Shown here one piece after another: positions 1 through 39,490 of a DNA stretch of 39,490 nt. A model generated the notes under the pieces. That model saw only the letters and a list, made by a program, of their open reading frames with translations. It was not told the DNA's origin and did no database searches. The stretch is taken from UHGV virus genome UHGV-0154499. One strand, given 5' to 3'. Positions within the stretch are counted from its first letter, which is position 1. Each line of letters opens with the position of its first letter. Source of the DNA: a virus. The position numbers were made by a program, and so were the translations under genes.

Positions 1-2887
1 GAACGAACTGGTTGGCGTTAAACCCGACGCGGGTGACTACCGGCTTACCCGCTTCGGCCAGCACGGCAATCGACATCCCGGCACCGTAAAAAATATCGTT
101 GATGCGCACTCCGACTTTCAGGGTATGAATGGCCGTAGCACTTGTAGCATCAACGGTGGCAGTGAGCTTATCCTCAAGCGAGGCGGTTACATCTTTAATC
201 TGCGCCTGCACCTGTGTGGACATTTCAGCCATCGCTTTATCAACATCAGCAATGGTCGTTTTAACCACCAGAATATCCGCACGTACCTCGCCGTACTGCG
301 CCCACTGGTGTTCCACGGTTGCATGGTTGGCCAGCGCGTTCTGCAATGCGGCTTCGAGGTTGGTATCAATGTCGCTTGTCAGGCGATCGCCGTCGGCAGA
401 CGTCAGGAAGTCATCAGCAATATCGCCCAGGTAGTCGTCAGCATTCGCATTAGATTCACCACGAACCCAGTCGGTCCAGCCTGATTCATTACCCGTTCTG
501 TCTACCAGCTGCGCGCGGTACCAGAATTCCTGCCCCGCCTTTAGTCCAAGTTGGGTGTATTCGGCTGACGGATAAGGCACATCCGACAGCAAAAGAGGAT
601 TAGAGAAATCACTGTTCGCGGTGTACTGAATTTCCGTTTTCAGTGTGTCCCCGGTGTTAGCCGGGAATCCCCAGTTCAGGCGAATCCCCCAGTTGATCGG
701 CGTTGTCGCAAAGCCGACAGGTTTTGGCGGATTTCCCACCTTACCCGTCAGCGTTTTTTCTTCGGAATAGCCCCAGCCAGAGGAAATTTCAGCGGCATTA
801 ATGGCACGCACACGCACGAGGTAGCGCCCTGCATAAATACCCGATACATCAAATGAGTTGGTGGAGCTGCGCGGCACGTTAACCCAGTTCCCGTCGTTGC
901 GGCGCCATTGCGCTTCATAGGAGATAGCGTTCTGCGCCTGGTCCCAGCTCACCCGCATGGTTTCGACGCTGATATTCTGCTGAACCACTGAAAACGAACT
1001 GATCACGATGTTGGCTGGCGGCGACTGGTTACCCGGCGGGATCACACTCACCGGCCGCTGGTCAATGATGGCTCCGGTATCAATACGGGCATATTTATCC
1101 GGGTCGTGCCATGCGCCGGTAATAGAGAAAGTGCCATCGCCATTATCGGAGACGCTGACAACACGATACTGCTGCGCGTAAAGCTCGTCCGACTCAACCA
1201 CCCAAACAGCTTCGGCCTGTGGCGTCTCACTGTATGCCGTAGTGACTGTGACTGATTGCCCGTTAACAGCCTGAATGGTCCTGCTCCGTGACGCGCCGGA
1301 GGGAAGATTGAGAATCAGACGATCACCAGCTACTGCATCCGCAACACGATCAAGCTTTATCACGCGACCGTTAACGGCGCTGATACGCCCGCCCAGAACT
1401 TTTCCGGACAGCAGTTCGTCTGACACGGCAATGATGTAGCCAGGCTGCGGAATGTTTCCGTCCAGGCCAACATCAAACGAAACAACGCGATCCTTATTGT
1501 TGGTGAGAATACCCCAGCGCCCCTTTCGGTTCGCTTCTGATTGCCGGTTGCAGCCGATGGCTGTCATTTCCAGCTGATTAAATCCGTAACGGGCCACCAG
1601 AGACTGCTCAAACACTGGCTCCATCGCATCCGCATAGGCGTTACCCGGATCAGACCAGGAAACCAGCGCCGTGGTATACCGCGTTTTTGTTGTACTGCTG
1701 GAATAGGTAAAGCGTCCGTCGATAACGTTAGCGCGGGTGTAAGCGTAATCCACATCTCTCGGCATATCGGCAAGCGCAACAATCTGATCACCGCCCCAGT
1801 ACGTCATACCCCGGAATATAGCCGCAAAGTCACGCAGCACGGTGTAAGCGTCATTCCTCTCCTGAACATAGACGTTACAGGTATAGCGTGGTTCGGTCCC
1901 GTTTCCACCCTTTCCATCCGGTACCGGCTGATCGCAATACTGCGATACCTGGTACAACGTCCATTTATCGATATTGGCGGCAGTCAGACGATTACCCAGA
2001 CCAAAGCGATCTGTAATCACAAGATCATAAAATATCCACGCCGGGTTATCGGTCCAGGCCCATTTAAACGCCCCTTGCCATGTACCGCTGTAAGTCCTCG
2101 TTTCAGGATCATAATTATCCGGCACACGGATCACGCGCATTTTTGGCTCGCAGGAAATCTGCGGGATAGAGCCATTGAACTGGCTTGAGTCGAACTCAAT
2201 GTAAAGCAGAGCGGTATTCGGATAACGTAATTTGGCGTCAATCACTTCCGTGAAGCTCTGCAGCGTCATTTTGTCACCGATCTTCGCGCTGTTTGCGTCA
2301 GCGGTAATCTTGCGTAACCGGATTGTCCAAGTGCTGCCAGCCTGTGGTAAATCAATACGGTGGCTGCGTTCGTAGCCTGAGGTGGTTTTCCCGGTTACGC
2401 TGGTATTCAGAACGGTTTGCCACGTACCACCATCGGTCTGCAGGTCTATCGCATAATTGACGGAATACCCAACCAGATCGCCGTTATCTTCCTGCTTAAA
2501 TAACGATGACCATTTCAGGCGCAGACGAACAGCTGAAAGCTGGGAATTGGTAAAGGTACGTGTCCATGCTGTTGCACTTGAAACCTCAGAGCCAACATTG
2601 ATCTCATTTTCAGTACCAGGGATACCCTGAATGTAATTCTGCGCCTGCGTCCCTGAACGGAACTCCCACACTACGCCACTGAAATTCTGCGAGCCATCCG
2701 CATTCTCAAGCGCGGTACCATCCAGATAAATATCCTTGCCAGTCAACTGTCCTGCGAACTCACCTTCTCCCAGCGCTACGAGTATTTTTGCCTTCGCTAC
2801 CGACTGCAGATCATCTGGCTGTTCGGTTGGGGTTCGGGAACTGGAACTGCCGCCCTTGCGGCCTTTAATCGTGGTTGCTAAAGCCAT
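1..2887 (-). CDS. J: Central tail fibre / host specificity protein J, partial (about 962 N-terminal codons; C-terminus lies beyond the window start)
   Basis: Manual translation of the minus strand from ATG near 2887 gives an uninterrupted frame to position 1 (MALATTIKGRKGGSSSSRTPTEQPDDLQS...), with fibronectin-like central and J-family motifs (YCDQPVPDG, TEPRYTCN). Missing from the ORF track because it has no stop in the window. Confidence 0.88.
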   Translation of the reverse strand, partial: MALATTIKGRKGGSSSSRTPTEQPDDLQSVAKAKILVALGEGEFAGQLTGKDIYLDGTALENADGSQNFSGVVWEFRSGTQAQNYIQGIPGTENEINVGSEVSSATAWTRTFTNSQLSAVRLRLKWSSLFKQEDNGDLVGYSVNYAIDLQTDGGTWQTVLNTSVTGKTTSGYERSHRIDLPQAGSTWTIRLRKITADANSAKIGDKMTLQSFTEVIDAKLRYPNTALLYIEFDSSQFNGSIPQISCEPKMRVIRVPDNYDPETRTYSGTWQGAFKWAWTDNPAWIFYDLVITDRFGLGNRLTAANIDKWTLYQVSQYCDQPVPDGKGGNGTEPRYTCNVYVQERNDAYTVLRDFAAIFRGMTYWGGDQIVALADMPRDVDYAYTRANVIDGRFTYSSSTTKTRYTTALVSWSDPGNAYADAMEPVFEQSLVARYGFNQLEMTAIGCNRQSEANRKGRWGILTNNKDRVVSFDVGLDGNIPQPGYIIAVSDELLSGKVLGGRISAVNGRVIKLDRVADAVAGDRLILNLPSGASRSRTIQAVNGQSVTVTTAYSETPQAEAVWVVESDELYAQQYRVVSVSDNGDGTFSITGAWHDPDKYARIDTGAIIDQRPVSVIPPGNQSPPANIVISSFSVVQQNISVETMRVSWDQAQNAISYEAQWRRNDGNWVNVPRSSTNSFDVSGIYAGRYLVRVRAINAAEISSGWGYSEEKTLTGKVGNPPKPVGFATTPINWGIRLNWGFPANTGDTLKTEIQYTANSDFSNPLLLSDVPYPSAEYTQLGLKAGQEFWYRAQLVDRTGNESGWTDWVRGESNANADDYLGDIADDFLTSADGDRLTSDIDTNLEAALQNALANHATVEHQWAQYGEVRADILVVKTTIADVDKAMAEMSTQVQAQIKDVTASLEDKLTATVDATSATAIHTLKVGVRINDIFYGAGMSIAVLAEAGKPVVTRVGFNANQFV

Positions 2888-2940
2888 ATCGCGCCCATAA
2901 AAAAAGCCACCCTGAGGTAGCCTGAGAAAAGAATTTTTTC

Positions 2941-3510
2941 TTACTGCTGATCTTCGACGTATATCCCAGCAGAAATAATCGCCCCACCAATTCGACGCTT
3001 ACCATACCCTAGGGGGACGGGATATCCCTGCGCCGCTGTATTAGTTACCCCGCCGAAAGCATACGAAGCGCGGTTATCTGCACTTTGTTTACTGGCAAGA
3101 CCTGATGGTTGTGGTGAGAGCATTTGAATAACTCCACCAGCAGCCAAAGAAATGCCTGCTGTAGCCACGTAATACTGCTGTGTTACAACCCCAACAACGA
3201 CCAAAGCAGCCCCAAGAATAGTTTGTAATAACCCTGCTTTTTTACTCCCAATAATTACAGGAACTATCCGTATAACCTCTCCTGTAACAGGATAACCAAG
3301 GTCACCCTCACCAATGTTTTTTTTCCCTTTAAATATGGCGTAAGTAAGCCCACGTCGTTTACTGGAGATCATATATTTCCGAAAACCATCTATGGTAGCC
3401 GAAAGAGCAACACCAGCTTCCTGCACATTGCTAATCAGTCGATGATGGGTCTTACCATAAATTTTCCCCAGATCTCCACCGAGTTCGATACGAGTCATTA
3501 CTTCAGTCAT
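2941..3510 (-). CDS. I: Tail assembly protein I
   Basis: Ubiquitin-like N-terminus (RIELGGDL), hydrophobic glycine-rich C-terminal half (GGVIQMLSPQ) as in lambda gpI. Start moved to the internal ATG at 3510, which has an AGAGG RBS; the track start at 3528 is TTG. Confidence 0.8.
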   Translation of the reverse strand: MTEVMTRIELGGDLGKIYGKTHHRLISNVQEAGVALSATIDGFRKYMISSKRRGLTYAIFKGKKNIGEGDLGYPVTGEVIRIVPVIIGSKKAGLLQTILGAALVVVGVVTQQYYVATAGISLAAGGVIQMLSPQPSGLASKQSADNRASYAFGGVTNTAAQGYPVPLGYGKRRIGGAIISAGIYVEDQQ

Positions 3511-3569
3511 TTGAACCTCTAAAAGCAAAAAACCCCGCCGTAGCGAGGTTTTGAAGAATATTAATTTGG

Positions 3570-3980
3570 TCAGAACGCCGTTGGGTGAATGCCAAAGTCG
3601 CCATTTGTTCCATAACCAATTCGGTACATGAGCGTGGCACTTTCAGTTACCTTGCCTGACTGTTCACTCATACCACCACCACATACACCTTTGGGCCATG
3701 CGCTAAAGATATGGTCACCTAATTTAGGGTAAACCGTTACCTTTTCAGCTGTATCTAAGTCCGCAACTTCTTTCCCATCAACATAGACACGAGTCAAACA
3801 TGCGCTACCCATAAATCCAGAATCCCTCTTGATGATCACCTTCCCTGTCCCATCATTTTTAACCAACATCGTATTGTCGATAATTTGTTTGACGGGAACA
3901 TCTTTTGCCTGCTCATTTGTTACCGGCTTAGTGGCGCAACCAACCATCAAAACTGCAAGTAGAATTATTCCTCTCTTCAT
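3570..3980 (-). CDS. Putative lipoprotein of unknown function (accessory gene; possible superinfection-exclusion protein)
   Basis: Internal start MKRGIILLAVLMVGC gives a signal peptide with a lipobox (LMVGC); the 19 residues upstream in the track ORF lack an RBS. No recognisable domain. Confidence 0.6.
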   Translation of the reverse strand: MKRGIILLAVLMVGCATKPVTNEQAKDVPVKQIIDNTMLVKNDGTGKVIIKRDSGFMGSACLTRVYVDGKEVADLDTAEKVTVYPKLGDHIFSAWPKGVCGGGMSEQSGKVTESATLMYRIGYGTNGDFGIHPTAF

Positions 3981-4020
3981 ATTCCTATCCCTTTGAGTCA
4001 ATTTGCTAAAATGGTAACAG

Positions 4021-4057
4021 GGAAAAGACAGCGACAAAACCCGCAGTTAAGCGGGTT
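4021..4057 (-). terminator. Rho-independent terminator downstream of the KilAC antirepressor gene
   Basis: Minus-strand hairpin AACCCGC-TTAAC-TGCGGGTT followed by TTTGTCGCTGTCTTTT. Confidence 0.5.
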
Positions 4058-4093
4058 GTGAGTAATACGATGAATACTTGAACTGTAGCCTGA

Positions 4094-4837
4094 TCAGGCC
4101 ACACTAGCCCCTTGGAGCAAATGTCGTAATGCCTTGATGCCTTCAGAGTTATAGCGAAACGCCTCAACCTGTTTATCGGAATGTTTCGACTTGTCGAGGA
4201 AGAATTTACCGTATTGCTCTGTTTTCAGATTGTGCTTGTTAGCCAAGCGACCAACCTTATTGGCAGAACAGCCGATCTCAGCAGCAACTTCTCCAGCGGT
4301 AGCGTAGTGTTCATCAATCAACGGCAAAGGCATGACCTCGTGCCCAAGCAGTGGATTAACAAGCGTTGCAACGATCACCTGGTTTGCTGATTCACCAAGT
4401 CTTGGGAACATTGACATCAACTCACGAGCTGAGGCGATATTTTTCTCCAGCGCCAGCGCTTTCAACTGCTCCGCCTTTGCACGTCGATATTCAGGAAGAC
4501 CCGAGCTATTTTGCGCTGAAATCTGGATAGCCTGCATATCTTCCAACTTATCAACTAGAGAACGTCGAACTGCTTTCGATTCACGAGCTGCTACGCGGAG
4601 GGCTTGCTTGATAGACATTGTAATTACTTCAATGTCTTGACCATTTTTACGACCTACACTTTTTGTGTAGGTCTCACCATCAAGCTCATCGACAACTTTC
4701 TCAATGAACTTGTTATTTCGGACAACCGGCTCACCGCACTGCTTTCGCGCGGCATTCACCATCTCCAGCAGGTACTGACTGTCAATGGTTTTCTCGGTGA
4801 CAACGCTACCCTTTGATGCTAAATTTAATGAAGTCAT
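4094..4837 (-). CDS. Phage antirepressor-like protein, KilA-C/ANT C-terminal domain
   Basis: C-terminal ATAGEVAAEIGCSANKVGRLANKHNL matches the KilAC (ANT) DNA-binding pattern; AAGGA RBS 9 nt upstream of the ATG. Confidence 0.65.
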   Translation of the reverse strand: MTSLNLASKGSVVTEKTIDSQYLLEMVNAARKQCGEPVVRNNKFIEKVVDELDGETYTKSVGRKNGQDIEVITMSIKQALRVAARESKAVRRSLVDKLEDMQAIQISAQNSSGLPEYRRAKAEQLKALALEKNIASARELMSMFPRLGESANQVIVATLVNPLLGHEVMPLPLIDEHYATAGEVAAEIGCSANKVGRLANKHNLKTEQYGKFFLDKSKHSDKQVEAFRYNSEGIKALRHLLQGASVA

Positions 4838-4864
4838 TAAGTGGTCCTTATGACGGTTTCATGG

Positions 4865-4899
4865 ATAGCCGATAGCTCGAACTATCGGCTATTCTTTTT
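4865..4899 (+). terminator. Perfect 11-bp inverted repeat with a plus-strand T-run (terminator-like, or a regulator binding site)
   Basis: ATAGCCGATAG-ctcgaa-CTATCGGCTAT followed by TCTTTTT, between the BRO-N and antirepressor genes. Confidence 0.4.
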
Positions 4900-4913
4900 G
4901 CATTTAAGCAAAT

Positions 4914-5495
4914 TCAATAAATCCTCGGTCGTTCTCCCTGTTGTAGTTGTTGATCAGCATATTCCTTAATCATATATATGAATGCCGCCCCATCATTAAA
5001 ACGATCATGAAGGCGACCAGCCAAAGGTGACTCTATTGCCCTCAAAGCTGGTTCTATCTGGTTAAACCATGCTTCACACATAACCTCGAAATAATCGAAC
5101 ATTGCGTTTGCATTGTGGGCGTGGATTTCACGATTGCTGAGCATCTTTGTTGCTGGAATGTTTATAGAAACCTCACGATCCAGAATGTCTAAAACCCAGC
5201 GTCGGAATTCTTTAGCAACTGGAGTTCTGGCAAACATAGCGACCATGTGTGCGCCACGTAGAGAAAAAACCCGAGTTTCCTGATTCCCACCAGGGGTGGT
5301 CAACCTGACCACCCTTGTCATTTTTTCTGTAAATTCATCACAATGCCTAGCATGTATGCGCTGTACAGCCTTATCGTCTGCATACTGAAGCGCAAAACCG
5401 ATCTGATTTGCGCTCAACCAAATTCCATCGATATCGGAGATGGTCTGAAAAGATACGCCTTGGAAGTTAAGCTCTGTTTTGGTTACACTATTCAT
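4914..5495 (-). CDS. BRO-N domain protein (phage antirepressor/regulator family)
   Basis: BRO-N-like N-terminus (ELNFQGVSFQTISDIDGIWLSANQIGFALQY...RVFSLRGAHMVAMFARTPVAKEFRRWVLDIL). Start set at the internal ATG (MNSVTK) with an AAGGAAA RBS; the track start at 5591 is GTG and overlaps the upstream small gene. Confidence 0.7.
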   Translation of the reverse strand: MNSVTKTELNFQGVSFQTISDIDGIWLSANQIGFALQYADDKAVQRIHARHCDEFTEKMTRVVRLTTPGGNQETRVFSLRGAHMVAMFARTPVAKEFRRWVLDILDREVSINIPATKMLSNREIHAHNANAMFDYFEVMCEAWFNQIEPALRAIESPLAGRLHDRFNDGAAFIYMIKEYADQQLQQGERPRIY

Positions 5496-5568
5496 GTCGA
5501 TATTTCCTTCGCGGGATTTGTTCGATAAGAAGCCCCGGCTATCGCAATTAGTTGGGGCTTCACTGTTT

Positions 5569-5736
5569 TTAAGCCTGAGCACTTTTTTCACCTGTCAAAC
5601 CATATGCCTTTCTCAGTTGGTAAATCAGTTCGGTATTGAACTGACGACATTCTTCCCCGCCATTCCTTTCAATCGCCTCGCGAACATCCTCCGGAATGCG
5701 AATTTTGCGCTGGTACATATCTTTCGCTTTTTGCAT
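5569..5736 (-). CDS. Small Arc-like ribbon-helix-helix protein (55 aa), not in the ORF track
   Basis: Manual translation MQKAKDMYQRKIRIPEDVREAIERNGGEECRQFNTELIYQLRKAYGLTGEKSAQA; strand-helix-helix pattern like Arc/Mnt; AAGGAG RBS 6 nt upstream; first gene of the minus-strand operon ahead of BRO-N. Confidence 0.55.
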   Translation of the reverse strand: MQKAKDMYQRKIRIPEDVREAIERNGGEECRQFNTELIYQLRKAYGLTGEKSAQA

Positions 5737-5854
5737 TTCATCTCCTTAAGCCCCACCGTGGGGCACTAAAAGTGTCACACCGTGCGTCATTGAAGTCAAC
5801 CCCACCGTGGGGCATAATTTACAAATTGTGAATTTTTAGAGGTCAAGCCAGCAA
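5737..5854. promoter_or_regulatory. Divergent promoter/operator region with two copies of the 13-bp palindrome CCCCAC-C-GTGGGG
   Basis: Palindromes at about 5751-5765 and 5800-5814. Plus-strand promoter TTGAAG-17 bp-CATAAT overlaps copy 2; minus-strand promoter TTGACT-17 bp-GACACT lies just upstream of copy 1. Confidence 0.55.
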
Positions 5855-6289
5855 ATGAGCAGAGAAGATCCACAGCTTAGAATCAGACTTCCTATTGAAT
5901 TGAAAGAAAAAATTGAGGAAGCAGCTAAGTCTAATAATCGCTCCATGAATGCAGAAATTGTTCAGCGTCTTGATGCCAGTTTCTTAAGCGAAATGCCGGT
6001 AGATGAATTAGTTTCAGCTGAAGAAGCCCTACTTATCGTAAGTCGCGCAAAGGATGAACTGTCAGGGATAATTTTCAAACGGACATTTTCCGTCATTAAC
6101 GAGAAGATCCGTATTGGGCACACTACATTCCATATCAGCCTTAGCGACTTAGACCTTGAAGGCTTGAGCGATGATGATTTTGAAGCTGTGTTTAAGTCTA
6201 CATTCTCCCGCCTAAAAAGCCTGGGTTACAACATTTGGGAGTCAAGCTGGGATGTGAACGGATTCATGGTTGAGATTCCTAAGAAATAG
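5855..6289 (+). CDS. Arc/Mnt-like ribbon-helix-helix repressor with a C-terminal extension (144 aa)
   Basis: N-terminus RIRLPIELKEKIEEAAKSNNRSMNAEIVQRLDASF is a canonical Arc/MetJ-family RHH motif; transcribed divergently from the small RHH/BRO operon. Confidence 0.7.
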   Translation: MSREDPQLRIRLPIELKEKIEEAAKSNNRSMNAEIVQRLDASFLSEMPVDELVSAEEALLIVSRAKDELSGIIFKRTFSVINEKIRIGHTTFHISLSDLDLEGLSDDDFEAVFKSTFSRLKSLGYNIWESSWDVNGFMVEIPKK

Positions 6290-6296
6290 ATTCACA

Positions 6297-6321
6297 GTAA
6301 AAGCCCACCTTATGTGGGCTT
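6297..6321. terminator. Bidirectional terminator between convergent gene K and the Arc-like gene
   Basis: AAAAGCCCAC-cttat-GTGGGCTT with U-runs on both strands; overlaps the K stop codon. Confidence 0.5.
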
Positions 6322-7030
6322 ATAAAAGATCCTTATACCGTAGAACCTTTGTCGTTCTTTCCTGCCAGTATCCCCCATACGGTACACGCTGACTCAAATG
6401 ACCATAAAGATGGTGGAGTAACATGTTACCTTCCAGCAGGATCCCTGCATGGTTCCACTTATTAGCCTGGACCTGCATGATAACCATATCACCTGGCTGC
6501 GGTACGCCACTGAATTCTCGGAATCCGCATTCATACCAGCAATCGTGGTAGAAATTTTCGGGGTAACTATCCTCCCACCAGGGATAATCCACGCGGTAAT
6601 CCGTCAGCTCAATGCTATGCGTTTGCCGGAAATAACTCATCACCAGCCCCCAGCAATCGAAATGGCCGAGCACGAACGGACGTTCCAGCAGCGGTAACTC
6701 GCCGCGCGGCTGAATGGTGCGTAAATCCCCTTCCGGCCAGCTGACGATATGCCAGGGAAGTAACGTAGCGTCACACTGTGCCTTATCCAGTTCGCTCGCC
6801 TGCGTCGTGGCATCCGGGTGGCTGTGGACAATGGCAATCACTGTTCCCCAGTCTTCGGCAGCGGCATAATCTTCCGGCGACAGGTGGAAATGCTCTGTTG
6901 GATCGGTTGCCAGATTACGGCAGGGAATGTACCGCTGCACCCTGCTTTTTTGCACCACTACGCCGCAGCTCTCCCGCGGATATTCAGCGGCAGCATGCGC
7001 CATAATGGCATTGATAATTCTCTGACGCAT
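6320..7030 (-). CDS. K: Tail assembly protein K (JAB/MPN plus NlpC/P60 domains)
   Basis: JAMM motif HSHPD and an NlpC/P60-like C-terminal half; sits between L and I as in lambda. Confidence 0.85.
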   Translation of the reverse strand: MRQRIINAIMAHAAAEYPRESCGVVVQKSRVQRYIPCRNLATDPTEHFHLSPEDYAAAEDWGTVIAIVHSHPDATTQASELDKAQCDATLLPWHIVSWPEGDLRTIQPRGELPLLERPFVLGHFDCWGLVMSYFRQTHSIELTDYRVDYPWWEDSYPENFYHDCWYECGFREFSGVPQPGDMVIMQVQANKWNHAGILLEGNMLLHHLYGHLSQRVPYGGYWQERTTKVLRYKDLL

Positions 7031-7031
7031 A

Positions 7032-7787
7032 TCAGCTCCTGATCAGGGATGTACCAGGGAAACCACCAAACGGTAACTCGTTCCCCACGCCATGTCGCAA
7101 CTTGCACGCAGTGAGCGTACCGGGGCATTCATCGAGCGAAGGATCGTTAACCGGGTTGTTGTGCTTGTCGAAATAACGCGTTCCGGCATAGTCACATCCA
7201 TCACCTGAGCGGTATTTGTTACGGATACACCAGGTACAAAGCGAATGTAGCTGGCGCGTCGGGATCATCAGTCCCTGCAGGTCCATTGGACTGGACAACG
7301 TAAACGCCACCACCTCGTTGGTTTCAGTGCTCTTGGCGTCAATGTAAAACACCTTCAGCTTTTCCTGCTGCGGATCCGCTGACGGGTTGCCCTCCGGATA
7401 GTTTTTCGCATCCAGATACTGCGCCAGCGTGTCATGAATCGTGACCTTTGCCTGCAGCAGGTCATCATAAGCAAGACACAGCGCCGTAATGGAACTATCC
7501 AGGTTAGCGACCGACAGCGTCGGCTGCGCGCTGGTCCCGTCGGTCGCCGTCTCAATACCCTCGATCTGGCAGGGCCAGGCTTTATATTCCTGCCCCTGCC
7601 ACCAGATTGATTTCGCCGGTAGCTTATTTTCATCTCCACCAGCAGCGGCAATTTCATCGGGAGTGTGGGCAATGTTGTGGGCGTGGAAGCGGAGAACGTC
7701 GGAAACACCAAATGCGGTGCCATCGACATCAAAAAGCCGGACAACATTGCCCGGCTCAAGTTTCTGGTAATCACTGTTTAAGCTCAT
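7032..7787 (-). CDS. L: Minor tail protein L
   Basis: Position and size as lambda gpL; C-terminal Cys cluster (CTWCIRNKYRSGDGCDYAG) typical of gpL. Confidence 0.85.
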   Translation of the reverse strand: MSLNSDYQKLEPGNVVRLFDVDGTAFGVSDVLRFHAHNIAHTPDEIAAAGGDENKLPAKSIWWQGQEYKAWPCQIEGIETATDGTSAQPTLSVANLDSSITALCLAYDDLLQAKVTIHDTLAQYLDAKNYPEGNPSADPQQEKLKVFYIDAKSTETNEVVAFTLSSPMDLQGLMIPTRQLHSLCTWCIRNKYRSGDGCDYAGTRYFDKHNNPVNDPSLDECPGTLTACKLRHGVGNELPFGGFPGTSLIRS

Positions 7788-8131
7788 GGTGCAAACGCCT
7801 GTTCAAAGGTGGCTGATACGGTTTCCACCGTTTTACTTTTGGTGACGCGCTGCAGGCTGTCTGCCTCAACGCGCCAAAGCGCAAGATCACCGCCTGGCGG
7901 GGTAAACGAAAATGATTTCGTCTTATGGCGCCGCAGAAAAGCATAGATATCCTTGACGGTTCCCGGTTCGCCGGTAAATGAAAACTCATAGCTGAGCGTT
8001 TCATCATTCATCCCGGCACCTGACACCTGCTTATAGCCATCACCAAACTGTGCCGTGCGGACGGTATCCTTACTTTTCAGGGTCGGCTGGCTGGATGCTT
8101 TAATCCGCCACGCAAAATGCTCGATCGCCAT
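7784..8131 (-). CDS. M: Minor tail protein M
   Basis: FGDGY motif and size of lambda gpM; 4-nt overlaps with neighbouring genes. Confidence 0.82.
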   Translation of the reverse strand: MAIEHFAWRIKASSQPTLKSKDTVRTAQFGDGYKQVSGAGMNDETLSYEFSFTGEPGTVKDIYAFLRRHKTKSFSFTPPGGDLALWRVEADSLQRVTKSKTVETVSATFEQAFAP

Positions 8132-8134
8132 TGC

Positions 8135-10651
8135 TTACCTCTGTTTTGTTGCATTCCAGATAATGCCTCCGGGCCGGACCTCTCTGGTGATACCTTCCCT
8201 GATGGAACTGTTGATCACCTGCTGATAGGCTTTCCCCAGCGCATCGCCGCTTCCTTTCTGTTGACCGGAATCCCCCTGGCCTGTTGTCACCGAAACCGGC
8301 GCATACACGCTGACGCCAAAAGGAGAAGCAACGCCACCGCCACTCACGCCGACCAGACCACCAGTCGCATAACCGCGCATCATGCGATAAAGGTTGCCGA
8401 CACCTATTCGGTTGGTGGCCTCCTGCGTAAAGACAAACTCGCCACGGTGCACCACACCTGCTGGCTCATACTTGCCGCCGGATCCGGTATAACCACCGCC
8501 AGCAAAACCCAGCGCTGACGTGGCAGAACTGACCAGGCCAGCCATGGCCTGCTTCATCAGGATCTGCGTCAGCATCGACAACGTTGAACGGGTGAAATCT
8601 GCCCAGTTTGCTTTCCCTGTCGTCAGCATATCGGCCATATTCTGGCTGATACCATCGAATGTGGCTGAAGCAGCGGACTTCATCGAACCATAGGCATCAG
8701 CTGCTGAATCGGCATAGTCAGCCCACGCTGATTTCGCCCCGGCCTGCCAGTTGCCGCGGAGCTCGTCCTGTGCGGCATAATATTTCTTCAGTGCATCCAG
8801 TTCGTTCTGATAACCCTGATCGGTGTCCGTACCGCCGGCATTCATCCAGCCCTGCCGCAGCTGTGCTTCTTCGTTTTGCCGCTGTGCGCCGCGACTGCTC
8901 ATGCTTCCCCCGGCCACAAGCGCCCGGGTTTTCTCCCCAATCTGGGTAACGTACTTCTGCGAGCTGTCCTGCAGGCGGTTTAACCGTTCCTGGGCAACAA
9001 TCTGATCGCCCAGCCGGGCATTCACTTCGGCCCGCGCCAGTACCTCGTCTTTGTTCGCCAGCACCGATTTTTCATCGGCGGTCAGCGCGCGCTTTTTGGC
9101 GGCTTCTTCCAGCACCGAAAAGCGGGATTGTTGTTTCCACAATTCCTGCCGCTGCTGGCTGATGGTATCCGTGATGCTCTTATGCTCCTGCAGGGTGCGT
9201 AACTGAGCCTCCAGCTCCAGCGTCTGCGCGCTGGCAGTATCGACACTTTTTACACCTGCAGGTGTTTTTACCGCTGAAGGGGCTTTGGGTTTCTTCAGCG
9301 AGTCGTCGTATTCTTTTTTCGCAGCTTCCAGATTGATGTTGTAATCAGCCTGGAGGATCCGTCCGTCTTTAAGCGCCTTGTTCAGTTCATTCTGACGGGC
9401 CGTGTACTTCTCCAGCGCAGTCTGCGTCTTTGCATAATTCGACTGCGCCTGCGCGGCATACTTCTGGCGGTCAGATTCAATCACCGCCTCGCGGGCGGCG
9501 TTATCCTCAGTGGCCTTTGCCACACTGGCCTGCTGCTGCGCCATTTCCAGTGCAAGGCGGGCAGACTCCCGATCGTTCCAGTAGCTGGCACGCGCATCAT
9601 CATTGACATAACCATCACCTTTACGCAGATTCCAGATTTCATCCGCCCGCTTAAAGGCCGCTTCCGCTTTGGCTACCATCTCCTGCGTGGTGTCAGGCCG
9701 CCCGATATCGAGCGCCGCATCCCACATCGATTTAAAGGCACGCTTCAGGCTGTCGGCAGCAGACTCAATCGACCCCATATTGTCGCGCAGGCTCTTTGTC
9801 TGCTCACGAAAACCGTTCGTCGCCGCATCATTAGCTGCCTGCAGTGCCTCGGCTTCATCCCCGGCACGCTGCAGCTGCGCCACATAAGCAATCTGTTCCG
9901 CTGTGACGTTGTGGAACTGCTGCGCCATGGCAATCAGACCAGAGGTCGGATCGTTCGTCAGTTTGCCGAATGCCGCCGCCACCTTATCGACCGGCACACC
10001 CGACGCATCGGTGAATTTCGCTACCGCCTGACTCATCTCATCGAACCGGGCACCGGCACGCACTCCGGCGTTGACAAGCTCTGTCAGCGCGCTGCTGGTC
10101 TGGTTAAACGTGAGTCCAGCCTGTTCGCCGGATTTCGCCAGCACCAGCATGCGGTTTGAGGTCAGTCCGGCAGTATTACCGGACAGAACCAGCGTTTTAT
10201 TAAAATCAGACAGCGTGGACGATCCCTGATACCAGGCGTAAACCACCGCGCCGGTGGCGGCTGCCAGCGCGCCAACCCCCACCATCACCGGCGATATGGT
10301 GCCCAGCAGCGCGCGGAAGGTCGGAATGATACCGCCGAAGGAGTCTTTCACCTGACCGCCCTGCTGCAGCAGGATAAGCCACGGACTCTGCCCGCCGGCC
10401 AGCTGTGTTGCAACATCCGTGAATTGCGCAGGCAGCATTCTCATCGCATTACTGTACTGCCCAATTGATAAACCCGCTTTCTTGGCGGCCAGCTCCTGAC
10501 GGGATAACGACTGCTGCACCTTCAGCGCAGAGTCGTTCGCCGCGTCACCCGTCTGCTTAAACTGCCGTTTTACGTACTCCATCTGCTCGTTGAACTTTGA
10601 CGAATTAACGTCAAGGTTAACGACCAGGTCACCCACTGCCGTCTGGGCCAT
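8135..10651 (-). CDS. H: Tail tape measure protein H
   Basis: 838-841 aa; coiled-coil-rich centre and glycine-rich C-terminus; N-terminus MAQTAVGDLVV aligns with lambda gpH MAEPVGDLVV, so the start is probably the ATG at 10651 rather than 10660. Confidence 0.9.
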   Translation of the reverse strand: MAQTAVGDLVVNLDVNSSKFNEQMEYVKRQFKQTGDAANDSALKVQQSLSRQELAAKKAGLSIGQYSNAMRMLPAQFTDVATQLAGGQSPWLILLQQGGQVKDSFGGIIPTFRALLGTISPVMVGVGALAAATGAVVYAWYQGSSTLSDFNKTLVLSGNTAGLTSNRMLVLAKSGEQAGLTFNQTSSALTELVNAGVRAGARFDEMSQAVAKFTDASGVPVDKVAAAFGKLTNDPTSGLIAMAQQFHNVTAEQIAYVAQLQRAGDEAEALQAANDAATNGFREQTKSLRDNMGSIESAADSLKRAFKSMWDAALDIGRPDTTQEMVAKAEAAFKRADEIWNLRKGDGYVNDDARASYWNDRESARLALEMAQQQASVAKATEDNAAREAVIESDRQKYAAQAQSNYAKTQTALEKYTARQNELNKALKDGRILQADYNINLEAAKKEYDDSLKKPKAPSAVKTPAGVKSVDTASAQTLELEAQLRTLQEHKSITDTISQQRQELWKQQSRFSVLEEAAKKRALTADEKSVLANKDEVLARAEVNARLGDQIVAQERLNRLQDSSQKYVTQIGEKTRALVAGGSMSSRGAQRQNEEAQLRQGWMNAGGTDTDQGYQNELDALKKYYAAQDELRGNWQAGAKSAWADYADSAADAYGSMKSAASATFDGISQNMADMLTTGKANWADFTRSTLSMLTQILMKQAMAGLVSSATSALGFAGGGYTGSGGKYEPAGVVHRGEFVFTQEATNRIGVGNLYRMMRGYATGGLVGVSGGGVASPFGVSVYAPVSVTTGQGDSGQQKGSGDALGKAYQQVINSSIREGITREVRPGGIIWNATKQR

Positions 10652-10994
10652 AGCGAACACCTCCTGAAATGCCCTCGGCCTTTGCCATCAGCACAGCGTC
10701 ACCGGGTTCATCGTCGGCAATATCCTCCGCAGAAGGTGAAAGCAGGCTGAAGCTGGCAGGGGTTGATGTGGTTTTGGGGTCAAGCGCGGTAATGACGATA
10801 TGCATCAGCGAGGAAAAATGCGCATCCAGTTGCACATCATTAAAAAAATTGTCCTGGTAGAACGTTCGCCAGTCGGCGTATTCCGTTGACGACATACCAG
10901 CAAGCATGGCGCGCCAGTCCGGGCGGCGAAATTCACGCGCCAGTTTCAGGACGAATGTCAGCTCACTGGCGAGGACTTTTCCAGACTGATCGGC
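10629..10994 (-). CDS. T: Tail assembly chaperone T frame, expressed as a G-T fusion by programmed -1 frameshift
   Basis: The -1 frame is open from about 10994 and overlaps the 3' end of G; translation (MLAGMSSTEYADW...PASFSLLSPSAEDIADDEPGD) matches lambda gpT; an A-rich slippery stretch CTGGAAAAG sits in the overlap. Confidence 0.75.
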   Translation of the reverse strand, partial: ADQSGKVLASELTFVLKLAREFRRPDWRAMLAGMSSTEYADWRTFYQDNFFNDVQLDAHFSSLMHIVITALDPKTTSTPASFSLLSPSAEDIADDEPGDAVLMAKAEGISGGVRYGPDGSG

Positions 10995-11365
10995 TCAGTC
11001 ACAGCTACATCCTCCGGATCATTTGCTTCCTGCAGCGGCACCATGCCGGACAGCAGCTTCACGCTGTACTCTGCAGCGGAAACAATCTCCAGCGGCCAGG
11101 TCATCAGCACTTCATTCTGGATCTGCTCAACGTCTTCTTTCGGCGTTTTGTGCGTCCCTTTCAGGGGATGTCCATGCCATAAAGACATGGCCACCAGCAG
11201 TGCGCCGGATTTAATCGTCATATCCATCGCCGCCTGCATGTCGGCATCGGTGATACTTTCCAGCGTCTTCAGGTGTTCAAGATGCTCAATACGCTGCAGC
11301 GCCGACAGTTCGTAGAGCGTGACGGTCTTACCGTTGCGTTCGAACGGCTCACTTTTTAAAAACAT
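10958..11365 (-). CDS. G: Tail assembly chaperone G
   Basis: MFLKSEPFERNGKTVTLYELSALQRIEHLEHL matches lambda gpG (MFLKTESFEHNGVTVTLSELSALQRIEHL). Confidence 0.9.
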   Translation of the reverse strand: MFLKSEPFERNGKTVTLYELSALQRIEHLEHLKTLESITDADMQAAMDMTIKSGALLVAMSLWHGHPLKGTHKTPKEDVEQIQNEVLMTWPLEIVSAAEYSVKLLSGMVPLQEANDPEDVAVTEPISLEKSSPVS

Positions 11366-11402
11366 GGGTTACTCCAGAAAGCGGGGCCACAAGCCCCGGA
11401 GG

Positions 11403-12140
11403 TCAGGAAATGGTGACTTTACAGGTCGCGACAAACAGCCCGTCGTTGGTCATCACGATAATGTCGGCGGTTCCGGCGGCAATGCCGGTTACCGTCAGCA
11501 CCGTACCGGCGACAGTCACCGTGGCTTTACCTGCATCCGTGGTGGTGGCCCGGAAAGATTGATCACTCGCGCTGGCTGGCGCCACGGTGACATTCAGCGT
11601 GGTGGTGGCAGCAACTGCAACGGTGGTGGTCGATTTATCCAGGCTGACGCCGGTTACGTCTATCACTGCAGCAGCGCTGTCTTCAGCAAGACCTGGCTTG
11701 CCGTTGTTACTGATTTTGACAGAACGGGTAATGGTGTCTTTTGCCGTCACCGTTTTACCCAGGCTGCTTACCCAGCCACGGAATACATCGATGGCGCCAT
11801 TCGGGTATTTGATTTTGTACGCCAGCACGGTACCGTCATCAAACCAGCGAACCAGATCCTGCTGCCCGCTCTCGGCAGGTTTCCAGGCCAGCGTAAAACT
11901 GGCCTCCCCCGCCGATTTCTGTCCCTGCGCGGTAGCAGTCCAGTCGGCATCATCGTCATCCAGATAGGTATCATCGTTTGATTCGGCAGTCAGTTCACCG
12001 GGCTGCAGATCTTTAATCTTTGCCAGGCGCGTCCAGTCAACATCCGATAATGGGTTGGCGAAGGCGTTACCCGATCCGGAATAAATCCAGAGCGTGGTGG
12101 TGGCACCCTTTACCGGCGCCAGTGGGTTTGGTGTTGTCAT
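11403..12140 (-). CDS. V: Major tail protein V
   Basis: Near-identity of recalled lambda gpV motifs (LSDVDWTRLAKIKDL, SFTLAW, VFRGWVSSLGKTVTAK); C-terminal Ig-like domain. Confidence 0.93.
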   Translation of the reverse strand: MTTPNPLAPVKGATTTLWIYSGSGNAFANPLSDVDWTRLAKIKDLQPGELTAESNDDTYLDDDDADWTATAQGQKSAGEASFTLAWKPAESGQQDLVRWFDDGTVLAYKIKYPNGAIDVFRGWVSSLGKTVTAKDTITRSVKISNNGKPGLAEDSAAAVIDVTGVSLDKSTTTVAVAATTTLNVTVAPASASDQSFRATTTDAGKATVTVAGTVLTVTGIAAGTADIIVMTNDGLFVATCKVTIS

Positions 12141-12147
12141 TACGTCC

Positions 12148-12546
12148 TCACATTTCGTAAGTAATGGAATATTTCAGATCAGCCGAACTCCACAGCCCAA
12201 GATCGTCATCGCGCTGGTAGTCATATCCCTGCTGCACCATGTTAGTGATCAACGCGGAAAGTTCTGGCACATTGCCAAGCACCGGATAAATACGTGACTC
12301 CATCCAGTCATCGAGCTCGGAATCGGGTACCTGCGCTGGTAAAAATATTTCGATATGCAGCGTGGCCTGCCAGATATCAGCATCCAGTTCTTCTCCGGTA
12401 TACCCTGCATCCGTCAGGAAGACAGCGACCGCCGGAAAATCCCCCTCCTCCAGTACCGCTGGACGTCCGTCAAAATAGAGTGCGCCTTTACCAATATGGC
12501 TCTCCAGCGCATCAATAATGGCCTTTCTAATATCAGTGTGTTTCAT
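12148..12546 (-). CDS. U: Tail terminator protein U
   Basis: MKHTDIRKAIIDALE...FDGRPAVLEEGDFPAVAV matches lambda gpU. Confidence 0.92.
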   Translation of the reverse strand: MKHTDIRKAIIDALESHIGKGALYFDGRPAVLEEGDFPAVAVFLTDAGYTGEELDADIWQATLHIEIFLPAQVPDSELDDWMESRIYPVLGNVPELSALITNMVQQGYDYQRDDDLGLWSSADLKYSITYEM

Positions 12547-13097
12547 CGTTTCAGAATCATCCTGAGTTGGTTTTTAAGGGATGCCCGAAGTTCTTTAGGC
12601 ATATCCGATTCCATGAGCTTCGGCAGCTCATCTTTAAATGCGGTCGTCAGTGGCGCTGCCAGTGGAATGCTGACCACTTCGATCGGATAGCGGGGTCTGG
12701 ATGTCCGTCGCATCACATGCCAGCGACCATTTTCCAGTTGTTGAATAAAGGCCCCGGGGAAACGAAAAGGGCCAATACGCAACACACTATTGGCCCCTTT
12801 TTTGTCCCGTTTTCTGCGGGATAACCGTACGCTGGCGGTACCGAGCTTTATCGCGGGCAGATTGCCCCGGTTCACGCGGATCATTGCCATCGGCTTTTTC
12901 GCCGTGGCGCGTTTTATCCTCGCGCGTTGTTTTACCAACTTGCGTGGCACCCGTGTATCTTTCGAGACAACGGCAACGCTTCGGCTGACAGCCCGGGTGG
13001 CGACACGGTTAACAGCCTGCGCCGAGGCCCGCGGAACCGCCGTATTGCTGATGCTGTTCAGGTTTGATATAGCCTGTTCAAGCCCTTTTAAAGACAT
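12543..13097 (-). CDS. Z: Tail completion protein Z
   Basis: Lambda gpZ-like (LKGLEQAISNL...IPGAFIQQLENGRWHVM); 4-nt overlap with U. Confidence 0.9.
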   Translation of the reverse strand: MSLKGLEQAISNLNSISNTAVPRASAQAVNRVATRAVSRSVAVVSKDTRVPRKLVKQRARIKRATAKKPMAMIRVNRGNLPAIKLGTASVRLSRRKRDKKGANSVLRIGPFRFPGAFIQQLENGRWHVMRRTSRPRYPIEVVSIPLAAPLTTAFKDELPKLMESDMPKELRASLKNQLRMILKR

Positions 13098-13106
13098 AGT
13101 TTTCCC

Positions 13107-13460
13107 TTAACGGCGCCGGGTCGCTGCGGGAGGAGAACCCGTACCAAGCCAGATATGGCAGGAGCCACAGTCATCAGGACCAATACGATCAACCCAGAAA
13201 GGTTTTCCGTTAATATCCAGCGTGTCCAGCCGCGCCAGTTGCCCAATCGTTGCTGATTTCACAAACAACGACGGGCTGGTCCCCTCGACACGGATGCCGG
13301 GTGTGGCGTAACCGATATTTTCCGGATCATCGAAAACACCACTCAACGTGACGCCAGAAATCGCGCCGGACGTTACCGTTGCAGAAGTCCCCATAACCTG
13401 CCGAATAGTGTCATCGGCCTGTGTTATTGCAGCATCAAAAAGGTTATCGAAATCAGCCAC
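13107..13460 (-). CDS. FII: Head-tail joining protein FII
   Basis: MADFDNLFDAAI...GVFDDPENIGYA is close to lambda gpFII; 117 aa. Confidence 0.92.
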   Translation of the reverse strand: MADFDNLFDAAITQADDTIRQVMGTSATVTSGAISGVTLSGVFDDPENIGYATPGIRVEGTSPSLFVKSATIGQLARLDTLDINGKPFWVDRIGPDDCGSCHIWLGTGSPPAATRRR

Positions 13461-13471
13461 ACAGCCCCCTG

Positions 13472-13876
13472 CTAGTACTCGCGGACCAGTCCGAGTGCAA
13501 CCAGGCTGTCCGCATCCGCTTGTGTCACGCGGATCACGGTACCCGCTTCCACAATAGATACCCGTTCATCGCGGGTCGCGTGCAGCGCCTCAATGTGCAG
13601 CGTGGCCAGCGTTTCGACGGCCATCAGCGCGCTATCTGTTCTGCCGCTTAACACAGTATCCACTGGCGGCACGGGTTCTGCGGCGCCGGTGGATGCACTA
13701 CCATCACTTACGCCACCATTTTCAACACTATCGGTATCAGTGCCGTCATTCAGTTCTTCCTCCAGCTCTGCAATGCGCATAGAGAGCTCCTGAATGGTGC
13801 CACTGGTATTCACTTCCCGACCAAGCTGCGCGCCAAGCTCATTAAGCCGCGCAATCAACTTTTCTTTTTCTGTCAT
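13472..13876 (-). CDS. FI: DNA packaging protein FI
   Basis: Size, position and N-terminal coiled-coil as lambda gpFI. Confidence 0.85.
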   Translation of the reverse strand: MTEKEKLIARLNELGAQLGREVNTSGTIQELSMRIAELEEELNDGTDTDSVENGGVSDGSASTGAAEPVPPVDTVLSGRTDSALMAVETLATLHIEALHATRDERVSIVEAGTVIRVTQADADSLVALGLVREY

Positions 13877-13921
13877 AAGAACAACTCCGGAACAGGGCCC
13901 CGCAGGGCCACAGAATGGACA

Positions 13922-14947
13922 TCAGGCGAGTTTGACAGACACGAACGCATCCGGGTCAGCCAGCAGCATCAGTGGTGCAGACTGGATCATGGTGAACTCA
14001 CGCGCCGGATCGCCTGTCTGTACCCAGTTTTTCGGATAACGCGTGGAAGCGTTAATGCCTTCACGCTGGGCATCAACATCCTGAATGCAGCCGTAGGTGC
14101 GCAAACCGCGCGCCTGGGTATTACCCAGCACCATGCTCAAATCCGGCAGGTAGTTCTTTTTGGTGTCGTCTTCAATGTATTGCCCGGAGTAAACGACAAT
14201 GGCCACATCGCCATACATTCCCTTATAGGAGACCGCTTCACCCAGATCTTTCAGCGCCGTTTCCAGTTCAGAGTTAGAACCGCGACGGGTGTCGAGCTTC
14301 TCTTTTACCGCTTTGAATGAACGGAACAACGCCCAGCCCTTCGGATCAAAGACGATAATATTGACCACGCCGCTGGCGTTCAGCGCATAGGTTTCAATAT
14401 CGTCAGTGGGGTCATAGGTTTCTTTGTCGCGGGTGCTCCATGCCGCAGCACCTGCCTGGATGATGTTGTTTCCGGCACTACGTCCCATATCCACCTCAAC
14501 CGGTTCAAACGCTTCGCCGGTCATGGTGTATTTACCGTTGAGAACAGCAGCCACAGCCTGTTTCTCTTCCACCTGGGCAATCGCCAGTTCTTCATCCTTC
14601 ATGTTCTGCAGGATAATGCGACGGCGGCGGTAGGCCGGGTCAGCCAGATTTTGCGGGTCTTCATCCGGCAGGCGGCGCAGCGTCATCTGCGGGTTTACCT
14701 CGTGCTTGGGCTTGACGTAACCCGGCGTAAACTCTGACGTTGTGCCACCACGGGAGCGGATAACCTTGCCGGAAATAACCGGCGAGACGTACAGCGCCAT
14801 GTTAACCATGCCCGGGATTTGCGACAGATACACCTTCTCGGTGCTGAAGGGGTAGCTTTCACGGAAGAAGATACGCAGGAAAAGCGGATCGAATTTGAAT
14901 TTCTTCTCATTGACCGCCAGTAGTTGGGCAGTTGTGTAAATTGACAT
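13922..14947 (-). CDS. E: Major capsid protein E
   Basis: From the internal ATG (MSIYTTAQLLAVNEKKFKFDPLFLRIFFRESYPF...) the sequence is near-identical to recalled lambda gpE (341 aa); the track ORF is extended upstream into D. Confidence 0.95.
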   Translation of the reverse strand: MSIYTTAQLLAVNEKKFKFDPLFLRIFFRESYPFSTEKVYLSQIPGMVNMALYVSPVISGKVIRSRGGTTSEFTPGYVKPKHEVNPQMTLRRLPDEDPQNLADPAYRRRRIILQNMKDEELAIAQVEEKQAVAAVLNGKYTMTGEAFEPVEVDMGRSAGNNIIQAGAAAWSTRDKETYDPTDDIETYALNASGVVNIIVFDPKGWALFRSFKAVKEKLDTRRGSNSELETALKDLGEAVSYKGMYGDVAIVVYSGQYIEDDTKKNYLPDLSMVLGNTQARGLRTYGCIQDVDAQREGINASTRYPKNWVQTGDPAREFTMIQSAPLMLLADPDAFVSVKLA

Positions 14948-15014
14948 AGATTTTCCCCGTAAAAAAAGCCGCGATGGCGGCTTCTGTGGATGATGGTGAC
15001 TGTTAAGTAGGATG

Positions 15015-15347
15015 TCAGACGATGCTGATGGCTGTACCCGTGAACGCGTTGCGCTTGATGTGTTCATCCGTCACCGCATCCGGCCAGAGCACATCTTCAA
15101 TACGGAAAGAGCCGGACTTATAGAACGCCAGCTCGGCGCTGATCTGGTCGGCGGAAACAGCCAGAATGCCACAGGCAGCCCCCGCATGCTGGCCATCCCA
15201 GACAGTCAGCTTGCCGGAAGTGGCATCCAGCATCAGAGGCGTCATCGCCGGTACTGCTTTCGTCAGTTCACCGGGTGCATAACCGGTATGCGCCGGATCA
15301 CTGTTCCCGAGGGGCTGATTGTGAGTAAATTGTTCAGTGTTAGACAT
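15015..15347 (-). CDS. D: Capsid decoration protein D
   Basis: 110 aa; GNSDPAHTG...AMTPLMLD matches lambda gpD. Confidence 0.93.
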
Positions 15348-15356
15348 GTTGACCTC

Positions 15357-16694
15357 TTAAACAGGCGTATTTAACAAATCGTCACCCGCCTCAGCAGAAG
15401 CGTTACCTGCCGTTACGGTGCCGGGTGCGGTTTCCATCAGACGATCCAGCGCGGTATCCGTACGCGCCTGAGCACTCTGAGGAGCCGCGGCAAGGATGCG
15501 CTGGGCACATTCCACCGTCATCCCCGGCGTTTCTGCCAGCGCGCGTGCCTGTGATTCACGCCCTTTCGCTTCTTCACAGTTCAGGATCCCCATAATGCGA
15601 CCGTTTTCGGCTGCGACCGCCGCTGCCACCTGGCTGCTGATATCAACAGTTGCGCCCGCGGCAGGGTCAGTAACGACCACAGCAGGCGCGTCAACGGTGG
15701 CCACGGTCTGGTTAGCAGATGCTGCTGGTTGAGTGGTATCTGCGGATGCAGTAGTACCTTTCATGCTTCCTCCTAGGGAAATCATCGTTCGTTTATTAAT
15801 TGCATCGCGCATAACGTTCAGCGCATCCATGTTGTTGACCAGCTGCTCCGCCAGGCCGTTGTCTACTGATTCCTGGCCTGAAAACACAGCCGCTTCAGTA
15901 TCAAGAACGGCCTGAACCGACATGCCGGTATAACCCGCCACCTTTTCAGCGAACATCTGCCGGGTAGCGTCAATACGCGCCTGAAAATCTGCACGTACCT
16001 CTTGGGGTAATTTCTCGTAGGGGTTCCCATCCACCTTGTGATCGCCGCTGTAAATCAACGTGACCTCAACACCGCTGGTTTTAAGGGCGGCACCGTAATT
16101 GCTGTGGGCCATCATGACCCCGATGGATCCCGTTCTGGCCGTCTGGGTCACAAGCCGACGTGATGCCGCACTGGCAATCAGTTGGCCAGCGCTGCAGTTC
16201 ATATCGTTGGCTAACGCCCAGATGGGTTTGATATCCCGCATGCGGGCGATGATGTCCGCACAGTCAAAGGCACCCGCCACCATTCCACCTGGCGTATCCA
16301 TATCCAGAAGAATGCCGTCTACACCCGGATCGCTGATGGCCTGCTGGAGGCGGGCGATAATGCCGTTGTACCCCGTCATCCCCGAATACGGCTGGAGTGA
16401 GCGGGTTTTACTGACCAGCGTACCGGAAACAGGCAGCACCGCGATACCATCAGTGACCTGGTAGCTTCGCGCCGGCTTTGGCCCCATTTCCTTATCATCA
16501 CCAAAGAGTGCCAGCGGTTCAGCCATCTGCTCTGCGCCAAGCGTAACGCCCGACACGGTGTCGGTCAGACGGGTGATACCTAACTGACCAGCGAGCGCGC
16601 AAAAGAAAACCCGCGCATAGGCGGGTTCAAGTAAAAGCGGCTCATTGAAGGCCATACTGGCAATGTGCGGGAGATTACGCAGCTCTGGCGTCAT
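15357..16694 (-). CDS. C: Prohead protease/scaffold C (with nested Nu3-like scaffold region)
   Basis: [37 protein letters not shown] matches lambda gpC (ClpP/S49-like); start set at MTPELRNL. Confidence 0.92.
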   Translation of the reverse strand: MTPELRNLPHIASMAFNEPLLLEPAYARVFFCALAGQLGITRLTDTVSGVTLGAEQMAEPLALFGDDKEMGPKPARSYQVTDGIAVLPVSGTLVSKTRSLQPYSGMTGYNGIIARLQQAISDPGVDGILLDMDTPGGMVAGAFDCADIIARMRDIKPIWALANDMNCSAGQLIASAASRRLVTQTARTGSIGVMMAHSNYGAALKTSGVEVTLIYSGDHKVDGNPYEKLPQEVRADFQARIDATRQMFAEKVAGYTGMSVQAVLDTEAAVFSGQESVDNGLAEQLVNNMDALNVMRDAINKRTMISLGGSMKGTTASADTTQPAASANQTVATVDAPAVVVTDPAAGATVDISSQVAAAVAAENGRIMGILNCEEAKGRESQARALAETPGMTVECAQRILAAAPQSAQARTDTALDRLMETAPGTVTAGNASAEAGDDLLNTPV

Positions 16695-18267
16695 CGGCCC
16701 CCTCCTCATTCGATTTTTTCAGTCCAGACTCAAAGGCCGAAGCCGCCCACGCTGGCGGTTTAAGTCCCGCTGCGCGGCGCTCCATCGTTTCGCGAACCTG
16801 CTGGGCAAAGATTTCCTGATAATCTTCCCCGCGTTTGGCGCATTCCTTCTCATAGGTGCTTAGTCCCGCCTCAATGAGCATGACAGCCTCCTGCACCTCC
16901 TTCAGACCGTCAATGGCCATTCTCCCGGAGCCGATCCAGTCAGCATTTCCCCAGGCGCTTCTCGCCTCCTGAAAACTGAATCGGGCTTTAGACGGTAGTG
17001 TCACCACCCGGCGAACAATGGCCTCTTCCAGCCAGCATAAAAACATCTGACAGGCCTGGCGGGAGGCAACAAATTTGCGGCGCCCCATAAAGTACGCCCA
17101 GGACTCGTTAGCACTGGCGCGGGCGGTGGAATAACTCATCTGCGAATAATTGCGAGAGAGTTGCTCATACGAAACACCCAGCCCTGCAGCAATGTAGCGC
17201 AGCAGAGATTGTTCAAACGTCGAATAGCCGTTATCAGTATCCTGCGCTGACTGAAGATTCAGGGAGTCGCCCGGCATCAGATGCGGTACCTTCGCGCCGC
17301 CGAGACGAACCGGCGCCGCGGAATAGTACGAGGCCATCTCCCCCAGCCAGCCAGTCATCTTGCTTTGCTGCTCTTTACTGTCTGAGCCGAGAATAAAGTC
17401 CATCGCGGTTTGCGTATCCAGCTCACTTTCGATCGTAGCGGCATACATCGCCTTGACAATCGCGCTCTGGAGCTGCGTATTCTGCAGTGTATCGAGCATT
17501 TTCATTTGCTCCATGACGCTGTAAAACACGTTAGCACCGCGTGTCTGCCCATCTTCCAGGGGTTCAAATACGTGGATAAAGGAAGGCCGCCCGCCTGGCA
17601 GCTCACGCGGGATGTAGGTCCACTTCTGCGCCATCCACCCCGGATAGCCATCTTCGCTGACGTAATATCCCAGCGCGGCGCCACTGTCATTTGTTCTGAC
17701 ACCTGCCCGACAGTTTCGCGTGTCTCCGGCGTTATTGGGGTTGCTGATGCGTTTTGGGCTAACCATTTTGAACTGTGTGCGGAAAAGACGCGTGGAATCA
17801 CTGTCCCAGGTGGCCTGTGCACATAACTCACCGTTAAACGCATGCATGGAAACACCCTCGCGGATCATCATGGTGAATGTACGCTTACGTTCCGCATCAA
17901 TGCAGCAGCAATCATCCTCCGCAAATTCTTTCCAGGCCGCCTCAACTTCACGGGAGAACGCCCGGGCCTCTTCCTCTCCAATGCCCAGAAAACGCCAGCT
18001 GGGGCGATAACTGAGCCGGAAAAACGATCCGACAATGTGGTCCTGATGGAGCTGTACCGCGTTTGCCGCATAACCGTTATTGCGGACCAGATCGTCAGCG
18101 CGCGCGTTACCACGGGAAAAATTAGGCAATAACGCAGCATCTGCGCTTTCACTCGGTGGATTCCAGGCGCGGAGCTGACCGCCAAAGCCACCAGCACCGC
18201 CATGATATCCGGCATAATCCCGCAGAGCGGTTTTACCGTCCGGTCCTAACAAAGCAGGTGTTTTCAT
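16675..18267 (-). CDS. B: Portal protein B
   Basis: 530 aa, lambda gpB-like over the full length ([19 protein letters not shown]...). Confidence 0.95.
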
Positions 18268-18470
18268 GCGTAAAATCCTGCCGGTCCCCGGCGTCGTGGA
18301 GTGGTGCCAACCTGTGACTCAAGTTCGGCAATGTATTTCTTCAGGTCACTGACTGAAGTCGCAGTGAACTCAACCCGCCGGCCGTCTTTTTGCACCGTTG
18401 CCACCCGCTTTCCCATCATGAGGTCATGCAACGCAGCACGGGCGGCATCCAGATCAGTCTGTGTCGCCAT
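18264..18470 (-). CDS. W: Head-tail joining protein W
   Basis: 68 aa; [31 protein letters not shown] matches lambda gpW. Confidence 0.93.
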
Positions 18471-20392
18471 TATTCATCTCCAGATAATGCCCGGGCATAA
18501 TCAGCCAGGGTTTTGTTATTGGTCCGCCCCCCCTCTTCCTCCAGCAGGCTCGCGAGCAGTGAATCAAGATTCAGTTGCCATCGCGAAATACTGATCCGCA
18601 GGGCCGCCAGCGCATACACGAAGCAGTCCAGCGCCTCATTTCGTCGCTTTTTGCTGTCCCAGACGATTTTCTTACGCCCGTCCACCCATTTTTCAACCTG
18701 CTCCTCAGCAGTAAGCTGCTGTGCCTCAGCCAGATCATAAATTTCGGGGTTATTGGGGAAATGCACGGCACCGGCAAGAGGATCACTCCCTTCCGGCTGA
18801 AGTGTGAAGCGGTTATAAATCTGCTCCTTTGCGGTATCAGTACCCACTTCCGTAAGATAAACGCCGTTCTTGTTGCGTTTACGCGGCATATTCGCGACGG
18901 GCTTGCCGTAAACGGAAGCCCCTTTAATCGGGATCACGCGAAACAGGCCATGCTTTTTTGAGCGATTGTAGACAATGGTGGGGTCAATACCGCCGATATC
19001 CCAGCAGATACGGGATACCGACATTTCCACGCCATTCTTTCGGGGGTAGGTTTTGTTAATCGCCTCGTCCACCCTGACGAGGGTCGCTTCATCATCATGA
19101 CGGCCCATAATGATTTGCCGGTCAATCAGCCAGCTTTCCTCTCCGGGTCCCCATCCCCAGACGCGCATTTCATATCGATCCAGCTGTGAGTCAATCCCGG
19201 CTGTCAGATAAGCAACACGATCCGGTACGGATGCCCCAAAAAACTCTTTGCGTTCGGCCATGAGCTCCGCGTCAGGCCGTTCACCAATTTTAGGCTCCCA
19301 TGTTTCGCCCAGAGTGGTGTTCACGAAGGTTTTACGCTTTCCGGTATCCCCTTTCGTTTTTAGCCAGTCTTTAACGATCTGTACCCAGGTGGTAAACGGG
19401 CTGTATGCCGTCCAGATGTGAAACGTCACGCTGTCTGGCGGGTCGATTTCGGTGCCTGTTGATGAAAACCAGGATAAACCATCACGCGTCCAGATCCCGG
19501 TGGTGTCACAGATGTAACGAGCTTCACTGAAATCCAGCTCCTGCTGCTTAATGACGCAGGCATTATGTTCACACAGGTAAAAGACGCTGGAGGGATCGCC
19601 AGGTGTCCATTTGAACCCGAACGGGGTTTCTTTGTCGCCGAACTTCAGGTACTGCTCTTCACCACAGTGCGGACAGGAAACATGAAAACGCATGAAATGC
19701 CCGGACTCGCTGGCAGCACGCTCAATCTGGCAGGTCCCCTTTGTTTTTGGCGTTGAGCCGCGAATAGATTTGGGCCAGACAGACCCCTCAATACGTTTAT
19801 CACCCAGGAACGTCGGGGAACCCTCTTTCTCAATATCCTCATCAAAAGCAGCGAGTTCGTCATAGCCGGCAACATCCACTGACTTTTCACGATAGTTTTT
19901 CGCCGCCTTACCACCCAGACACCAGAACCCGCGACCGTTGGAGAATCGTTTCATACTGAGCGTATTGTCCCGGTGCTTTTTGCCATACCAGGGGGCCAGC
20001 GCCAGAAGTGACGGAATATCGCGAATCGTCGGCTCAACATGCGACTTCATGAAGTTTTCGGCGTCACCATCAGTGGGCAGCCAGATAAGGGAATTTCGCT
20101 GCTTGTGCTGAATAAAATACGCATAAACACCCAGCAACATTTTTGAATAGCCAACACGGGCAGACTTAACAACGTTGACCTCACGTATGTAATCGTTACC
20201 CATCGCATTCATGATCGCGCGTTGAAACGGCAACGTTTCCCAGCGCCCTTCCTGGTAGGCCGACTCTTTGGGGAGATAGTAATTATCGTCTGCCCATTCA
20301 ACCGCCGTTTGCGGCTCAGGTCGGTACAGCGAAAGTAAACCCGCGCGCGCAGAGTGCTGCAGCCCCTTAACCTGACTGTTCGATATATTCAC
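18470..20392 (-). CDS. A: Terminase large subunit A
   Basis: 640 aa; long stretches match recalled lambda gpA ([33 protein letters not shown]..., Walker-like region, C-terminal nuclease). Confidence 0.96.
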
Positions 20393-20912
20393 TCAGCAAC
20401 CCCGGTATTATTTCATCCAGCGCAGCTGCTTTGTTCATGGCTTTAATGATGTCCTTCTTGAGGAAATCAATATGTCGGTTTTCCAGCTCCGGGAAGCGCC
20501 GCTGAACCGACAGAGGAACTCCATCAAGAATGCTGGCTACTTCTCCGGCCATCCGCGACAGCACGAACGTGCAGAATGCGGTTTCCACCACCTCAGCGGA
20601 ATCTTTTGCATTTTTTAGTTCCTGGGCATCTGCCTGCGCTCGGGTGAGGCGGTGACGCTCATAGTCAATCGTACCAGGCTGAAGGTCGGATTCCGATGCA
20701 AGACGAAGGTCTTCCACCTCCTTGCGTAATTTCTCATTCTCAATCGCCGCGTCGCGTGCGGAATACCATTCGATAGCCGCGGAAGATTCATAGAGGACCT
20801 CATTACCTTTTCCACCGCCACGTGCTACAGGCATTCCCTGATCCTGCCAGTTCTGAATGGTTCGCACGCTGACCCCAAATATTTCAGAAAGACGCTTTTT
20901 GTTGACCTCCAT
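20367..20912 (-). CDS. nu1: Terminase small subunit Nu1
   Basis: MEVNKKRLSEIFGVSVRTIQNWQDQGMPV... wHTH; near-identical to lambda Nu1; overlaps the start of A. Confidence 0.95.
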   Translation of the reverse strand: MEVNKKRLSEIFGVSVRTIQNWQDQGMPVARGGGKGNEVLYESSAAIEWYSARDAAIENEKLRKEVEDLRLASESDLQPGTIDYERHRLTRAQADAQELKNAKDSAEVVETAFCTFVLSRMAGEVASILDGVPLSVQRRFPELENRHIDFLKKDIIKAMNKAAALDEIIPGLLSEYIEQSG

Positions 20913-20929
20913 AGCTCACTCCATACACA

Positions 20930-21105
20930 AAAACAGAGAAAGGAAACGCCCTCTGGTTATTTAGCCGTTTTTAAGGCTTATCATTTCCTTTCTTTTCAGG
21001 GGGTGTTTACAGTTAAAACAATGAATTAGAGAGAAGAAGAACGGAAACGGCAAATGCCTGAAAATTTTCATAAATAGCGAGAATCTGCGAGGTCGCCGCC
21101 CCGTA
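20930..21105. other. cos site: cosN cohesive-end sequence at about 21090-21101 and cosB between cosN and nu1
   Basis: Minus-strand reading GGGGCGGCGACCTCGCAGATTCTCGCTATTTATGAAAATTTTCAGG...CGTTTCCGTTCTTCTTC is highly similar to recalled lambda cos (GGGCGGCGACCT 12-nt cohesive end, then cosB elements). Confidence 0.8.
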
Positions 21106-21278
21106 ACAAGCCAAATCGCCTGAAAGGACCCGTAAACAATAATGATTATCAATTACATATTATTGACGATAGATATGATTCCAGATAACTACTACCGAAA
21201 AACATTCCATCATGATAGCTTTGCGGCGTACAAGCATCGTAAATGACCAGTGACCGTTACGTCTCTTGTAATTAATTT

Positions 21279-22151
21279 TTAAAAAGCAATATCAATTAGT
21301 TCTCCTTTGCTCAATATTTTTCTAAAAATTTCAGCTCCATAAAGTGTAATAACACCTTCCAGAGTACAAAGAGGTTCCTTAGCACGAGCCATACATAAAC
21401 CACTTTTAGCACCGCCATTTAGTTTAGTATGAAGTGTTTTTGTAAGAATAGCAGCGAGTTCTAAGTCACTTATCTCTGCTACCGTATTTTTATTCAATTG
21501 TGACCTTTCGATTAGTTGAATAAAAATATCGATTCGACCAGGAGTTAACCCAAGATCTTGTGATAGCTCGTGTATTAAACCCCGTAAATCAACTTCAGCC
21601 TTAGGAGTAAAACGCCAATGTTTTATACCAAACTCTTTACCGTTACATGGTGCACCGATAACAACAGCCCTAAGTAAACTTAAAAATCCTTTACAAAACA
21701 CCCAGTTACCATCCGAGTATTCAATACCAAAATCACCACCCACACTATTTTTACTGTAAATATAATGATAATCCTCTGGTATACCAGACTCATGAACATC
21801 ATTACATCTTAATAAATGGTAAATTATATCTTCTGGTGCTGTCTCAGCTACTATCAACTGTGGGATTTCATCCCAATAATATGCTTCCTCAGGAAGGTTA
21901 TACCCCATAATTTGTTGTAACCTTACACGGAGAAATCTTTTATATTTTTCCCCATCTGTCATTCGTTTTTTTTGGGCTTGTCCCTTTGTTTTTTTTGGTT
22001 TAGTTATGGGTTCTTGTTCAAAAGGGAAAACTTTGAGAGCTGATCCAGATATAGCTGTCACCAAAAGCAGAAGTGCAGCTTCGTAACGACTATGAGAAAT
22101 CAAAAAATCAACATCATCCAAGCGTTTTTTTATGTTACTTACCTTTTGCAT
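21279..22151 (-). CDS. Hypothetical 290-aa protein, AT-rich accessory gene (moron) between cos and the lysis cassette
   Basis: Complete ORF with ATG, flanked by AT-rich noncoding DNA on both sides; GC visibly far below the phage backbone; no recognisable motifs. Confidence 0.6.
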   Translation of the reverse strand: MQKVSNIKKRLDDVDFLISHSRYEAALLLLVTAISGSALKVFPFEQEPITKPKKTKGQAQKKRMTDGEKYKRFLRVRLQQIMGYNLPEEAYYWDEIPQLIVAETAPEDIIYHLLRCNDVHESGIPEDYHYIYSKNSVGGDFGIEYSDGNWVFCKGFLSLLRAVVIGAPCNGKEFGIKHWRFTPKAEVDLRGLIHELSQDLGLTPGRIDIFIQLIERSQLNKNTVAEISDLELAAILTKTLHTKLNGGAKSGLCMARAKEPLCTLEGVITLYGAEIFRKILSKGELIDIAF

Positions 22152-22362
22152 GTTTCACCATTTTCACAAGATAGAAAACGATAAAACAACCACAATTCCC
22201 AATCAGAGGCAAGCTTTTAAATATAAAAATTAAGGATAGAATACAATAAAAATCATAATTCAAAAATTCGTATGCACTTAACTTTCATCCTACATAAGCT
22301 GAAGCATTATAAAACATGACTATATTATTGTTTCCATCAGATTACATTACCAGAAAAACCAA

Positions 22363-22575
22363 TTATTTCATGCAATTAGCTTGCACAGCTCTATTATGTA
22401 CCAGAATATCCCGTTTCGTCTGCCTATCCAGCACGGCAATATCATGCTCTGTGAGGTAGATGATGTTCACCCAGTCACAGGCCGTGTCCGTTACTTCAGG
22501 TTTTGCGGGTAAAGTTTTCGCGCAACTCGCGGTTAACATCGTCATCAGGAAGATGATTAACAGTCTGTTGTACAT
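22363..22575 (-). CDS. Outer-membrane spanin subunit (Rz1-like lipoprotein), overlapped architecture
   Basis: Signal peptide with lipobox (LTASC); AAGGAG RBS; overlaps the 3' end of the upstream i-spanin-like gene in another frame. Confidence 0.6.
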   Translation of the reverse strand: MYNRLLIIFLMTMLTASCAKTLPAKPEVTDTACDWVNIIYLTEHDIAVLDRQTKRDILVHNRAVQANCMK

Positions 22576-22765
22576 CCATGGCTCCTTTTGTTGTTTCTAC
22601 CCGGCGTTCTGCAACGGCTTCAGTAGCGGCTGCACGTTCTTCAGTGCGTTGCTGGTCTGCTTTTGTTTCAGCGATACTGGTACTGCGTGATTTACCCAGA
22701 CCAAAAGCACCGGCAATTGCTGCCAGCACGGCAACAACCAGGCCGATAATCATTTCAAGTCCCAT
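22496..22765 (-). CDS. Inner-membrane spanin subunit (Rz-like)
   Basis: N-terminal TM helix (MIIGLVVAVLAAIAGAFGL) then a charged, coiled-coil-like periplasmic region; directly downstream of the endolysin; start set at internal MGLEM with a GAGG RBS. Confidence 0.6.
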   Translation of the reverse strand: MGLEMIIGLVVAVLAAIAGAFGLGKSRSTSIAETKADQQRTEERAAATEAVAERRVETTKGAMDVQQTVNHLPDDDVNRELRENFTRKT

Positions 22766-22772
22766 AGTGACC

Positions 22773-23387
22773 TCACACCAGTGCAACTTTTGCTTTGGCG
22801 TAACGTTCACGGCGGTCTTTAATGCCGTTCTGTCCGCCGTTAATAATCTGCGTTACGCGTTCCACATCCCCCGAATACATCAGGCAACCGCGTAACGTGA
22901 AGTACCACGCCGCCGAACGAGCCGCGTGTCGCTCCTGCGTTAGCAATTCTGGTGTACTGACAAGGTCAAGTTTCAGCGCAGCACCACATTTGGTGTAGTT
23001 CTCACGGCCAGTAATTTGAAGCAGGCCACGACCGCGATATTTCCAGCCGTCACCCTGGCTGTTATTCCCCATGCGGTCACCGTAAACCAGATTGGCTATT
23101 TGCGGCTGGTGGGCGACCTGCTGACCATCGACACGCCCCAGCATTTCGCACTGATACGGCGTCAGACGCTTACCGAAGGTTTTCTTCAGCCCCTCAACCG
23201 AGTAGTTGAAGCTTTCTACCAGCGAAGTAAAACCAGCAGATTCATGCCCAACTTGTGCAATGAACATGGCCTGGTCGTTAAGTGCTGTAATACCAAACTC
23301 TTTCATTGCTGCATCAATGTGCAGAAACCAGCGTGCAGAAACCCCGGCGCTGATACCAGCCGCCTGCTGAAATTGTGATTGGTTCAT
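22773..23387 (-). CDS. Endolysin, glycoside hydrolase family 19 (chitinase-like)
   Basis: GH19 catalytic-region motifs (IAQVGHESAGFT, YRGRGLLQITGRENY). Confidence 0.85.
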   Translation of the reverse strand: MNQSQFQQAAGISAGVSARWFLHIDAAMKEFGITALNDQAMFIAQVGHESAGFTSLVESFNYSVEGLKKTFGKRLTPYQCEMLGRVDGQQVAHQPQIANLVYGDRMGNNSQGDGWKYRGRGLLQITGRENYTKCGAALKLDLVSTPELLTQERHAARSAAWYFTLRGCLMYSGDVERVTQIINGGQNGIKDRRERYAKAKVALV

Positions 23388-23542
23388 ATGTATACCGGAT
23401 TAAACCACTATTAATAGTAGGGATTAGAATTCACCTAAGATGATGAAATTCAATTTAATTTAAGTCACAATAAGACTTAAGATAAATCTTAATGATTTCA
23501 TCTTCTTTGCGGGTTGTAGCGATGTCGCTGCGACTCGCTTTT

Positions 23543-23824
23543 TTATTTGTGCACAGCATCAATAAGCCGCGCTACGTTGCCTCTGACGGCGACCAGCACG
23601 GACAAGAAAATAATGTTGGCCCCGATAGTGGCCCACGATGAGTAAGGGTAGATACCACACAGATACGCCAACGGAACGGCGCTGTAGATGACCGTAAGCA
23701 GCCACGCTAAGCGAGATATCCACGGTCGATGTCGGGAATCACCACGACGGTAAAACATCAGGGTCAACACTATCCCAGCGCAAAGCAGCGCGTTGATTGT
23801 TGCCGATGGGTCATTTAGTACCAC
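23543..23824 (-). CDS. Small membrane protein of the lysis cassette (second holin or antiholin-like)
   Basis: 93 aa with 2-3 predicted TM segments; overlaps the upstream holin gene by 14 nt. Confidence 0.55.
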   Translation of the reverse strand: MVLNDPSATINALLCAGIVLTLMFYRRGDSRHRPWISRLAWLLTVIYSAVPLAYLCGIYPYSSWATIGANIIFLSVLVAVRGNVARLIDAVHK

Positions 23825-24197
23825 CTGAACCTCCCCGGCGCGTTATCAGCGCCACCAGCGAGCCGACATCCTGGTTATTCAGAAACGTCAGGATTTTGAC
23901 AGCTAAAGCAGAAACGATTACGGCCCCGATAGCGTCCAGAGGCTTATCACTGTAACCAGTCCAGTCAGCCAGCTTTGAACCAACCAGCCCTGAGCAGATG
24001 ATCCCGGCAATGTAGGACACGACAAAATACGCCAGCCGGCGCGCTGCACTAAGGTCCGCGGCGGTTGCAATGTAAAATACAGCCCCGGCAAATGCGCCAA
24101 ACACCACGCCGTAATCGGTTCCGGAAAGAAATCCATAGACACTGGCCCCCGTCAGGACACCACCAGCCAGTCCAGTACCGGAAATCGGATCGGACAT
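23811..24197 (-). CDS. Holin-like membrane protein
   Basis: 128 aa, glycine/alanine-rich TM segments, charged C-terminus; first gene of the late lysis cassette. Confidence 0.65.
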   Translation of the reverse strand: MSDPISGTGLAGGVLTGASVYGFLSGTDYGVVFGAFAGAVFYIATAADLSAARRLAYFVVSYIAGIICSGLVGSKLADWTGYSDKPLDAIGAVIVSALAVKILTFLNNQDVGSLVALITRRGGSGGTK

Positions 24198-24240
24198 TTA
24201 GCCCCCTCTTTATTGCTGTGAGTCCTCTCAGAACGAGGGG

Positions 24241-24272
24241 AAAACAAAAAAGGCCGCCCTTGGGCAGCCCTT
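24241..24272 (-). terminator. tR'-like intrinsic terminator just upstream of the holin gene (candidate target of Q antitermination)
   Basis: Minus-strand GC-rich stem (GGGCTGCCCAAGGGCGGCC) followed by TTTTTTGTTTT, about 50 nt upstream of the holin start. Confidence 0.5.
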
Positions 24273-24379
24273 AAATGCATTAAACCTCATAAAAATGAGG
24301 TTCAGATATCGTTTTAAGTCCGTGGCGTAGAAACCACTCTTAACATGCTACATAATAAAATGCGGACCGCACAAAGGTT

Positions 24380-24420
24380 TTTTGATAAATTAAAGACTCA
24401 CAGCACATTAAAGTTCAAAT
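24380..24420 (-). promoter_or_regulatory. Candidate late promoter PR' (minus strand)
   Basis: TTGAAC-18 bp-TTTAAT on the minus strand, upstream of the tR'-like terminator; placement relative to Q is unusual. Confidence 0.3.
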
Positions 24421-24448
24421 GTTAACTATTAGATTCCAAAGGAATATT

Positions 24449-25390
24449 ATGACGACTGCAGTTGCGGTAAAAAAACCCAAAAAACTACGAATTGGATTCT
24501 ATACAAGTAGTTCTGGAACCATTCGGAGCCACTCTGTTGCCAAAGCTGCGATCGATAACCTTTACAGTACTTGCGTAAATGTAACTAATAATCATTTCGA
24601 TACTATATATAAAAATAAAAAATTGAAAATCGCATTTATTAATAAAGATGCCAATGCTAAATATTATTTTGGCTATATGTCTTGCTCAAGGGAAGAATAT
24701 CTACTGCCTTATATTGGAGATGAGAACTGGAAAGAACACAACATCCCATTAGATGATAAAAAATATATTGTCGAGCGCACTTATTTTTTGTATTACTACG
24801 AAAGTGACATTCTGATCCTTACGCAAAATCATCTTGGCCCCAAGGAATCGGATCTGGCTTACCTTTTATACAGCCAGAGTGGTCAACCAGGTAACAACTT
24901 TTCTTTCCAAGCTATTTGGAAGAAAGAAAGTATAAAAGAGCTTCTCGAAACAGGAAGTACACTTAGAAGCTGCGATCTCATTCTTGCTGCCCCAAGAAAT
25001 TTCGATGTGACTAATTATCAGTTAGATAGCTCATTTTCAAAAGATCTTCTGAATATGATGGTTGGCCTTGGCGGCACACATTTAAAACTCAATCTTAGGG
25101 GTAGAGCATCTGGCAGAGTTAAAGTTAAAGGCTATCTTTCGGATCTGATAAAAGATGGTATTAAAGAATTATTAGAAAAAATGCCAAATATTGTCAAAAA
25201 AGCAGCAGTAACACAGCCCAAAAATACTGTAGAGCAAAGCCTTCTTGAACAAGTTCTCATTTCGGAGAAAAACATTCATACCGTAAATGGTTATGGCACA
25301 GATAGCGATGTGCTCCAAGCGATGATTTCTGCTAAAATTGACAACAATGGTTACCTTATCCAGTACGACATAAGCAATAAGAAGGTATAG
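24449..25390 (+). CDS. Hypothetical soluble protein (313 aa), first gene of a two-gene accessory cassette; RexA-like by architecture
   Basis: AT-rich ORF; start at internal ATG with an AAAGGAA RBS; lysine-rich, no TM segments. Possible weak similarity to RexA from memory (GFY near the N-terminus, LGPKESDL...LL), unverified. Confidence 0.6.
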   Translation: MTTAVAVKKPKKLRIGFYTSSSGTIRSHSVAKAAIDNLYSTCVNVTNNHFDTIYKNKKLKIAFINKDANAKYYFGYMSCSREEYLLPYIGDENWKEHNIPLDDKKYIVERTYFLYYYESDILILTQNHLGPKESDLAYLLYSQSGQPGNNFSFQAIWKKESIKELLETGSTLRSCDLILAAPRNFDVTNYQLDSSFSKDLLNMMVGLGGTHLKLNLRGRASGRVKVKGYLSDLIKDGIKELLEKMPNIVKKAAVTQPKNTVEQSLLEQVLISEKNIHTVNGYGTDSDVLQAMISAKIDNNGYLIQYDISNKKV

Positions 25391-25393
25391 TTT

Positions 25394-25837
25394 ATGTTAT
25401 TGAGATATATAGCAAATATTTTAGGGAGCATTTTACTAACATATTTCTTACTGAAGTATGTCCCACTAATGCAACATAATGATATTCTTACGTCCGCAGG
25501 GGTTATCTCCACTGTGTCTGGGATTTTGTTTGGGTTTGTGCTTGCCACCATTTCAATTTTTAGCGCAGCTAGCGCTAATTCAAATGGGGTTTTAAAGGCC
25601 TTAAAAAACAATAACATACTCCAAGGAATTGTAACTAATTTATTAGCCGCTGGAGCGACATTAATTACAGCATGCTTGATTTCACTCGTTGCCATGTTTG
25701 TCAGTGACAATTTAGTCTACAATGACCAAAAAATAGAGTTTATATTCATAATTCAATCATTATCACTATTGATAGTAGCCGTCATAATGTTTGGGTTTAC
25801 TTGGCGTAAAATTAATTGGTTTTTACCACACATATAA
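25394..25837 (+). CDS. Small integral membrane protein with four predicted TM helices (147 aa); RexB-like by size and topology
   Basis: Four hydrophobic segments (about residues 5-24, 34-58, 75-103, 115-137); starts 4 nt after the upstream gene's stop; GAAGGT RBS. Confidence 0.6.
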   Translation: MLLRYIANILGSILLTYFLLKYVPLMQHNDILTSAGVISTVSGILFGFVLATISIFSAASANSNGVLKALKNNNILQGIVTNLLAAGATLITACLISLVAMFVSDNLVYNDQKIEFIFIIQSLSLLIVAVIMFGFTWRKINWFLPHI

Positions 25838-25858
25838 AAGGGCATCCGTGCCCTTTTT
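25837..25858. terminator. Bidirectional intrinsic terminator between the membrane-protein gene and convergent Q
   Basis: AAAGGGCA-tccg-TGCCCTTT with T/A runs on both sides, immediately after both stop codons. Confidence 0.65.
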
Positions 25859-25859
25859 A

Positions 25860-26222
25860 TCAATCCAAATCTAATCTAGCACTAATCATGCACAAACAGC
25901 CGTCAACAAAACCCTCTGCCATTTGCATCTCTATCCTTATTATTTTTTCGTCTTTTTTTTGAGCTTTAGCAATTTTACGCTTCGATACTCCATACAGATA
26001 ATGTGCGACAATAAGTGAATGCTCATATGGTTTCCTTTTCTTGAGGCGAGCTAAGCAACCTTCAATAATCAGAGCATCTTCATCAGTGCAAGAAAGGCGA
26101 GTCTTGCTCGTTTGGGGAAGTAGCCCTTTAAAGCCAGCTGCAATTGGTGAGTAATCCACGCCAGAACTATCGCTCGCGGCCCATCCCCCCCAACGTTCTA
26201 ATACCATCTGAATATCACGCAT
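25860..26222 (-). CDS. Q: Late-gene antitermination protein Q (phage 82/21-type family)
   Basis: 120 aa; MRDIQMVLERWGGWAA... N-terminus and Cys-rich region typical of 82-type Q antiterminators. Confidence 0.8.
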   Translation of the reverse strand: MRDIQMVLERWGGWAASDSSGVDYSPIAAGFKGLLPQTSKTRLSCTDEDALIIEGCLARLKKRKPYEHSLIVAHYLYGVSKRKIAKAQKKDEKIIRIEMQMAEGFVDGCLCMISARLDLD

Positions 26223-26239
26223 TACTTTTCTCCATACAC

Positions 26240-27235
26240 TTAAGCTTTCGCAATTACGCCGATCGCCAGCGCCCGATCCATAAAACGCAGTAGCAGCTCA
26301 AGCTGCGTACCATGCTTCTGCTCGAATGCCGGTACATCGGCGTGTAACTCGTCGTGGCACTCTCTGCACAGAGGGATCACGAAGAGGTCATGGGCTTTTG
26401 TTGCTGTACCACCCATACCGTGCCCTACGATATGGTGCGGATCATCTGCTGGCCGTCGGCAACACTCACAGGGTTGTGTTTTTACCCAGCGGGTGTAACT
26501 CTCATTTATCCAGCGGCGTCGCTTTGGCCTGAGCATGAAAGATTCTGGAGACTCCGGATCAACAGAGAGCGTGAGGATCTTCTTCGCCTTCTCCTGCACG
26601 AGGCTGGCTGCAGAAGCGGAAGGCACAATGTCGCTTTCCCTCATGACCGAGCGGATCTTCTCATCCGGAAGGCGTAGCCCCTTGTGCGCAACGCTTTCCG
26701 GAATTACATCAGCCAGGTCGTTTCTGACCATCCACCAGCACAGTTCCGGAAGCGTCAGGATATGCGACTCGGGAAAACCAGAATCACGCCGAATGACTTC
26801 CAGAATCCAGGATACCAGGTTTCCTGCCGCTATACCTGCAAGCTGTTCGGTATGCTGCCCCGACAAAGTGTGATCGCAATGCCAGCACAGGCGAATACTT
26901 CCTGGTGGGTGCCGCATTGTTGTGAAGTTCTTGTCGTGCCACGATGAATGTGGCCACTGGCATTCAAACCGATTACTCAACCATTGCTCAAGGGAAGGAA
27001 GCCCACCAGCACGCTGAATAACCCGATCATTCTCGAAGACCTGCCGCATTACCGGATCATCAGCCAGCGGCTGAATGGCGGCGGGAACAGCTCCTGTACT
27101 GAATGACGCCATTTCTTCTGGTTCAGGTTCGAGAAGGACGCGACCGCGCATAAAGAGGTGCATCAGTTCCGCACCGGGACGAAACAACACAATCCCCATG
27201 CGATGGGCCACTTCAGGAGTTAACAAAGCCCTCAC
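26240..27235 (-). CDS. DUF968-family lambdoid prophage protein (YdfU-like) with C-terminal HNH-like zinc motif
   Basis: C-terminal CECCRRP...HHIVGHGMGG...CRECHDELH pattern; nin-region position. Confidence 0.65.
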   Translation of the reverse strand: MRALLTPEVAHRMGIVLFRPGAELMHLFMRGRVLLEPEPEEMASFSTGAVPAAIQPLADDPVMRQVFENDRVIQRAGGLPSLEQWLSNRFECQWPHSSWHDKNFTTMRHPPGSIRLCWHCDHTLSGQHTEQLAGIAAGNLVSWILEVIRRDSGFPESHILTLPELCWWMVRNDLADVIPESVAHKGLRLPDEKIRSVMRESDIVPSASAASLVQEKAKKILTLSVDPESPESFMLRPKRRRWINESYTRWVKTQPCECCRRPADDPHHIVGHGMGGTATKAHDLFVIPLCRECHDELHADVPAFEQKHGTQLELLLRFMDRALAIGVIAKA

Positions 27236-27918
27236 GCCGCCTGCCCTCTTGCAATATGTTCAGCCCACAAGCCACCAATCCAGCGTACTCCCTTGGCAGT
27301 GAAACGCGTCTGGCTAAATGCGTGATTAGATGTGCTCGATGTTCCCGTCTTAACTTCAAATCTCCCCGCGGAAATGTGCTGCGCCATGGGGGTAAGTGTG
27401 CCGCCGAGGCGATACAGGATATTGCGTTCAATAAGGAACAGACGAAACTCAGTTTCTTTTGCGTTAAGCAATTTGGCTACCTGCCGGAATGACATGGAGC
27501 CTTTTGCAGAGCAATAACGATCAACAAACTCCACTTTTGGCGCCGCGGCTGCCAGCTGGATCGTCAGTTGCTCTTTCTGCTCGGCTAAATCAGCAGCCAG
27601 GCGAAGCGCTTCCGGTAATGAGCGGGGAACACTGACACTCTGCCCTTCTTCCAGTTCCTGCCAGCGATCGACAACCGCGGCGGTAAATTCAGGTGACAGT
27701 CTGGCAACAATCACCAGAGAGTCGCGTTTGTTAAAACGATACTCCTGGTACACATTACCGTTATGCTCAAAATCGAACTGCGCCAATGGCGCGGTTAAAA
27801 TTCCCGCAGCAACAAGACGCTCAGCCGAGCGTTTCACGTCACTGTGTTTACTCTGAACCAGATCCGCAATATCACGGCTGGACATTGTTACTACACCATT
27901 CACGATTAACTGGCTCAT
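27232..27918 (-). CDS. Rha-family phage regulatory protein
   Basis: N-terminus MSQLIVNGVVTMSSRDIADLVQSKHSDVKRSAERLV matches the Rha pattern; start set at the ATG with a GGAG RBS. Confidence 0.7.
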   Translation of the reverse strand: MSQLIVNGVVTMSSRDIADLVQSKHSDVKRSAERLVAAGILTAPLAQFDFEHNGNVYQEYRFNKRDSLVIVARLSPEFTAAVVDRWQELEEGQSVSVPRSLPEALRLAADLAEQKEQLTIQLAAAAPKVEFVDRYCSAKGSMSFRQVAKLLNAKETEFRLFLIERNILYRLGGTLTPMAQHISAGRFEVKTGTSSTSNHAFSQTRFTAKGVRWIGGLWAEHIARGQAA

Positions 27919-27931
27919 ACTTTTCTCCATA

Positions 27932-28318
27932 TCAGGCGGCTGCACCCGCCGGTTCATATCTGCTGATCGTTATCTCTACCCGACCTTTCGGCACTACGGG
28001 TCCCCATTCCACCAGCATGCGCTTAATCTGGCTGTCATCTTCCCAGACACCCGCATGCGTCAGCGCGTCAAACAGGGCTTTGTTGTAATTATCGATATCC
28101 CGGCGGCGCGCATCCGGCGGGTACAGAGTGATTTCTACCGCTGCCAGTTCAGTCGATGGCTTCGGGAGACGTCGTAATTGCTCAATGATCGCCACGCAGG
28201 CAGCGCTCTGGTATTTACGGCCATCAGCGCTAATGAGGTGACGACCGGCCAGCGGCCCCTTGTTAGGGGCGCGCCAGTAGGTGTTCACGCTGGGTGGAAA
28301 TGGGAGTATGAGCCTCAT
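27932..28318 (-). CDS. rusA: Holliday junction resolvase RusA
   Basis: MRLILPFPPSVNTYW...RRDIDNYNKALFDALTHAGVWEDDSQI is the canonical RusA fold signature. Confidence 0.9.
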   Translation of the reverse strand: MRLILPFPPSVNTYWRAPNKGPLAGRHLISADGRKYQSAACVAIIEQLRRLPKPSTELAAVEITLYPPDARRRDIDNYNKALFDALTHAGVWEDDSQIKRMLVEWGPVVPKGRVEITISRYEPAGAAA

Positions 28319-28432
28319 TAAAAGCCTCCGTCATAATTCCTGAAACATACCTCAACTTTCCCGCTATAGTGACGAACACGTTGAACAACATCCGAAATAG
28401 GCGCTATGCCAGCATGGAGATAAAAGACTGTT

Positions 28433-29326
28433 TCACGCATGAGTTACCCCCCGCATGCTGTCGACAAGACCTTGCGCAATTGTGATGATTTCGCTGGTGG
28501 CCGTTCGTTCCAGCCATAGTTGATTGATATTGGCTTTCAGCTTGTTCTGCTGTGGTTCCTCCAGCATGTCAGCCCCTTCCACCTGGTTAAACACAATATC
28601 CACCTCAAGTGGCCAGATGCGTGATTCAACTTCTGGCAATGACAGCGGCACAGCAGCGGGCATTTCACGTGGTTGCACTGCTGGTGGCTGAACCTTCGCG
28701 GCGACAAACGTGGCCAGAGCCATAGAAGCACGCCCTTTTGCCTCCAGTTCTGTGCGGTTGATGTAGCTGAACCGCTCACCACGCCATGACTTATCGAATA
28801 CAGCTATGGCACCGGCAAAAAACGCGCTGGTGGGCTTCTGTTTTTCGTCAGCAGGTACAAACCACACAGGCAGATCGAACCCAATGCGCCCGCGAATGAA
28901 TACAATGTGATCGGCATCTTCCGGCCACCACGTTTCACTCGGCGCGGCTTTTATCAGGAATACATAGCGACCGCCCTTTTCGCGCTGGGCTGCTGCGTAC
29001 TTCATGATGTGCGTCATACCAGTGATCGCCTGTTTCTCGTGGTACTGCGAACGGCTATACGGTGGGTTGCCATAACCTGCACCACCTAGTTCTGCCAGAC
29101 GTTCAGACCAATCCTGGGTCAGCGCGTTATCTTCGGCGGTGTACCATGCCGGGCATTTCGCGTTGTCGTCGTCAGCAAACAAGTCCAGAACTAATGGGCC
29201 AAATAACGCGTTGATCCCCCAGAAAAGCAGATCAGGTGTCCGCCACTGATCGCCAACTTCTTTCAATTCGTGGGCTGATTGTCTACGTAGTGCCGCCAAC
29301 GCCTGGCAATATTTGTTTAACGTCAT
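28433..29326 (-). CDS. Phage DNA N6-adenine methyltransferase (Dam-like, orphan)
   Basis: NPPY catalytic motif (GYGNPPYSRS) and a phage Dam-family N-terminal region; no adjacent restriction endonuclease gene. Confidence 0.8.
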   Translation of the reverse strand: MTLNKYCQALAALRRQSAHELKEVGDQWRTPDLLFWGINALFGPLVLDLFADDDNAKCPAWYTAEDNALTQDWSERLAELGGAGYGNPPYSRSQYHEKQAITGMTHIMKYAAAQREKGGRYVFLIKAAPSETWWPEDADHIVFIRGRIGFDLPVWFVPADEKQKPTSAFFAGAIAVFDKSWRGERFSYINRTELEAKGRASMALATFVAAKVQPPAVQPREMPAAVPLSLPEVESRIWPLEVDIVFNQVEGADMLEEPQQNKLKANINQLWLERTATSEIITIAQGLVDSMRGVTHA

Positions 29327-30180
29327 CCTCTGAACCCCGCAGGAATCGTTGCATCAACCGGACCAAAAGCCATCACATCGCGCTTTTTCTCCCCCCAGTC
29401 AGCGCGCTTAGGCCGTCCCTTCTGATCCCAGCGGGTAGCGCTTTGCAGATAGCTCTCGAATTTCTTCGGGCCGAACAGCGTTTCCGGTCGCATGTACTGG
29501 TACTGCTCGTCGTTCTCGTGCCAGTGCTCATGCTTCAGGTCAATAACCAGTTGCAGGTCTGCAACGCTGTATCCCTCACGCAGTCGGGCGCGGATGTTTT
29601 CCAGGGATGTTTTGGATTTCTGATACCGGGATCCGCTGATCTGGTTCAAATGGGTCAGAACCAAAATCGCCTGGTCAGTAATCACAACTTCAGGGTCTGG
29701 TTGCGCCGCAACCGGACAAGAGGGTTTTGAAGTTACTTGTGGATCTTGTGTTGATTTTACTGACGGATCCCCGCCAGATTCTGACGGGTCAAAACCGCCG
29801 TTTTTGCCAGATTTCGACGGGTCAGATTTTGAGGCGTCAAATTTTGATGCGTCAGATTTTGACGCGTCAGAATCTGACAGTTGAGAAAATGCAGCAGTCT
29901 GAAGTTTCGCCACATTCAGGCGGTACACGTTAGAAGCATTACGATTACCATTACGGCGCTGTGTACGCGTCAGCCAGCCATCTTTTTCAAGCTTAGCGAT
30001 TGCTGTTCTAATGGTGCTCGGACCCGCGCCAAGCTGGCGAGCAATAGTTTCAATGGACGGCCAGCACACGCCCTCATCGCTGCTGAAATCAGCAAGGCGA
30101 GCCATGATCGCGACACTAGACAACTTCATGCCCGACGCCGCGCAACCATCCCATACGTAGCCGGTTAATTTAGTGCTCAT
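29323..30180 (-). CDS. Replication initiator protein, O-like (wHTH N-terminus, iterons inside the gene)
   Basis: N-terminal wHTH replication-protein pattern (SIETIARQLGAGPSTIRTAIAKLEKDGWL); the internal acidic repeat SDSDASKSDASKFDASKSD is the translated iteron array. Confidence 0.8.
   Translation of the reverse strand: MSTKLTGYVWDGCAASGMKLSSVAIMARLADFSSDEGVCWPSIETIARQLGAGPSTIRTAIAKLEKDGWLTRTQRRNGNRNASNVYRLNVAKLQTAAFSQLSDSDASKSDASKFDASKSDPSKSGKNGGFDPSESGGDPSVKSTQDPQVTSKPSCPVAAQPDPEVVITDQAILVLTHLNQISGSRYQKSKTSLENIRARLREGYSVADLQLVIDLKHEHWHENDEQYQYMRPETLFGPKKFESYLQSATRWDQKGRPKRADWGEKKRDVMAFGPVDATIPAGFRG
29761..29880. repeat. Replication-origin iterons (5-6 direct repeats of about 15 bp) inside the O-like gene
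   Basis: Plus-strand units gacgggtcagatttt / gaggcgtcaaatttt / gatgcgtcagatttt / gacgcgtcagaatct, with degenerate copies upstream. Confidence 0.75.
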
Positions 30181-30189
30181 GATCGTCCG

Positions 30190-30516
30190 TTATCTCCCTG
30201 AACTTTTGCCTGAAATGCTCAAGTGGGCTGAAGCATTCGTGCGGGTAGCCATCACGCAGATAGATAACGCGCTGTGTTTCTGGCTCCCAGCGGATAACAC
30301 GGACTGGCACTCCGCGGTGGTCTTTGAACCTTCGGTTAAGTTCGCGCACAGGCGTTTTGCCCTCCGGTAGTAGACCCCCACAATTACAGAGGCCTGACTG
30401 TGGTTACATGACACCCAGCGATTTGATACTTTGCATTCATACCGAAACAGCGGAAGACCCGGAACCGGGATCATTCGCAGTTGCGGTAAGTGAGGATTTA
30501 CGATTAAATTGCTCAT
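30190..30516 (-). CDS. Hypothetical small protein between the cII-like and O-like genes
   Basis: Internal ATG 6 nt after the cII-like stop, preceded by GGAGAAAT; ends 10 nt before the O-like start; translation is partly low-complexity, so coding status is uncertain. Confidence 0.35.
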   Translation of the reverse strand: MSNLIVNPHLPQLRMIPVPGLPLFRYECKVSNRWVSCNHSQASVIVGVYYRRAKRLCANLTEGSKTTAECQSVLSAGSQKHSALSICVMATRTNASAHLSISGKSSGR

Positions 30517-30521
30517 GCGGA

Positions 30522-31073
30522 TTATTTCTCCATACTCGAAGAGTTGTTCGCCAAGGCGCCCGGAGCTGCACACTCGCGGGCGTCACTCATTTCTGGAAGG
30601 CAATAAACTCGAGAAATCAGGTTCAGAAACGTCATAAGCGTTACCCGGAACTGGTAGGCGATTTCGTTCAGACTGTCCCACTCACCTTTATCAACCACGC
30701 CATCATCGATGTATCGACGGTATGCGTTGACCAGATCCCCGAGCCTGCCCACCAGCTCAGCCAGCTTTAAGCCAATCTCTTCGTTCTCTGTTTCTGGTGC
30801 CGCGCCCGGGATATGGATCCCGTTATCTGTTTGACGAGAAAACGCGTCAGCTATGTAGCTAACACCGGCTGCTTTCTGTAAAACCATCGCCCACCCCATA
30901 GGGAAGATCTGATCACCATCTACGCGGAGGCGGTTAAACAGTGCGTTCTCTGTTACCCCCAACCATTCCGCCGCTTCGGCGTAGCCACCAGGCAGATCGG
31001 TAATCGTCTTTTTAATCGCTACCACCAGCCAGATTGGCTGACGTTCAACTTTCCAAATAGGTTCGTTACCCAC
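30522..31073 (-). CDS. cII-like phage regulatory protein (CP76-type)
   Basis: Position directly after cro; HTH region (GGYAEAAEWLGVTENALFNRL); GTG start with an AAGGGG RBS. Confidence 0.65.
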   Translation of the reverse strand: MGNEPIWKVERQPIWLVVAIKKTITDLPGGYAEAAEWLGVTENALFNRLRVDGDQIFPMGWAMVLQKAAGVSYIADAFSRQTDNGIHIPGAAPETENEEIGLKLAELVGRLGDLVNAYRRYIDDGVVDKGEWDSLNEIAYQFRVTLMTFLNLISRVYCLPEMSDARECAAPGALANNSSSMEK

Positions 31074-31101
31074 GGTTAACCCCTTAATTCTGTGGTTTTA
31101 A

Positions 31102-31299
31102 TCACGCAGCCGAATGGCTACGCTTTTCATAAAGTGATTGGTCAACTTTCAAATCACCTTTCGTCAGCGCTTGGATCTCAAATGCTCGTCCCTTTGGAAT
31201 AATTTCATCCCAGCCCGACACGGACGCATGAGAGATATTCAACGCCTTAGCGGTTTTCCCTACGCCACCGAAGTAAGAAATAACGTCATTCTTTTTCAT
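31102..31299 (-). CDS. cro: Cro-like HTH repressor
   Basis: 65 aa; HTH (KTAKALNISHASVSGW); divergent from cI across the operator region. Confidence 0.8.
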   Translation of the reverse strand: MKKNDVISYFGGVGKTAKALNISHASVSGWDEIIPKGRAFEIQALTKGDLKVDQSLYEKRSHSAA

Positions 31300-31398
31300 T
31301 TTTCCCTCTGGAGTTAAGTAATGCAGTGCACTGATAGTAGGATATCTTACATTAAATGGTCAAGCACTCCTACATCAGATAATGGTAGGATTGCCTAC
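31300..31398. promoter_or_regulatory. OR-like operator/promoter region between cro and cI (PR/PRM)
   Basis: Operator copies TAGTAGGATATCTTACAT (about 31335-31352) and TGGTAGGATTGCCTACAT (about 31383-31400), plus a third inverted element CCTACATCAGATAATGGTAGG. Confidence 0.65.
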
Positions 31399-32055
31399 AT
31401 GAAAATGAATGATCGAATCCGAAGCAGACGAAAAGAGCTAAAGATGACGCAATCTGTCCTGGCAAAGCTTGTCGGGGTTAATCGCGTCACCATCACCGGT
31501 TGGGAATCCGGTGACTACAAACCGGGTGGTGAAAACCTCCAGGCGCTTGCGGCTGCACTAGAAAAGACGCCGCAGTGGTTACTGGAAGGAAAGGATGATG
31601 GAAGTCAGCAACCACCAACCATGGACCCGGAGCAAAGATTCGGAATTAGGTCAGTTCCCGTTCTCACATGGGTACAGGCCGGGGAATGGACGGCCAATAG
31701 CGGAACGATCACAGAGCGGGACATTCATGACTGGGTCTATACTTCGGCTGCCGTTTCTGAAAGCGCATTTGCACTCATTGTTCGCGGCGACTCGATGACC
31801 AACCCTACAGGTGCACCAAGTATCCCCGAGGGCTCTATTGTCGTTGTAGAGCCTGATTTTGGTGATGCCAGTCAAGCTAATGGAAAAATTGTTATTGCAC
31901 AGCTTCTGGGAAGTGATGAAGCCACTATTAAAAAGTTCGTCATTGATGGGCCGCTGAAATACCTAGTACCTCTCAACCCCAATTACAGGATTTTAGAAGT
32001 CAATGGCAACTGCCGATTGGTAGGGTTAGTAAGACAAGTAATAATGGATTTATAA
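31399..32055 (+). CDS. cI: CI-like repressor (HTH plus LexA/S24 peptidase-like C-terminal domain)
   Basis: N-terminal HTH (LKMTQSVLAKLVGVNRVTITGWESG) and C-terminal S24 domain with the Ser region (IVRGDSMTNP) and the Lys-containing region (VIAQLLGSDEATIKKF); start set at MKMND. Confidence 0.88.
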   Translation: MKMNDRIRSRRKELKMTQSVLAKLVGVNRVTITGWESGDYKPGGENLQALAAALEKTPQWLLEGKDDGSQQPPTMDPEQRFGIRSVPVLTWVQAGEWTANSGTITERDIHDWVYTSAAVSESAFALIVRGDSMTNPTGAPSIPEGSIVVVEPDFGDASQANGKIVIAQLLGSDEATIKKFVIDGPLKYLVPLNPNYRILEVNGNCRLVGLVRQVIMDL

Positions 32056-32056
32056 G

Positions 32057-32082
32057 AAAACCGGGAATACCCGGTTTTTTTT
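32057..32082 (+). terminator. Intrinsic terminator directly after cI
   Basis: AAAACCGGG-aatac-CCGGTTTTTTTT starting 2 nt after the cI stop. Confidence 0.8.
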
Positions 32083-32091
32083 CGCCCCTCA

Positions 32092-32146
32092 ATGTAAGTT
32101 ATCCAACATTTCCCCTTGACCTCAAATAGTAAGTTATCCTACATTA
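32092..32146 (+). promoter_or_regulatory. OL-like operators with candidate PL promoter
   Basis: Two copies of the same 18-bp operator family as OR (ATGTAAGTTATCCAACAT and TAGTAAGTTATCCTACAT) flanking TTGACC, with a weak -10 (TACATT) inside the second operator. Confidence 0.6.
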
Positions 32147-32249
32147 TTCACATCAACAGCGAACAGGCAGGACGCCCATGAAGTAGCCGCCCGGGGCATA
32201 TGAAGGCCAGGATGATTCGCTAACACATAAATTCTCAAGGGGCTTCAGG

Positions 32250-32492
32250 ATGAAAGAGAACGAACCACATATTTATGCCGGTAGCATGAGCAACGAAGAG
32301 CTTTATCAGTGGCTGTGTAAGAAGGTTGAAGCAATGGCGCATCTTCGTCAGTTACATATGGATAAAGCCTCCTGTGTGCGAAGGCTTGAAGAAGTGGATT
32401 CAATGATCACTGAAGCTACCCTTGAATCTCAATTAGAAATTTCTCGGACAACTCAGGGTCCCATTCAGCGTCCAAATAATCAGGGAAGTTAA
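32250..32492 (+). CDS. Hypothetical 80-aa protein, first ORF downstream of the candidate PL
   Basis: ATG with moderate RBS; helical-looking composition; overlaps the 3' end of the convergent minus-strand gene, so one of the two may be spurious. Confidence 0.3.
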   Translation: MKENEPHIYAGSMSNEELYQWLCKKVEAMAHLRQLHMDKASCVRRLEEVDSMITEATLESQLEISRTTQGPIQRPNNQGS

Positions 32493-32862
32493 CTGGGTAA
32501 TTTGAGTGAGTAATGCGCGAGAGATATTCACTTGCTGGCTCCGGAAGAGCAGAGAACTGGATTTCATCGTGCAGGGCAAGCAGCGCATCAGTAAGTGTTA
32601 AATCTCGAATTACTGACAGCGGCCATTTGTATTTGAGAAGCAACTTGTGGTGAAGAGCCTGTTTTCCGTTAAGTCCATTGAGTTGATTCCCGTACTTTTT
32701 ACGGTGCTCATAGAGAATGATGTCTAGAGCACAGATTAGCACGGCGCGGTTTGTGACACAGGAAACTTCAGAGCTATCAACATAGCCACTGATTTGGATA
32801 CCGCGAAGTTGAGCAATATTGCTTTTGATCTGCGTAAAGAGGTGAGCGATTCCATTAATCAT
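32416..32862 (-). CDS. Hypothetical 148-aa protein encoded convergently inside the early-left region
   Basis: Internal ATG (MINGIAHLFTQ...) preceded by AAGGAA at 6 nt; GC lower than backbone; the upstream in-frame part of the track ORF (GTG start, Cys/Trp/Arg-rich) looks non-coding. Confidence 0.4.
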   Translation of the reverse strand: MINGIAHLFTQIKSNIAQLRGIQISGYVDSSEVSCVTNRAVLICALDIILYEHRKKYGNQLNGLNGKQALHHKLLLKYKWPLSVIRDLTLTDALLALHDEIQFSALPEPASEYLSRITHSNYPVNFPDYLDAEWDPELSEKFLIEIQG

Positions 32863-33446
32863 TTTGATTCCTTCGGGGTTGTAGGGACTTTGAAGGATAC
32901 CACCACGCCTGATGTGGTTAAAAGCAGGCCAAAGCAATAACAAGTAACTCCCTGTTCTGGCGGCCCGGTGTTTTCCCGTGTATTTCCGGTAACCGCCAGC
33001 CTTTTTCAGGGAACAACGACGAGAGCATTGACGAGCAAGGCATAAGTGCTGGTTCGATTCCAGACAGTCCCATTCAGTTGGGAGGGTTGGGCAGGGAAAA
33101 GGTTCGTTCGATTCGGACACCGGCAGTGTTCTCTTCGTTGTGGTGAATTGCAGTCCATCGAGACAACCAGAAGATAAGCATCTGGCGCCACAACCTTATT
33201 GCTGTGTGTAGTCTTGGCGGTACCAGGGTCTTCAACCTTATACAAGGGGGACGAAGATAATGTTCTACCTCGTTACCGCCCTTTTTACGCAACAGAAAAG
33301 GGCATCACCGGGCGACGGGCTCATAACCCAATCCACCCGGGCAAAAAGAAAGCGGTCTCTGCAAGCCGCCGACCAATGCAGGTGCCCTTCTCTGTTGTGT
33401 ATGGAGAAAGTTCGGCGGTTGCAGCCGCCTTAACGAGGGTAAAACC

Positions 33447-33818
33447 ATGAGTAATGACCGCATGACCGTAGTGCCAGATTTTCTTGGCGAACTGGATGCC
33501 GGCGTGTTCATGAACAAAATCGCGGCAGCACTTAATACCACCGCGCTTGGCGTTCTAAACAACGGCAACAAAGGAAAAGTAGTCCTCACCTTTGATTTTG
33601 AGCGCATGGGTAATTCCGTTGAAGAGAAGCGCGTCAAGATCAAACACAAGCTGAACTACAGCACCCCGACACCGCGTGGTAAAGCCTCCGAGGAGGACAC
33701 AACCGAAACCCCGATGTGGGTCAACAAAGGCGGGAAGCTCACCATCCTGCAGGAAGATCAGGGGCAACTGTTCGGGATCACTGGCGCGGTGGATGGAAAG
33801 CTTAAAGCGGCTCAGTGA
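33447..33818 (+). CDS. Hypothetical early protein (possibly YfdP-like, as in E. coli prophage CPS-53)
   Basis: 123 aa; first clear gene of the plus-strand early-left operon; family assignment is from memory. Confidence 0.6.
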   Translation: MSNDRMTVVPDFLGELDAGVFMNKIAAALNTTALGVLNNGNKGKVVLTFDFERMGNSVEEKRVKIKHKLNYSTPTPRGKASEEDTTETPMWVNKGGKLTILQEDQGQLFGITGAVDGKLKAAQ

Positions 33819-33874
33819 TCCGCAACAACAAACTCACTGATACCACTTCGATCATCAGTTAATAAGGAATTTTT

Positions 33875-34702
33875 ATGTCTCAGCTAGACAGCGGTACCTT
33901 CAAGCAGGTCAAAGACCTGGTTCTTTCCGGTTATCACCTGAATGATATTCATGGCCTGGCTTGCCCGACCGCATTACTGCCAGAGGGTACTGGCATTGAA
34001 AGCCTCGAGCGCTTTTCTCTGGAGCGTTTCCGCTTTCGTGGTGCAATGACCACAACCAGTATTGATGACTTCGCACGTTATTCTAAAGGTTACGCCAGCG
34101 ACAGTGAGCCAGCTCGTTGCTTTATTGACGCTGACAACATGACCGCTCGTTCAGTGTTCAACATCGGCACCCTGGATAATCCCGGTCACGCCGATAACGT
34201 TGCTTCAATCACCCTGAAGAAAACCGCCCCGTTCCGCGCGCTACTGCAGATCGATGGTCAACGCCTGAAGCAAAAGCAAATCGCCGAATGGCTGGAAGAC
34301 TGGAGCGATTACCTTCTGGCGTTTGATGCTGATGGCAATACGATGCAGATTTCCCAGGCTGCTCAGGCTGTGCGTCGTATCACTATTCAGCAAGCAACAC
34401 AGCAAGACCATGAAACTGGTGATTTCGCTGGTAAAAAATCGCTGATGCAAAGCGTTGAAGCAAGCAGCAAAGACGTAATGCCTGTGGCGTTCGAGTTCAA
34501 ATGTGTGCCGTATGAAGGTCTGGGCGAACGCCGCTTTAGCTTGCGTAACAGCCTGCTGACCAGCGATGAACCCTGCTTTGTTCTGCGCATCGTCCAACTT
34601 GAAGCCCAGGAAGAAGAGATCGCCAACGAATTCCGCGATTTGCTGATCAGCAAGTTCGAAGGTGAATCAGTGGAAACTTTCATCGGTAACTTTAAAGCCT
34701 AA
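33875..34702 (+). CDS. DUF2303-family protein (possibly YfdQ-like)
   Basis: 275 aa; N-terminus MSQLDSGTFKQVKDLVLSGYHLNDIHGLACPTALLPEGT resembles recalled YfdQ. Confidence 0.65.
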   Translation: MSQLDSGTFKQVKDLVLSGYHLNDIHGLACPTALLPEGTGIESLERFSLERFRFRGAMTTTSIDDFARYSKGYASDSEPARCFIDADNMTARSVFNIGTLDNPGHADNVASITLKKTAPFRALLQIDGQRLKQKQIAEWLEDWSDYLLAFDADGNTMQISQAAQAVRRITIQQATQQDHETGDFAGKKSLMQSVEASSKDVMPVAFEFKCVPYEGLGERRFSLRNSLLTSDEPCFVLRIVQLEAQEEEIANEFRDLLISKFEGESVETFIGNFKA

Positions 34703-34713
34703 TTGCTCTGCAT

Positions 34714-34745
34714 TAAATCCCCGGCGCCGCGGGGATTTATTGAAG
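34714..34745 (+). terminator. Intergenic hairpin with weak U-run inside the early-left operon (possible attenuator)
   Basis: AAATCCCCG-gcgc-CGGGGATTT followed by ATTGAA; perfect 9-bp stem. Confidence 0.35.
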
Positions 34746-34830
34746 CGTAATTCCATTAATTATCGCCACCCGGCGAGGGATTCTTGCAACCAAAATCTGC
34801 GCGGTGCAGCGCGCCAATATGGAGAAAACC

Positions 34831-35370
34831 ATGAGCTACATTCAGACATTATCCGGTAAAAAATTTAACTACCCGACCGCCACAATCGACGATATTGATA
34901 TCGAGGATATCGCGACTGCTCTTTCCAACATCTGTCGATTCGCTGGGCATCTTCCAGAGTTCTACAGCGTGGCCCAGCACTCTGTGCTTGTAAGCCAGAT
35001 TGTGCCGCCAGAGTTCGCCTTTGAAGCGCTGATGCACGACGCTGCGGAGGCATATTGCCAGGATATTCCTGACCCGCTCAAAGCCCTGTTACCTGACTAC
35101 CAACGCATGGAAACTTATGTTGATGGTCTTATCCGCTTTAAATTCGGTATCTCTCTCGAACAAGCTGCTGTCGTGAAATATGCCGATCTAACCATGTTAG
35201 CCACCGAGCGCCGTGATCTGGAAATCGATGACGGTTCGAAGTGGGAAATTCTCGAAGGTATTCCCTGCTCTGATCTCGTTCAGGTTATCCCCCTCCGTCC
35301 TGGTCAAGCCTATGGCCTGTTCATGAATCGCTTTAACGAACTGGTGGAGCTGCGCCAATGCGCCGCATGA
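34831..35370 (+). CDS. HD-domain phosphohydrolase (YfbR/YfdR-like 5'-deoxynucleotidase family)
   Basis: H...HD metal-binding motif (SVAQHSVLVSQ...ALMHDAAEAY); start set at MSYIQ with a GGAGAAAA RBS. Confidence 0.7.
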   Translation: MSYIQTLSGKKFNYPTATIDDIDIEDIATALSNICRFAGHLPEFYSVAQHSVLVSQIVPPEFAFEALMHDAAEAYCQDIPDPLKALLPDYQRMETYVDGLIRFKFGISLEQAAVVKYADLTMLATERRDLEIDDGSKWEILEGIPCSDLVQVIPLRPGQAYGLFMNRFNELVELRQCAA

Positions 35371-35534
35371 AGGTAAAAGAACTCGTTGCGGAGGCTTTTG
35401 CCTCCGTTGCTGAATTGCCACCAAAGCATGCACCGCTTATGCGCGAAGTCGCCACCAGACTGGACGCTACGTTCGCAGCATTAAAAGAGTCTCTGGTGCA
35501 ACTGGAACAGGAACGTAAAGGTAAAACGCCATGA
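35367..35534 (+). CDS. Small hypothetical protein (55 aa), translationally coupled on both sides; not in the ORF track
   Basis: ATGA start overlap with the upstream stop and ATGA stop overlap with the downstream start; translation MKVKELVAEAFASVAELPPKHAPLMREVATRLDATFAALKESLVQLEQERKGKTP. Confidence 0.5.
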   Translation: MKVKELVAEAFASVAELPPKHAPLMREVATRLDATFAALKESLVQLEQERKGKTP

Positions 35535-35785
35535 CCGTATTTGAATATCTCCAGGCTCATCCGAATACCACCAGCGGTGAAATCGCCAAAGGTATGAACA
35601 AAACGACGCCCGCGGTCGCTGGCGCATTATCGCAACTCTATGGCACCGGCCGGATCGTGAAGTCTGGTGTTCGCAAGGGCATTCCAACATACCGTGTTAA
35701 CGATATGCCGTTTGGGTGCAGTAACAGCCTAACCATGATGTTTAACCAGCTATTGAATAGCGCCAGACAGGGAGCAGCCCAATGA
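35531..35785 (+). CDS. Small winged-helix DNA-binding protein
   Basis: 84 aa; HTH-like TSGEIAKGMNKTTPAVAGALSQLYGTGRI. Confidence 0.6.
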   Translation: MTVFEYLQAHPNTTSGEIAKGMNKTTPAVAGALSQLYGTGRIVKSGVRKGIPTYRVNDMPFGCSNSLTMMFNQLLNSARQGAAQ

Positions 35786-35813
35786 CCGCACTTAACAAAC
35801 AGGAGCGTGCAGC

Positions 35814-36329
35814 ATGACAGTGCATACAATTAAGCAATGCCGTCCTGACCAGAAAGAAACCGAGTATTTCTGGAAGTTGTTTCATGCGGCACAACGCAAT
35901 GACGCTCGCTGGCACGGTAGTGAAATCAGCATTATCGCTGATGAGCTATCACGAACGGATTTAGATCGTAACCAAAAACTGTTTCTTCTCCGCGCCTGGC
36001 AAGTGCTTGTAGACGACAAAGGTGGATTCGGGCGCTTTATGGGTGCCTTTGATACTTACGTCTACAACATGCAGGACCCGGATGATGACTGCGTAGCGTG
36101 GAAGCCTGAACTTAGCAAACTGCTGTGTGACGGGCAATTGTTGGACGTGATTATCGATGCTTATCAGTCTGCTCGGCAGCGCATAGCAGAACTGGAGGCG
36201 CGGACAGTGACGCTTCCACCGACTTTCTGGTACGAGCACGATGATTTATCTCGCGACATTCCGGTGCTCGATAAGCGACTCGTCAAAAAAGCAATCCGCG
36301 CCGCTGGCATTGGCGTGAAGGGGGAGTGA
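35814..36329 (+). CDS. Hypothetical protein (171 aa)
   Basis: Complete ORF in the operon context; no recognised motif. Confidence 0.6.
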   Translation: MTVHTIKQCRPDQKETEYFWKLFHAAQRNDARWHGSEISIIADELSRTDLDRNQKLFLLRAWQVLVDDKGGFGRFMGAFDTYVYNMQDPDDDCVAWKPELSKLLCDGQLLDVIIDAYQSARQRIAELEARTVTLPPTFWYEHDDLSRDIPVLDKRLVKKAIRAAGIGVKGE

Positions 36330-36330
36330 G

Positions 36331-36504
36331 ATGGCTAAATCAATTATCGTGACAATTGAAATTGATATTCCTGACGAGGCGACAGACAAAGATATCACTG
36401 ATTTTGTCGATGTTGAGTACGGTCAGTGTGGATCCATGAAGATGGATAACCCATGCCGTGGTGATGCGGTGGAGATATTCGGCGCCACTTGGAAGAAGGA
36501 CTAG
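36331..36504 (+). CDS. Small hypothetical protein (57 aa); not in the ORF track
   Basis: ATG 2 nt after the upstream stop with a GAAGGGGGAG RBS; stop 4 nt before the next gene; translation MAKSIIVTIEIDIPDEATDKDITDFVDVEYGQCGSMKMDNPCRGDAVEIFGATWKKD. Confidence 0.45.
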   Translation: MAKSIIVTIEIDIPDEATDKDITDFVDVEYGQCGSMKMDNPCRGDAVEIFGATWKKD

Positions 36505-36507
36505 CCC

Positions 36508-37224
36508 ATGACAACTAACAACTACCCGGCGCTCGGTCCTGTGTCACTCGATCGCCTGCATCAGATACGCGAAATACTCAGCAAAGCATCAGCACAAAGT
36601 GACGGCGGTAATCTCGGCTACGCAATGGCTGATGCTGTGAAGGTGATTGATGGGATGATTTCTCGCGAACTGGTACGCCGTGAACATGCAGCATGGTCAG
36701 ATGAAACATTCGGCGATGTCGGTCCAGTTGGTCCGCTGAAGCACCTTTCCAAAGAAGCTATCGAGGCTGCTGCGGAACCAGACGAGATGAGCGAATTGGC
36801 TGACATGCAATTCCTGTTATGGGATGCGCAACGTCGTGCCGGTATCAGTGATGAGCAGATTACCCAGGCGATGGTAGAAAAGCTGGCGGTTAACAAACAG
36901 CGCAAATGGCCTGAGCCGAAAGATGGTGAGCCGCGACTGCATATCAAAGAGCAGCCTGCGCCGGTTGTGCCAGATGGTTACTGCATCATGCCTGTAGCGC
37001 TGACTGCCAAAAATGGCGCGAAATGGGCCTTGTCTGGTGAGTTCAGTACCGCACGCGAAGTTACCTGTCCTGAGTGTGAAGGTGATGGTTGCAGTGATTG
37101 CGACGGAAGAGGCGATTGGTACGAGGACCAGGCTATCGACTGGACAACTATTAAAGAAATCTACCGCAGAGCAGTTGAAGTGTGCGCGCTGCCAACTGGA
37201 CAAACTCAGGATAAAATAGCATGA
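36508..37224 (+). CDS. DUF550-like phage protein with C-terminal Cys-rich zinc-ribbon-like motif
   Basis: 238 aa; CPECEGDGCSDCDGRGDWY near the C-terminus; 4-nt overlap with the downstream gene. Confidence 0.6.
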   Translation: MTTNNYPALGPVSLDRLHQIREILSKASAQSDGGNLGYAMADAVKVIDGMISRELVRREHAAWSDETFGDVGPVGPLKHLSKEAIEAAAEPDEMSELADMQFLLWDAQRRAGISDEQITQAMVEKLAVNKQRKWPEPKDGEPRLHIKEQPAPVVPDGYCIMPVALTAKNGAKWALSGEFSTAREVTCPECEGDGCSDCDGRGDWYEDQAIDWTTIKEIYRRAVEVCALPTGQTQDKIA

Positions 37225-37793
37225 ACAATTTAATGATCGATCTCGAATCCATGGGCAAAAAACCGAATGCCCCTATCGTCTCCATTGGTGCCGTGTTCTT
37301 CGATCCGCAAAGCGGTGAACTGGGTCAGGAGTTTTACACCGCCGTTAACCTTGAAAGCGCTATGGAGCAGGGAGCGGTGCCGGATGGTGACACTATTCTG
37401 TGGTGGTTAAGACAAAGCTCAGAAGCGCGATCAGCAATCTGTGTTGATGATGCGATGCCGATATCGTCTGCCCTATCTGAACTGAGCCATTTCATTAATC
37501 GGCATTCTGATAACCCAAAATATTTAAAAGTTTGGGGCAATGGAGCTACTTTCGACAACGTTATATTGCGCGGCGCATATGAGCGCGCCGGCCAGGTTTG
37601 TCCGTGGCAATTTTGGAACGATCACGACGTCAGAACCATCGTCACATTAGGCAGAGTTGTTGGTTTCGATCCTAAGCGAGACATGCCATTCGATGGGGTG
37701 GCACATAACGCACTGGCCGATGCGCGCCATCAGGCAAAATACGTGTCCGCGATCTGGCAGAAATTGATTCCGACCACCAGCAGCGAGCTTTAA
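37221..37793 (+). CDS. DEDD-type 3'-5' exonuclease-like protein
   Basis: MIDLESMG (Exo I-like acidic motif) near the N-terminus and FDGVAHNALADARHQA (Exo III-like H...D motif) near the C-terminus. Confidence 0.65.
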   Translation: MNNLMIDLESMGKKPNAPIVSIGAVFFDPQSGELGQEFYTAVNLESAMEQGAVPDGDTILWWLRQSSEARSAICVDDAMPISSALSELSHFINRHSDNPKYLKVWGNGATFDNVILRGAYERAGQVCPWQFWNDHDVRTIVTLGRVVGFDPKRDMPFDGVAHNALADARHQAKYVSAIWQKLIPTTSSEL

Positions 37794-37831
37794 TTTCCCC
37801 TGGGTGCAGCCAGGGTAATGGATAAATAACC

Positions 37832-38068
37832 ATGAGCAATATTTTCCAGTTAGCCCCCAACGAGTGGGTTTGTGAAAGCGTTCTTATCGCGGTTACCGGG
37901 CTCAAGCCCGGTACCATCCTACGGGCAAGAAAAGAATGCTGGATGGTCGGGAGGGAGTATATCCACGTATCGCCTGACGGGAATCCTAAACCTTCCAGTG
38001 AGTGCATGTATAACAGAAAGGCTGTAGATGCCTGGGTCGCTTCAATGAAAAGCAAGCAGCCAGGGTGA
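37832..38068 (+). CDS. xis: Excisionase
   Basis: 78-aa protein immediately upstream of int; wHTH-like N-terminus typical of lambdoid Xis proteins. Confidence 0.7.
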   Translation: MSNIFQLAPNEWVCESVLIAVTGLKPGTILRARKECWMVGREYIHVSPDGNPKPSSECMYNRKAVDAWVASMKSKQPG

Positions 38069-38126
38069 TTTGATGCCATGAAAAAGGTAAGCTCGTATCG
38101 CTCTTGGGCGTCTGGAGGTAACACAA

Positions 38127-39440
38127 ATGGATAAAGTCACATATCCAACAGGCGTCGAAAACCACGGTGGCACATTACGCATCTGGTTTAATTTTAAAGG
38201 TAAGCGTGTCAGGGAAAGTCTCGGTGTCCCTGACACCGCTAAGAACAGGAAGATAGCCGGGGAACTGCGGACATCAGTATGTTTTGCCATCCGCACAGGA
38301 ACCTTTGATTATGCAACTCAGTTTCCTGACTCCCCTAACCTCAAGGCTTTTGGTGTAAGTAAAAAAGACATTACAGTGAAAGAACTTGAAGAAAAATGGC
38401 TGGATCTGAAACGGATGGAAATCTGCGCGAACGCATTCAATCGCTATGAGTCTGTCGCAAGGAATATGGTGCCGAGGATCGGAGGTAATCGCCTGGTGTC
38501 AGCAGTAACCAAAGAGGAATTGCTGTATCTCAGGAAAGATTTGCTAACTGGTTACCAGAATCCGACGAAAAACAAAGCTCCGGCAAAAGGGCGAAGCGTT
38601 GTTACTGTGAACTATTACATGACGACAATGGCCGGAATGTTTCAGTTTGCTGCAGATCACGGTTACTTAGAGGTGAACCCATTCGAGGGAATTAAACCTC
38701 TGAAAAAAGCCAGGGCAGAACCAGATCCGCTGTCTCGTGATGAATTTATTCGCCTGATAGATGCATGCCGGCATCAGCAGACGAAAAACCTGTGGTCATT
38801 AGCAGTGTACACAGGAATGCGTCACGGGGAACTGGTCTCCCTGGCCTGGGAAGATATCGACCTGAAGGCGGGAACAATTACCGTCAGGCGTAATTATACG
38901 AAACTTGGTGAGTTCACTCTACCGAAAACCGAGGCAAGCACAGATCGAGTGGTGCATCTTATCCAGCCCGCAATCAGCATCCTGAAAAATCAGGCTGAGA
39001 TCACAAGGCTGGGCAGGCAACATCACATTGAAGTTCAGTTACGTGAGTACGGCCGTTCGGTGAACCATGAGTGTACATTCGTCTTTAACCCGCATGTGGT
39101 CAGACGCAGTAAGCAGGTCGGATTTATCTACCGGGTCGATTCAGTAGGCGACTCATGGGAAGCTGCACTTAAGCGCGCGGGGATCAGACACAGAAAGGCG
39201 TACCAGTCACGACATACCTATGCGTGCTGGTCATTATCTGCTGGTGCAAATCCGAGTTTTATTGCCAGTCAGATGGGACATGCGAGCGCGCAGATGGTGT
39301 TCAATGTTTACGGTGCATGGATGGCTGACAGCAGCGCAGAGCAAATAGCAATGCTCAATCAGAAGCTGGCAGATTTTGCCCCATTGATGCCCCATAGCCA
39401 CGAGAGCAGTACGGGAGGATTATTAAAATCAGTAAGTTAA
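38127..39440 (+). CDS. int: Tyrosine site-specific integrase with N-terminal arm-binding domain
   Basis: N-terminal GTLRIWFNFKGKRVRESLG arm-binding domain; C-terminal catalytic region with the R...H..R...Y signature (GMRHGEL, HTYACW, VFNVYGAW). Confidence 0.9.
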   Translation: MDKVTYPTGVENHGGTLRIWFNFKGKRVRESLGVPDTAKNRKIAGELRTSVCFAIRTGTFDYATQFPDSPNLKAFGVSKKDITVKELEEKWLDLKRMEICANAFNRYESVARNMVPRIGGNRLVSAVTKEELLYLRKDLLTGYQNPTKNKAPAKGRSVVTVNYYMTTMAGMFQFAADHGYLEVNPFEGIKPLKKARAEPDPLSRDEFIRLIDACRHQQTKNLWSLAVYTGMRHGELVSLAWEDIDLKAGTITVRRNYTKLGEFTLPKTEASTDRVVHLIQPAISILKNQAEITRLGRQHHIEVQLREYGRSVNHECTFVFNPHVVRRSKQVGFIYRVDSVGDSWEAALKRAGIRHRKAYQSRHTYACWSLSAGANPSFIASQMGHASAQMVFNVYGAWMADSSAEQIAMLNQKLADFAPLMPHSHESSTGGLLKSVS

Positions 39441-39490
39441 CCCCTAACGCCCGTCATGTTAACTGCGTGGAGGGCAATACCACGCTGTAT

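Follow-up and report, generated by a model that had tools for sequence, protein, structure and literature searches.

Throughout, the window means the whole 39,490-nucleotide stretch of viral DNA analyzed here (UHGV-0154499). Its opening 2.9 kb raise the question of whether this region is empty or holds a gene that the sequence edge conceals. The list of open reading frames for positions 1-2900 contains no entry longer than 215 amino acids, while the earlier note had claimed that a real gene J lies here and is hidden from the track. That claim is upheld: positions 2-2887 of the minus strand almost certainly make up 81% of an intact gene J, counted from its 5′ end, in a lambda-like siphovirus prophage. 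J is here an ordinary and well-known kind of gene, with nothing novel about it.

In a six-frame check, the minus-strand frame with codons at 2-4, 5-7, and so on remained free of stops from position 2 to the stop at 2999-3001, a run of 999 open codons. A stop between about 2887 and position 1, where the earlier note had read an uninterrupted frame, was looked for specifically on re-translation and is absent, whereas each of the five remaining frames carries between 20 and 72 stops over positions 1-2887. The ATG at 2887-2885 is the earliest ATG, GTG, or TTG after the in-frame stop at 2999-3001, and the open stretch reaches a further 37 codons 5′ of it, across the 3′ end of gene I. On contig L003 (ENA ERZ28651767 scaffold_1), which is 100% identical to window positions 1-7100, an independent gene call places the start at the same base (L003 10624 corresponds to window 2887). 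No clear Shine-Dalgarno sequence precedes this ATG. The window contains 962 codons of J, and codon 963 begins with position 1. The gene and its start are thus as follows:

2-2887, minus strand: gene J (central tail fiber, tip attachment, or host specificity protein), codons 1-962 of a probable 1194, with the 3′ end cut by the window edge; identified from the open frame, Pfam, PHROG, BLASTP against lambda J, and identity to L003
2885-2887, minus strand: J start codon ATG; first start after the in-frame stop, in agreement with the L003 gene call

The program that lists reading frames leaves out any that run off a sequence end, and J is absent from its output for this reason. The entries that it does give for this region are short, as the earlier note had said; they are not only antisense, however, since several lie on the minus strand in other frames. 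Short frames within J were considered as genes in their own right (plus strand 125-484, 129-434, and 1541-2188; minus strand, out of frame, 1564-1791) and rejected, as none matched a PHROG family.

That the long open frame might be a chance, non-coding feature can be set aside entirely. Base composition alone would yield 999 open codons with a probability of about 1.5e-20; across 2000 shuffled sequences, the longest open run had a mean length of 139 codons and a maximum of 313. The family matches described below reach E = 0, and the pattern of substitution is that of coding sequence: in relatives 99.4% identical to the window, 40-42 J codons differ, with 37-38 of these differences synonymous and 3-4 non-synonymous, and third codon positions account for 34-35 of the base changes. 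This pattern bears the signature of purifying selection on the J product in exactly this frame.

The identity of the product is supported by several independent comparisons. Both PHROG 31 ("central tail fiber J") and PHROG 2589 match the 962-residue protein with E = 0. The comparison with lambda J (NC_001416) that the earlier note had proposed was run by BLASTP and yielded 34% identity over 745 amino acids (E 5e-121); phmmer with the full-length J of L003 likewise recovered the lambda gpJ structure 8iyk_J (E 3.7e-119). Three Pfam domains were identified, all of them above the curated gathering scores used as cut-offs. The regions recognized within J are the following:

698-2851, minus strand: J residues 13-730, aligned to lambda gpJ 4-724 by BLASTP (13-731 against 4-725 by phmmer to PDB 8iyk_J); tail-tip hub domains and the first C-terminal FNIII domain
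2234-2614, minus strand: FNIII-A_GpJ (PF24801), residues 92-218; E 1.2e-49, 168 bits against a cut-off of 27, full profile (1-126 of 126)
1373-1861, minus strand: Phage-tail_3 (PF13550), residues 343-505; E 1.8e-12, 47.9 bits against a cut-off of 23
791-1045, minus strand: fibronectin type III domain, residues 615-699; phmmer to FN3con chain 4u3h_A, and aligned to the FNIII region of lambda J
179-445, minus strand: probable alpha-helical shaft, residues ~815-903; from position, alignment, and a low-confidence model
2-178, minus strand: N-terminal part of Phage_Tail_Tip (PF09327), residues ~904-962, cut by the edge; profile positions 2-59 of 139, 34.8 bits against a cut-off of 22

Residues ~815-903 probably represent an alpha-helical shaft, on evidence that is weak. 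The stretch sits between the FNIII domains and the tip-fiber domain, as the shaft does in lambda gpJ, and it aligns to the equivalent region of 9l9p_S and 23gd_D. A single-sequence AlphaFold model of residues 701-962 predicted one long helix (817-915), with a mean pLDDT of only 45.

The closest solved structures to the full-length J of L003, as recovered by phmmer, are 25vf, 9l9p_S, 23gd_D, and lambda gpJ (8iyk); matches to the first three, of which 25vf is the tail fiber of F2 pyocin and the other two are J-like tail tip proteins, extend from residue 5 to ~916 with E values of 2e-296 to 2e-237. At the nucleotide level, window positions 1-3100 are 80-83% identical to the J genes of phages HK225, HK75, HK106, and mEp235 over 85-94% of this window stretch, and related lambdoid phages and prophages of E. 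coli show the same 80-83% DNA identity in J. The three Pfam domains, PHROG 31, lambda J, the solved structures, and the position of the gene after gene I all bear out the earlier assignment to the J family of host specificity proteins.

The genes upstream of J form a tail module in the order tape measure-M-L-K-I-J, with J as the final gene:

2941-3510, minus strand: tail assembly gene I, 189 amino acids, ATG at 3510, adjoining J on its 5′ side; PHROG 32 "tail assembly protein", E 4e-69
6320-7030, minus strand: K, tail module
7032-7787, minus strand: L, tail module
7784-8131, minus strand: M, tail module
8135-10660, minus strand: tape measure gene, tail module

Between K and I lies an inserted 2.8-kb accessory block; PADLOC identified no defense systems among the accessory genes. 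The window also encodes the tail tube, major capsid protein, protease, portal, and small and large terminase subunits, together with Q, a cI-type repressor, replication genes, and an integrase at the right edge. It is a nearly complete lambdoid prophage.

Tailocins, F pyocins included, lack head and packaging genes. With the F2 pyocin tail fiber 25vf as the top match among solved structures (E 2e-296), the J product could in principle be the fiber of an F-type tailocin, a pyocin-like particle, rather than of a phage. The presence of head and packaging genes in the window excludes a tailocin, and Q, repressor, replication, and integrase genes and att sites share the same cluster; this reading is accordingly exceedingly improbable, and the prophage assignment is retained.

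The earlier note had also placed the receptor-binding C-terminus of J outside the window and suggested extending the sequence leftward. Such an extension was made by proxy. Gene calls on 24 public contigs include the exact 189-residue product of gene I, and in L003, J is 1194 amino acids long, with residues 1-962 exactly equal to the protein encoded in the window. Past the edge, L003 J reads LMSGSGDTQYSPF...NFSGG, continuing in frame for 232 codons (residues 963-1194) to a stop 699 bases out; the part outside the window, stop included, comprises 699 bases counting position 1, or 698 beyond it. The Phage_Tail_Tip domain, cut at 59 of its 139 profile positions in the window, is complete in L003 at residues 904-1040, and is followed by 154 residues that have no Pfam match. 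The complete frame of roughly 1100-1200 amino acids, distal receptor-binding region included, is present in L003 (1194 amino acids) and beyond the reach of the window. We infer that the source of the window continues as L003 does, and on this proxy contig the C-terminus does lie outside.

The best match among deposited phages to the missing 232 residues is the C-terminus of HK97 J, which is 40.7% identical to them across their full length (E 7e-41). The tip-fiber region of L003 J shows a weak resemblance to the lambda J fiber (23%, E 7e-06), and its distal receptor-binding region has no significant similarity to the LamB-binding domain of lambda. Because distal identity to HK97 is only ~41%, the HK97 receptor cannot be transferred to this J, and the window itself, which lacks the receptor-binding end, cannot reveal host range.

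How J ends in the source genome bears on two alternatives. In six of eight contigs with an identical gene I, J takes a shorter form of the N15/HK022/HK225 type, 1061 amino acids long, followed by a cassette of two small membrane-protein genes (108 and 220 amino acids) and a 76-amino-acid Cor exclusion gene (PHROG 1119). The 1061- and 1194-residue forms are alike until ~residue 1010, past the window edge, so that the window alone cannot separate them. However, each locus with the shorter form differs from the window at 39-42 positions, with mismatches denser toward the 3′ end of J, while L003, with its 1194-residue J, and the public scaffold L008 match the window at 100% identity over 7100 and 6848 bases, respectively. 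L003, carrying the same J allele as the window, has no Cor cassette. These data make continuation as the shorter form unlikely.

A truncated remnant or pseudogene in the real genome, due either to the end of the source contig or to a disruption just outside it, is a second way in which J might fail to continue as in L003. The 3′ end of the gene is invisible from the window alone; L008 ends within the same gene, at codon 878, indicating that assemblies tend to break here; and some related prophages are defective, having a deletion from terminase to M. Against this, the gene is intact on the identical contig L003, the 962 codons are under strongly purifying selection and contain no defect, and the remaining structural genes in the window are intact. 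A remnant is thus very unlikely, and the 1194-residue, intact J remains the preferred reading.

The coexistence of these forms suggests a further, tentative reading. Prophages 99.4% identical to one another may bear alternative J receptor ends: an HK97-like single-chain end, which is the window type, or a shorter N15/HK022-type end accompanied by small proteins and Cor. No deposited phage has a distal J more than ~41% identical to the window type, which might therefore recognize a receptor not yet assigned to any J, in an enterobacterial host other than E. coli. We regard this as possible but doubtful.

The limits of the prophage were also located relative to the window. At its right end lies one copy of the att core:

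39459-39469, plus strand: integrase-proximal att core TTAACTGCGTG, 11 bp; 19 nt beyond the integrase stop, where the prophage meets host yecE, and 21 bases from the right edge

A second copy of TTAACTGCGTG occurs inside yecE on the proxy contig, 4685-4675 bases left of the window start. The two flanks share no exact repeat of at least 13 bases, and it took a reading of the split yecE gene to reveal the 11-bp core. Beyond J, L003 carries genes for an S74-type tail fiber, an acetyltransferase, two DinI proteins, and a hemerythrin, then a 34-codon ORF overlapping yecD, and aspS. Contig L090, identical to the right end of the window, continues into yecE without its start, yecN, cmoA, and cmoB. Joining the two junction halves yields an intact yecE, and the joined sequence gives a single unbroken alignment to E. 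coli yecD-yecE, with 79% identity. With the second att core ~4.7 kb left of the window, the prophage would be ~44.1 kb long and inserted in the 5′ end of yecE, and the window holds about 39.5 kb of it. The earlier placement of the integrase-distal prophage end outside the window thus agrees with what is seen on the proxy contig. The host flank has a GC content of 52.5-53.8%, and a scan of genome contigs returned relatives at no more than 92%, the best being Enterobacter sp. ECC-219, a Kluyvera MAG, and E. quasiroggenkampii. Such comparisons say only that the host is an enterobacterium other than E. coli.

The 53-nt spacer between I and J contains one further element:

2904-2923, minus strand: terminator-like hairpin, with an 8-bp stem and seven U, 17 nt 5′ of the J start

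The annotation of phage HK225 places a rho-independent terminator at the aligned site. A terminator scan of positions 1-7200 returned 7 candidates against 7.0 expected by chance; the case for this candidate terminator therefore derives from its position and the HK225 annotation, and not from statistics. A search of the whole window against Rfam at the gathering score returned no match, and Tandem Repeats Finder found nothing in positions 1-3600.

The working of the tail tip can be proposed by analogy. In lambda gpJ, hub domains are followed by two FNIII domains, an alpha-helical shaft, a beta-prism central straight fiber, and a C-terminal receptor-binding domain; on binding to LamB, the shaft and fiber rearrange, the FNIII domains separate, and the tip opens (PMC11101478, from which the J domain names used here are also taken). 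By homology, three copies of J would build a conical tail tip, their hub domains extending and closing the tail tube, while the FNIII domains, alpha-helical shaft, and beta-prism fiber would project outward and end in the C-terminal receptor-binding domain. Binding of an outer-membrane protein by this last domain would cause the fiber to rearrange, the tip to open, and the DNA to be ejected. The portion of J in the window would run from the hub and FNIII domains through the probable shaft to ~59 residues at the start of the tip fiber. We infer the J trimer, receptor binding, and tip opening from the lambda gpJ structures.

For the window itself, these results mean that the first 2.9 kb are coding rather than empty, that the short ORFs listed there are spurious, and that the annotation should carry a 3′-partial J gene. 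The finding matters only for bookkeeping.

Among known systems, the arrangement is most readily compared with that of the HK97-group lambdoid phages (HK225, HK75, HK106, mEp235, and N15), in which the central tail fiber gene J (gp21 in N15) likewise follows gene I. HK225 has a 1062-amino-acid J, followed by genes like p24 and p25 of HK022 and by Cor, whereas the window allele matches the 1194-amino-acid form; neither lambda nor HK225 has the 2.8-kb insertion that separates K from I in the window. The C-terminus of HK97 gpJ is the best match in a deposited phage to the 232 residues outside the window, yet reaches only ~41% identity. The F2 pyocin fiber 25vf is among the closest solved structures, yet the window locus is a complete prophage with head genes. 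Lambda gpJ (1132 amino acids; PDB 8iyk, 8xci) has the same domain order, though its sequence has diverged much from that of the window J, with 34% identity over window J residues 13-730.

Prophages that are 99.4% identical to one another differ in how J, the lambda-type tail-tip gene, ends, and two alternative forms are found in the public contigs L001, L004, and L007 on the one hand and L003 (ENA ERZ28651767 scaffold_1) on the other:

L003 13600-14208: end of the long form of J (1194 aa in all), an HK97-like C-terminus
L001, L004, and L007 (L004 13809-15138): end of the short form of J (1061 aa in all), followed by 108-aa, 220-aa, and Cor (76-aa) genes

Closer to its 3' end, J shows an increasing density of mismatches between these forms, a pattern expected in the vicinity of a recombination boundary. 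The short-form layout, with a 1061-aa J and the 108-aa, 220-aa, and Cor genes, is also that of phages HK225, HK022, and N15.

In three of the related contigs (L002, L006, and L007), the N-terminus of the terminase large subunit is fused to minor tail protein M, giving a 412-aa protein (e.g., L002 4885-6123). This fusion is a deletion of all genes lying between terminase and M, which on the map of the window comprise those for portal, protease, capsid, tail tube, and tape measure; these three prophages are therefore defective, with J still intact. The window's own prophage, approximately 44.1 kb in size, is integrated in the 5' end of host yecE, as marked by the att core TTAACTGCGTG at window 39459-39469 and L003 18186-18196; the window (right-hand) copy lies 21 bases short of the right edge, and the insertion is flanked by yecD-aspS on one side and yecN-cmoA-cmoB on the other.

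Further genes and signals in the window:

24419-25837, +: two-gene cassette, encoding a DUF6731 protein (323 aa) and a 147-aa protein with no family match
21279-22151, -: 290-aa ORF located between lysis genes and the small terminase, in an island of 36% GC
36508-37793 (within), +: dATP/dGTP pyrophosphohydrolase (PF04447) and Rv2179c-like 3'-5' exoribonuclease (PF16473), early-left region
2904-2923, -: terminator-like hairpin then U-run, just 5' of the J start
3529-3552, -: terminator-like hairpin then U-run, just 5' of the I start

The cassette, of very low GC (35-41%) and on the strand opposite to its neighbors, has the Q antiterminator (25860-26222) on one side and the holin genes on the other, the classic moron position. 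It could represent an accessory or defence module; PADLOC returned zero model matches for it, and the 290-aa ORF matched neither Pfam nor PADLOC models. The PF04447 and PF16473 genes sit just upstream of the integrase. Both hairpins fall within the late operon, where Q antitermination presumably lets transcription read through them, and HK225 has an annotated rho-independent terminator at the position aligned with the hairpin preceding J.

A 2.8-kb insert (3570-6289), with a GC content of 44-45% as compared with 50-57% in its surroundings and zero PADLOC model matches, contains:

5855-6289, +: Arc-like repressor gene
4914-5591: Bro-N/Ant anti-repressor
4094-4837: second anti-repressor (PHROG 1726)
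3570-4037: lipoprotein (PHROG 890)

This low-GC block separates tail genes K and I in the window, whereas the two are adjacent in both lambda and HK225.

Follow-up and report, generated by a model that had tools for sequence, protein, structure and literature searches.

Between the tail genes K (6320-7030) and I (2941-3510) of UHGV-0154499, an integrated lambdoid prophage of Citrobacter freundii whose 39,490-nt sequence is the window analysed here, lie five ORFs that form two independent morons, self-contained gene inserts stacked in the late operon. The first, at about 4040-6319, is an immI-type "ant moron". In it, a Mnt homolog and a small Arc-like gene are separated by a control region with divergent promoters and three Mnt-type palindromes; behind the Arc-like gene come a predicted sar homolog, a Bro-N gene, a second candidate for a sar-like antisense RNA and the gene for a 247-aa two-module protein (Ant247). 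The second, at 3529-4035, is a lipoprotein moron that is independent of the circuit. The reading we prefer, with a probability of roughly 0.7, is that the ant moron is an antirepressor circuit of the P22 immI type, controlled by Mnt, Arc and sar and acting on cI-type repressors, with the lipoprotein moron as a separate insert. An initial annotation had described ~2.8 kb with five extra genes between K and I, a layout that agrees with the ORFs, the domain searches and the GC content; it had also counted the lipoprotein with the accessory set, whereas we place it outside the circuit.

The gene at 5855-6289 on the plus strand encodes a 144-aa protein with an N-terminal ribbon-helix-helix (RHH) and a C-terminal domain of roughly 90 aa, an extra domain in comparison with P22 Mnt. 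Pfam Arc matches this protein with an E of 6.8e-15 and PHROG 1388 matches it over its full length; its closest solved structure by sequence is P22 Mnt (1mnt, E 6e-7), and direct comparison with P22 Mnt gave 31% identity (BLASTP E 6e-13). A 100%-identical NCBI protein is named 'Arc family DNA-binding protein [Citrobacter freundii]'. The AF2 model has a pLDDT of 79, and a PDB fold search with the C-terminal domain returned no significant match. As in P22 immI (GenBank X01916; mnt, Pmnt/Pant, arc, sar, ant), the Mnt homolog is divergent from an operon in which arc precedes the payload, and in both cases the moron lies inside the late operon.

The control region (5737..5854), located between the mnt-like and arc-like genes, contains three palindromes and two back-to-back promoters, while P22 immI has one palindrome and interleaved promoters. 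The palindromes, of the form GCCCCAC-N-GTGGGGC, are O1 (5750-5764, GCCCCACCGTGGGGC), the degenerate O2 (5774-5788, GTCACACCGTGCGTC) and O3 (5799-5813, ACCCCACCGTGGGGC), with centre-to-centre spacings of 24 and 25 bp, and no further copy of their exact 12-mer exists in the window. A promoter scan gave a candidate Pmnt on the plus strand (TTGAAG at 5790-5795, a 17-nt spacer and CATAAT at 5813-5818); a candidate Pant on the minus strand, read from the sequence, consists of TTGACT (reverse complement of 5794-5799), a 17-nt spacer and a poor -10, GACACT (reverse complement of 5771-5776), with an upstream TG. O3 and O2 fall within the spacers of Pmnt and Pant, respectively, and O1 covers the start of Pant; judged by sequence, the palindromes are symmetric predicted operators overlapping the divergent Pant and Pmnt. 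P22 bears AGGTCCACGGTGGACCT at the equivalent place, directly after its annotated Pant -10, and its 17-bp palindrome there has the core CCACGGTGG in common with those of the island, over the payload promoter start in both systems. The whole operator/promoter arrangement is kept in 11 distinct relatives, and also in an E. coli locus (L095).

The first gene of the payload operon (5569-5736, minus strand) encodes a 55-aa protein that is matched by Pfam Arc with an E of 4.7e-4, exactly at the 20.4-bit cutoff, and by the Arc-like repressor family PHROG 228 (7.6e-6), and that resembles the N-terminus of the Mnt-like protein (E 7e-6). Similarity to P22 Arc was not detected, and the protein can be called Arc-type by predicted fold and family membership only. 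An Arc-like ORF is found upstream of bro in nearly all related loci. On the plus strand at 5497..5570, antisense to the arc-bro spacer, which is the position of sar in P22, an Rfam search, the terminator scan and folding point to a sar homolog of ~70 nt. The sar model (RF00262) matches over positions 1-68 of 68 with 33.1 bits (E 3.9e-4), below the gathering score of 43; P22, as a positive control, gave 97.8 bits at the equal relative position, and two relatives, L087 and L069, scored 35.0 and 31.9 bits. The predicted RNA covers the bro ribosome-binding site and forms two hairpins, the second of which (5529-5561) is followed by a U-run and was picked up as a terminator by the scan. The region has a fold energy of -32.3 kcal/mol (z -5.1), and the fold is common to 44 of 46 distinct relatives, with covarying stems. 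A candidate Psar -10, TACACT, sits in bro codons 2-4, so that, as in P22, Psar would lie in the first codons of the next gene (MNSV in the island, MNSI in P22); the candidate promoter fits the consensus at just 8 of 12 positions.

Unlike P22 immI, the island carries a second antisense RNA candidate, sar2 (4797..4903, plus strand), which appears to be undescribed so far and is indicated by the promoter and terminator scan, folding and covariation. Its promoter (4797-4825; GTGACA, a 17-nt spacer and TAAATT, with TG) lies within the first codons of the 247-aa gene and its terminator hairpin (4863-4894) precedes a U-run, both coming from the scan. The predicted RNA of ~70 nt (roughly 4830-4900) would be complementary to the start codon and Shine-Dalgarno sequence of that gene. 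The fold energy is -25.9 kcal/mol (z -4.4), and all 41 distinct variants from related loci fold into the same two hairpins. Pairing in the terminator stem is complete in 22 of 22 sequences, both-sided changes occur in three of its eight pairs, and the covariation score is 0.356 against 0.156 for shuffles, none of 500 of which reached it. No Rfam family matches sar2.

Where P22 has Ant, the payload of the island consists of two genes. The bro gene (4914-5495, minus strand; 193 aa from the ATG at 5495) takes the place of 'ant', immediately behind arc and sar. Pfam Bro-N (PF02498) matches residues 49-136 of the long ORF above the gathering score (E 1.3e-9, 38.9 bits versus a cutoff of 25.6), PHROG 245/5060 'anti-repressor Ant' matches with 4e-38, and P22_AR_C gives a sub-threshold signal at the C-terminus (E 4.8e-4, 20.6 bits versus a cutoff of 22.4). 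Ant247 (4094-4837, minus strand) belongs to PHROG 1726 'anti-repressor' (1e-83). Profile searches with it returned nothing in Pfam, even at E<=10, or in NCBIfam, and no similarity was found to the window's own true KilAC (ANT) protein at 27232-27957 (E 0.06); at the level of sequence profiles, the KilAC/ANT (PF03374) label does not hold. In Foldseek, the modelled structure hits viral proteins that carry an antirepressor or KilAC annotation, with E down to 2e-9, and the whole model aligns with KilAC-annotated viral models (E 9.8e-8), so that Ant247 resembles KilAC-type proteins at the level of the modelled fold only. The two-module architecture is that of the Rha/ORF6N-KilAC 'antirepressor' proteins; the N module is Rha-like, and the C module, a MerR-type winged HTH, takes the architectural slot of KilAC. 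What the initial annotation had said of four of the five products, namely an Arc/Mnt-like RHH repressor on the plus strand, a divergent small Arc-like RHH protein, a BRO-N protein after it and a lipoprotein, was thus upheld by the profile searches, and its fifth label, a KilAC-domain antirepressor for the 247-aa protein, was not.

A payload with P22_AR_N and P22_AR_C that is homologous to P22 Ant was found in neither gene: the comparison with P22 Ant gave an E of 0.16 for Bro (BLASTP, not significant) and 9.0 for Ant247 (no similarity), an observation that counts against the circuit. Bro and Ant247 might instead act on something else, as DNA-binding regulators or as effectors, within an immI-like regulatory shell. 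They could address promoters of the host or the phage, take part in cross-talk with satellites or prophages by binding DNA directly, or serve in counter-defence, and the 'antirepressor' label would be an annotation transferred from architecture. This we hold to be rather unlikely, and it has points in its favour: Bro-N is a DNA-binding-type domain, both proteins are unlike P22 Ant, and both Ant247 modules look like DNA-binding folds in the models, which would also suit a transcription factor. Moreover, the whole Ant247 family is labelled 'hypothetical protein' at NCBI, none of the best 120 homologs has a Pfam domain, and a literature search found no functional paper on the family. However, in E. 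coli a genuine ortholog of P22 Ant is under the same control region, P22-like phages have the cassette in place of ant at immI, the triple control by Mnt, Arc and one antisense RNA per gene suits a product dangerous to lysogeny, and Bro retains the weak P22_AR_C signal. The antirepressor activity of Bro and Ant247 is what we infer from context.

A toxin-antitoxin or abortive-infection defence moron, in which the RHH proteins would be antitoxins or autoregulators and the larger proteins effectors, is very improbable. RHH proteins are common as antitoxins, the 144-aa protein is weakly matched by a FitA-like RHH (E 1.9e-4, below cutoff), defence genes are frequent in tail-operon morons, and a YafO toxin moron is present in the tail regions of HK639 and TL-2011b. 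Yet the RHH genes here are divergent, with their own promoters and shared operators, and do not form an antitoxin-toxin operon; Pfam, PHROG and NCBIfam searches found no toxin domain; PADLOC searches with the five proteins gave no significant match (the sole one was GajB, E 0.004, 13.7 bits); and the homology to Mnt and the Mnt-type palindrome, with the match to the sar model, is specific.

The distribution of the island is that of a moron: it is absent from close relatives, has its own promoters and terminators in the scan, and has a GC content of 0.41-0.49, ~0.1 lower than the 0.53-0.59 of the flanks. When relatives lacking the island were compared, as the initial annotation had proposed, K and I were adjacent (gap of 12-15 bp) in 20 of the 80 closest relatives of K, which carries JAB and NlpC/P60 domains; the 2.7-3.0 kb cassette was present in only five, and most of the others had a different small gene at the junction. 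That all five belong to a conserved set of accessory genes of the tail or tail fibre, needed for tip assembly, as their mostly shared orientation inside the tail operon could suggest and as the initial annotation had raised as its own counter-case, is refuted by these comparative data, to which the lower GC, the separate promoters and terminators, the lack of structural-protein families and the occurrence of the cassette at other junctions and in podoviruses can be added, and we regard it as hardly credible.

The arc-bro-ant247 cassette occurs at K/I, at the tape-measure/M junction, upstream of the tape-measure gene and at other tail junctions; P22-like phages (Lederbergvirus JEP4, L005, L069 and L090) have it in their immI slot, between gene16 and the tailspike gene. 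In the E. coli CFSAN018748 prophage (NZ_CP028192) and in phage TL-2011b (gp40-42), a mnt/arc/P22-Ant cassette likewise sits in a lambda-like tail operon; its control region has ~76% nucleotide identity to that of the island, with the same palindromes and promoters, and it shares the arc55-like gene and the sar-type hairpin, but it has only one payload gene, for a true ortholog of P22 Ant (56% identity), and its insertion site is L/K, not K/I. The cassette is thus mobile, in siphovirus tail operons as well as the podovirus immI slot; its design is known and common, and the island is a variant of it. The 'ant moron' of P22-like phages has been described as a variable, independently expressed late-operon insert, often mnt/arc/ant, with ten types in sixteen genomes (Villafane et al. 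2008, epsilon34 genome, PMC2629481); it concerns podoviruses and a single site (gene16/tailspike in P22), while the present cassette resides in a lambda-like siphovirus at K/I and, elsewhere, at the several siphovirus junctions named above. The resemblance to P22 immI logic proposed in the initial annotation therefore holds as homology plus shared design, given Mnt, the palindrome core, the match to the sar model, the cassette in the immI slot and the Ant ortholog.

At the K side, a hairpin (AAGCCCAC-CTTAT-GTGGGCTT, 6301..6321), read from the sequence, overlaps the K stop codon at the gene's end at 6320 and is followed on the minus strand by TTTACTG. The terminator scan gave no score for it; similar hairpins come after K in moron-carrying relatives (L142, L139 and L108), and it is likely a terminator or insulator between K and the moron, and also the end of the mnt-like transcript. 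At the other side, between the Ant247 and lipoprotein genes, a weak terminator-like hairpin (AACCCGC-TTAACT-GCGGGTT then TTTGTCG, 4036..4057, minus strand), likewise read by eye and absent from the scan list, tentatively marks the likely end of the ant moron.

The lipoprotein gene (3570-3980, minus strand) encodes a 136-aa protein with the leader MKRGIILLAVLMVGC, in which a lipobox, MKRGIILLAVLMVG-C at Cys15, was read, and matches the lipoprotein family PHROG 890 (1e-50); a PADLOC search gave no match. In L100-L102 and L142 the ant cassette is missing and a homolog stands by itself at K/I, and in coliphage HK639 one lies between the tape-measure gene and M. The moron is closed by an intrinsic terminator from the scan (3529..3552, minus strand), directly after which come the gene I ribosome-binding site AGAGG and its ATG at 3510, a layout also seen in relatives with other morons and annotated in phiKO2. 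Indeed, phiKO2 gp19 and the K/I morons of N15/phiKO2-like and lambdoid phages share with the island the insertion point, the terminator brackets and the I ribosome-binding site; phiKO2 and most relatives have just one small gene at this point, in many cases for a lipoprotein, whereas the island has a regulatory cassette. The lipoprotein moron would be an independent conversion gene, possibly with a role in receptor masking.

Taking the preferred antirepressor circuit as a working model, in the lysogen the Mnt-like repressor would be made from Pmnt and bind the palindromes, shutting Pant at O1 (perhaps also O2) and limiting its own promoter at O3; promoter activity, and which repressor binds which palindrome, are what we infer from the layout. 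On infection, or after loss of Mnt, Pant would fire and arc, bro and ant247 would be transcribed, after which the Arc-like protein would turn the promoters off again. The sar homolog and sar2, each made from within the first codons of its target, would base-pair with the bro and ant247 ribosome-binding sites and so block translation both from Pant transcripts and from Q-antiterminated late read-through towards I and J. The payload proteins would most likely bind and inactivate cI-type repressors, either those of co-resident prophages or the prophage's own cI-like HTH+S24 repressor at 31321-32055, a possible target. Because this repressor has an S24 autocleavage domain, an antirepressor is not required for SOS induction. 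This tells against the circuit, as do the poor -10 of Pant, the weak consensus fit of Psar, the back-to-back promoters, the sar score below the gathering threshold, and an Arc-like protein that lacks similarity to P22 Arc and has its Pfam match exactly at the cutoff.

Small LexA-controlled antirepressors encoded outside the immunity region are known: Gifsy GfoA/GfhA, coliphage 186 Tum and N15 AntC (Lemire et al. 2011, PMC3121763). Like the island genes, they lie away from cI/cro and may act on repressors of co-resident prophages; in contrast to the island, they are unrelated proteins under SOS control through LexA boxes. No LexA box was found in the island, so its control, which here includes antisense RNA, is of the Mnt/Arc type and not of the SOS type. 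The one Stx-phage Ant that has been tested, phi24B Ant, is a homolog of the P22 Ant C-terminus and left superinfection immunity unaffected; it falls outside the payload families of the island, and the result is a further point against the circuit.

More tentatively, and as a possibility we would not favour at present, the cassette could represent a separate form of immI that travels widely and has its own sar-type RNA per payload gene, a new Ant247 antirepressor family and swappable Mnt/Arc/operator sets. Its RNAs may be one sar homolog and one undescribed family with at least 41 sequence variants; Ant247 may found an antirepressor family in which an Rha-like N module is joined to a MerR-type winged-HTH C module replacing KilAC; and, as the cassette moves among junctions in siphovirus and podovirus tail operons, interchangeable Mnt/Arc/operator sets may lend it different 'immunity' specificities. 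Should its payload act on cI-type repressors that are non-cognate, the cassette would offer enterobacterial prophages a common way of inducing one another.

The window is an integrated lambdoid prophage of Citrobacter freundii with its late genes on the minus strand; two proteins of the island discussed here, of 247 aa (Ant247) and 144 aa, have 100%-identical C. freundii counterparts, on 25 and 27 contigs respectively. An integrase gene lies at 38127-39440 and a cI-like repressor gene, with HTH and peptidase-S24 domains, at 31321-32055, where it adjoins a CII-like gene and a 234-aa ORF without Pfam match (32416-33120, minus strand). Replication, Dam, RusA and Q genes come after the repressor region, and the nin region holds, between RusA and a DUF968 protein, an antirepressor-type gene (27232-27957, minus strand) with Rha (5e-7) and genuine KilAC/ANT (4.7e-25) domains. 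Between Q (25860-26222) and the lysis genes, the position of the stx cargo in Stx phages, a plus-strand pair running against the flow (24419-25837) encodes a 323-aa DUF6731 protein and a 147-aa protein without Pfam match, and may be a defence or conversion moron, that is, a self-contained gene insert; a 290-aa ORF without Pfam match (21279-22151, minus strand) lies between the lysis and terminase genes. The tail genes comprise the tape-measure gene (8135-10660), M (7784-8131), L (7032-7787), K (6320-7030), I (2941-3510) and J, which runs off the window's left end.

Five ORFs occupy the K-I interval, with a GC content of 0.41-0.49 against 0.53-0.59 in the flanks. The initial annotation had read them as two ribbon-helix-helix (RHH) repressors, a BRO-N protein, a KilAC-domain antirepressor and a lipoprotein, and profile searches bore out four of these labels. 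The 144-aa Mnt-like protein (5855-6289, plus strand) matches Pfam Arc at 6.8e-15, and the 55-aa Arc-like protein (5569-5736, minus strand) does so at 4.7e-4, a score right at the cutoff. Bro (4914-5495, minus strand; 193 aa when read from the ATG at 5495) combines a Bro-N domain (1.3e-9) with a weak, sub-threshold C-terminal P22_AR_C signal, and the lipoprotein (3570-3980, minus strand) has the leader MKRGIILLAVLMVGC and matches PHROG 890 at 1e-50. The KilAC label given to Ant247 (4094-4837, minus strand) did not hold: it has no Pfam match even at E<=10, none in NCBIfam, and no similarity to the genuine KilAC protein encoded in the window. Searched by megablast against phages and E. coli genomes, 2900-7100 has no close DNA relatives, K/L alone matching phiKO2 (77%) and short cassette pieces matching elsewhere, and PADLOC defence models gave no meaningful match to the island proteins.

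The K-I gap was measured in the 80 closest K relatives (>=88% identity). K and I are adjacent, 12-15 bp apart, in 20 of them; about 50 have a single insert of 0.37-0.8 kb, and only five carry a 2.7-3.0 kb cassette resembling that of the window. The junction is a moron hot spot. Most of its small inserts encode lipoprotein-like or secreted proteins, and each insert has an end terminator followed directly by the ribosome-binding site of gene I, the same arrangement as is annotated in phiKO2, whose gp19 has been called a moron. Lipoprotein-type leaders occur in many of these inserts (L098-L177), for example MNKILLVLSIALLPGC in L100 and MKKNILLISLLGLFGC in L104. Homologs of the window lipoprotein stand alone at K/I in L100-L102 (~30% identity) and L142 (81%), and coliphage HK639 has a 66%-identical homolog as a moron at the junction of M with the tape-measure gene. 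Given these single-gene inserts and lone homologs, the lipoprotein gene with its terminator (3529-3552, terminator scan) is an independent moron, and the regulatory cassette has been added between it and K. YafO-family toxin genes are also found as morons in the tail or late regions of HK639 (L178, 4472-4909) and TL-2011b (L096, 2794-3339), near lipoprotein or ant cassettes, so that tail-operon junctions collect diverse cargo.

The control region of the cassette (5737-5854) contains three palindrome copies of 13-15 bp, spaced 24 and 25 bp: O1 (GCCCCACCGTGGGGC, 5750-5764), the degenerate O2 (5774-5788) and O3 (ACCCCACCGTGGGGC, 5799-5813); elsewhere in the 39.5 kb the exact 12-mer is absent. A promoter scan predicts Pmnt on the plus strand (TTGAAG, 17 nt, CATAAT; 5790-5818) with O3 in its spacer, and a candidate Pant (TTGACT, 17 nt, GACACT, with an upstream TG) can be read on the minus strand, with O2 in its spacer and O1 over the predicted start; the two -35 elements overlap by two bases. 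Operator and promoter elements are kept in 11 distinct relatives and one E. coli prophage. P22 (X01916) has a perfect palindrome, AGGTCCACGGTGGACCT, directly after the annotated Pant -10. Its core, CCACGGTGG, is common to the window sites, while the outer positions differ. The P22 palindrome is the Mnt operator. The N-termini run in parallel, P22 Mnt starting with MARDDPHFNFRMP and the window Mnt-like protein with MSREDPQLRIRLP, and this comparison indicates that the residues of the beta-strand likely to contact bases differ (H, N, R in P22 Mnt; Q, R, R in the window), which would fit a related but distinct Mnt-like operator specificity. The strand of the Arc-like protein, YQRKIRIP, resembles that of the Mnt-like protein; by analogy with P22, Arc would bind O2 in the Pant spacer and Mnt would bind O1 over the start.

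Residues 55-144 of the Mnt-like protein are conserved across Enterobacterales, and in the structure model they form a long helix and a small alpha/beta unit (pLDDT ~85-90). When the model was compared with the PDB by Foldseek, the RHH part alone matched Arc and the C-domain gave no significant match; a role in oligomerisation, like that of the Mnt tail, is our guess. SOS control was considered and rejected: the island contains no LexA box (CTGT-N8-ACAG, one mismatch allowed), counts over the whole window being those expected by chance, and the cassette is therefore not an SOS antirepressor of the Gifsy/186/N15 type.

Both intergenic spacers of the operon hold plus-strand terminators antisense to it (5529-5561 and 4863-4894, terminator scan), and neither hairpin would act as a terminator on the minus strand. 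Within the bro coding sequence (5291-5317) lies a third plus-strand hairpin resembling a terminator, CAGGGGTGGTCAACCTGACCACCCTTG then TCATTTTTTC. At gathering thresholds, Rfam searches of the window and eight related loci returned nothing but an int-alpA RNA (RF02996, 43 bits, above the gathering score) at 19577-19645 (plus strand) of L017, a Klebsiella-type cassette-carrying relative, and this RNA is unrelated to the cassette finding. A permissive search by E-value, the only one in which the match is seen, aligned the P22 sar antisense RNA family (RF00262) over its whole model with 5497-5564 on the plus strand (33.1 bits, E 3.9e-4; gathering score 43), and the related loci L087 and L069 scored 35.0 and 31.9 bits. 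P22 sar itself scores 97.8 bits at the corresponding position, which extends from one base ahead of the ant ATG as far as the stop codon of arc. Both RNAs have GAAGCCC...GUUGGGGCUUCA(A)CU and a two-hairpin fold, and both have a candidate Psar -10 in codons 2-4 of the downstream gene (MNSI, TGCTATACT, in P22 ant; MNSV, GGTTACACT, in window bro). Since a MAFFT alignment of this region misaligned the stems of some classes, pairs were not counted there and per-sequence folds were used instead; two hairpins and a U-run, with covarying stems, were obtained for 44/46 distinct spacers of related loci.

The second candidate antisense RNA, sar2 (4797-4903, plus strand), is of the same design as sar, one gene further on. 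Its promoter is predicted by the scan in the first Ant247 codons (GTGACA, 17 nt, TAAATT with TG; 4797-4825), and the 5' hairpin of the predicted RNA of ~70 nt contains the complement of the Ant247 start codon and Shine-Dalgarno sequence, followed by a terminator hairpin and U-run (fold z -4.4). The same fold was found in 41/41 distinct variants. Over 22 aligned sequences, pairing in the terminator stem is complete (100%), with changes on both sides at three of its eight pairs, and its covariation score is 0.356 against 0.156 for shuffles, none of 500 reaching 0.356. No Rfam family matches sar2, and among open-access papers we found none on a second sar-like RNA or on immI cassettes in siphovirus tail operons.

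Regarding the payload, Bro has no significant similarity to P22 Ant, and Ant247, a 'hypothetical protein' at NCBI, belongs to PHROG 1726 'anti-repressor' (1e-83). No Pfam domain was found among its 120 closest homologs, and a PDB sequence search returned nothing. Among 905 representative relatives, Ant247 resolves into two independently shuffled modules: the N module precedes KilAC in P0126 and P0173, while the C module follows ORF6N, Rha, Bro-N, KilA-N, AntA or P22_AR_N and hence fills the slot held elsewhere by KilAC. The AlphaFold model is confident (pLDDT 91.3) and matches, over its full length, viral models of proteins annotated as antirepressor, KilA or KilAC (Foldseek, E 2e-9 to 1e-7). 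The KilAC label is therefore wrong by sequence family and right on the general kind of protein. Counting the Rha+KilAC protein of the nin region, the prophage has three antirepressor-like proteins. The strongest evidence for antirepressor function is indirect and comes from E. coli CFSAN018748, where a cassette between L and K has a control region ~76% identical in nucleotides to that of the window, its palindromes and promoters being the same; an arc55-like gene and a hairpin of sar type are present, and the payload is a 306-aa protein 56% identical to P22 Ant. Ant of phi24B, which when studied promoted induction rather than acting on superinfection, was rejected as a functional precedent, being homologous to the C-terminus of P22 Ant and equivalent to a different Stx-phage gene.

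Ant247 has relatives on no fewer than 179 IMG/VR contigs and 311 phage records, and tblastn over the fetched loci showed the Arc-like, Bro and 247-aa genes together in several genomic contexts. Ten loci, one of which (L012) is identical to the window, have them between K and I, and 6 loci between M and the tape-measure gene. Elsewhere they lie upstream of more distant tail modules, or in the interval from the tail-tube side genes to the tape-measure gene (Erwinia phage Midgardsormr38, L021, L030), and P22-like podoviruses (Lederbergvirus JEP4, L005, L069, L090) carry them in the slot flanked by gene16 and the tailspike gene. The last is the classical position of immI, the second-immunity region of P22, with an mnt gene beside the tailspike. 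The cassette is mobile. Villafane et al. (PMC2629481) used the name 'ant moron' for the variable insert in the late operon of P22-like phages, of which they counted ten types in sixteen genomes. The small RHH gene and the divergent Mnt-like gene fall into several sequence classes, each with its own promoter-flanking repeat, and the Bro and 247-aa genes are conserved across these classes, a pattern that looks like exchange of specificity modules. Other classes (L004, L016-L021, L038, L053, L064) keep the payload promoter TTGACA-17-TAAATT and have different flanking repeats, e.g. GGGGCCAACTTGAC...GTCAAGTTGGCCCC, as well as different Mnt/Arc beta-strands, which suggests several operator specificities.

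Overall, the initial annotation was largely confirmed, and its comparison with P22 immI is supported. The cassette belongs to a known kind, the immI-type 'ant moron', of which it is a variant form: as compared with P22, its place is the K/I junction of a siphovirus tail operon, where it is stacked on a lipoprotein moron, and it has three operators, back-to-back promoters, a two-gene non-Ant payload and a second antisense RNA candidate. We propose that in the lysogen Mnt would hold Pant off; upon infection, Pant would give a pulse of Arc, Bro and Ant247, after which Arc would shut the promoters, the two antisense RNAs would stop translation of residual and late read-through transcripts, and the payload would inactivate cI-type repressors. 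As the prophage repressor itself carries an S24 domain, the circuit would form a second layer, like its P22 counterpart, and its main role may be in interactions with other prophages.

As the cassette is common in databases, if loosely annotated, the surprise to specialists is limited; the parts worth experiment are the second sar-like RNA and the 247-aa family. The classical paradigm is extended and current understanding is not overturned: the P22 second-immunity circuit reaches beyond P22-like podoviruses and occurs as a self-contained cassette in the tail operons of lambda-like prophages of Citrobacter, Klebsiella, Enterobacter, Salmonella and E. coli. Genes labelled 'hypothetical protein' or loosely 'antirepressor' thereby gain a testable regulatory map of operators, promoters and two antisense RNAs and, if the payload inactivates heterologous repressors, such cassettes would affect prophage stability and cross-induction in polylysogenic enterobacteria.

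What the first reader, a model, noticed from the sequence alone, without database searches (positions are those of the whole stretch)
3570..3980. Accessory lipoprotein inside the tail gene cluster (candidate superinfection-exclusion factor)
A lipobox lipoprotein with no recognisable domain lies between tail gene I and the antirepressor gene. Prophage lipoproteins at tail-proximal positions (lambda Bor, Cor-like proteins, T5 Llp) often block receptors or alter the envelope.
Basis: inference. Interest (0 to 1): 0.4.

Follow-up and report, generated by a model that had tools for sequence, protein, structure and literature searches.

The report
Accessory lipoprotein cassette in tail operon
A Citrobacter prophage carries, between two tail genes, a small self-contained gene for an exported membrane-anchored protein. 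It belongs to a very widespread but uncharacterised phage family, and probably alters the host envelope, perhaps against other phages, rather than building the virus.

Summary
Window 3570-3980 (minus strand) encodes a 136-aa protein with a signal peptide and lipobox (LMVG|C), between tail gene I and an antirepressor-like gene.

It is a real gene (dN/dS 0.04-0.10) of PHROG family 890 ("lipoprotein", E=7e-51). It has no Pfam, NCBIfam or PDB sequence match. Distant relatives weakly match DUF2846, and the predicted fold is a generic beta-sandwich.

It behaves as a classic moron:
- It lies in a 2.8-kb low-GC insert that a close E. coli relative lacks.
- An intrinsic terminator follows it, and a conserved extended -10-like element precedes it.
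- Relatives sit at five different junctions of lambda-like tail operons, always co-directional. Others lie after gpD of P2-like prophages (8% of complete E. coli genomes) and directly downstream of cI in Vibrio phages.
- Distant non-phage members lie beside SIR2-HerA, AbiGi and restriction-modification genes.

Superinfection exclusion is therefore plausible but unproven. A Cor/Llp-style block of one specific receptor is disfavoured, because the protein does not co-vary with receptor-binding proteins and its motifs are conserved across Proteobacteria. I found no published functional data.

This is an ordinary kind of element from an uncharacterised family, of modest interest.

The parts
3570..3980 (-). 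Lipoprotein CDS, 136 aa plus stop; phrog_890 family, remotely DUF2846-like
   Evidence: dN/dS is 0.04-0.10. The AF2 model has pLDDT 87.8 and shows an 8-strand beta-sandwich.
3936..3980 (-). Signal peptide (residues 1-14) and lipobox Cys15 (codon 3936-3938). The +2/+3 residues are Ala-Thr, so there is no Asp inner-membrane retention signal.
   Evidence: Translation. Cys15 is invariant in alignments A2 and A3. 245 of 254 family members have a lipobox, and +2/+3 = AT in 169. Outer-membrane sorting is an inference from the Lol +2 rule.
3981..3993 (-). Ribosome-binding region AAGGGATAGGAAT, directly upstream of the ATG
   Evidence: GGGATAGG(G/A)AT-ATG is conserved in the window, E. coli VREC0864, mEp390 and HK639.
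4011..4019 (-). Extended -10-like element TGtTACCAT, 30 nt upstream of the ATG (putative own promoter)
   Evidence: One search gives the position. TGnTAnnnT lies 20-60 nt upstream in 58 of 116 unique loci, against 6.9 expected from shuffles. The consensus scan found no sigma-70 promoter here. Promoter function is inferred.
4035..4060 (-). Hairpin after the upstream 247-aa gene; a terminator-like insulator upstream of the cassette
   Evidence: RNA fold -13.1 kcal/mol, z = -3.5. The CTGCGGGTTTTG arm is shared with HK639 and partly with E. coli VREC0864.
3529..3552 (-). Intrinsic terminator directly after the lipoprotein gene and before gene I
   Evidence: -14.9 kcal/mol, z = -4.7. A terminator-like site follows the gene in 84 of 116 unique loci (9 in shuffles), including every K-I, TMP-M and I-J copy.
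2941..3510 (-). Tail assembly gene I (context). It is the downstream neighbour and shares the low GC of the insert.
   Evidence: PF06805; called as 189 aa in Citrobacter records; GC 45%.
4094..6289 (.). Co-inserted cargo (context): 247-aa ORF 4094-4837(-), Bro-N/P22_AR_C antirepressor 4914-5591(-), Arc-like 5569-5736(-) and Mnt-like RHH 5855-6289(+). Together these resemble the P22 immI module.
   Evidence: GC is 42-47%, against 53-58% in the tail genes.
6320..7030 (-). Tail gene K (context); the upstream border of the insert
   Evidence: Prok-JAB + NlpC/P60. K overlaps I directly in E. coli strain 97.3.
25860..26222 (-). Q antiterminator (context). It would let late transcription read through the cassette's terminators.
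   Evidence: PF06530, E=4.6e-53. Read-through is inferred from lambda biology.

Best explanation
The gene is a moron: a self-contained accessory cassette made of an insulating hairpin, an extended -10-type promoter, an RBS, the ORF and an intrinsic terminator. It sits in the late tail operon of a lambda-like Citrobacter prophage.

**Shown or strongly supported.**
- Its product has a Sec/Lgt/LspA-type lipoprotein signal, so it leaves the cytoplasm and cannot be a virion part.
- With Ala at +2 it should be sorted by Lol to the outer membrane.
- The mature part is a compact beta-sandwich. Two loops carry the family's invariant residues (K51-R52-D53-x-G55...C61 and C100-x-G102-G103...E106, plus R120). 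These loops are probably tied together by a C61-C100 disulfide.

**Inferred.**
- In the lysogen the gene is transcribed from its own weak promoter. After induction, Q-antiterminated late transcription reads through both terminators, so it is also made together with the tail.
- Its most likely job is lysogenic conversion of the envelope that protects the lysogen from incoming phages. It would act on a conserved envelope component or on the penetrating tail tip in the periplasm, like HK97 gp15 or Gram-positive Ltp. Masking one particular outer-membrane receptor is less likely.

The cassette and lipoprotein part carries about 0.9 confidence. The anti-phage function carries about 0.4-0.45, which is the confidence given below.
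For: **Cassette and accessory status.**
- An E. coli relative (K 89%, L 87% identical) has K overlapping I with nothing between them.
- The insert is 44.5% GC, against 53-58% in K, L, M, TMP and J. The same GC dip occurs at the homologue in mEp390, HK639, E. coli VREC0864 and a P. aeruginosa phage.
- A terminator lies directly downstream. It is present at 84 of 116 unique loci against 9 in shuffles, and at every copy in the three main tail-operon junctions.
- A conserved TGnTAnnnT element is found at 58 of 116 loci, against 6.9 expected.

**Mobility.**
- Homologues occupy the TAC-TMP, TMP-M, M-L, K-I and I-J junctions. They also occur after gpD of P2-like prophages, after cI, and next to an integrase.
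- All 1472 tail-gene matches within 4 kb are on the same strand.

**Expression in lysogens.**
- In Vibrio phage H20 the gene starts 15 nt after the cI stop codon, has its own SD, and is followed by a terminator.
- The Q antiterminator is present in the window.

**Export.**
- The lipobox and Cys are invariant, and +2/+3 are Ala-Thr.
- C61 and C100 are invariant or nearly so.

**Selection.** dN/dS is 0.04-0.10.

**Defence association.**
- Non-phage members neighbour SIR2-HerA (L015), AbiGi (L017) and PDC-S65/caspase (L073).
- In aggregate their neighbours also include restriction-modification, PD-Lambda-3, PD-T4-7 and Dazbog proteins and an Ltp-family lipoprotein.

**Precedent.** HK97 gp15, the founding moron, lies at the TAC-TMP junction and blocks DNA entry (PMC3594210).
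Against: - There are no functional data for any family member.
- The protein has no PADLOC match.
- The promoter is a motif inference. The sigma-70 consensus scan found nothing there, so the gene might be expressed only late.
- The defence-gene neighbourhoods were counted only in aggregate. They may simply reflect mobile-element hot spots, since the same neighbourhoods contain integrases, terminase and conjugation genes.
- Within the K-I class the protein co-diverges with the whole tail-tip module (Spearman 0.81 with K, 0.75 with I, 0.71 with L). That could also mean a phage-side rather than a host-side role.
Confidence: 0.42

Rival explanations
1. Receptor masking. The lipoprotein would bind and close the specific outer-membrane receptor used by this phage, like Cor or T5 Llp on FhuA. 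That would exclude homologous phages and protect progeny from debris.
For: - It is an outer-membrane-type lipoprotein.
- It is co-directional with, and just upstream of, I and J, so it is co-expressed with the adsorption apparatus.
- It co-diverges with the tail-tip module within the K-I class.
Against: - The identical protein is found with J proteins of 977-1194 aa that differ at the C-terminus, and with different side-fibre genes.
- HK639 and mEp390 have central-fibre C-termini reported as 80% identical but lipoproteins only 29% identical.
- Copies 73-76% identical occur in P2-like myovirus prophages with unrelated tails.
- The invariant motifs are kept from Enterobacterales to Vibrio, Pseudomonas, Nitrosospira and Geomonas, and purifying selection is strong. 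This points to a conserved target, not a variable receptor.
- There is no sequence relation to Cor or Llp.
Confidence: 0.15
2. Host-fitness or virulence conversion unrelated to phages. This would be an envelope lipoprotein that raises serum, stress or antimicrobial resistance, like lambda Bor/Iss.
For: - It is moron-encoded and exported, and it is retained in a degraded prophage that has lost its head genes (L029).
- It is present in 436 of 5426 complete E. coli genomes, including ST131.
- The family also occurs in free-living environmental bacteria.
Against: - There is no similarity to Bor/Iss or any known virulence family.
- Its occurrence in nitrifiers, Geomonas and sediment metagenomes argues against a host-animal-specific role.
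- The neighbours in non-phage loci are defence and mobile-element genes rather than envelope or stress operons.
Confidence: 0.2
3. A phage-side late function. The protein would be made with the tails and act during lytic growth, for example by modulating lysis or the outer membrane, sparing progeny from re-adsorption, or conditioning the periplasm.
For: - It is always co-directional with the late genes.
- Q is present, so the terminators would be read through.
- There is long co-divergence with K, L and I, from Pseudomonas to enteric phages.
- A weak hit to an Rz-like spanin PHROG exists (E=0.033).
Against: - The spanin hit covers only the signal peptide (residues 2-28).
- The gene is far from the lysis cassette (22773-24197) and has no i-spanin partner.
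- Close relatives lack it altogether.
- In Vibrio phages it sits in the cI operon, which is expressed in lysogeny.
- Copies in non-phage contexts exist.
Confidence: 0.15
4. A hitch-hiking or decaying ORF with no function.
For: It is annotated only as 'hypothetical protein' or 'lipoprotein' everywhere.
Against: - dN/dS is 0.04-0.10.
- 1597 cluster representatives match, with invariant motifs.
- The RBS and terminator are conserved.
Confidence: 0.02

Closest known systems
HK97 gp15 moron (superinfection exclusion; Cumby et al. 2012, reviewed in PMC3594210)
   Same: - It is a single small envelope-targeted gene inserted in a lambda-like tail operon, co-directional with it, with its own expression signals.
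- Some family members (Yersinia, Kosakonia) occupy exactly the gp15 junction between the tail chaperone and the tape measure gene.
   Different: - gp15 is a YebO-like inner-membrane protein confined to Enterobacteriaceae.
- This protein is an outer-membrane-type lipoprotein with a beta-sandwich domain, found across Proteobacteria.
- There is no sequence relation, and exclusion has not been shown here.
T5 Llp and phi80/N15/HK022 Cor (FhuA-blocking lipoproteins)
   Same: Both are phage-encoded outer-membrane lipoproteins encoded near adsorption genes (my knowledge of these systems; Cor is summarised in PMC3594210).
   Different: - There is no sequence match.
- There is no co-variation with receptor-binding proteins.
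- The distribution is much wider and purifying selection is strong.
Lambda Bor / Iss
   Same: It is a moron-encoded outer-membrane lipoprotein of a lambdoid prophage.
   Different: - There is no PF06291 match.
- Bor lies by the lysis genes and is not tail-proximal (my knowledge).
- The fold family is different.
Ltp of Streptococcus phage TP-J34 (PF07553)
   Same: It is a prophage lipoprotein that acts outside the cytoplasmic membrane. Ltp blocks DNA injection (PMC3952083 abstract), which is the mechanism favoured here by analogy.
   Different: - Ltp is from a Gram-positive host and is unrelated in sequence.
- An Ltp-family protein appears only as a neighbour of one distant member.
Pfam DUF2846 (PF11008) / PHROG 890
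   Same: - PHROG 890 matches end to end.
- DUF2846 is weakly matched by 22 of 34 distant relatives.
- Both are small lipoproteins with a beta-sandwich of unknown function.
   Different: - The window protein itself does not reach any Pfam threshold.
- Neither family has a known function.

Membership tests
Moron (Juhala/Hendrix definition, as restated in PMC3594210) | Extra DNA that is absent from closely related phages | tested here: met
   In E. coli strain 97.3, K and I overlap with no insert. VREC0864 has a different insert, KilA-N plus the lipoprotein homologue.
Moron (Juhala/Hendrix definition, as restated in PMC3594210) | Base composition differs from the surrounding genes | tested here: met
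   The gene is 44.3% GC, against 53-58% for K, L, M, TMP and J. The same dip is seen in four other phages.
Moron (Juhala/Hendrix definition, as restated in PMC3594210) | Own terminator | tested here: met
   The terminator is at 3529-3552. Such a site follows 84 of 116 unique loci, against 9 in shuffles.
Moron (Juhala/Hendrix definition, as restated in PMC3594210) | Own promoter | tested here: inconclusive
   A conserved TGnTAnnnT element lies 20-60 nt upstream in 58 of 116 loci, against 6.9 expected. It is at 4011-4019 in the window. The consensus scan gave no sigma-70 match.
Moron (Juhala/Hendrix definition, as restated in PMC3594210) | Expressed from the repressed prophage | not testable with these tools
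   The evidence is indirect only: the Vibrio H20 homologue is 15 nt downstream of cI on the same strand.
Bacterial lipoprotein (Lgt/LspA substrate) | N-terminal signal peptide ending in a lipobox with an invariant Cys | tested here: met
   The sequence is MKRGIILLAVLMVG-C15. The Cys is invariant in A2 and A3, and a lipobox is present in 245 of 254 members.
Bacterial lipoprotein (Lgt/LspA substrate) | Lipid modification, signal peptidase II cleavage and outer-membrane localisation | not testable with these tools
   +2 is Ala rather than Asp, which suggests Lol export to the outer membrane. This is an inference.
PHROG 890 'lipoprotein' | Full-length HMM match | tested here: met
   E=7e-51, residues 6-136 against profile positions 7-136 of 136.
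Pfam DUF2846 (PF11008) | Match above the Pfam gathering score | tested here: not met
   The window protein has no Pfam hit at E<=1. 22 of 34 distant relatives hit weakly, best E=6.3e-5. It is a remote relative, not a member by Pfam's criterion.
Lambda Bor / Iss (PF06291) | Sequence family match | tested here: not met
   There is no Pfam or NCBIfam hit.
Cor / Llp receptor-blocking lipoproteins | Sequence relationship to Cor or Llp | tested here: not met
   The only significant PHROG match is phrog_890.
Cor / Llp receptor-blocking lipoproteins | Specificity paired with the phage's receptor-binding protein | tested here: not met
   The identical lipoprotein occurs with different J C-termini and fibres. 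Fibre tips reported as 80% identical go with lipoproteins 29% identical. Close copies occur in myovirus prophages.
Cor / Llp receptor-blocking lipoproteins | Blocks adsorption or receptor function | not testable with these tools
   This needs adsorption and plating-efficiency assays.
o-spanin (Rz1-like) | Lipoprotein encoded in or next to the lysis cassette, with an i-spanin partner | tested here: not met
   The phrog_812 hit (E=0.033) covers only residues 2-28. The lysis genes lie at about 22.8-24.2 kb, 19 kb away.
Known anti-phage defence systems (PADLOC-DB v2) | HMM match to a catalogued defence protein | tested here: not met
   No PADLOC family matched at E<=0.1.

The most novel reading that the evidence does not exclude
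The phrog_890/DUF2846-like lipoproteins could be a pan-proteobacterial, single-gene envelope defence, a Gram-negative counterpart of Ltp or HK97 gp15. Anchored to the inner face of the outer membrane, the invariant KRDxG/CxGG..E loop face would bind a conserved feature of the penetrating siphovirus or myovirus tail tip (tape measure, gpI or gpL), or a conserved periplasmic component. This would abort DNA delivery. That would explain why the gene has been kept inside tail-tip modules for so long and why it also appears in defence islands.
Probability: 0.2. Interest if true: 0.7.

Novelty: new member of a known kind. Interest (0 to 1): 0.35.

Why it matters
If the family does block phage entry, it would be one of the most widespread single-gene exclusion factors of Gram-negative prophages. 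It has about 1600 clusters at 50% identity and is present in 8% of complete E. coli genomes, including ST131. That would be relevant to phage-therapy host range.

Even without a known function, the survey shows one cargo gene occupying five junctions of the lambda-like tail operon, always with a terminator. This is a clean illustration of moron architecture and of Q-dependent read-through.

As it stands, this is an uncharacterised but already catalogued accessory gene.

Tried and rejected
**Sequence annotation**
- Pfam, NCBIfam and PDB sequence searches with the protein, and with a family profile, gave nothing usable.
- The 'spackle' and chryseobasin hits are signal-peptide noise.

**Structure**
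- The resemblance to TssJ is at the same level as dozens of unrelated sandwiches, so I did not use it.
- The afdb50 library was not available.

**Literature**
- Seven searches found no study of the family: moron/lipoprotein, P. aeruginosa morons, H20-like phages, DUF2846, mEp390/HK639, protein accession numbers, and lipoprotein/tape measure.
- The only DUF2846 mention concerns Bd1399, which its authors reassign to DUF4360.

**Ideas tested and rejected**
- A functional link to gene I was suggested by the shared low GC. However, lipoprotein divergence correlates with K (0.81) and L (0.71) as well as with I (0.75), so there is no specific coupling.
- Co-variation with the receptor-binding region was not found.

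**Searches that failed or fell short**
- The search for related loci with the divergent alignment A3 failed for lack of a conserved stretch. A2 was used instead.
- I guessed which large neighbours carried the PADLOC hits, but this located only one, L073. The number of distinct loci with defence neighbours therefore remains a lower bound.
- No other cargo ORF tested in the window gave a convincing PADLOC hit.

Full report
**1. What is there**

On the minus strand, ATG 3980 to stop 3570 encodes 136 aa: MKRGIILLAVLMVGC|ATKPVTNEQ...PTAF. The N-terminus has a basic n-region, a hydrophobic core and a lipobox with Cys15. An AAGGGATAGGAAT ribosome-binding region precedes the ATG.

The neighbours on the same strand run in this order:
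- tape measure gene, 8135-10660
- M, 7784-8131
- L, 7032-7787 (PF05100)
- K, 6320-7030 (Prok-JAB + NlpC/P60)
- an Arc-like gene, 5569-5736
- a Bro-N/P22_AR_C antirepressor, 4914-5591
- a 247-aa ORF, 4094-4837
- the lipoprotein gene
- I, 2941-3510 (PF06805)
- J, which runs off the left end

A divergent Mnt-like RHH gene lies at 5855-6289 on the plus strand. The lipoprotein gene is the last gene of a 2.8-kb cargo block between K and I.

**2. It is a real, constrained gene of a large family**

- PHROG 890 ('lipoprotein') matches end to end at E=7e-51.
- Pfam, NCBIfam and PDB sequence searches give nothing.
- The word-indexed search found 107 homologues, including a 100% identical Citrobacter freundii protein seen on 29 contigs. 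Others come from Salmonella, Klebsiella, Enterobacter, Yersinia, Xenorhabdus, Erwinia and Vibrio.
- A profile search of 1.84 billion cluster representatives found 1597 at E<=1e-3 and 928 at E<=1e-10, nearly all 130-145 aa.
- Of 254 retrieved members, 245 have a lipobox. The +2/+3 residues are Ala-Thr in 169, and the C-terminus is TAF in 179.
- Invariant or near-invariant positions are C15, K51, R52, D53, G55, C61, G88, C100, G102/G103, E106, R120 and the C-terminal PTAF.
- dN/dS against homologues at 1-30% amino-acid divergence is 0.04-0.10.
- 22 of 34 distant members weakly match Pfam DUF2846, best E=6.3e-5. No function is known for that family.

**3. Structure**

AlphaFold2 with a 37-sequence alignment gives pLDDT 87.8 and pTM 0.81, an eight-strand beta-sandwich. 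The structure searches returned only generic matches:
- Foldseek against the PDB has no hit at E<=1e-3.
- BFVD gives only DUF4352-like and other weak hits.

The fold is therefore a generic sandwich and does not assign a function.

The invariant residues fall in the beta1-beta2 loop (53-61) and the beta5-beta6 loop (97-106). Two invariant cysteines in an exported protein suggest that a disulfide joins these loops into one conserved face. This is an inference, because the model coordinates could not be inspected.

**4. Moron architecture**

*Presence and absence.* The best E. coli relative (strain 97.3; K 89%, L 87%, TMP 80% identical) has K overlapping I with no insert. Another (VREC0864) has K, a KilA-N gene, an 81%-identical lipoprotein gene, then I.

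*Composition.* The gene is 44.3% GC and the whole insert 44.5%, against 53-58% for K, L, M, TMP and J. The homologue shows the same dip in mEp390, HK639, VREC0864 and a P. aeruginosa phage.

*Terminators.*
- A hairpin plus T-run at 3529-3552 follows the stop codon (-14.9 kcal/mol, z=-4.7).
- A second hairpin at 4035-4060 follows the upstream gene (z=-3.5).
- Across 116 unique loci, 84 have a terminator-like site within 90 nt downstream, against 9 in shuffled controls. This includes 46 of 46 K-I, 9 of 9 TMP-M and 6 of 6 I-J copies, but only 2 of 25 copies outside recognisable phage contexts.

*Promoter.*
- The consensus scan found no sigma-70 promoter.
- However, an extended -10-like TGnTAnnnT lies 20-60 nt upstream of the start in 58 of 116 unique loci, against 6.9 expected.
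- In the window it is TGTTACCAT at 4011-4019, within a stretch conserved with VREC0864, mEp390 and HK639.
- Promoter activity is inferred, not shown.

*Read-through.* The prophage encodes a Q antiterminator at 25860-26222 (PF06530, E=5e-53), upstream of the lysis, head and tail genes on the same strand. By analogy with lambda, late transcripts should read through both terminators.

**5. Where relatives sit**

I used 189 loci from annotated phages, GTDB genomes, metagenomes and IMG/VR. These were classified by tblastn with tail-gene references, and unique loci were counted.

| Position of the gene | Unique loci | Examples |
|---|---|---|
| Directly upstream of I, after K or after other cargo | 55 | window, mEp390, Xenorhabdus, Erwinia, P. 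aeruginosa phages |
| Between TMP and M | 12 | HK639 |
| Between I and J | 6 | |
| Between M and L | 1 | |
| Between the tail chaperone and TMP (the HK97 gp15 junction) | 8 | Yersinia, Kosakonia |
| After gpD at the end of a P2-like myovirus prophage, next to yecA | 7 | 436 of 5426 complete E. coli genomes, including ST131 |
| 15 nt downstream of cI, same strand | 1 | Vibrio anguillarum H20-like phages |
| No recognisable phage neighbour | 25 | |

In Vibrio splendidus the gene also lies near an integrase at a prophage end.

All 1472 tail-gene matches within 4 kb are on the same strand as the lipoprotein gene. Each position class forms its own sequence cluster, except that I-J copies reach 82% identity to K-I copies. 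Relocation between junctions is therefore rare.

**6. Tests bearing on mechanism**

*Receptor pairing.*
- The 100%-identical protein occurs in Citrobacter prophages whose J proteins are 977-1194 aa. These are 92-93% identical but differ at the C-terminus, and they are followed by different fibre genes.
- HK639 and mEp390 have central-fibre C-termini reported as 80% identical, but their lipoproteins are 29% identical.
- Copies 73-76% identical sit in myovirus prophages.
- This is not the pattern expected of a Cor- or Llp-type blocker matched to its phage's receptor.

*Coupling to gene I.* Gene I shares the low GC when it is adjacent to the lipoprotein gene. However, lipoprotein divergence correlates equally with K (0.81), I (0.75) and L (0.71). 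This reflects linkage to the whole tip module, not a specific pairing with I.

*Defence neighbourhoods.*
- A Nitrosospira copy is followed by SIR2-HerA, and a deltaproteobacterial contig has two copies flanking AbiGi.
- Among 148 non-redundant neighbours of 42 distant loci, PADLOC models matched HerA, SIR2, type I, II and IIG restriction-modification proteins, PD-Lambda-3_B, AbiGi, PDC-S65, PD-T4-7 and DzbA. Pfam also found an Ltp-family lipoprotein.
- The same neighbour set contains integrases, terminase, a Mu protease, HNH and TrbL.
- This is suggestive of defence or mobile-element islands, but it was counted only in aggregate.

*Direct match.* The protein itself has no PADLOC hit.

**7. Interpretation**

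Three points are firmly supported:
- The gene is an accessory, horizontally mobile cassette.
- It encodes an exported lipoprotein that cannot be a virion component.
- It is under strong purifying selection.

Four points are inferred:
- outer-membrane anchoring, from the +2 rule
- a loop-joining disulfide
- expression in the lysogen, from the promoter motif and the Vibrio cI operon
- late co-expression through Q

The function is not established. I rank the possibilities as follows:

| Possibility | Confidence |
|---|---|
| Envelope-level protection against incoming phages, acting on a conserved step such as tail-tip or tape-measure passage, as with HK97 gp15 (PMC3594210) or Ltp (PMC3952083) | ~0.4-0.45 |
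| Phage-unrelated host-fitness factor | ~0.2 |
| Masking of one specific receptor | ~0.15 |
| Phage-side late function | ~0.15 |
| Junk ORF | ~0.02 |

**8. Novelty and score**

The element type is textbook: a moron-encoded lipoprotein. The family is already catalogued as PHROG 890, and the protein is identical to deposited Citrobacter proteins. It is therefore a new member of a known kind.

The family's size, its tenure in tail-tip modules and its defence-island neighbours make it a reasonable candidate for experimental test. Nothing here is surprising to a specialist. Interest is 0.35.

Noticed in passing
window 4094-6289: A P22 immI-like module lies inside the tail operon between K and the lipoprotein gene. 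It consists of a Mnt-like RHH (5855-6289, +), divergent from an Arc-like gene (5569-5736, -), a Bro-N/P22_AR_C antirepressor (4914-5591, -) and a 247-aa ORF with no Pfam match (4094-4837, -).
   Followed up: partly
window 27232-27957 (-): A further antirepressor-type gene (KilAC/ANT + pRha) lies in the early/nin region. The prophage therefore carries at least two or three antirepressor-like genes.
   Followed up: no
window 24419-25837 (+): Two ORFs lie antisense to the late operon between Q (25860-26222) and the holin. One is a 323-aa DUF6731 protein and the other a 147-aa protein with no match. This is cargo at the classic Q-S moron site. There is no PADLOC hit.
   Followed up: partly
window 2941-3510 (-), gene I: Gene I has the low GC of the insert (45%, GC3 33%) rather than that of the other tail genes (53-58%). 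In relatives where no lipoprotein gene is adjacent (E. coli 97.3, HK639), I is 52.6-53.5% GC. The exchanged block seems to include I. Co-divergence analysis showed no special lipoprotein-I coupling.
   Followed up: yes
L029 (Citrobacter GCA_021421755.1) 5355-14279: This is a degraded copy of the same prophage. Terminase gpA is fused to M, and the head genes and proximal tail genes are deleted. L, the mnt/arc genes, the 247-aa ORF, the identical lipoprotein gene, I and J are still called.
   Followed up: no
L009 (NZ_BMZO01000013.1, 'Limoniibacter endophyticus'): This contig carries an enterobacterial-type tail module (K 80%, L 71%, lipoprotein 71% identical to the window). The cause is either assembly contamination or a recent transfer.
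   Followed up: no
L017 5910-8865; L015 5980-10311: In a deltaproteobacterial MAG, two copies of the lipoprotein gene flank an AbiGi gene, and the second copy is frameshifted. In Nitrosospira multiformis a copy lies immediately upstream of a SIR2-HerA pair.
   Followed up: partly
L001 (HK639) 6001-7909: In HK639 the lipoprotein gene shares its TMP-M insert with a 190-aa hypothetical protein and a YafO-family toxin gene. Different cargo genes accompany the cassette in different phages.
   Followed up: no

Follow-up and report, generated by a model that had tools for sequence, protein, structure and literature searches.

Three operator-like palindromes between divergent RHH genes in a probable immI-type antirepressor module of a lambdoid prophage

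Here we describe the control region between two divergent RHH genes in a stretch of viral DNA of 39,490 bases (the window), which is a lambda-like temperate prophage, the host phage being a lambda-like siphovirus and its source a probable Citrobacter prophage. Near-identity DNA searches of phage and E. coli collections returned distant matches only, and a scan of genome contigs found only 5 loci with full-length or near relatives. On the minus strand of the window the tail genes M, L (Phage_tail_L) and K (NlpC/P60 + JAB) occupy 6320-8131, M being assigned by position, and a tail assembly gene (I-type) lies at 2941-3528. A block is inserted between K and I, which consists of a mnt-like gene on the plus strand followed by an arc-like gene, a Bro-N antirepressor gene, a phrog_1726 gene and a lipoprotein gene, all on the minus strand. 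Within this module no recombinase gene was found by Pfam and PHROG annotation.

The Bro-N type antirepressor gene (4914-5495, minus strand) was assigned by Pfam Bro-N (1.3e-9) and by phrog_5060 and phrog_245 (anti-repressor Ant), and its start is better placed at the ATG at 5495 than at the upstream GTG at 5591. It is followed by a second gene of an antirepressor family (4094-4837, minus strand; phrog_1726 anti-repressor, 1.1e-83), which is named antirepressor in Erwinia phage Midgardsormr38, and by the lipoprotein gene (3570-4037, minus strand; phrog_890), which has the same orientation as the Bro-N gene and stands ahead of tail gene I. Neither antirepressor gave a significant BLASTP match to P22 Ant, their families being Bro-N, phrog_5060/245 and phrog_1726, and their relation to P22 Ant is one of functional analogy only. 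A CI-type prophage repressor gene (HTH_3 + Peptidase_S24) is located at 31321-32055 on the plus strand and the integrase gene at 38127-39440. By analogy with the P22 paradigm (PMC11016777), this CI-type repressor is the presumed target of the antirepressor or antirepressors. Beside it we noticed, by eye, an apparent divergent cro-like ORF within 31074-31340 (minus strand, start about 31300), 20 bp from the listed cI ORF start at 31321; because the listed start leaves no operator space, the true cI start probably lies further downstream.

The mnt-like gene (5855-6289, plus strand) codes for a 144-aa RHH protein (Pfam Arc 6.8e-15; phrog_1388) with the N-terminus MSREDPQLRIRLP and the DNA-facing residues Q7, R9 and R11. 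Its best PDB match is P22 Mnt (1mnt, E = 6e-7), ahead of Arc, and in BLASTP it is 31% identical to P22 Mnt over 83 aa (E = 6e-13). Citrobacter freundii has a protein of the same sequence (100% identity), annotated merely as "Arc family DNA-binding protein". According to the AlphaFold2 model (pLDDT 79.8), the C-terminal part of about 90 residues folds into a long helix and a beta-alpha-beta-beta unit, and for this domain (residues ~55-144; 6015-6286) Foldseek matched no solved fold in the PDB, the best E being 0.067. Mnt-like relatives have a total length of 86-152 aa and carry unrelated tails, which points to the exchange of an oligomerisation or sensor domain as a module.

The divergently oriented first gene of the antirepressor operon (5569-5736, minus strand) codes for a 55-aa Arc-like RHH protein (phrog_228, Arc-like repressor), the DNA-facing residues of which are Q9, K11 and R13. 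Its Pfam Arc match (4.7e-4) stands exactly at the gathering score, and BLASTP gave a weak match to P22 Mnt and none to P22 Arc. The protein is kept in at least 60 variants. Both genes flanking the interval, taken for RHH genes in a reading made from the sequence only (the sequence-only reading below), belong to the Arc/Mnt family, on the grounds of Pfam Arc in both and of 1mnt as the best PDB match of the 144-aa protein.

Between the arc-like stop and the ant ATG lies a candidate sar-like antisense RNA (5497-5564, plus strand), with a terminator hairpin at 5529-5561 followed by a T-run. It matches Rfam RF00262 over the full length with 33.1 bits (E = 1.1e-4), under the gathering score of 43; at the equivalent position RF00262 scores above gathering in the O157:H7 module and in phage TL-2011b (44.8 bits). 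Its terminator stem resembles that of P22 sar. A candidate promoter for this RNA (TTGGAA, 18 nt, TACACT) was seen at 5460-5489, within the 5' end of ant.

The ATGs of the two divergent RHH ORFs are separated by a gap of 118 bp (5737-5854). The sequence-only reading had reported here two identical 13-bp palindromes, and CCCCACCGTGGGG is indeed found exactly at 5751-5763 and 5800-5812, with no further exact copy in the 39,490-base window. That count of two stands for the exact copies and fails for the operator-like sites as a whole, which are three: the repeat finder returned a third copy, TCACACCGTGCGTCA, at 5775-5789, 73% identical to the perfect ones. Extended to 17 bp, the sites are A (5749-5765, centre 5757; AGCCCCACCGTGGGGCA), B (5773-5789, centre 5781; TGTCACACCGTGCGTCA) and C (5798-5814, centre 5806; AACCCCACCGTGGGGCA), all of which match one consensus, TGnCnCAC-N-GTGnGnCA. 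The centre-to-centre spacing is 24 bp for A-B and 25 bp for B-C, so that site B is placed midway; the outer copies A and C are an inverted repeat pair of 18 nt, with the overlapping -35 hexamers of the two promoters between them. A relaxed form of the operator consensus has no further occurrence in the 39,490-base window, the immunity region included. In 100 dinucleotide-preserving shuffles of the 39.5-kb window not even 1 exact copy of CCCCACNGTGGGG appeared (0/100), and this result together with the absence of the consensus elsewhere in the window rules out a chance origin of the palindromes.

An imperfect dyad of another type, TTTACAAATTGTGAA (TTTAC-N5-GTGAA), is located at 5818-5832, with the predicted mnt-like transcript start at its centre, and is moderately conserved. 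Among related regions it tracks one Arc-like lineage (46/54), which would make it a candidate operator of the Arc-like protein, but the association is confounded by shared ancestry; other lineages have different dyads at this position. We rejected the dyad as a CI/Cro-type operator, having found no copy of it above chance in the immunity region or in the rest of the window.

The arrangement of promoters, predicted to be of the sigma-70 type and placed back to back, agrees with the divergent pair with overlapping -35 elements that had been read from the letters. On the plus strand the consensus scan found a predicted mnt-like promoter at 5790-5818, TTGAAG (5790-5795), 17 nt, CATAAT (5813-5818), with 9/12 matches and a predicted start near 5825. 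On the minus strand the predicted arc-ant promoter (5799..5771) consists of TTGACT (5799..5794), 17 nt and GACACT (5776..5771), preceded by a TGT extended -10 (5779..5777), with a predicted start near 5764. This promoter scores 8/12, which is under the scanner threshold, and was therefore missed by the scan; its -10 GACACT is weak. The -35 hexamers have 2 bp in common (5794-5795), and about 61 bp separate the predicted starts. As judged from this geometry, RNA polymerase probably cannot sit on both promoters simultaneously. The layout is mirror-like, each 17-nt spacer containing TCAA first and then one operator (B on the minus strand, C on the plus strand). Site A begins 5 bp past the minus-strand -10 and spans approximately +1 to +15 of the predicted arc-ant transcript. 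Site B takes up the spacer of the minus-strand promoter, runs into the -10 and extended -10 of that promoter and stops 1 bp short of the plus-strand -35. Site C likewise takes up the spacer of the mnt-like promoter on the plus strand and reaches 2 bp into its -10.

In P22 immI, ant is governed by two protein repressors and an antisense RNA (PMC2629481; PMC11016777); Mnt represses arc and ant, and Arc inhibits the expression of mnt and moderates that of ant (PMC11016777). In the P22 record the mnt operator (14822-14844) contains AGGTCCACGGTGGACCT, which starts 6 bp past the Pant -10, and the arc operator is placed within the Pant spacer. The module in the window shares with P22 immI a mnt-like and an arc-like RHH gene that diverge from each other, the latter opening the antirepressor operon, a 17-bp palindromic operator with a CCAC-N-GTGG core just past the -10 of the ant promoter (site A), an operator within the ant promoter spacer (Oarc in P22, site B here) and its nature of a moron in the late/tail operon (PMC2629481). 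At the place that sar takes in P22, between arc and ant, it has the candidate sar-like RNA, the match of which is under gathering, as given above. By the core and the position shared with the annotated P22 operator, site A matches Omnt, and site B stands at the Oarc position. Taken together with the RHH genes at both flanks, these similarities support the interpretation of the palindromes as Arc/Mnt-type operators that the sequence-only reading had offered.

The two regions also differ in several respects. Here there are three predicted operators of one family, in contrast to one Omnt and an unrelated Oarc in P22. A distinct Arc operator like that of P22 (21 bp, TAGA boxes) was looked for, and no TAGA-N-TCTA was present in 5700-5870; the spacer holds the Mnt-type site B instead. 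In P22, Pant and Pmnt overlap almost fully on opposite strands, each -10 lying over the -35 of the other, whereas here only the -35 hexamers overlap. Unlike in P22, the mnt-like promoter bears a predicted operator of its own (C), and the 144-aa Mnt-like protein ends in a C-terminal domain unrelated to the P22 Mnt tail.

Conservation of the region was followed in scans of viral contigs seeded with site B and with site C, which gave more than 120 loci and, from these, 85 distinct control regions. As site-seeded scans are biased for the bases of B and C, we relied on positions outside the search patterns and, in addition, on samples seeded with protein sequence. Site B is identical in 80/85 regions, and the perfect 13-mer is present at site C in 77/85 regions vs 22/84 at site A. 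Site A is the most variable of the three (32 distinct 17-mers), and that the two outer copies are perfectly identical is peculiar to the present lineage. At site C the centre base varies (C57/G21/A5/T2 in the 85 regions) with the arms fixed. The B-C spacing is 25 bp in 84/85 regions, and the A-B spacing is either 24 or 26 bp. The promoters are conserved as well: A2 and T6 of the -10 and TTG of the -35 of the mnt-like promoter are invariant in the 85 control regions, and so are 5771 and 5795-5799 (T6 of the minus-strand -10 and TTGAC of the -35), which lie outside both search patterns; 5775 (A2 of the minus-strand -10) is likewise invariant, but it falls within one search pattern.

In all three sites of the 85 regions the positions ±1-3 (CAC/GTG), ±5 and ±7 are invariant, and ±4, ±6 and the central base are free. 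Changes in the arms were one-sided in 40 cases vs 6 symmetric double changes. Since the changes at ±4 and ±6 mostly affect one arm, they point to contacted and tolerated positions of a protein operator and not to compensatory pairing. As far as sequence comparison can tell, the pattern resembles that expected of an RHH operator, in which contacted positions are fixed, other positions vary and the arms change together with the residues of the beta-strand.

This last property was followed in the protein-seeded samples. The first consisted of loci found solely by similarity to the Mnt-like N-terminus in seven distant genera or groups, i.e. Roseomonas, Comamonas, Stenotrophomonas, a Xanthobacteraceae MAG, Bartonella, Aurantimonas and Paracoccus, and 2-3 CAC-N-GTG palindromes were present in each case within 160 nt upstream, the background being 0.05 per 160 nt. 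In all but one of these seven loci, a small RHH gene diverges from the mnt-like gene and an antirepressor gene of the Bro-N or Rha type comes after it. In total, the layout recurs in 85 distinct control regions and across Alpha-, Beta- and Gammaproteobacteria. The second sample comprised 60 distinct upstream regions from protein-seeded viral contigs. Among the regions with a Q-R-R head, 25/27 had three strict sites, with the B-C distance of 25 bp in 25/25 and a canonical site B in 24/25.

Depending on the head of the Mnt-like protein, the arms of the sites differ: the H-N-R head (P22) goes with the arm GGTCCAC, the Q-N-R head (ST160 type) with AGACCAC, the Q-K-R head with (A/G)(A/G)ACCAC or GGATCAC, the Q-R-R head of this window with GCCCCAC and the K-M-R head with GTCAC. 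Three Q-K-R modules have common arms, yet three different Arc-like heads. In distant modules in which the Arc-like and Mnt-like heads differ, all three sites are of one type, which matches the Mnt-like head. The ST160 and Aurantimonas modules are without an arc-like gene and retain the sites. As the arms follow the Mnt-like head and the sites are kept without an arc-like gene, they are best assigned to the Mnt-like protein, and this covariation over about two dozen independent lineages makes it most likely that A, B and C are operators of the Mnt-like repressor. In the lineage of the window, Q9/K11/R13 of the Arc-like protein nearly equal Q7/R9/R11 of the Mnt-like one, and because the heads are nearly identical, covariation cannot separate the two proteins there.

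Taking these data together, we find it quite probable that the 118-bp interval serves as the control region of an immI-type antirepressor module, inserted as a moron amid the tail genes of the lambdoid prophage. By homology and covariation, the Mnt-like repressor would bind A, B and C with one dimer per half-site, as P22 Mnt does. Its occupancy of A at the transcript start and of B in the spacer and -10 would block the arc-ant promoter, keeping the antirepressor off in the lysogen, and its occupancy of C in the spacer of its own promoter would result in negative autoregulation. Upon infection or loss of the Mnt-like protein the arc-ant promoter would fire, after which the Arc-like protein and the sar-like antisense RNA may restrain the antirepressor output, as they do in P22; the Arc-like protein may use the same sites, most plausibly B. 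The antirepressors would then act on the CI-type repressor, again by analogy with P22. As the -35 hexamers overlap, the geometry suggests that the promoters compete for polymerase, and silencing of arc-ant could favour the mnt-like promoter, as reported for P22. The term "bistable switch", which the sequence-only reading applied to this region, is an extrapolation.

One observation runs counter to a model with a single DNA-binding protein: the best-kept perfect site, C, is located on the Mnt-like protein's own promoter, and site A at the ant start is usually imperfect. Such a distribution of perfect sites (with the frequencies given above) is not obviously suited to a maintenance repressor. 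Moreover, the near-invariant deviant arms of site B could reflect a dedicated binder, as is the case for Oarc at this position in P22. An alternative is a division of labour similar to that of P22, in which the Mnt-like protein would act on the CCCCAC-type sites A and C only, and B would be the operator of the Arc-like protein, through which it represses both promoters. Besides its Oarc-equivalent position, site B has arms unlike those of A and C at ±4 and ±6, and they hardly vary, not even the right arm, which lies outside the promoter hexamers. At one locus (L178) two B-type arms make up a perfect palindrome at site A, where the GTCACAC arm is under no promoter constraint, and P22 Arc is known to inhibit mnt expression and to moderate ant expression (PMC11016777). 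However, the extended -10 (TGTGACA) already constrains the left arm of B, variation at site B is rare and goes to the A/C type (GTGGGGCA, GTGAGGCA), at another locus (L005) the sequence of site A equals that of site B, and the distant modules with unlike heads have three sites of one, Mnt-matching type. On balance we consider such a division of labour unlikely.

Action at the level of RNA would mean that site A is a 5'-terminal hairpin of the arc-ant mRNA, controlling its stability or translation, and that the symmetry of the DNA is a by-product. The predicted leader does fold into a 6-bp hairpin (-10.7 kcal/mol) right at its 5' end, with 2 nt between hairpin and ribosome-binding site. Nevertheless, we find this explanation very improbable: site C, identical in sequence, is part of a promoter spacer and precedes the predicted mnt-like transcript start, and the excess of one-sided over symmetric arm changes, with mismatches at ±4 and ±6 and a free central base, counts against a conserved hairpin. 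The palindromes were also rejected as terminators, there being no T-run after them. That the sites serve a factor encoded elsewhere (prophage CI/Cro or a host regulator), or recombination or inversion around the 36-bp promoter segment, is scarcely credible. In its favour stands the inverted repeat pair of 18 nt that A and C make up on either side of the -35 overlap; against it, neither the immunity region nor any other part of the window has the motif, and across phyla the sites accompany the RHH genes, with arms that vary according to the RHH beta-strand. As an invertible or recombination element the region was rejected outright, since the module is without a recombinase and the sites follow the RHH genes.

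Returning to the three operators of the Mnt-like protein, we offer tentatively a wider reading which joins three propositions. According to it, the three-operator layout of single specificity over two back-to-back promoters could be the common and probably ancestral immI-type design across Proteobacteria, with P22 as a derived outlier; in the lineage of the window the two RHH repressors, with almost the same head (Q-R-R and Q-K-R) and differing only in their oligomerisation or C-terminal domains, could compete for the same three operators, the circuit being set by their ratio; and the head/arm pairs (N-GACCAC, K-AACCAC, R-CCCCAC) could constitute a usable RHH recognition code.

The immI or "ant moron" type of system is already well known, and it is not a new regulatory principle that is described here. 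RHH repressors with several operators, such as Arc, CopG and AmrZ, use a beta-ribbon to read short symmetric half-sites, and their operators overlap promoter elements. Their operator sequences and gene contexts are unrelated to those of the window, and in the searches made none of them was found organised as three equal-type sites over back-to-back promoters. In the literature within our reach, these operator sequences, a three-operator layout or experiments on such modules were not found, which is a weak negative, older subscription papers having been mostly outside that reach. Antirepressor modules determine the silence of a prophage and the waking of neighbour prophages. Hundreds of genomes contain modules of the present kind under generic annotation, among them about 300 complete ones of E. 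coli, mostly O157:H7, and many Enterobacterales bear them with the genes labelled just "Arc family DNA-binding protein". The control region is widely conserved, experimentally tractable and departs from the textbook layout of P22. If the three-operator reading is true, it gives a testable wiring diagram for a widespread and uncharacterised control region and evidence that the family does not in general follow the P22 paradigm, and the modules form a natural matched series of repressors and operators for the study of DNA reading by the RHH beta-strand.

Two groups of related modules may be compared with that of the window. The mnt-only remnants of ST160, SE1, ST64T and L have a Mnt homolog with a Q-N-R head, preceded by (A/G)AGACCAC-N-GTGGTCTT with the same core; the ST160 mnt gene is preceded by AAGACCACGGTGGTCTT. 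Unlike the present module, these usually have one operator and are without arc or ant, and the mnt-only region in P22-like phages is regarded as degraded or repurposed (PMC2629481; PMC8022706). The lambdoid prophages of O157:H7 carry their module in the same insertion neighbourhood, between the tail genes L and K, and it likewise contains Mnt-like and arc-like genes, sar (66.7 bits), Ant and three CAC-N-GTG sites. It differs in its TATCAC arms, in another geometry of the sites and in an 84-aa Mnt-like protein with a tail resembling that of P22 Mnt. One of these strains, E. coli O157:H7 RIMD 0509939 (locus L197, 3041-3151), has a truncated arc-like gene of 36 aa, which about 230 bp of seemingly non-coding DNA separate from sar.

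In phage TL-2011b (NC_019445; locus L063, ~3975-4064) a frameshift after codon 9 (MSREDPQLR) interrupts the mnt-like gene, and the start of the deposited CDS lies further downstream; as 15 related viral contigs have an intact 117-aa version, the frameshift is either a mutation or a sequencing error. In the same locus a Bro-N gene follows closely on a C4 antisense RNA (RF01695, 77.7 bits) and isrK, the latter with 76.7 bits (564-749 and 797-1492), which looks like a second antirepressor module, of the phage P1 type, about 2 kb from the immI-type one.

Follow-up and report, generated by a model that had tools for sequence, protein, structure and literature searches.

A cos-proximal AT-rich cargo gene of a phi80-like lambdoid prophage belongs to the uncharacterised Rv1289 family and may encode a HEPN-like anti-phage protein

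The window analysed in this study is a 39,490-nt stretch of viral DNA (UHGV virus genome UHGV-0154499), and the locus of interest lies on its minus strand, between lysis and packaging genes. The lysis cassette ends with a spanin pair (22363-22810), composed of an Rz-like ORF (22496-22810) and an Rz1-like ORF (22363-22575); a 70-aa ORF matches PHROG 1275, 'Rz-like spanin' (E=8.6e-31). Farther along the same strand are the 12-nt cohesive end cosN (GGGCGGCGACCT, 21090-21101), recognised by its likeness to the annotated phi80 end and verified in the sequence, and the gene for the terminase small subunit Nu1 (20367-20912; Pfam Phage_Nu1, E=1.2e-93), which is the first gene downstream of cos. The interval 21102-22362 begins immediately past cosN and ends one base short of the stop of the Rz1-like spanin (22363), and it contains an ORF with an ATG start (21279-22151) that encodes a 290-aa protein of 32.7 kDa. 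This cargo gene is on the strand of the late operon, with the spanin genes directly upstream and cosN 177 nt downstream of its end. An AT-rich gene for a 290-aa protein at the cos-to-lysis junction, as originally predicted, is thus confirmed.

The composition of the locus sets it apart from the rest of the phage. The interval has a GC content of 0.344 and the gene 0.355, against 0.508 for the whole window and 0.51-0.56 for the flanking genes, and the difference is larger at third codon positions (GC3 of 0.213 in the gene and 0.52-0.60 in its flanks). Values for the upstream intergenic region (22152-22362) and the downstream region are 0.28 and 0.367, respectively, and in a 500-bp profile there is a sharp dip to 0.36 that is confined to 21001-22500. 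That the ORF is a real gene is indicated by a second copy in another phi80-like prophage (L002), which has 96.3% nucleotide and 94% amino-acid identity and a dN/dS of ~0.37 relative to the cargo gene, and by the more than 100 homologues that align with the protein from end to end.

The exchanged AT-rich cassette spans ~1.13 kb (21230-22362) and stands in for the DNA that phi80 carries between Rz/Rz1 and cos. Its limits follow from the Rz1 stop on one side, from GC content, and from the loss of homology to phi80 and the phi80 prophage of DH5alpha on the other, ~55 nt downstream of the cargo stop codon. The gene had been predicted to have AT-rich upstream and downstream regions of its own; both are indeed AT-rich, but the foreign DNA stops at ~21230, and the remainder on the cosQ side (21102-21229) is backbone in common with phi80, as judged by its match to the DH5alpha prophage. 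That match reaches window position 21226 and covers the last ~64 nt of an annotated hypothetical gene. The 21102-21229 segment includes what is left of the phi80 gp66-like gene, with homology to its 3′ end, and this remnant resembles a recombination scar.

The surrounding backbone is closely related to phi80, with a cos region that matches the annotated end and Nu1 region of phi80 at 99% identity. Phi80 and the DH5alpha prophage have Nu1 and cos in common at 96-99% identity, yet their slot contents differ. In phi80 the slot holds rha plus four other ORFs, while other lambdoid prophages have bor/ybcV/ybcW/ylcI, rha alone, or ynfO/ydfO/IS3/gnsB, all unrelated to the cargo gene; the gene is therefore accessory and not part of a conserved lambdoid core. 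A distant-mode search of 5,426 E. coli genomes still gave no match to the cassette, nor was it found among 50,697 phage records, and a search for loci of the close subfamily gave none in 185,579 species genomes. Relative to L002, the cassette gene is better conserved (96.3%) than the flanking backbone (85% for Nu1 and 91% for the endolysin). Composition, absence from related phages and conservation above that of the backbone together support the predicted horizontal acquisition: the cassette is a horizontally exchanged accessory 'moron' of a phi80-like lambdoid prophage, foreign to the backbone in which it lies.

The slot is also the one where lambda carries bor, as had been noted in the original prediction, and where lambda-type prophages hold bor, ybcV and ybcW. 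Lambda bor and the borD/ybcV/ybcW genes of DLP12 occupy the same physical position as the cargo gene, between the spanins and cos/Nu1, and are dispensable for lytic growth. Bor confers serum resistance. The likeness does not go beyond position, however, because Bor is a small lipoprotein encoded on the opposite strand and has no sequence, domain or predicted localisation in common with the cargo protein.

The cargo protein is not the orphan it was first taken for. Pfam PF27329, 'Rv1289', is the small, uncharacterised family to which it belongs; the assignment is made through the precomputed annotation of its homologues, seven of seven of which carry PF27329, including one that is 94% identical over its full length (P0001). 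Direct scans of the 290-aa protein against local Pfam, PHROGs, NCBIfam and PADLOC gave no family match, and a weak match to DUF6433 (E=0.24) was dropped, as it did not recur among family members. A profile built from the seven homologues recovered 261 clusters at E<=1e-3 among 1.84 billion representatives, most of them full-length proteins of 270-295 aa, and a profile search of a 5.8-billion collection, which was hampered by its word index, yielded one further protein. Family genes are found on prophages, plasmids and chromosomes, often with a GC content below that of their surroundings, and the chromosomal members come from Desulfobacterota, Gemmatimonadota, Campylobacterota, Pseudomonas and Mycobacterium. 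The eponym, Rv1289 of Mycobacterium tuberculosis, is likewise a stand-alone gene, flagged as horizontally transferred and lower in GC than its genome (PMC3087520), but it is chromosomal and has no phage context. The literature on Rv1289 gave no functional data, its annotation being merely 'unknown protein' or 'H.P.'.

An AF2 model of the cargo protein has a pLDDT of 93.2 and a pTM of 0.89, and divides it into two parts. The N-terminal region (aa 1-178; 21618-22151) is helical in the model and, on the strength of weak AbiV matches below threshold, may be HEPN/AbiV-like; its elements are helices at 7-19, 23-41, 66-81 and 106-121, a beta-hairpin at 143-152 and a helix at 156-165. Between helix 2 and the next helix is a Lys-rich linker of low confidence (aa 42-65, FPFEQEPITKPKKTKGQAQKKRMT; 21957-22028), where the pLDDT falls and which is encoded in part by two A8 runs. 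The C-terminal domain (aa 185-290; 21282-21599) is modelled as helical with a short beta pair and a winged-helix-like appearance. Weak matches to wHTH-PRTase_assc occur at about aa 237-265 in six members and in the family consensus, and G272 is conserved in 93% of members, so that the domain is a candidate sensor or nucleic-acid-binding module. Foldseek found no match in the PDB with either a shallow model or the pLDDT-93 model (best E=1.5), a BFVD structure search gave one marginal, unnamed match (E=0.15), and profile searches with the full-length protein and with its N-terminal region alone identified no sequence relative in the PDB. The only match among PDB sequences was one of the Lys-rich linker to the p53 NLS region, which was attributed to chance.

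The winged-helix-like region and the position of the gene raise the possibility of a DNA-binding regulator, or of a lysogenic-conversion or virulence factor that alters host physiology as lambda bor does. The cargo gene is a positional analogue of bor, and Rha-type regulators are among the other occupants of the slot. Several observations speak against such a role, however: no membrane-spanning segment appears in secondary-structure prediction, and the N-terminus, when read, shows neither an evident signal peptide nor a lipobox; no regulator or virulence family is matched at threshold; the invariant residues of the family (see below) are in the N-terminal domain, outside the wHTH-like part; and the distribution of the family in environmental bacteria argues against host virulence. 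We regard this explanation as the least probable of those weighed here.

Although the protein was predicted to have no recognisable motif, alignments of 106 and 109 family sequences reveal one, YHLLRCNDVHE (21789-21821, with coordinates verified). Its Y111, R115 and H120 are the sole invariant columns and form a Y-x3-R-x4-H signature that is the predicted active site. E121, which directly follows H120, is present in 85% of members, and position 116, after R115, is Cys in 79% and Asn in most others. HEPN domains are described as four-helix up-down bundles in which an insert separates helices 2 and 3 and helix 3 ends in a motif, Rx4-6H, the residue after the Arg being typically N, D or H (PMC3710099). 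R115-x4-H120 fits this spacing, and its place in the model, where it closes the C-terminus of helix 106-121 past the long insert that follows helix 2, may agree with the same description. As for the residue after the Arg, the Asn variants fit whereas the majority Cys is atypical.

A second line of evidence is similarity to AbiV of Lactococcus cremoris MG1363, an anti-phage HEPN RNase (preprint 10.1101/2024.05.05.592566). AbiV was the only recurrent remote match across three HMM libraries (Pfam, NCBIfam and PADLOC), always below threshold: five of 106 members matched Pfam HEPN_AbiV (best E=0.031), six of 106 matched TIGR04498 (best E=0.02), and one of 106 matched the PADLOC AbiV model (E=0.017). 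The best scores, ~13-14 bits against a cut-off of 27.1 bits, cover profile positions 14-40 of 155, which correspond to helices 1-2 only. An hhalign comparison with the AbiV family gave P=1.2e-3 with a probability of only 13-19%; its native score of 28.3 compares with 11.0 for a reversed control and 13.1±2.0 for column-shuffled controls, and was attained by 4 of 150 block-shuffled controls. Remote homology thus gave an AbiV-like profile signal, but a sub-threshold one to which structure comparison lends no PDB match.

The AbiV sequence for residue-level comparison was obtained via a primer-derived DNA pattern. The profile match to AbiV (PF18728 / TIGR04498) is collinear over helix 1, helix 2, a Lys-rich flexible loop and the next helix, such that hhalign sets the linker of the cargo protein against the flexible Lys-rich segment of AbiV (preprint 10.1101/2024.05.05.592566) and R77 faces the invariant R110 of AbiV. 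A beta-hairpin near residues 141-152 with a helix after it is also common to both proteins. Against these parallels, the invariant AbiV residues H37, E66, E67, K70, H93, K96, R136 and Y141 are not reproduced: EE-x2-K of AbiV helix 3 is SS-x-K in the cargo protein, and H93/K96 land in a non-homologous loop. AbiV has an R-x5-H in a flexible loop, in contrast to a strict Rx4H on a helix, and the cargo protein is ~110 residues longer at its C-terminus. The Rx4H region has no confident alignment to AbiV; an equivalence of R115-x4-H120 with R136-x4-Y141 of AbiV was considered and is unsupported, as the extended hhalign alignment pairs Y111 with Y141 at zero confidence. Foldseek, too, gives no link to AbiV for the cargo-protein model.

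The genomic neighbourhoods of relatives provide the main clue to a biological role. At least six mobile elements, unrelated to one another, have a family member in a cargo slot. The lysis-to-terminase slot is the site in a Klebsiella phage and in a Cronobacter phage, whose head and terminase types differ; a Serratia lambdoid prophage has one in the DUF968-Q slot; in PM2-like Vibrio prophages the gene adjoins the integrase, and in a Vibrio siphophage-type prophage it is the last gene. In a P2-like prophage, a member (P0007) lies in the gpA-gpQ cos-proximal hotspot, beside the portal gene and cos, with a NsnA/PD-T4-2_A-like gene (E=5e-58) and a HEPN_RiboL-PSP gene as neighbours. The gpA-gpQ hotspot of P2 holds old and tin, and single-gene systems with unknown domains from this hotspot have been validated as defences (PMC9122126). 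On a Cupriavidus conjugative plasmid, a member is beside JetA of a Wadjet system (E=3e-236), an AbiC/AbiP-like gene and a HEPN protein. Local alignments of the cargo protein to two bona fide HEPN neighbours paired Arg with Arg and His with His, but were not significant. The association with defence genes is not universal, because ten chromosomal loci of the wider family have housekeeping surroundings with no obvious defence islands. A conserved partner gene was considered and rejected, as the pooled neighbours (98 from 10 loci of diverse phyla) were heterogeneous, with none recurrent; the family gene is a single-gene module without a conserved partner.

Based on the presence of the family in known phage-defence hotspots and on the RNase-like signature, we propose that the protein probably has a single-gene anti-phage role, and tentatively, at somewhat short of even confidence, that it is a stand-alone HEPN-like abortive-infection or superinfection-exclusion protein. 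The defence role would follow from the company that family genes keep, by guilt by association, and the RNase chemistry from the motif and the weak AbiV similarity. Among the functions originally suggested (single-gene defence, exclusion or virulence), defence or exclusion is best supported, through the P2 hotspot and the Wadjet/Abi island, while virulence lacks support and PADLOC gave no match. PADLOC 2.0 has no model for the Rv1289 family, with zero families reported for the protein and only singleton sub-threshold matches among the 106 members.

The same P2-hotspot and plasmid-island neighbourhoods would suit a defence or exclusion protein that is not a HEPN at all, in which a new fold presents the Y/R/H triad for other chemistry (e.g., as a DNase, or in nucleotide or NAD+ modification) or for ligand binding. 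The mechanism of immunity would in that case be one that has yet to be described. A model with a pLDDT of 93 that has no Foldseek counterpart in the PDB or BFVD, for a protein with no PDB sequence relative, is in keeping with this idea, as are the limitation of the AbiV similarity to two helices and the Cys that mostly follows the Arg, unusual for HEPN. We give this explanation an appreciable chance, while considering it unlikely.

A role that benefits the phage itself, late in its lytic cycle, is suggested by the position of the gene. In four lambdoid-type phages the gene shares the orientation of the late operon and lies between lysis and packaging genes. In lambda, late-operon transcription is driven by a Q-antiterminated late promoter, and co-orientation and position would imply transcription from such a promoter here. 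The function could be anti-defence, host takeover or an accessory to lysis or packaging, rather than host immunity; in one Cronobacter prophage, a gene of the Acb2/Tad1-hairpin type (anti-CBASS/Thoeris sponge family) is directly upstream in the same slot. However, the family is widespread outside phages, in the plasmid defence island and on chromosomes; in other elements it occupies early-region or integrase-proximal slots and is found on the strand opposite to the structural genes; and sister phages have rha or bor in its place, a replacement that would not be tolerated if the gene served packaging or lysis. A phage-benefit function is very improbable in our view. Co-orientation nonetheless means that the lytic cycle of the phage itself would also bring transcription of the gene, and an unregulated RNase at that stage would be awkward for the HEPN-RNase reading.

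The upstream intergenic region, which is 90% identical in the L002 copy, bears on how the gene would be expressed. It has a perfect -10 hexamer, TATAAT, on the minus strand at 22306-22311 with a weak -35 element, and the hexamer is TATGAT in the L002 copy; a consensus promoter scan reported no minus-strand promoter and no terminator beside the cargo gene. RNA structure across the 211-nt region was not significant (z=-1.36), and the region has no Rfam match and no tandem repeats. A 14-bp stem over the ribosome-binding site, read by eye, was rejected because it is not kept in L002.

These results also bear on whether the gene is a toxin or addiction-type selfish module, serving element stabilisation or growth arrest under stress and having no role dedicated to defence against phages. 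Such a module would account for a stand-alone gene that is scattered over prophages, plasmids and chromosomes, often at lower GC than its surroundings. HEPN proteins are frequent as TA toxins (PMC3710099), lactococcal AbiV acts as a type III TA toxin, and the PM2-like Vibrio elements also encode a YafO toxin. On the other hand, no conserved adjacent antitoxin gene was found. AbiV depends on abiV2, an RNA antitoxin encoded upstream; the region upstream of the cargo gene yielded nothing comparable, with repeats, significant structure and Rfam matches all missing. The idea of an RNA antitoxin in a type III TA system was rejected for this reason, although an unstructured or novel RNA may have escaped these searches. 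A lone toxin could not be maintained without an antitoxin unless it were auto-inhibited, which points instead to a triggered, sensor-type protein. We consider a toxin module distinctly unlikely.

If the protein is a HEPN-like defence factor as proposed, there is a plausible scenario for its action. The lysogen would make the protein and keep it inactive, the promoter presumably being located in the AT-rich DNA upstream. The C-terminal winged-helix-like domain would presumably sense the incoming phage, and the N-terminal HEPN-like site, probably dimeric, would then cleave RNA and thereby halt the growth of both phage and host. Tha-1/Tha-2, encoded by prophages of Staphylococcus aureus (PMC11087260), provide the closest functional model for this role. 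With 301 aa, Tha acts as a single-protein defence; it combines an unannotated domain with a HEPN domain that has an RxxxxH motif (R265NSIMH270), and is an abortive-infection-type RNase that is set off by a structural protein of the incoming phage (PMC11087260). Like Tha, the cargo protein is prophage-encoded, has ~300 aa, would act as a single protein and contains RxxxxH. The domain order is opposite, however, with HEPN being C-terminal in Tha and the HEPN-like region N-terminal in the cargo protein, and no sequence similarity was detected between the two. Tha is also located in the lysogeny module together with a dedicated inhibitor, Ith, while no partner gene is seen for the cargo gene, and the host of Tha is Gram-positive.

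Finally, we speculate, with considerable doubt, that the Rv1289 family might be a previously unrecognised, cross-phyla, single-protein anti-phage system, with a fold that has no solved counterpart, a divergent HEPN-like Y/R/H site and a new C-terminal sensor; that the lambdoid Rz-to-cos slot might correspond in function to the cos-proximal defence hotspots known from P2 and P4; and that temperate phages might have, in the exchange of cos-adjacent cargo, a general means of trading immunity genes. If so, a function would be assigned to an uncharacterised Pfam family that extends from enterobacterial prophages to Mycobacterium tuberculosis, and AbiV and Tha would gain a further counterpart among compact, single-gene immunity modules of the RNase type. 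The idea of a cos-adjacent defence hotspot would extend from P2/P4 to lambdoid phages, and would supply a simple positional rule for finding new defence genes among the lambdoid prophages of Enterobacteriaceae, which number in the thousands. If the defence prediction fails, the cargo gene would be an ordinary moron. To our knowledge, the Rz-cos slot of lambdoid phages has not been systematically described as a defence hotspot. As with old and tin of P2 and the P2/P4 hotspots, the window gene is cos-proximal cargo, 177 nt from cosN, although its phage is lambdoid and not P2-like.

The 290-aa cargo gene (21279..22151, minus strand) lies within an interval, 21102-22362, that is bounded on one side by cosN (GGGCGGCGACCT, 21090-21101, minus strand) and on the other by the stop codon of an Rz1-like spanin gene at 22363 (PHROG 1275, E=8.6e-31). 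In a 500-bp composition profile, a sharp GC trough of 0.36 is limited to 21001-22500, and the backbone is at about 0.51-0.58. GC is 0.344 for the interval, 0.355 for the gene (GC3 0.213) and 0.28 for the 211-bp intergenic region upstream; the terminase, portal and endolysin genes have values of 0.51-0.56 (GC3 0.52-0.60). The original prediction of an AT-rich gene in AT-rich surroundings, far below the backbone in GC, is borne out as described by both windowed GC and GC3.

The window amounts to a nearly complete lambdoid prophage, with an integrase (38127-39440), a CI-like repressor (31321-32055), antiterminator Q (25860-26222), two holins, a GH19 endolysin, spanins, the cargo gene, cos, Nu1, large terminase, portal and tail genes. 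Over Nu1/cos it shares 99% identity with phage phi80, and the homology continues from Nu1 through cos to end at about 21230, ~55 nt past the stop codon of the ORF; the exchanged segment is therefore about 21230-22362. Positions 21102-21229 are phi80 backbone beyond cos and include the last ~64 nt of a phi80 gp66-like (N15 gp59-like) gene, after which there is a break. This 3′ remnant is apparently a recombination scar where earlier cargo was replaced. The lysis cassette (22773-24197; Phage_holin_8, Phage_holin_3_7 and a GH19-type endolysin) is not related to its phi80 counterpart, which has a lambda-S-like holin and an R-like lysozyme, and this difference, alongside the 99% match of Nu1/cos, implies that the cargo is flanked by a mosaic junction on that side too.

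In phi80, the same slot is occupied by rha with four further ORFs (about 2.5 kb), and in other E. coli lambdoid prophages by bor/ybcV/ybcW/ylcI, by rha alone, or by ynfO/ydfO/IS3/gnsB. The cassette DNA has no match among 50,697 phage records or in 5,426 complete E. coli genomes, blastn at "distant" sensitivity included. With unrelated genes in the slot elsewhere and the cassette missing from both sets, the gene is not a conserved core lambdoid gene, in agreement with the acquired status first proposed for it. The sole close copy (P0001, 94% amino acid identity) is found in the same slot of a second phi80-like prophage, L002. The two cargo genes share 96.3% nucleotide identity and their flanks less (Nu1 85%, endolysin 91%), with a dN/dS of about 0.37, which together argue for a functional module recently swapped between diverged backbones. 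The gene is thus a classical moron in a variable slot, and family-wide conservation together with dN/dS excludes a spurious ORF. The tail-tip/host-specificity (J-like) region at 1-6500 has at most about 79-83% identity to any of the 5,426 E. coli genomes and, because the cassette is also absent from all of them, the prophage host may be other than E. coli.

The cargo protein is not recognized by local Pfam, PHROGs, NCBIfam or PADLOC libraries; however, it is not the orphan it was initially taken to be. Only seven clusters of a large protein collection were matched, all of which carry precomputed PF27329 "Rv1289" assignments, and 1.84 billion representatives, searched exhaustively with a profile, contained 261 clusters at E<=1e-3, nearly all of which are single-domain and 270-295 aa long. 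This is a small, uncharacterized family; Mycobacterium tuberculosis Rv1289 itself has been flagged as horizontally acquired and is annotated only as a hypothetical or unknown protein (PMC3087520, PMC10470581). The close enterobacterial subfamily is absent from 185,579 species-representative genomes.

Nor does the protein lack a recognizable motif, as had been supposed. In an alignment of 106 members, Y111, R115 and H120 are the sole invariant columns, and E121 (85%), C116 (79%, otherwise mostly N), N170 (89%), F174 (91%) and G272 (93%) are also conserved, giving the motif Y-x3-R-[C/N]-x-[LV]-[IV]-H-E, that is, Rx4H. AlphaFold2 on a deep alignment produced a confident model (pLDDT 93.2, pTM 0.89) with helices at aa 7-19 and 23-41, a Lys-rich, low-confidence linker (42-65), a helix at 66-81, another at 106-121 that has R115/H120 at its end, a beta-hairpin (143-152), a helix (156-165), and a helical C-terminal domain (189-290) with a short beta pair. 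HEPN domains are four-helix bundles, often with a long insert between helices 2 and 3, in which Rx4-6H ends helix 3 (Anantharaman et al., PMC3710099), and the secondary structure predicted by the model fits this description. The linker is encoded in part by two A8 runs (21966-21973 and 21989-21996) which, with an A7 run at 22125-22131, are potential slippage or phase-variation sites in the ORF.

When the 106 members were scanned individually against NCBIfam, Pfam and PADLOC, only one NCBIfam model, TIGR04498 AbiV_defense, was matched repeatedly (6 members); in Pfam, a C-terminal winged-helix family was matched by 6 members and otherwise only HEPN_AbiV by more than one (5 members); and PADLOC AbiV was matched by 1 member, the AbiV matches all being sub-threshold. 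For the family consensus, AbiV matches are confined to helices 1-2 and a wHTH match lies at about 237-265, again below threshold. A lactococcal AbiV gene was obtained from a metagenome contig via a primer sequence in the AbiV preprint, and the AbiV family alignment built was compared with the Rv1289-family profile by hhalign. The native score was 28.3 (P=1.2e-3, probability 19%) over 71 columns covering helices 1 and 2, the Lys-rich loop and the helix after it, and R77 is paired with R110, an invariant residue of AbiV. Controls gave 11.0 for the reversed profile, 13.1±2.0 (maximum 18.4) for column-shuffled and 18.0±4.1 for block-shuffled profiles, the last equaling the native score in 4/150. 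Thus, the similarity is genuine but local, with no confident hhalign extension into the Rx4H region. Best local alignments with two bona fide HEPN neighbors pair R with R and H with H but are not significant. The protein does not belong to the AbiV family; it is HEPN-like by motif and architecture, and its membership in the HEPN superfamily is putative.

Our preferred reading, tentative and at somewhat less than even confidence, is that the gene encodes a stand-alone abortive-infection or exclusion protein carried as exchangeable cos-adjacent cargo, in which a predicted N-terminal HEPN-like RNase would be coupled to a predicted C-terminal sensor or nucleic-acid-binding domain. Its closest functional analogues would be AbiV and the Staphylococcus aureus prophage protein Tha (PMC11087260); unlike lactococcal AbiV, which requires the upstream abiV2 RNA, the cargo gene showed nothing comparable in its upstream region. 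The mechanism rests on weak homology, and defense through a new, non-HEPN fold is an unlikely but appreciable alternative. Prophage-borne single-gene HEPN-type defenses in variable hotspots are already known, and many candidates of this type exist; this family, however, is uncharacterized, absent from PADLOC 2.0 and without a solved structural relative. The candidate is well defined and, if true, would annotate a cross-phylum family and carry the concept of the cos-proximal hotspot to lambdoid phages.

The positions of relatives, taken together, indicate that the Rv1289-family gene is a mobile single-gene module found repeatedly in accessory slots of mobile elements. In a Klebsiella phage and a Cronobacter phage, whose head/terminase modules are unrelated to one another and to phi80, the homologue once more separates the lysis cassette from the packaging genes and has their orientation; in a Serratia lambdoid prophage its neighbors are DUF968 and Q, one on either side, and a Vibrio tailed prophage has it as the final gene of the genome. 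In PM2-like (Vinavirales) Vibrio prophages it is a lone gene adjoining the integrase, so that the family crosses into another viral realm (Varidnaviria). These elements of about 13.5 kb, integrated in Vibrio cyclitrophicus (L001, Vibrio phage 10N.261.45.F7_PE001, PQ189319.1, and ten sibling records), have a distant member (28%) and, at the opposite end, a YafO-family toxin.

Two of the occupied slots are recognized defense loci. In a P2-like prophage, the homologue occupies the interval from replication gene A to the portal gene, the cos-proximal hotspot defined by Rousset et al., where P2 has old and tin (PMC9122126), and adjoins an NsnA/PD-T4-2_A-like gene (PADLOC E=5e-58) and a HEPN_RiboL-PSP gene. 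The neighbors at this locus (L020:2674-5628) are the 360-aa GmrSD_N/NsnA/PD-T4-2_A-like gene, the 162-aa HEPN_RiboL-PSP gene and a 276-aa ORF without a family, another uncharacterized hotspot occupant. On a Cupriavidus conjugative plasmid, an integrase is near and the homologue has as neighbors Wadjet JetA (E=3e-236), a protein annotated as HEPN and an AbiC/AbiP-like gene. At ten chromosomal loci (Desulfobacterota, Burkholderiales, Pseudoalteromonas, Campylobacterota, Gemmatimonadota, Pseudomonas), it stands alone with sizeable flanking gaps, often at a GC below that of the locus (e.g., 0.55 versus 0.71). Among the 98 neighbors pooled from these ten loci, no gene family turns up repeatedly in a way that would make it a likely partner. 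That the gene is an addiction module or a selfish toxin is an improbable reading.

A late-expressed function that benefits the phage or counters host defense is slightly less probable still; a hint of such a role comes from one of two near-identical Cronobacter prophages, where the same slot holds a gene of the Acb2/Tad1-hairpin family of anti-CBASS/Thoeris sponges. This 68-aa gene (L006:9460-9666) is directly upstream of the Rv1289-family gene, and its product has no PADLOC match; in the other prophage, L005, this gene is missing and an HNH gene lies downstream instead. Putative defense and anti-defense cargo are thus mixed in one slot.

The cargo gene is co-oriented with the late operon and, as late-operon genes of lambda are read from the Q-antiterminated late transcript, should be on that transcript; expression in the lysogen would need a promoter of its own. 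A perfect TATAAT is present upstream at 22306-22311 (TATGAT in L002) with a poor -35, and a consensus scan found no promoter on the strand of the gene and no flanking terminator. The upstream region has no repeats, significant RNA structure or Rfam match. A regulator or lysogenic-conversion factor is the least probable of the readings.

Finally, a second AT-rich island (24419-25837, plus strand; GC about 0.35-0.36 over 24501-26000) lies between Q and a holin gene (23811-24197) and runs counter to the late operon. Stx phages carry stx in this same slot. The first gene of the island is for a 323-aa DUF6731 protein (Pfam E=3e-11; phrog_7651 E=3e-144), and after it comes a 147-aa ORF without a family; PADLOC matches neither. 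The island is probably another two-gene cargo module.

Follow-up and report, generated by a model that had tools for sequence, protein, structure and literature searches.

A candidate RexAB-type exclusion cassette, built from a DUF6731 protein and a four-helix membrane protein, beside a phage antiterminator Q gene

In the stretch of viral DNA that we analyzed (39,490 nt, hereafter the window), which belongs to a Citrobacter prophage, two plus-strand genes lie between the antiterminator gene Q and the lysis genes, facing the late operon. We asked what this two-gene cassette is, and whether it deserves the comparison with lambda RexA/RexB that a first-pass annotation, made from the sequence alone, had drawn. 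Rex is the oldest known abortive-infection system, going back to Benzer's rII work, and to our knowledge both its trigger and its mechanism of activation remain unsolved.

Layout of the cassette and its neighbors

ORF calls and transmembrane (TM) prediction recovered both genes as first described, a soluble protein of 313 aa (A) followed by a 147-aa protein with four TM helices (B). The open reading frame of gene A, on the + strand, runs from 24419 or 24449 to 25390 and yields 313 aa if counted from the second ATG (gene A, 24449-25390), which has a Shine-Dalgarno sequence AAGGA (24438-24442) 7 nt 5' of it and matches the start position of the aligned homologues. Gene B (25394-25837, + strand) starts 3 nt past the stop codon of A, with its ribosome-binding site AAGAAGG lying within the last codons of A. 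Judging from this arrangement, B is translationally coupled to A and would thus be made in a fixed ratio with it. When the two genes were compared with the copy in an E. coli phage (dS ∼0.6-0.7), dN/dS was 0.039 for A and 0.054 for B, values that mark them as real genes, not chance ORFs, and that place both under strong purifying selection.

The placement of the cassette between Q and the lysis genes also held up in Pfam searches. The gene to its right, convergent with B and forming the right edge of the cargo slot, is an antiterminator Q (PF06530, 25860-26222, − strand, E 4.6e-53). To its left, on the late-operon side, come a holin that is the first late gene (PF16931, 23811-24197, − strand), a second holin (PF05449, 23543-23824) and, after it, a GH19 endolysin (22773-23387). 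GC content was 0.32-0.40 over 24350-25850 and 0.50-0.57 on either side, in keeping with the AT-richness noted earlier. The terminator reported at the end of the cassette was recovered as a symmetric intrinsic hairpin (25836-25857) between the convergent genes B and Q, folding at −11.4 kcal/mol on the + strand and −11.9 kcal/mol on the − strand (z −4.5/−2.7). Because it has U-runs on both sides and folds on both strands, it is moreover bidirectional. Diverged loci carry a hairpin of different sequence at this B/Q site, and phage mEp390 has annotated bidirectional terminators at the corresponding place. AT-rich, antisense and insulated by a terminator, the arrangement is that of a moron.

On the left flank, just upstream of the holin start, tandem hairpins with a U-run (24236-24304, − strand) form a candidate tR'. 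They fold at −30.6 kcal/mol (z −4.6) and were also picked up in the terminator scan, and the first of them covaries between loci. The copy in the E. coli phage is homologous from ∼24240 onward, and the 24236-24304 segment forms the left boundary of the mobile Q/cassette module. Next to it lies a conserved block (24305-24392, − strand) that contains the near-invariant elements GCGGTCCGC and AGAGTGGTTAC. All Q-linked loci have this block, and loci with A and B but no Q lack it; since it tracks Q across loci, it is part of the Q module and not of the cassette. Of 80 Q-anchored loci searched with nhmmer, 77 have it downstream of Q, and in the cassette-free phage PhiR49_2 it abuts the Q stop codon. 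An Rfam scan of the block returned nothing near the gathering score; its position suggests that it carries the −10 of pR' and the initial transcribed/qut region.

Between the block and gene A is an AT-rich leader (24393-24448, + strand) which, unlike the adjacent block, is not conserved between loci. The leader presumably holds the promoter of A, and the −35 of the divergent late promoter is probably within it as well. A promoter region belonging to the cassette, as proposed earlier, is therefore plausible, although the sole candidate is weak (TTGATA at 24383, with a poor −10), and a search of the window for a convincing sigma-70 −35/−10 pair for pR' or gene A found none. By strand the cassette does stand opposite to the late operon, as had been noted, but it is probably upstream of the late promoter, between Q on one side and the Q-linked block and tandem terminators (24236-24392) on the other. 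In that position it would be outside the late transcripts, which need not cross it.

The first-pass annotation had also remarked that the canonical rex slot after cI was empty. The cassette is 5.5 kb from cI (31321-32055), and the lambda RexAB feature of lying directly downstream of cI is absent for the pair in this window. No rex-like + strand genes follow cI, but the slot is occupied by two − strand ORFs of unassigned function (32416-33120 and 33305-33649), and the terminator and OL that had been placed directly after cI were not confirmed in the window.

Relation of the two proteins to RexA and RexB

The exact gene A protein is WP_249414821.1 from Citrobacter, named "DUF6731 family protein" by NCBI, and A is a bona fide member of Pfam DUF6731 (PF20505; 43.8 bits against a gathering score of 27, E 3e-11, residues 49-268), while B falls in phrog_8552. 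DUF6731 and PHROGs 7651 and 8552 are families without functional annotation, and the tie to Rex is the new element here. DUF6731 proteins and their phrog_8552 partners are occasionally misannotated, for example as "portal protein". In Pfam scans, DUF6731 was the sole return for A at E up to 1, with RexA (PF15969) absent, and RexB (PF15968) was absent from the return for B. The PADLOC check that had been suggested for a defense system gave no match for A or B, nor did NCBIfam or PHROG supply a defense annotation for either.

The fold of A points to RexA. RexA is built of a split globular domain with a 7-stranded sheet, an inserted 4-stranded dimerization domain and a C-terminal helix that returns to the globular part (PMC11077077). 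The AF2 model of A (pLDDT 80.8) shows the same split globular/dimerization architecture with its elements in the same order: 7 strands and helices, then 4 strands and 3 helices, then C-terminal helices. When this model was searched against the PDB with Foldseek, lambda RexA (8TWQ) ranked first with an E of 2.7e-7 and a probability of 1.0, followed by RdgC, and RexA was the best and sole strong PDB match by two methods, Foldseek among them. The other PDB neighbors of A (CHL4, CENP-N, RdgC, IML3 and 3oh8) are the set published for RexA. RdgC, CHL4, IML3 and CENP-N are cellular DNA-metabolism or kinetochore proteins without a membrane partner, and their match scores to A are far below that of RexA. 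A is thus predicted to have the fold of lambda RexA and to be its remote structural homologue. Lambda RexA is shorter than A (279 versus 313 aa), but most representatives of the RexA family have 305-320 aa, and the pI of A (9.06) compares with 8.61 for RexA and 9.16 for RexApp, the soluble protein of a Pseudomonas putida system discussed below.

Sequence comparison gave a fainter signal. BLASTP of A and B against RexA and RexB found no significant match, a PDB sequence-profile search with A was empty, and hmmsearch with the A profile matched 0 of 148 RexA representatives. A DUF6731 bridge was sought among 73 sampled RexA relatives and none was found, all 73 being PF15969. The weak RexA-like motifs suspected in the first-pass annotation do have a counterpart, in that BLASTP and hhalign repeatedly aligned an invariant block of A, D..L....N..GP(K)..DL, to D.IGF....GPT..DL of RexA. 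With alignments of growing diversity, hhalign of A against RexA returned E values of 0.043, 0.009 and 0.002, collinear and always including the GP(K/T)..DL block; against 73 diverse RexA representatives, the E of 0.002 extended over 179 collinear columns. The score of 31.3 stood only slightly above those of the controls, 26.9 for a reversed alignment and at most 26.1 in 40 block shuffles. The profile-profile similarity between A and RexA is thus marginal, and we do not rest the case for RexA on hhalign. When the RexA profile was run against all cargo ORFs, A-family proteins alone were picked out.

B, a predicted inner-membrane protein, is RexB-like in size and topology, and homology to RexB is unproven. 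The two proteins have 147 and 144 aa, share the spacing of four TM segments (2-20, 37-55, 83-101 and 117-135 in B; 8-26, 49-67, 84-102 and 116-134 in RexB) and a basic central loop, and are nearly superimposable in hydropathy and charge layout, a likeness to be read with the ease in mind with which small four-helix membrane bundles match by chance. The AF2 model of B (pLDDT 81.3) consists of four long helices, and the charge distribution predicts an N-in/C-in topology, which bears out the four-helix claim and agrees with the published topology of RexB and of gp31 from mycobacteriophage Sbash (4 TM, N-in/C-in, cytoplasmic central loop). The central loop of B carries an invariant G..ALK motif, and its TM2 is rich in small residues (G/S/T/A). 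An hhalign comparison of B with five RexB sequences gave an E of 0.21, in a non-equivalent segment only. In the structural check, A matched RexA, but RexB was absent from the top 50 matches when the B model was searched against BFVD. The best structural match there was borderline (E 0.05, probability 0.99), a 165-aa Sbash protein with the length of gp31, a validated RexB analogue; hhalign of B against Sbash gp31 gave no signal.

Distribution of the pair and the junction between Q and pR'

B was directly downstream of A in every locus examined (91/91), and the relatives in Pseudomonas and Vibrio keep the pairing (A profile, 1e-17 and 4e-96; B profile, 7e-11 and 1e-28). In ∼80 of the 91 loci, 20-30 nt separate the B stop codon from a Q homologue. 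Three other phages (L089, L098 and AUS531phi) have the order cI, A, B, with the pair directly after cI and hence in the canonical lambda rex position; the L089 repressor is 60% identical to lambda cI. The pair was also found in a P4-type primase element, as canonical RexAB is, and, far from Q or cI, in tail-gene islands and a Vibrio Vinavirales-like element. The pair is mobile between unrelated mobile elements. In Providencia it stands beside a SNIPE/T5orf172 gene and a pyocin. Lysis genes next to the cassette vary freely between loci, and A and B travel with Q. Together, the predicted RexA fold of A, the topology of B, the constant pairing and the homologous pairs next to cI support the reading of the cassette as Rex-like.

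The junction between Q and pR' is itself a variable cargo hotspot. It held cargo in 74 of 77 loci, in at least 12 different gene sets, and the three cargo-free loci indicate that late regulation does not require the slot. Among the genes found there in place of A and B are those for an annotated Abi protein, a KAP NTPase, an HNH protein and a PtuA-like ATPase, and several of the gene sets are Abi-, Septu- or KAP-like. The junction looks like a productive place to mine for new defense genes, comparable to the P2/P4 hotspots. Two further candidates from these loci were set aside: mEp390_047, which by eye appeared TIR-like, had no PDB sequence match in support, and another cargo pair of a soluble and a 4-TM protein (L107 type) was unrelated to RexA, A, gp30 and RexApp at the level of HMMER.

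Function of the cassette and comparison with known systems

Most likely, A and B form a family of the classic Rex exclusion system that had not been described before. We consider it probable that the cassette works as a two-component abortive-infection module of the RexAB type, excluding other phages; neither of its two protein families had earlier been tied to Rex, and we infer its defense function from these relationships. If it behaves like RexA, RexApp and Sbash gp30, A should form dimers and clamp DNA without sequence specificity. A promoter of its own would drive the pair in the lysogen, with the bidirectional terminator shielding it from Q and its position upstream of pR' keeping it apart from the late operon. 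Upon heterologous infection, A may sense a trigger made by the phage (a protein, or a protein-DNA intermediate of replication or recombination) and activate B through the cytoplasmic central loop. B would then oligomerize to a channel or pore, so that the membrane is depolarized, ATP drops, growth stops and the infection is aborted.

Alternatively, the pair could serve the development of the resident phage, with A as a RexA-like, non-specific DNA binder that modulates the passage from lysogeny to lysis or the activation of pR' by Q, and B antagonizing or titrating A, any exclusion being a by-product. In lambda, RexA does not need RexB to bias the bistable switch, the authors of that work question exclusion as its true function and the primary role of Rex is debated; moreover, in ∼80 of the 91 loci the pair is only tens of nucleotides away from Q and the conserved target block, and in three phages it adjoins cI/Cro. 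We nevertheless think a developmental role unlikely, because the same pair occurs far from Q and cI in the P4-type, tail-gene and Vinavirales-like settings, because the junction hosts many unrelated cargos, Abi and PtuA-like ones included, and is empty in three loci, and because the layout fits a moron. A smaller chance still attaches to a Rex-like defense with the roles exchanged, A being a toxic effector that B sequesters until infection. By January 2026 the described Rex-like systems numbered only five (PMC12894663), and mycobacteriophage Butters gp30/gp31 is among them as a variant with such reversed roles. The sequence gives no cue that tells sensor from effector, and A is the more conserved partner (pN against the L044 copy 0.12, versus 0.25 for B). 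On the other hand, the membrane protein is the effector in four of the five systems, TM2 of B is rich in small residues, and B has an invariant motif in the cytoplasmic loop, a loop that is essential in Sbash gp31.

The proximity of two holins, together with the small, multi-pass nature of B and the location of the Sbash rex-like genes, which also follow a lysis cassette, raises the idea of an accessory for lysis timing or superinfection exclusion, in which B would be holin- or antiholin-like or would block injection, and A would be its regulator. This is improbable: A and B are read from the other strand, probably beyond the limits of the late transcription unit, they stay with Q while the adjacent lysis genes change, they are found in elements without nearby lysis genes, and B had no match to a holin family. 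Kiwa is another system that combines a small membrane protein of ∼4 TM helices (the sensor KwaA) with a soluble DUF4868 effector of ∼310 aa (KwaB), and superficially the cassette looks similar. However, PADLOC, which includes Kiwa models, gave no match at E up to 1; Pfam returned DUF6731 with DUF4868 absent; the order, soluble then membrane protein, is the reverse of kwaA-kwaB; and the PDB fold matches of A contained no Kiwa structure, with RexA the clear top. These results effectively refute a Kiwa identity, to which we assign next to no probability.

Beyond the RexAB-type assignment, a wider joint reading can be put forward tentatively, as one that may well prove wrong. Under it, DUF6731 and its 4-TM partner would constitute a sixth Rex-like family that lacks significant similarity in sequence to the five others. 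Its members would range over Enterobacterales, Vibrio and Pseudomonas and be carried by tailed phages, P4-type elements and a Vinavirales-like (non-tailed) prophage. In lambdoid phages, the family would occupy a previously undescribed defense hotspot between Q and its target pR'/qut, a position that could not be separated by recombination without killing the phage, and it would have an antisense self-immunity switch. On induction, antiterminated early-right read-through would cross the bidirectional terminator and run antisense through B and A, switching the Abi module off and sparing the lytic growth of the resident phage.

A RexA fold with essentially no sequence identity offers comparative leverage on Rex. 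Residues common to the whole fold, such as the D...GP(K/T)..DL block, would be prime candidates for the sensing or activation surface, and the invariant central-loop motif of B is a candidate docking site for A. PADLOC-DB v2.0.0 does not recognize DUF6731 proteins or their phrog_8552 partners, and adding both to defense-annotation models would give a candidate defense function to unannotated loci in prophages of clinical Escherichia, Klebsiella, Citrobacter, Enterobacter, Salmonella, Yersinia and Pseudomonas.

Among known systems, lambda RexA/RexB (PF15969/PF15968; 8TWQ) shares with A-B the gene order, soluble then membrane protein with a short gap, and the occurrence of both pairs beside P4-type primases, whereas neither of its Pfam models matches A or B. 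In lambda, rex belongs to the cI operon, while in the window the pair is convergent with Q and lies between Q and the presumed pR'. RexABpp of P. putida prophage P1 (PP_5643/PP_5644) provides a defense that needs both genes, and RexApp binds DNA and, when over-expressed, causes RexBpp-dependent membrane damage (Sci Rep 2026, PMC12894663). We recovered PP_5643/PP_5644 from IMG/VR (L102, the KT2440 prophage) via the primer sequence in that paper, with the native GTG start. RexApp resembles A in size and pI (330 aa, pI 9.2), while RexBpp has 188 aa versus 147 aa for B. Both proteins were without a Pfam family, DUF6731 included, and hhalign to A and B gave E values of 0.38 and 0.76, which makes RexABpp a separate family. 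Sbash gp30/gp31, with its counterparts CarolAnn gp44/43 and Butters gp30/31, is a validated heterotypic defense and, like A-B, pairs a soluble with a 4-TM protein. It has no sequence similarity to A or B, and gp30, at 372 aa, acidic (pI 6.1) and from phages of Actinobacteria, differs from the basic, 313-aa A. Unrelated in sequence to RexABpp and to Sbash gp30/31, A-B thus appears to be a further Rex-like family.

Two coupled genes and their surroundings

The two plus-strand open reading frames that the first-pass annotation had reported between the lysis genes and the antiterminator gene Q are both real. Counted from an ATG with an AAGGA Shine-Dalgarno sequence, gene A (24449-25390) encodes 313 amino acids, or 323 from an in-frame ATG upstream at 24419; gene B (25394-25837) encodes 147. 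The A stop codon is 3 nt from the B start and the ribosome binding site of B lies within the last codons of A, indicating that the two genes are translationally coupled. The pair sits in a GC trough (0.32-0.40, versus 0.50-0.57 on either flank), in keeping with the AT-rich composition first ascribed to it. E. coli phage vB_EcoS-733R5 carries a copy with 88% identity, against which dN/dS was 0.039 for A and 0.054 for B (dS ∼0.6-0.7); these low ratios indicate that both are functional genes. A Citrobacter protein, WP_249414821.1, is identical to A. We also observed a near-consensus sigma-70-like site antisense within A (25168-25197, minus strand, TTGACA-18-AATAAT, 11/12), which is kept in the E. 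coli copy and overlaps the coding sequence for the invariant KELLEK motif; its conservation may reflect coding constraint alone.

The neighbours had also been read correctly, with Q (PF06530; 25860-26222, minus strand), preceded by a DUF968 gene, on the right, and two holins (PF16931, PF05449), a GH19 endolysin and Rz/Rz1 on the left. The strong terminator that had been described corresponds to the 22-nt B/Q spacer, a symmetric hairpin of -11.4 kcal/mol on the plus strand and -11.9 kcal/mol on the minus strand; since it folds on both and has U-runs on either side, it is a bidirectional terminator. The rex slot downstream of cI had been called empty, but in the window it is occupied by two minus-strand open reading frames (32416-33120, 234 aa, and 33305-33649, 114 aa), neither of which had a Pfam or PADLOC match. 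A second AT-rich island (20900-22400, GC 0.29-0.39), between Rz/Rz1 and the small terminase gene, contains a minus-strand open reading frame of 290 aa (21279-22151), also without a Pfam or PADLOC match, and is a candidate for a further moron.

A belongs to Pfam DUF6731 (E 3e-11; 43.8 bits, where the gathering score is 27) and to phrog_7651, and B to phrog_8552, all families without assigned function. PADLOC and NCBIfam gave no match for either protein, and DUF6731 was mentioned in no paper found by our literature search. The cassette DNA is rare, occurring in 11 of 5,426 complete E. coli genomes, and PGAP labels in E. coli copies read "DUF6731 family protein" and "hypothetical protein". In two GenBank phage records, ON470608.1 (30253-31194; comparison locus L001:6210-7151) and ON470622.1, the A homologue is labelled "portal (connector) protein", very likely a mis-annotation: the label is at odds with the position and fold of the A homologue, and the record has its real portal gene elsewhere.

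Predicted structures of A and B

We modelled A with AlphaFold2 from an alignment containing 38 homologues (pLDDT 80.8, pTM 0.66). In a Foldseek search of the PDB, lambda RexA (8TWQ) was the top match (E 2.7e-7, probability 1.0), in line with the Rex-like cassette originally proposed, followed by E. coli RdgC; the list comprises the same structural relatives that Adams et al. gave for RexA (PMC11077077). The model runs from seven strands with flanking helices through four strands and three helices to C-terminal helices, an order that reproduces the split globular domain of RexA, interrupted by its dimerisation domain (PMC11077077). TM-scores were low (0.36-0.40), which fits a different inter-domain angle. 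RexA itself is known to move between a closed and an open state. Like RexA (pI 8.61) and RexApp of P. putida (9.16), A is a basic protein (9.06).

The Pfam RexA model did not match A. An exhaustive database profile search recovered 267 representatives of the RexA family (PF15969) at 50% identity, mostly of 305-320 aa; the family is thus much larger than formerly listed, reaching beyond the close lambda-like set, and lambda RexA (279 aa) is an unusually short member. The A profile matched none of 148 RexA representatives, and all 73 sampled RexA relatives were assigned to PF15969 and none to DUF6731. Alignment of A with RexA by hhalign gave E values of 0.043, 0.009 and 0.002 as the diversity of the RexA alignment rose. 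These alignments were collinear over up to 263 columns and always paired the same block, the invariant D120..L122....N127..G130-P131-(K)..D135-L of A with D.IGF....GP(T/K)..DL of RexA. At 31.3, the score was modestly higher than that of a reversed control (26.9) and than the highest among 40 block shuffles (26.1), so that sequence homology is weak and suggestive, and the case for A as a RexA-like protein rests on its predicted fold.

In the AlphaFold2 model of B (pLDDT 81.3), four long helices form a bundle and the central loop contains a short amphipathic helix. Hydropathy bore out the four membrane segments expected (2-20, 37-55, 83-101 and 117-135), compared with 8-26, 49-67, 84-102 and 116-134 in RexB. 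In both proteins positive charges lie at the N-terminus, central loop and C-terminus, and therefore an N-in/C-in orientation is predicted for each, which is the published topology of RexB and of Sbash gp31. An invariant motif, G65..A69-L70-K71, lies in the central loop of B; in gp31, defence is abolished by substitutions in the corresponding loop. No significant similarity was found by hhalign between B and RexB or gp31. The best BFVD match of the B model was a 165-aa Sbash protein (E 0.05, probability 0.99, TM 0.49), the same length as gp31, and RexB was absent among the top BFVD matches listed. B is thus RexB-like in form, with homology to RexB unproven.

Genomic niches of the module

Among 91 loci with an A homologue (42-96% identity, many of them near-duplicates, in at least six distinct genomic contexts), every one had a B homologue following on the same strand, typically after 2-28 nt. 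Some A copies were frameshifted or truncated, as expected of accessory genes. A-B is an obligate, mobile module. The two families also travel together outside Enterobacterales, in Pseudomonas phage AUS531phi (A profile 1.4e-17, Pfam DUF6731 8.6e-13; B profile 7e-11) and in a 14.6-kb Vibrio element classified as Vinavirales (4e-96 and 1e-28), and the latter implies that the module crosses virus realms. Vinavirales are non-tailed and tectivirus-like; in PQ189356.1 (L101, Vibrio cyclitrophicus) A-B directly follows the integrase.

A-B is found in several unrelated settings, and most loci (∼80) carry it between Q and the late region. In L089, the bacterial genome locus L098 and AUS531phi, the pair comes directly after a cI-type repressor, in the same orientation, and Cro, CII and replication genes lie on the opposite side. 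This is lambda's own cI-rexA-rexB slot, and among the contextual arguments for functional equivalence with Rex its occupancy is the strongest. The L089 repressor shares 60% identity with lambda cI (E 3e-109), while in L098 Kil and RecT come after the pair. Two tiny open reading frames for hydrophobic peptides of ∼35 and 44 aa lie between cI and the A homologue in L089 (5690-5945). In Klebsiella (L003-L006), A-B adjoins a P4-type primase, and canonical RexAB (PF15969/PF15968) is found at a site of this kind in Erwinia (L015), the primase domains being Zn_Ribbon_Prim/Toprim_3/DUF927; RexAB and DUF6731/B appear to be interchangeable cargo of satellite-like elements. Accessory islands among tail genes also harbour A-B; in Providencia, it has a pyocin/colicin-immunity pair on one side and a SNIPE/T5orf172 gene on the other.

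All Q-linked loci share a block of ∼85 nt just upstream of A (24305-24392, read on the minus strand) with the near-invariant elements GCGGTCCGC and AGAGTGGTTAC. A covarying hairpin comes next, joined in the window by another strong hairpin with a U-run (24236-24304, minus strand, -30.6 kcal/mol). A-B loci lacking Q have neither block nor hairpins. In the cassette-free phage PhiR49_2 the block abuts the Q stop codon, and in phage mEp390 another antisense gene, with annotated bidirectional terminators on both sides, takes up the same gap. By position, block and hairpins would represent the promoter-proximal/qut region of the late promoter and the late terminator tR', placing the cassette between Q and its site of action; clean -35/-10 hexamers were not assignable in the block region, and Rfam had no match to the block.

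We located the block in 77 of 80 Q-anchored IMG/VR loci (L105-L184). Q lay directly beside it in 3 (gap 1-63 nt), and the other 74 carried 0.7-2.2 kb of cargo, nearly always antisense, between Q and block. At least 12 unrelated cargo sets were present, A-B accounting for 17 loci. Some of the others were named in their sources "putative phage abortive infection protein", "KAP family NTPase", "HNH endonuclease" and "SDH family Clp fold serine proteinase", and one was a PtuA-like ATPase by PDB similarity (E 1e-7). The Q-block junction (24236-25860 in the window) is a variable accessory/defence hotspot. Because recombination cannot part Q from its cognate site, cargo hitch-hikes with the module.

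Another pair, a gene for a soluble protein (355-372 aa) followed by one for a 4-TM protein (170 aa), occupies this slot in L107 (5382-7031) and in L145, L163, L171 and L172, from Salmonella, Citrobacter and Klebsiella. It had no HMMER-level relation to RexA, the A family, Sbash gp30 or RexApp, and may be yet another sensor and membrane-effector module. A single 272-aa gene fills the mEp390 slot (gene 047, L103:2647-3465; also L174:5428-6246); its N-terminus (FLSWSG...) looks TIR-like by eye, and a PDB sequence search returned no match.

Proposed function and known Rex-like systems

We consider A-B to be probably a RexAB-type exclusion module, given the predicted fold of A and topology of B, together with coupling, obligate pairing, selection, mobility and rex-slot occupancy. 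The pair would be expressed in the lysogen, where A may act as a DNA-clamping dimeric sensor or activator; once triggered by an infecting phage, it would cause B, the putative membrane effector, to depolarise or permeabilise the membrane, giving a defence phenotype. That A-B instead serves the switch or the late regulation of its resident phage is unlikely. Hitch-hiking in the hotspot explains the tight linkage to Q and implies no part in late regulation. A Butters-type arrangement, in which effector and regulator are reversed, seems somewhat less likely still, and an accessory for lysis timing or superinfection exclusion is improbable. A Kiwa system, the least credible identity, was rejected on PADLOC, Pfam and PDB fold-match results. 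A speculative extension of this reading is self-immunity: A-B and the early-right operon are convergent, so that on induction antiterminated read-through could conceivably silence the pair and spare the resident phage.

A 2026 paper (PMC12894663) counts no more than five RexAB-like systems, those of lambda, Sbash, CarolAnn, Butters and P. putida (RexABpp). Defence by RexABpp needs both genes; RexApp binds DNA and its over-expression causes RexBpp-dependent membrane damage, and the validated RexBpp is likewise RexB-like in form with homology unproven (PMC12894663). We retrieved the KT2440 RexABpp genes from IMG/VR via the published primer sequences (native start GTG); they fell in no Pfam family and gave no hhalign signal to A or B, and Sbash gp30/gp31 had no sequence relation to A or B. 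Being unrelated in sequence to both, A-B would represent a further family of the Rex-like kind, outside those described.

What the first reader, a model, noticed from the sequence alone, without database searches (positions are those of the whole stretch)
24198..24448. Late-promoter region displaced from Q: tR'-like terminator next to the holin, with the accessory cassette between Q and PR'
A bidirectional terminator sits right at the Q stop codon, and a tR'-like terminator (GC stem plus TTTTTTGTTTT) lies about 50 nt upstream of the holin. Any PR'/qut must therefore be in the 250-bp AT-rich region 24198-24448, about 1.4 kb from Q, sharing that region with the divergent cassette promoter. A hairpin AACCTCAT-aaaa-ATGAGGTT at about 24283-24303 may be part of a qut or 6S-like RNA structure.
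Basis: inference. Interest (0 to 1): 0.45.

Follow-up and report, generated by a model that had tools for sequence, protein, structure and literature searches.

The report
Late promoter separated from Q gene
The prophage's late-gene switch (promoter, Q-loading site and terminators) does lie in this 250-bp stretch, 1.5 kb from the Q gene because a Rex-like defence cassette is inserted between them; this layout is common in related prophages, including DLP12 of E. coli K-12, so it is real but ordinary.

Summary
The phage runs on the minus strand.

- **Q and cassette.** Q (26222-25860, Pfam PF06530, the Q21/Q933W family) ends at a bidirectional hairpin (25858-25834). That hairpin also closes a convergent two-gene cassette on the plus strand (24449-25837).
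- **Late-promoter unit.** It lies at 24385-24238. Its parts are an A-tract, the palindrome GCGGTCCGC (-32..-24), a -10 element TAGCAT (24350-24345) and the invariant motif TAAGAGTGG across a predicted start at A24338.
- **Comparison.** The same unit occurs once, on the Q strand, in 63 of 85 loci with a related Q. It directly follows Q in 15 loci, including the Stx phages, where published transcript mapping fits the predicted start. In 48 loci it lies 0.5-2.9 kb away, behind varied cargo on the opposite strand.
- **K-12.** DLP12 has the same layout: quuD, reversed nmpC, this unit, essD.
- **Palindrome.** Its type tracks the Q clade and the residues aligned to Q21's DNA contacts, so it is probably the Q-binding site.
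- **Cassette.** The first protein has a lambda RexA-like fold and its partner is a four-helix membrane protein like RexB.

Verdict: a new member of a known kind, of modest interest.

The parts
25860..26222 (-). Q antiterminator gene (120 aa), Q21/Q933W family
   Evidence: Pfam PF06530, E 4.6e-53. 45% identical to the H-19B/933W-type Q and 81-85% to the Q of cdtI and mEp390. Weak match to the solved Q21 chains 6p18/6jnx.
25834..25858 (.). Bidirectional hairpin terminator shared by Q and the convergent cassette
   Evidence: Read. Folds at -11.9 kcal/mol on the minus strand and -11.4 on the plus strand, with an A-run before and a T-run after. A hairpin with a T-rich tail lies within about 50 nt of the Q stop in at least 28 of 47 displaced loci, and these hairpins are not homologous between cargo types.
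25394..25837 (+). Cassette gene 2: 147-aa protein with four hydrophobic segments (RexB-like)
   Evidence: No Pfam or PADLOC hit; phrog_8552. Its four hydrophobic segments lie at the same positions as in lambda RexB, 144 aa. No significant sequence similarity to RexB.
24449..25390 (+). Cassette gene 1: DUF6731 protein (313 aa from ATG 24449), RexA-like fold
24382..24409 (+). Candidate cassette promoter (TTGATA, 16-nt spacer, CACATT); weak, inferred
   Evidence: Read. The equivalent TTGATA-16-CATATT is present in 733R5. It falls below the scan's threshold and was not tested.
24378..24383 (-). A-tract at -45..-40 of PR' (resembles an UP-element proximal subsite)
   Evidence: The consensus has TAAAAAAA upstream of the palindrome in the 62-sequence alignment. 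The functional reading is inferred.
24362..24370 (-). Palindrome GCGGTCCGC at -32..-24: predicted Q-binding element
   Evidence: Five palindrome types lie at this position in the 62-sequence alignment and a sixth in DLP12. All are palindromic. Each type goes with one Q clade and with the residues aligned to Q21 DNA contacts K94, H95, T125 and R127. Binding was not tested.
24345..24350 (-). PR' -10 element TAGCAT
   Evidence: T-12, A-11 and T-7 are invariant in 62 sequences. TATCAT lies at the same place in H-19B and Sakai.
24334..24342 (-). Invariant TAAGAGTGG spanning -4..+5; predicted start site A24338; candidate sigma-dependent pause element
   Evidence: Invariant columns. One match per locus, always on the Q strand. 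In Sakai, the equivalent A plus 257 nt reaches the last T of the tR' T-run, which fits the 258-nt transcript of PMC7547250. The pause-element reading is inferred by analogy with phage 21 TAAGCT and lambda AACGAT-GGG.
24326..24329 (-). TACG at +10..+13: matches the TNYG consensus for a scrunched pause site, with G +13 invariant
   Evidence: G62 is invariant in alignment A1. Consensus and spacing are taken from bioRxiv 10.1101/2022.01.24.477500. Inferred.
24283..24302 (-).
   Evidence: -12.2 kcal/mol. In the alignment, 87.5% of cells are paired against 40-57% in the slid controls, and 7 of 8 pairs show changes on both sides. In most relatives it reads ACCTCGC-loop-GCGGGG followed by a T-run.
24238..24272 (-). 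tR' terminator: 10-pair stem plus TTTTTTGTTTT
   Evidence: A mosaic junction with other E. coli prophages lies at about 24240-24257.
23811..24197 (-). First late gene: holin (Phage_holin_8)
   Evidence: PF16931, E 3.2e-34.

Best explanation
The stretch 24385-24238 (minus strand) is the phage's Q-dependent late transcription unit, of the type used by Stx phages and DLP12. Host sigma-70 RNA polymerase starts at about A24338 from a promoter made of an A-tract and the -10 element TAGCAT, with no good -35 element. Without Q, transcription ends at hairpin 1 or at tR', giving short RNAs of about 60 and 98 nt. Q is made from the early operon 1.5 kb upstream and acts in trans. It binds the palindrome GCGGTCCGC at -32..-24 and loads onto polymerase held by sigma at the -10-like element (T)AAGAGT, pausing near +12/+13. 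The modified polymerase then reads through both hairpins into the holin, endolysin and morphogenesis genes. The gap between Q and this unit is a cargo slot. Here it holds a RexAB-like two-gene cassette, transcribed towards Q from its own promoter and closed by the bidirectional hairpin at the Q stop codon. In this position the cassette lies outside the late transcript, and the terminator shields it from early transcription. Shown here: the anatomy, the homology, the conservation, the covariation and the fit of the start site to published mapping. Inferred: Q binding to the palindrome, the pause element and pause position, the constitutive short RNAs, and the cassette promoter.
For: The Q family is assigned by Pfam and by solved structures. 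The unit is homologous to the sequence directly after Q in H-19B and Sakai and upstream of essD in DLP12. It occurs once per locus, on the Q strand, in 63 of 85 loci. The invariant positions are TA...T, G, TAAGAGTG and G at +13. The 258-nt Sakai transcript fits the predicted start. The layout matches the annotated phage 21 PR': a Q-binding element between the -35 and -10 elements, a TAAGCT pause element just past the start, then a terminator. Palindrome type tracks Q clade, whether the two are adjacent or separated by unrelated cargo, and it tracks the residues aligned to Q21's DNA contacts. Both terminators fold well and hairpin 1 shows covariation. The full pattern has zero matches in 100 shuffles.
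Against: No transcript, footprint or Q-dependence data exist for this phage. The candidate pause element overlaps the start site (-4..+3). In lambda it lies at +1..+6 and in phage 21 at +2..+7, so its role is uncertain. The Q21 binding element is a direct repeat, whereas this candidate is a palindrome with 4-bp half-sites, which would need a different binding geometry. The tracking of Q clade by palindrome type could partly reflect shared ancestry. Twenty-two of the 85 loci lack the motif at one mismatch or fewer and were not examined. The Sakai start site was matched through transcript length, not coordinates, because the genome version differs.
Confidence: 0.85

Rival explanations
1. The conserved core serves the cassette, not the late genes. 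On this view it is the cassette's divergent promoter, and the palindrome is an operator for a repressor of the cargo.
For: The region lies directly upstream of the cassette start, and plus-strand promoter-like hexamers overlap it. A palindrome is typical of a dimeric repressor site.
Against: The same core, palindrome included, directly follows Q in 15 loci that carry no cargo. It is constant while the cargo falls into 48 unrelated clusters. Its orientation is always that of Q and the late genes. In Sakai it coincides with the mapped PR' start.
Confidence: 0.04
2. Late genes are reached mainly by read-through from the early operon or from a promoter inside the cassette (TTGACA-18-AATAAT at 25197-25168, minus strand). 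These transcripts would run antisense across the cassette, and the 24198-24448 region would only provide terminators.
For: The 25197-25168 site matches 11 of 12 consensus positions. N-type antiterminated early transcription can pass terminators in lambdoid phages (general knowledge).
Against: The site is not conserved in cdtI or L026, which carry the same cassette: TTTACA, and AGGAGT in place of the -10. It lies in 35% GC coding DNA where such matches are expected; the region has 10 promoter-like sites against 7.4 in shuffles. No Q-site motif lies near it. Two terminators would still need Q, whose loading site is at 24370-24334.
Confidence: 0.05
3. The hairpin at 24283-24302 is a functional RNA element of the antitermination mechanism (a put-like or qut RNA structure), not a terminator remnant.
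For: Its pairing is kept by compensatory changes across the family. In Stx phages transcription passes the equivalent hairpin, because the mapped RNA is 258 nt long.
Against: In most relatives it is a GC-rich stem followed directly by a T-run, which is the anatomy of an intrinsic terminator. Structures of Q21 show that Q-family factors act through a DNA site and the polymerase RNA-exit channel and need no RNA structure. The loop and stem sequences are not conserved; only the pairing is.
Confidence: 0.06

Closest known systems
PR'-qut-tR' unit of Stx phages (H-19B, 933W, Sakai Sp5/Sp15), source of the StxS small RNA
   Same: Same Q family (45% identity). The core is homologous: a palindrome at about -31..-24, a TAnnnT -10 element, (G/A)TAAGAGTGGTT, a first hairpin and then tR'. 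Without Q, a short terminated leader RNA is expected.
   Different: In Stx phages the unit starts 18 nt after the Q stop, and the Q reading frame runs into the promoter. Their palindrome is ACGATCGT. Their leader is 258 nt and their cargo (stx) lies downstream of tR'. Here the unit is 1.5 kb from Q, the leader is about 98 nt and the cargo lies upstream of PR' on the other strand.
DLP12 cryptic prophage of E. coli K-12: quuD, nmpC (reversed, with IS5), essD lysis operon
   Same: The same displaced layout: a Q-family gene, hairpins, an accessory gene on the opposite strand, then palindrome-TATGCT-GTTAAGAGTGG-terminator upstream of the holin gene. PMC7918800 cites control of this lysis operon by the Q-type antiterminator.
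   Different: The cargo is a porin gene rather than a Rex-like pair. The palindrome is TTTACGTACGTAAA. The prophage is defective.
Phage 21 PR' (Q21), the structural paradigm of the family
   Same: Same Pfam family. The Q-binding element lies between the -35 and -10 positions, a -10-like pause element (TAAGCT) lies next to the start site, and a terminator follows within about 50 nt.
   Different: The Q21 element is a direct repeat (ATTGAGCA/AATGAGCA) at -27..-12 beside a good -35 element. Q21 has a long loop in its helix-turn-helix that this Q lacks. The unit directly follows the Q gene.
Lambda RexA-RexB exclusion system (for the cassette)
   Different: There is no significant sequence similarity. 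The pair lies between Q and PR', not beside the repressor gene. Exclusion activity was not tested.
Defence hotspots of P2-like phages and P4-like satellites (PMC9122126)
   Same: A fixed slot between conserved phage genes that holds interchangeable defence cargo.
   Different: A different phage group and a different position. This slot splits a regulator gene from its own target promoter.

Membership tests
Q-dependent late transcription unit of the Q21/Q933W (PF06530) family | A PF06530 Q protein is encoded by the same phage | tested here: met
   PF06530, E 4.6e-53, covering the full profile. Matches Q21 chains 6p18/6jnx.
Q-dependent late transcription unit of the Q21/Q933W (PF06530) family | A sigma-70 promoter on the late strand upstream of the first late gene, with a mapped start | tested here: inconclusive
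   The TAnnnT element is invariant and the sequence is homologous to the Sakai PR', whose transcript length fits the predicted start. There is no good -35 element and no transcript data for this phage.
Q-dependent late transcription unit of the Q21/Q933W (PF06530) family | A Q-binding element in the promoter, upstream of the pause element | not testable with these tools
   The candidate is the palindrome at -32..-24. Its type tracks the Q clade and the residues aligned to Q21 DNA contacts. Binding needs experiments.
Q-dependent late transcription unit of the Q21/Q933W (PF06530) family | A -10-like sigma-dependent pause element in the initial transcribed region | tested here: inconclusive
   The invariant (T)AAGAGT followed by GG resembles TAAGCT of phage 21 and AACGAT-GGG of lambda, and TACG with an invariant G lies at +10..+13. 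However, the element spans -4..+3 instead of lying wholly downstream of the start. No conserved TAnnnT occurs further downstream.
Q-dependent late transcription unit of the Q21/Q933W (PF06530) family | One or more intrinsic terminators between the promoter and the late genes | tested here: met
   Hairpin 1 and tR'.
Q-dependent late transcription unit of the Q21/Q933W (PF06530) family | The unit lies directly next to the Q gene (the textbook cassette as drawn in 10.1101/651190) | tested here: not met
   1518 bp separate the Q stop from the motif. This concerns layout, not mechanism, and 48 of 63 related loci also fail it.
RexAB-type exclusion system (cassette) | A RexA-fold cytoplasmic protein | tested here: met
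   [not shown]
RexAB-type exclusion system (cassette) | An adjacent small four-helix membrane partner like RexB | tested here: met
   Hydropathy profiles match in number and position of segments. There is no sequence similarity.
RexAB-type exclusion system (cassette) | Excludes superinfecting phage | not testable with these tools
   No PADLOC model matches. Support is contextual only: the slot holds known defence genes in other loci, and the same pair sits beside a superinfection-immunity gene in a Klebsiella prophage.
Described RNA families (Rfam 15) | A match at or above the gathering score | tested here: not met
   The best hits are 20-23 bits against thresholds of 41-80, and all are driven by the terminator hairpins.

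The most novel reading that the evidence does not exclude
The gap between Q and its target promoter is a dedicated, insulated cargo slot of Q933W/QuuD-type lambdoid prophages across the Enterobacterales. In this reading it is a defence hotspot that exchanges whole modules, each with its own terminator. The slot lies outside the late transcript and behind a terminator from the early one, so the cargo can be expressed in the lysogen without interfering with the lytic programme. The window's cargo would be an undescribed RexAB-like exclusion system (DUF6731 plus a four-helix membrane partner). The palindromic site would mean that this Q branch loads as a symmetric dimer, unlike the direct-repeat mode of Q21.
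Probability: 0.4. Interest if true: 0.6.

Novelty: new member of a known kind. Interest (0 to 1): 0.35.

Why it matters
For this phage, the work fixes where late transcription starts and what to mutate or fuse to test it. It also shows that annotation pipelines should not expect PR' directly after Q.

More generally, the Q-binding site of the Q933W/QuuD branch has not been defined in the papers I could search. That branch controls Shiga-toxin release. The six palindrome types that track the Q clades give a directly testable candidate.

The Q-to-PR' gap also looks like a useful place to find defence genes. Thirteen of 21 cargo proteins sampled from other loci match defence models, and the window's own cargo turns out to be Rex-like. 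None of this changes the textbook mechanism.

Tried and rejected
- **Upstream promoter candidate.** I first considered TTGAAC-18-TTTAAT (24418-24389, minus strand) as PR'. I rejected it because it is shared only by loci with the same cassette and is absent from mEp390 and from loci without cargo.
- **TATTAT as the -10 element.** TATTAT (24357-24352) is not conserved across the family. TAnnnT six bases downstream is invariant.
- **A pause element further downstream.** TACATT at +7..+12 exists in Stx phages, but the column is not conserved in the family.
- **Small stem GTGG/CCAC at +2..+17.** It is paired in 84% of cells but shows no change on both sides, so there is no evidence for a structure.
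- **Rfam search.** Nothing reached threshold. The weak STnc340, Phe_leader and mmgR hits are generic terminator matches.
- **Antisense promoter in the cassette.** The site at 25197-25168 is not conserved.
- **Sequence comparison with lambda RexA and RexB.** Not significant. Only the fold and the membrane topology link the cassette to Rex.
- **Matching the Sakai start site by coordinate.** This failed because the paper used another genome version. I used the 258-nt transcript length instead.
- **Literature searches.** I found no description of a Q-to-PR' cargo slot or of DUF6731. The Plunkett 1999 paper on 933W is not held.

Full report
**Orientation and anatomy.** The phage in this window is transcribed on the minus strand. 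Reading in that direction the order is:
- RusA;
- a KilAC-type protein;
- a DUF968 protein;
- Q (26222-25860), which matches Pfam PF06530 at E 4.6e-53;
- two genes on the opposite strand: DUF6731 at 24449-25390 and a 147-aa membrane protein at 25394-25837;
- the 250-bp region of the finding;
- two holins (24197-23811 and 23824-23543);
- a GH19 endolysin, spanins and the terminase.

PF06530 is the Q21/Q933W family (10.1101/651190). This Q is 45% identical to the Q of H-19B and 933W-type Stx phages, and it matches the solved Q21 chains weakly.

- The minus-strand terminator lies at 24272-24249 and is followed by TTTTTTGTTTT. It has a 10-pair stem and folds at -17.2 kcal/mol. Its T-run ends 41 nt before the holin ATG.
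- The hairpin at the Q stop codon (25858-25834) has an A-run on one side and a T-run on the other. It folds equally well on both strands and overlaps the stop of the convergent 147-aa gene.
- The AACCTCAT/ATGAGGTT hairpin lies at 24283-24302 (-12.2 kcal/mol, z -5.9).
- The cassette and the intergenic region have 32-40% GC, against 52-56% in the flanking genes.

**What the region is.** BLAST against phage records found three phages with the same layout:
- mEp390, which carries a different, single-gene cargo;
- vB_EcoS-733R5, which carries the same cassette but a different holin;
- cdtI, which carries the same cassette.

Their shared core is GCGGTCCGCA, then 16 nt ending in TAnnnT, then GTTAAGAGTGGTT. 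In H-19B and Sakai Sp5 the homologous GATAAGAGTGGTTAC lies 18 nt after the Q stop. It is preceded by TATCAT and the palindrome ACGATCGT. That is where the late promoter of those phages is known to lie.

Sy et al. (PMC7547250) mapped the PR' start and the tR' 3' end of Sakai 258 nt apart. If the start is placed at the A of TAAG-A-G, position +258 falls on the last T of the tR' T-run. This fits TATCAT as the -10 element. Carried over to the window, the -10 element is TAGCAT (24350-24345) and the start is A24338.

**Family-wide test.** I fetched 80 loci that encode relatives of this Q, one genome per species, and added the four phage loci and the window.
- TAAGAGTGGT, allowing one mismatch, lies downstream of Q in 63 of the 85 loci. 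The stricter pattern TANNNTGNTAAGAGTGG occurs exactly once per matching locus, always on the Q strand.
- In 15 loci it lies 1-68 bp from the Q stop.
- In 48 loci, the window included, it lies 0.5-2.9 kb away.
- Of the 80 ORFs of at least 70 aa found in those gaps, 79 are on the opposite strand.
- In a 62-sequence alignment the invariant positions are T-12, A-11, T-7, G-6, TAAGAGTG (-4..+4), the CG of the palindrome's right half, and G at +13.
- The composite pattern has one match in the window and none in 100 shuffles.

**Relation to K-12.** DLP12 has quuD, then hairpins, then the reversed nmpC gene (interrupted by IS5), then TTTACGTACGTAAA, TATGCT, GTTAAGAGTGGTTAC and a terminator, then essD. 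So the displaced layout is present in the reference E. coli genome. The DLP12 lysis operon is already reported to be under a Q-type antiterminator (PMC7918800).

**Mechanism by analogy with solved systems.** The annotated phage 21 record gives this order: -35 TTGACA, the Q-binding element ATTGAGCA/AATGAGCA at -27..-12, the start, the pause element TAAGCT at +2..+7, and a terminator ending at +50. This agrees with PMC6606751.

In the present family the palindrome occupies -32..-24. I found five types in the 62-sequence alignment and a sixth in DLP12:

| Palindrome | Sequences |
|---|---|
| GCGGnCCGC | 17 |
| GCGTACGC | 31 |
| GCGyTACGC | 7 |
| TCGTwACGA | 6 |
| ACGATCGT (Stx phages) | 1 |
| ACGTACGT (DLP12) | 1 |

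All six are palindromic. Each goes with one Q clade, whether Q is adjacent or separated by unrelated cargo.

The residues aligned to Q21's DNA-contacting K94, H95, T125 and R127 differ between types:
- K, R, I/L/Q/M, R for GCGGnCCGC;
- L, R, T (29 of 31), R for GCGTACGC;
- K, R, variable, R for GCGyTACGC;
- K, S, K (5 of 6), R for TCGTwACGA;
- F, M, C/Y, G for the Stx and DLP12 types.

The same Rex-like cassette occurs with two Q/palindrome types: the window, and L020 from Xenorhabdus. I take the palindrome to be the Q-binding element. This is an inference, and shared ancestry contributes to the correlation.

**The pause element is less clear.**
- The only other invariant -10-like sequence is (T)AAGAGT followed by GG. 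It resembles lambda AACGAT-GGG and phage 21 TAAGCT, but it spans -4..+3.
- TACG at +10..+13, with an invariant G, fits the TNYG scrunched-pause consensus. Its spacing from the hexamer is like the spacing seen in lambda and phage 21.
- I therefore predict a pause near +12/+13, with moderate confidence.

**The leader.**
- Across the alignment 87.5% of cells pair, against 40-57% in the slid controls. Seven of eight pairs show changes on both sides.
- In the window the stem has become AT-rich and its tail is UUUAAU, so the stronger tR' behind it is probably the main stop.
- The whole 101-nt leader folds at -38.2 kcal/mol (z -5.1).
- No Rfam family matches.

**The slot and its cargo.**
- The 80 gap ORFs fall into 48 sequence clusters.
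- Of 21 cargo proteins scanned from other loci, 13 match PADLOC models. These include PD-Lambda-5_A (twice), PDC-S20/PifA-like, TIR-TM, a TIR effector, an AriA/Gabija/Old-like ATPase, PDC-M11A, PDC-M53A, PDC-M66B, PDC-S42 and PDC-S49.
- A hairpin with a T-rich tail follows the Q stop in at least 28 of 47 displaced loci. These hairpins differ with the cargo, so the terminator travels with the module.
- In the loci without cargo, the Q reading frame runs 15-25 codons further, into the promoter. In the loci with cargo it stops right after L(E/D)MD. The insertion point is therefore the end of the functional Q.

**Identity of the window's own cargo.**
- It has no PADLOC hit.
- The 147-aa partner has four hydrophobic segments at the same positions as the 144-aa RexB.
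- Sequence similarity to RexA and RexB is not significant.
- The same gene pair sits, reversed, beside a superinfection-immunity gene in an unrelated Klebsiella prophage.

**Verdict.** Its separation from Q is the majority state in this Q branch, not an oddity. Three points go beyond the known picture: the candidate palindromic Q-binding site, the view of the Q-to-PR' gap as a defence-cargo slot, and the Rex-like identity of DUF6731. All three are inferences that the experiments listed above could settle.

Noticed in passing
[not shown]
   Followed up: partly
L006-L085, between the Q stop and the TAAGAGTGG motif: In 48 of 63 loci the gap between Q and its promoter holds 1-3 genes on the opposite strand. 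These fall into 48 sequence clusters. Thirteen of 21 cargo proteins sampled from other loci match defence models (PD-Lambda-5, PifA-like, TIR, Gabija/Old-like and others). The gap behaves like a defence hotspot.
   Followed up: partly
window 24362-24370 (-) and the same position in 62 loci: Six palindrome types (GCGGnCCGC, GCGTACGC, GCGyTACGC, TCGTwACGA, ACGATCGT, ACGTACGT) each go with one Q clade. They also track the residues aligned to Q21's DNA-contacting positions. Q21 itself binds a direct repeat.
   Followed up: partly
L004, L013, L016, L017, L048 and the other loci where the promoter directly follows Q: Where the promoter directly follows Q, the Q reading frame continues 15-25 codons through the palindrome and the -10 element. 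This gives a variable C-terminal tail that is missing in loci with cargo, so the tail is probably dispensable.
   Followed up: partly
window about 24240-24257: A mosaic junction lies right after tR'. Eleven E. coli genomes share Q, the cassette and PR' up to about 24240 but have another holin. Roughly 190 others share only the holin module, starting at about 24257-24280.
   Followed up: no
window 23388-23542: An AT-rich 155-bp gap lies between the second holin gene and the endolysin gene. It contains a strong terminator-like hairpin on the plus strand (23509-23538, 13 pairs, followed by a T-run). It could be a small antisense or inserted RNA gene; unexplained.
   Followed up: no
window 21279-22151 (-): A 290-aa ORF lies between the spanin genes and the small terminase subunit. 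It has no Pfam, PHROG or PADLOC match and could be a second accessory gene inside the late operon.
   Followed up: no
L089-L092 (Klebsiella), positions 4001-5407: The same DUF6731 plus 145-aa pair sits in a different kind of prophage. It is reversed relative to its neighbours and lies between a superinfection-immunity gene and a primase gene.
   Followed up: no
window 25168-25197 (-): A near-consensus sigma-70 promoter (TTGACA-18-AATAAT) lies antisense inside the DUF6731 gene. It is conserved in 733R5 but not in cdtI or L026, so it is probably a chance match in AT-rich DNA.
   Followed up: yes
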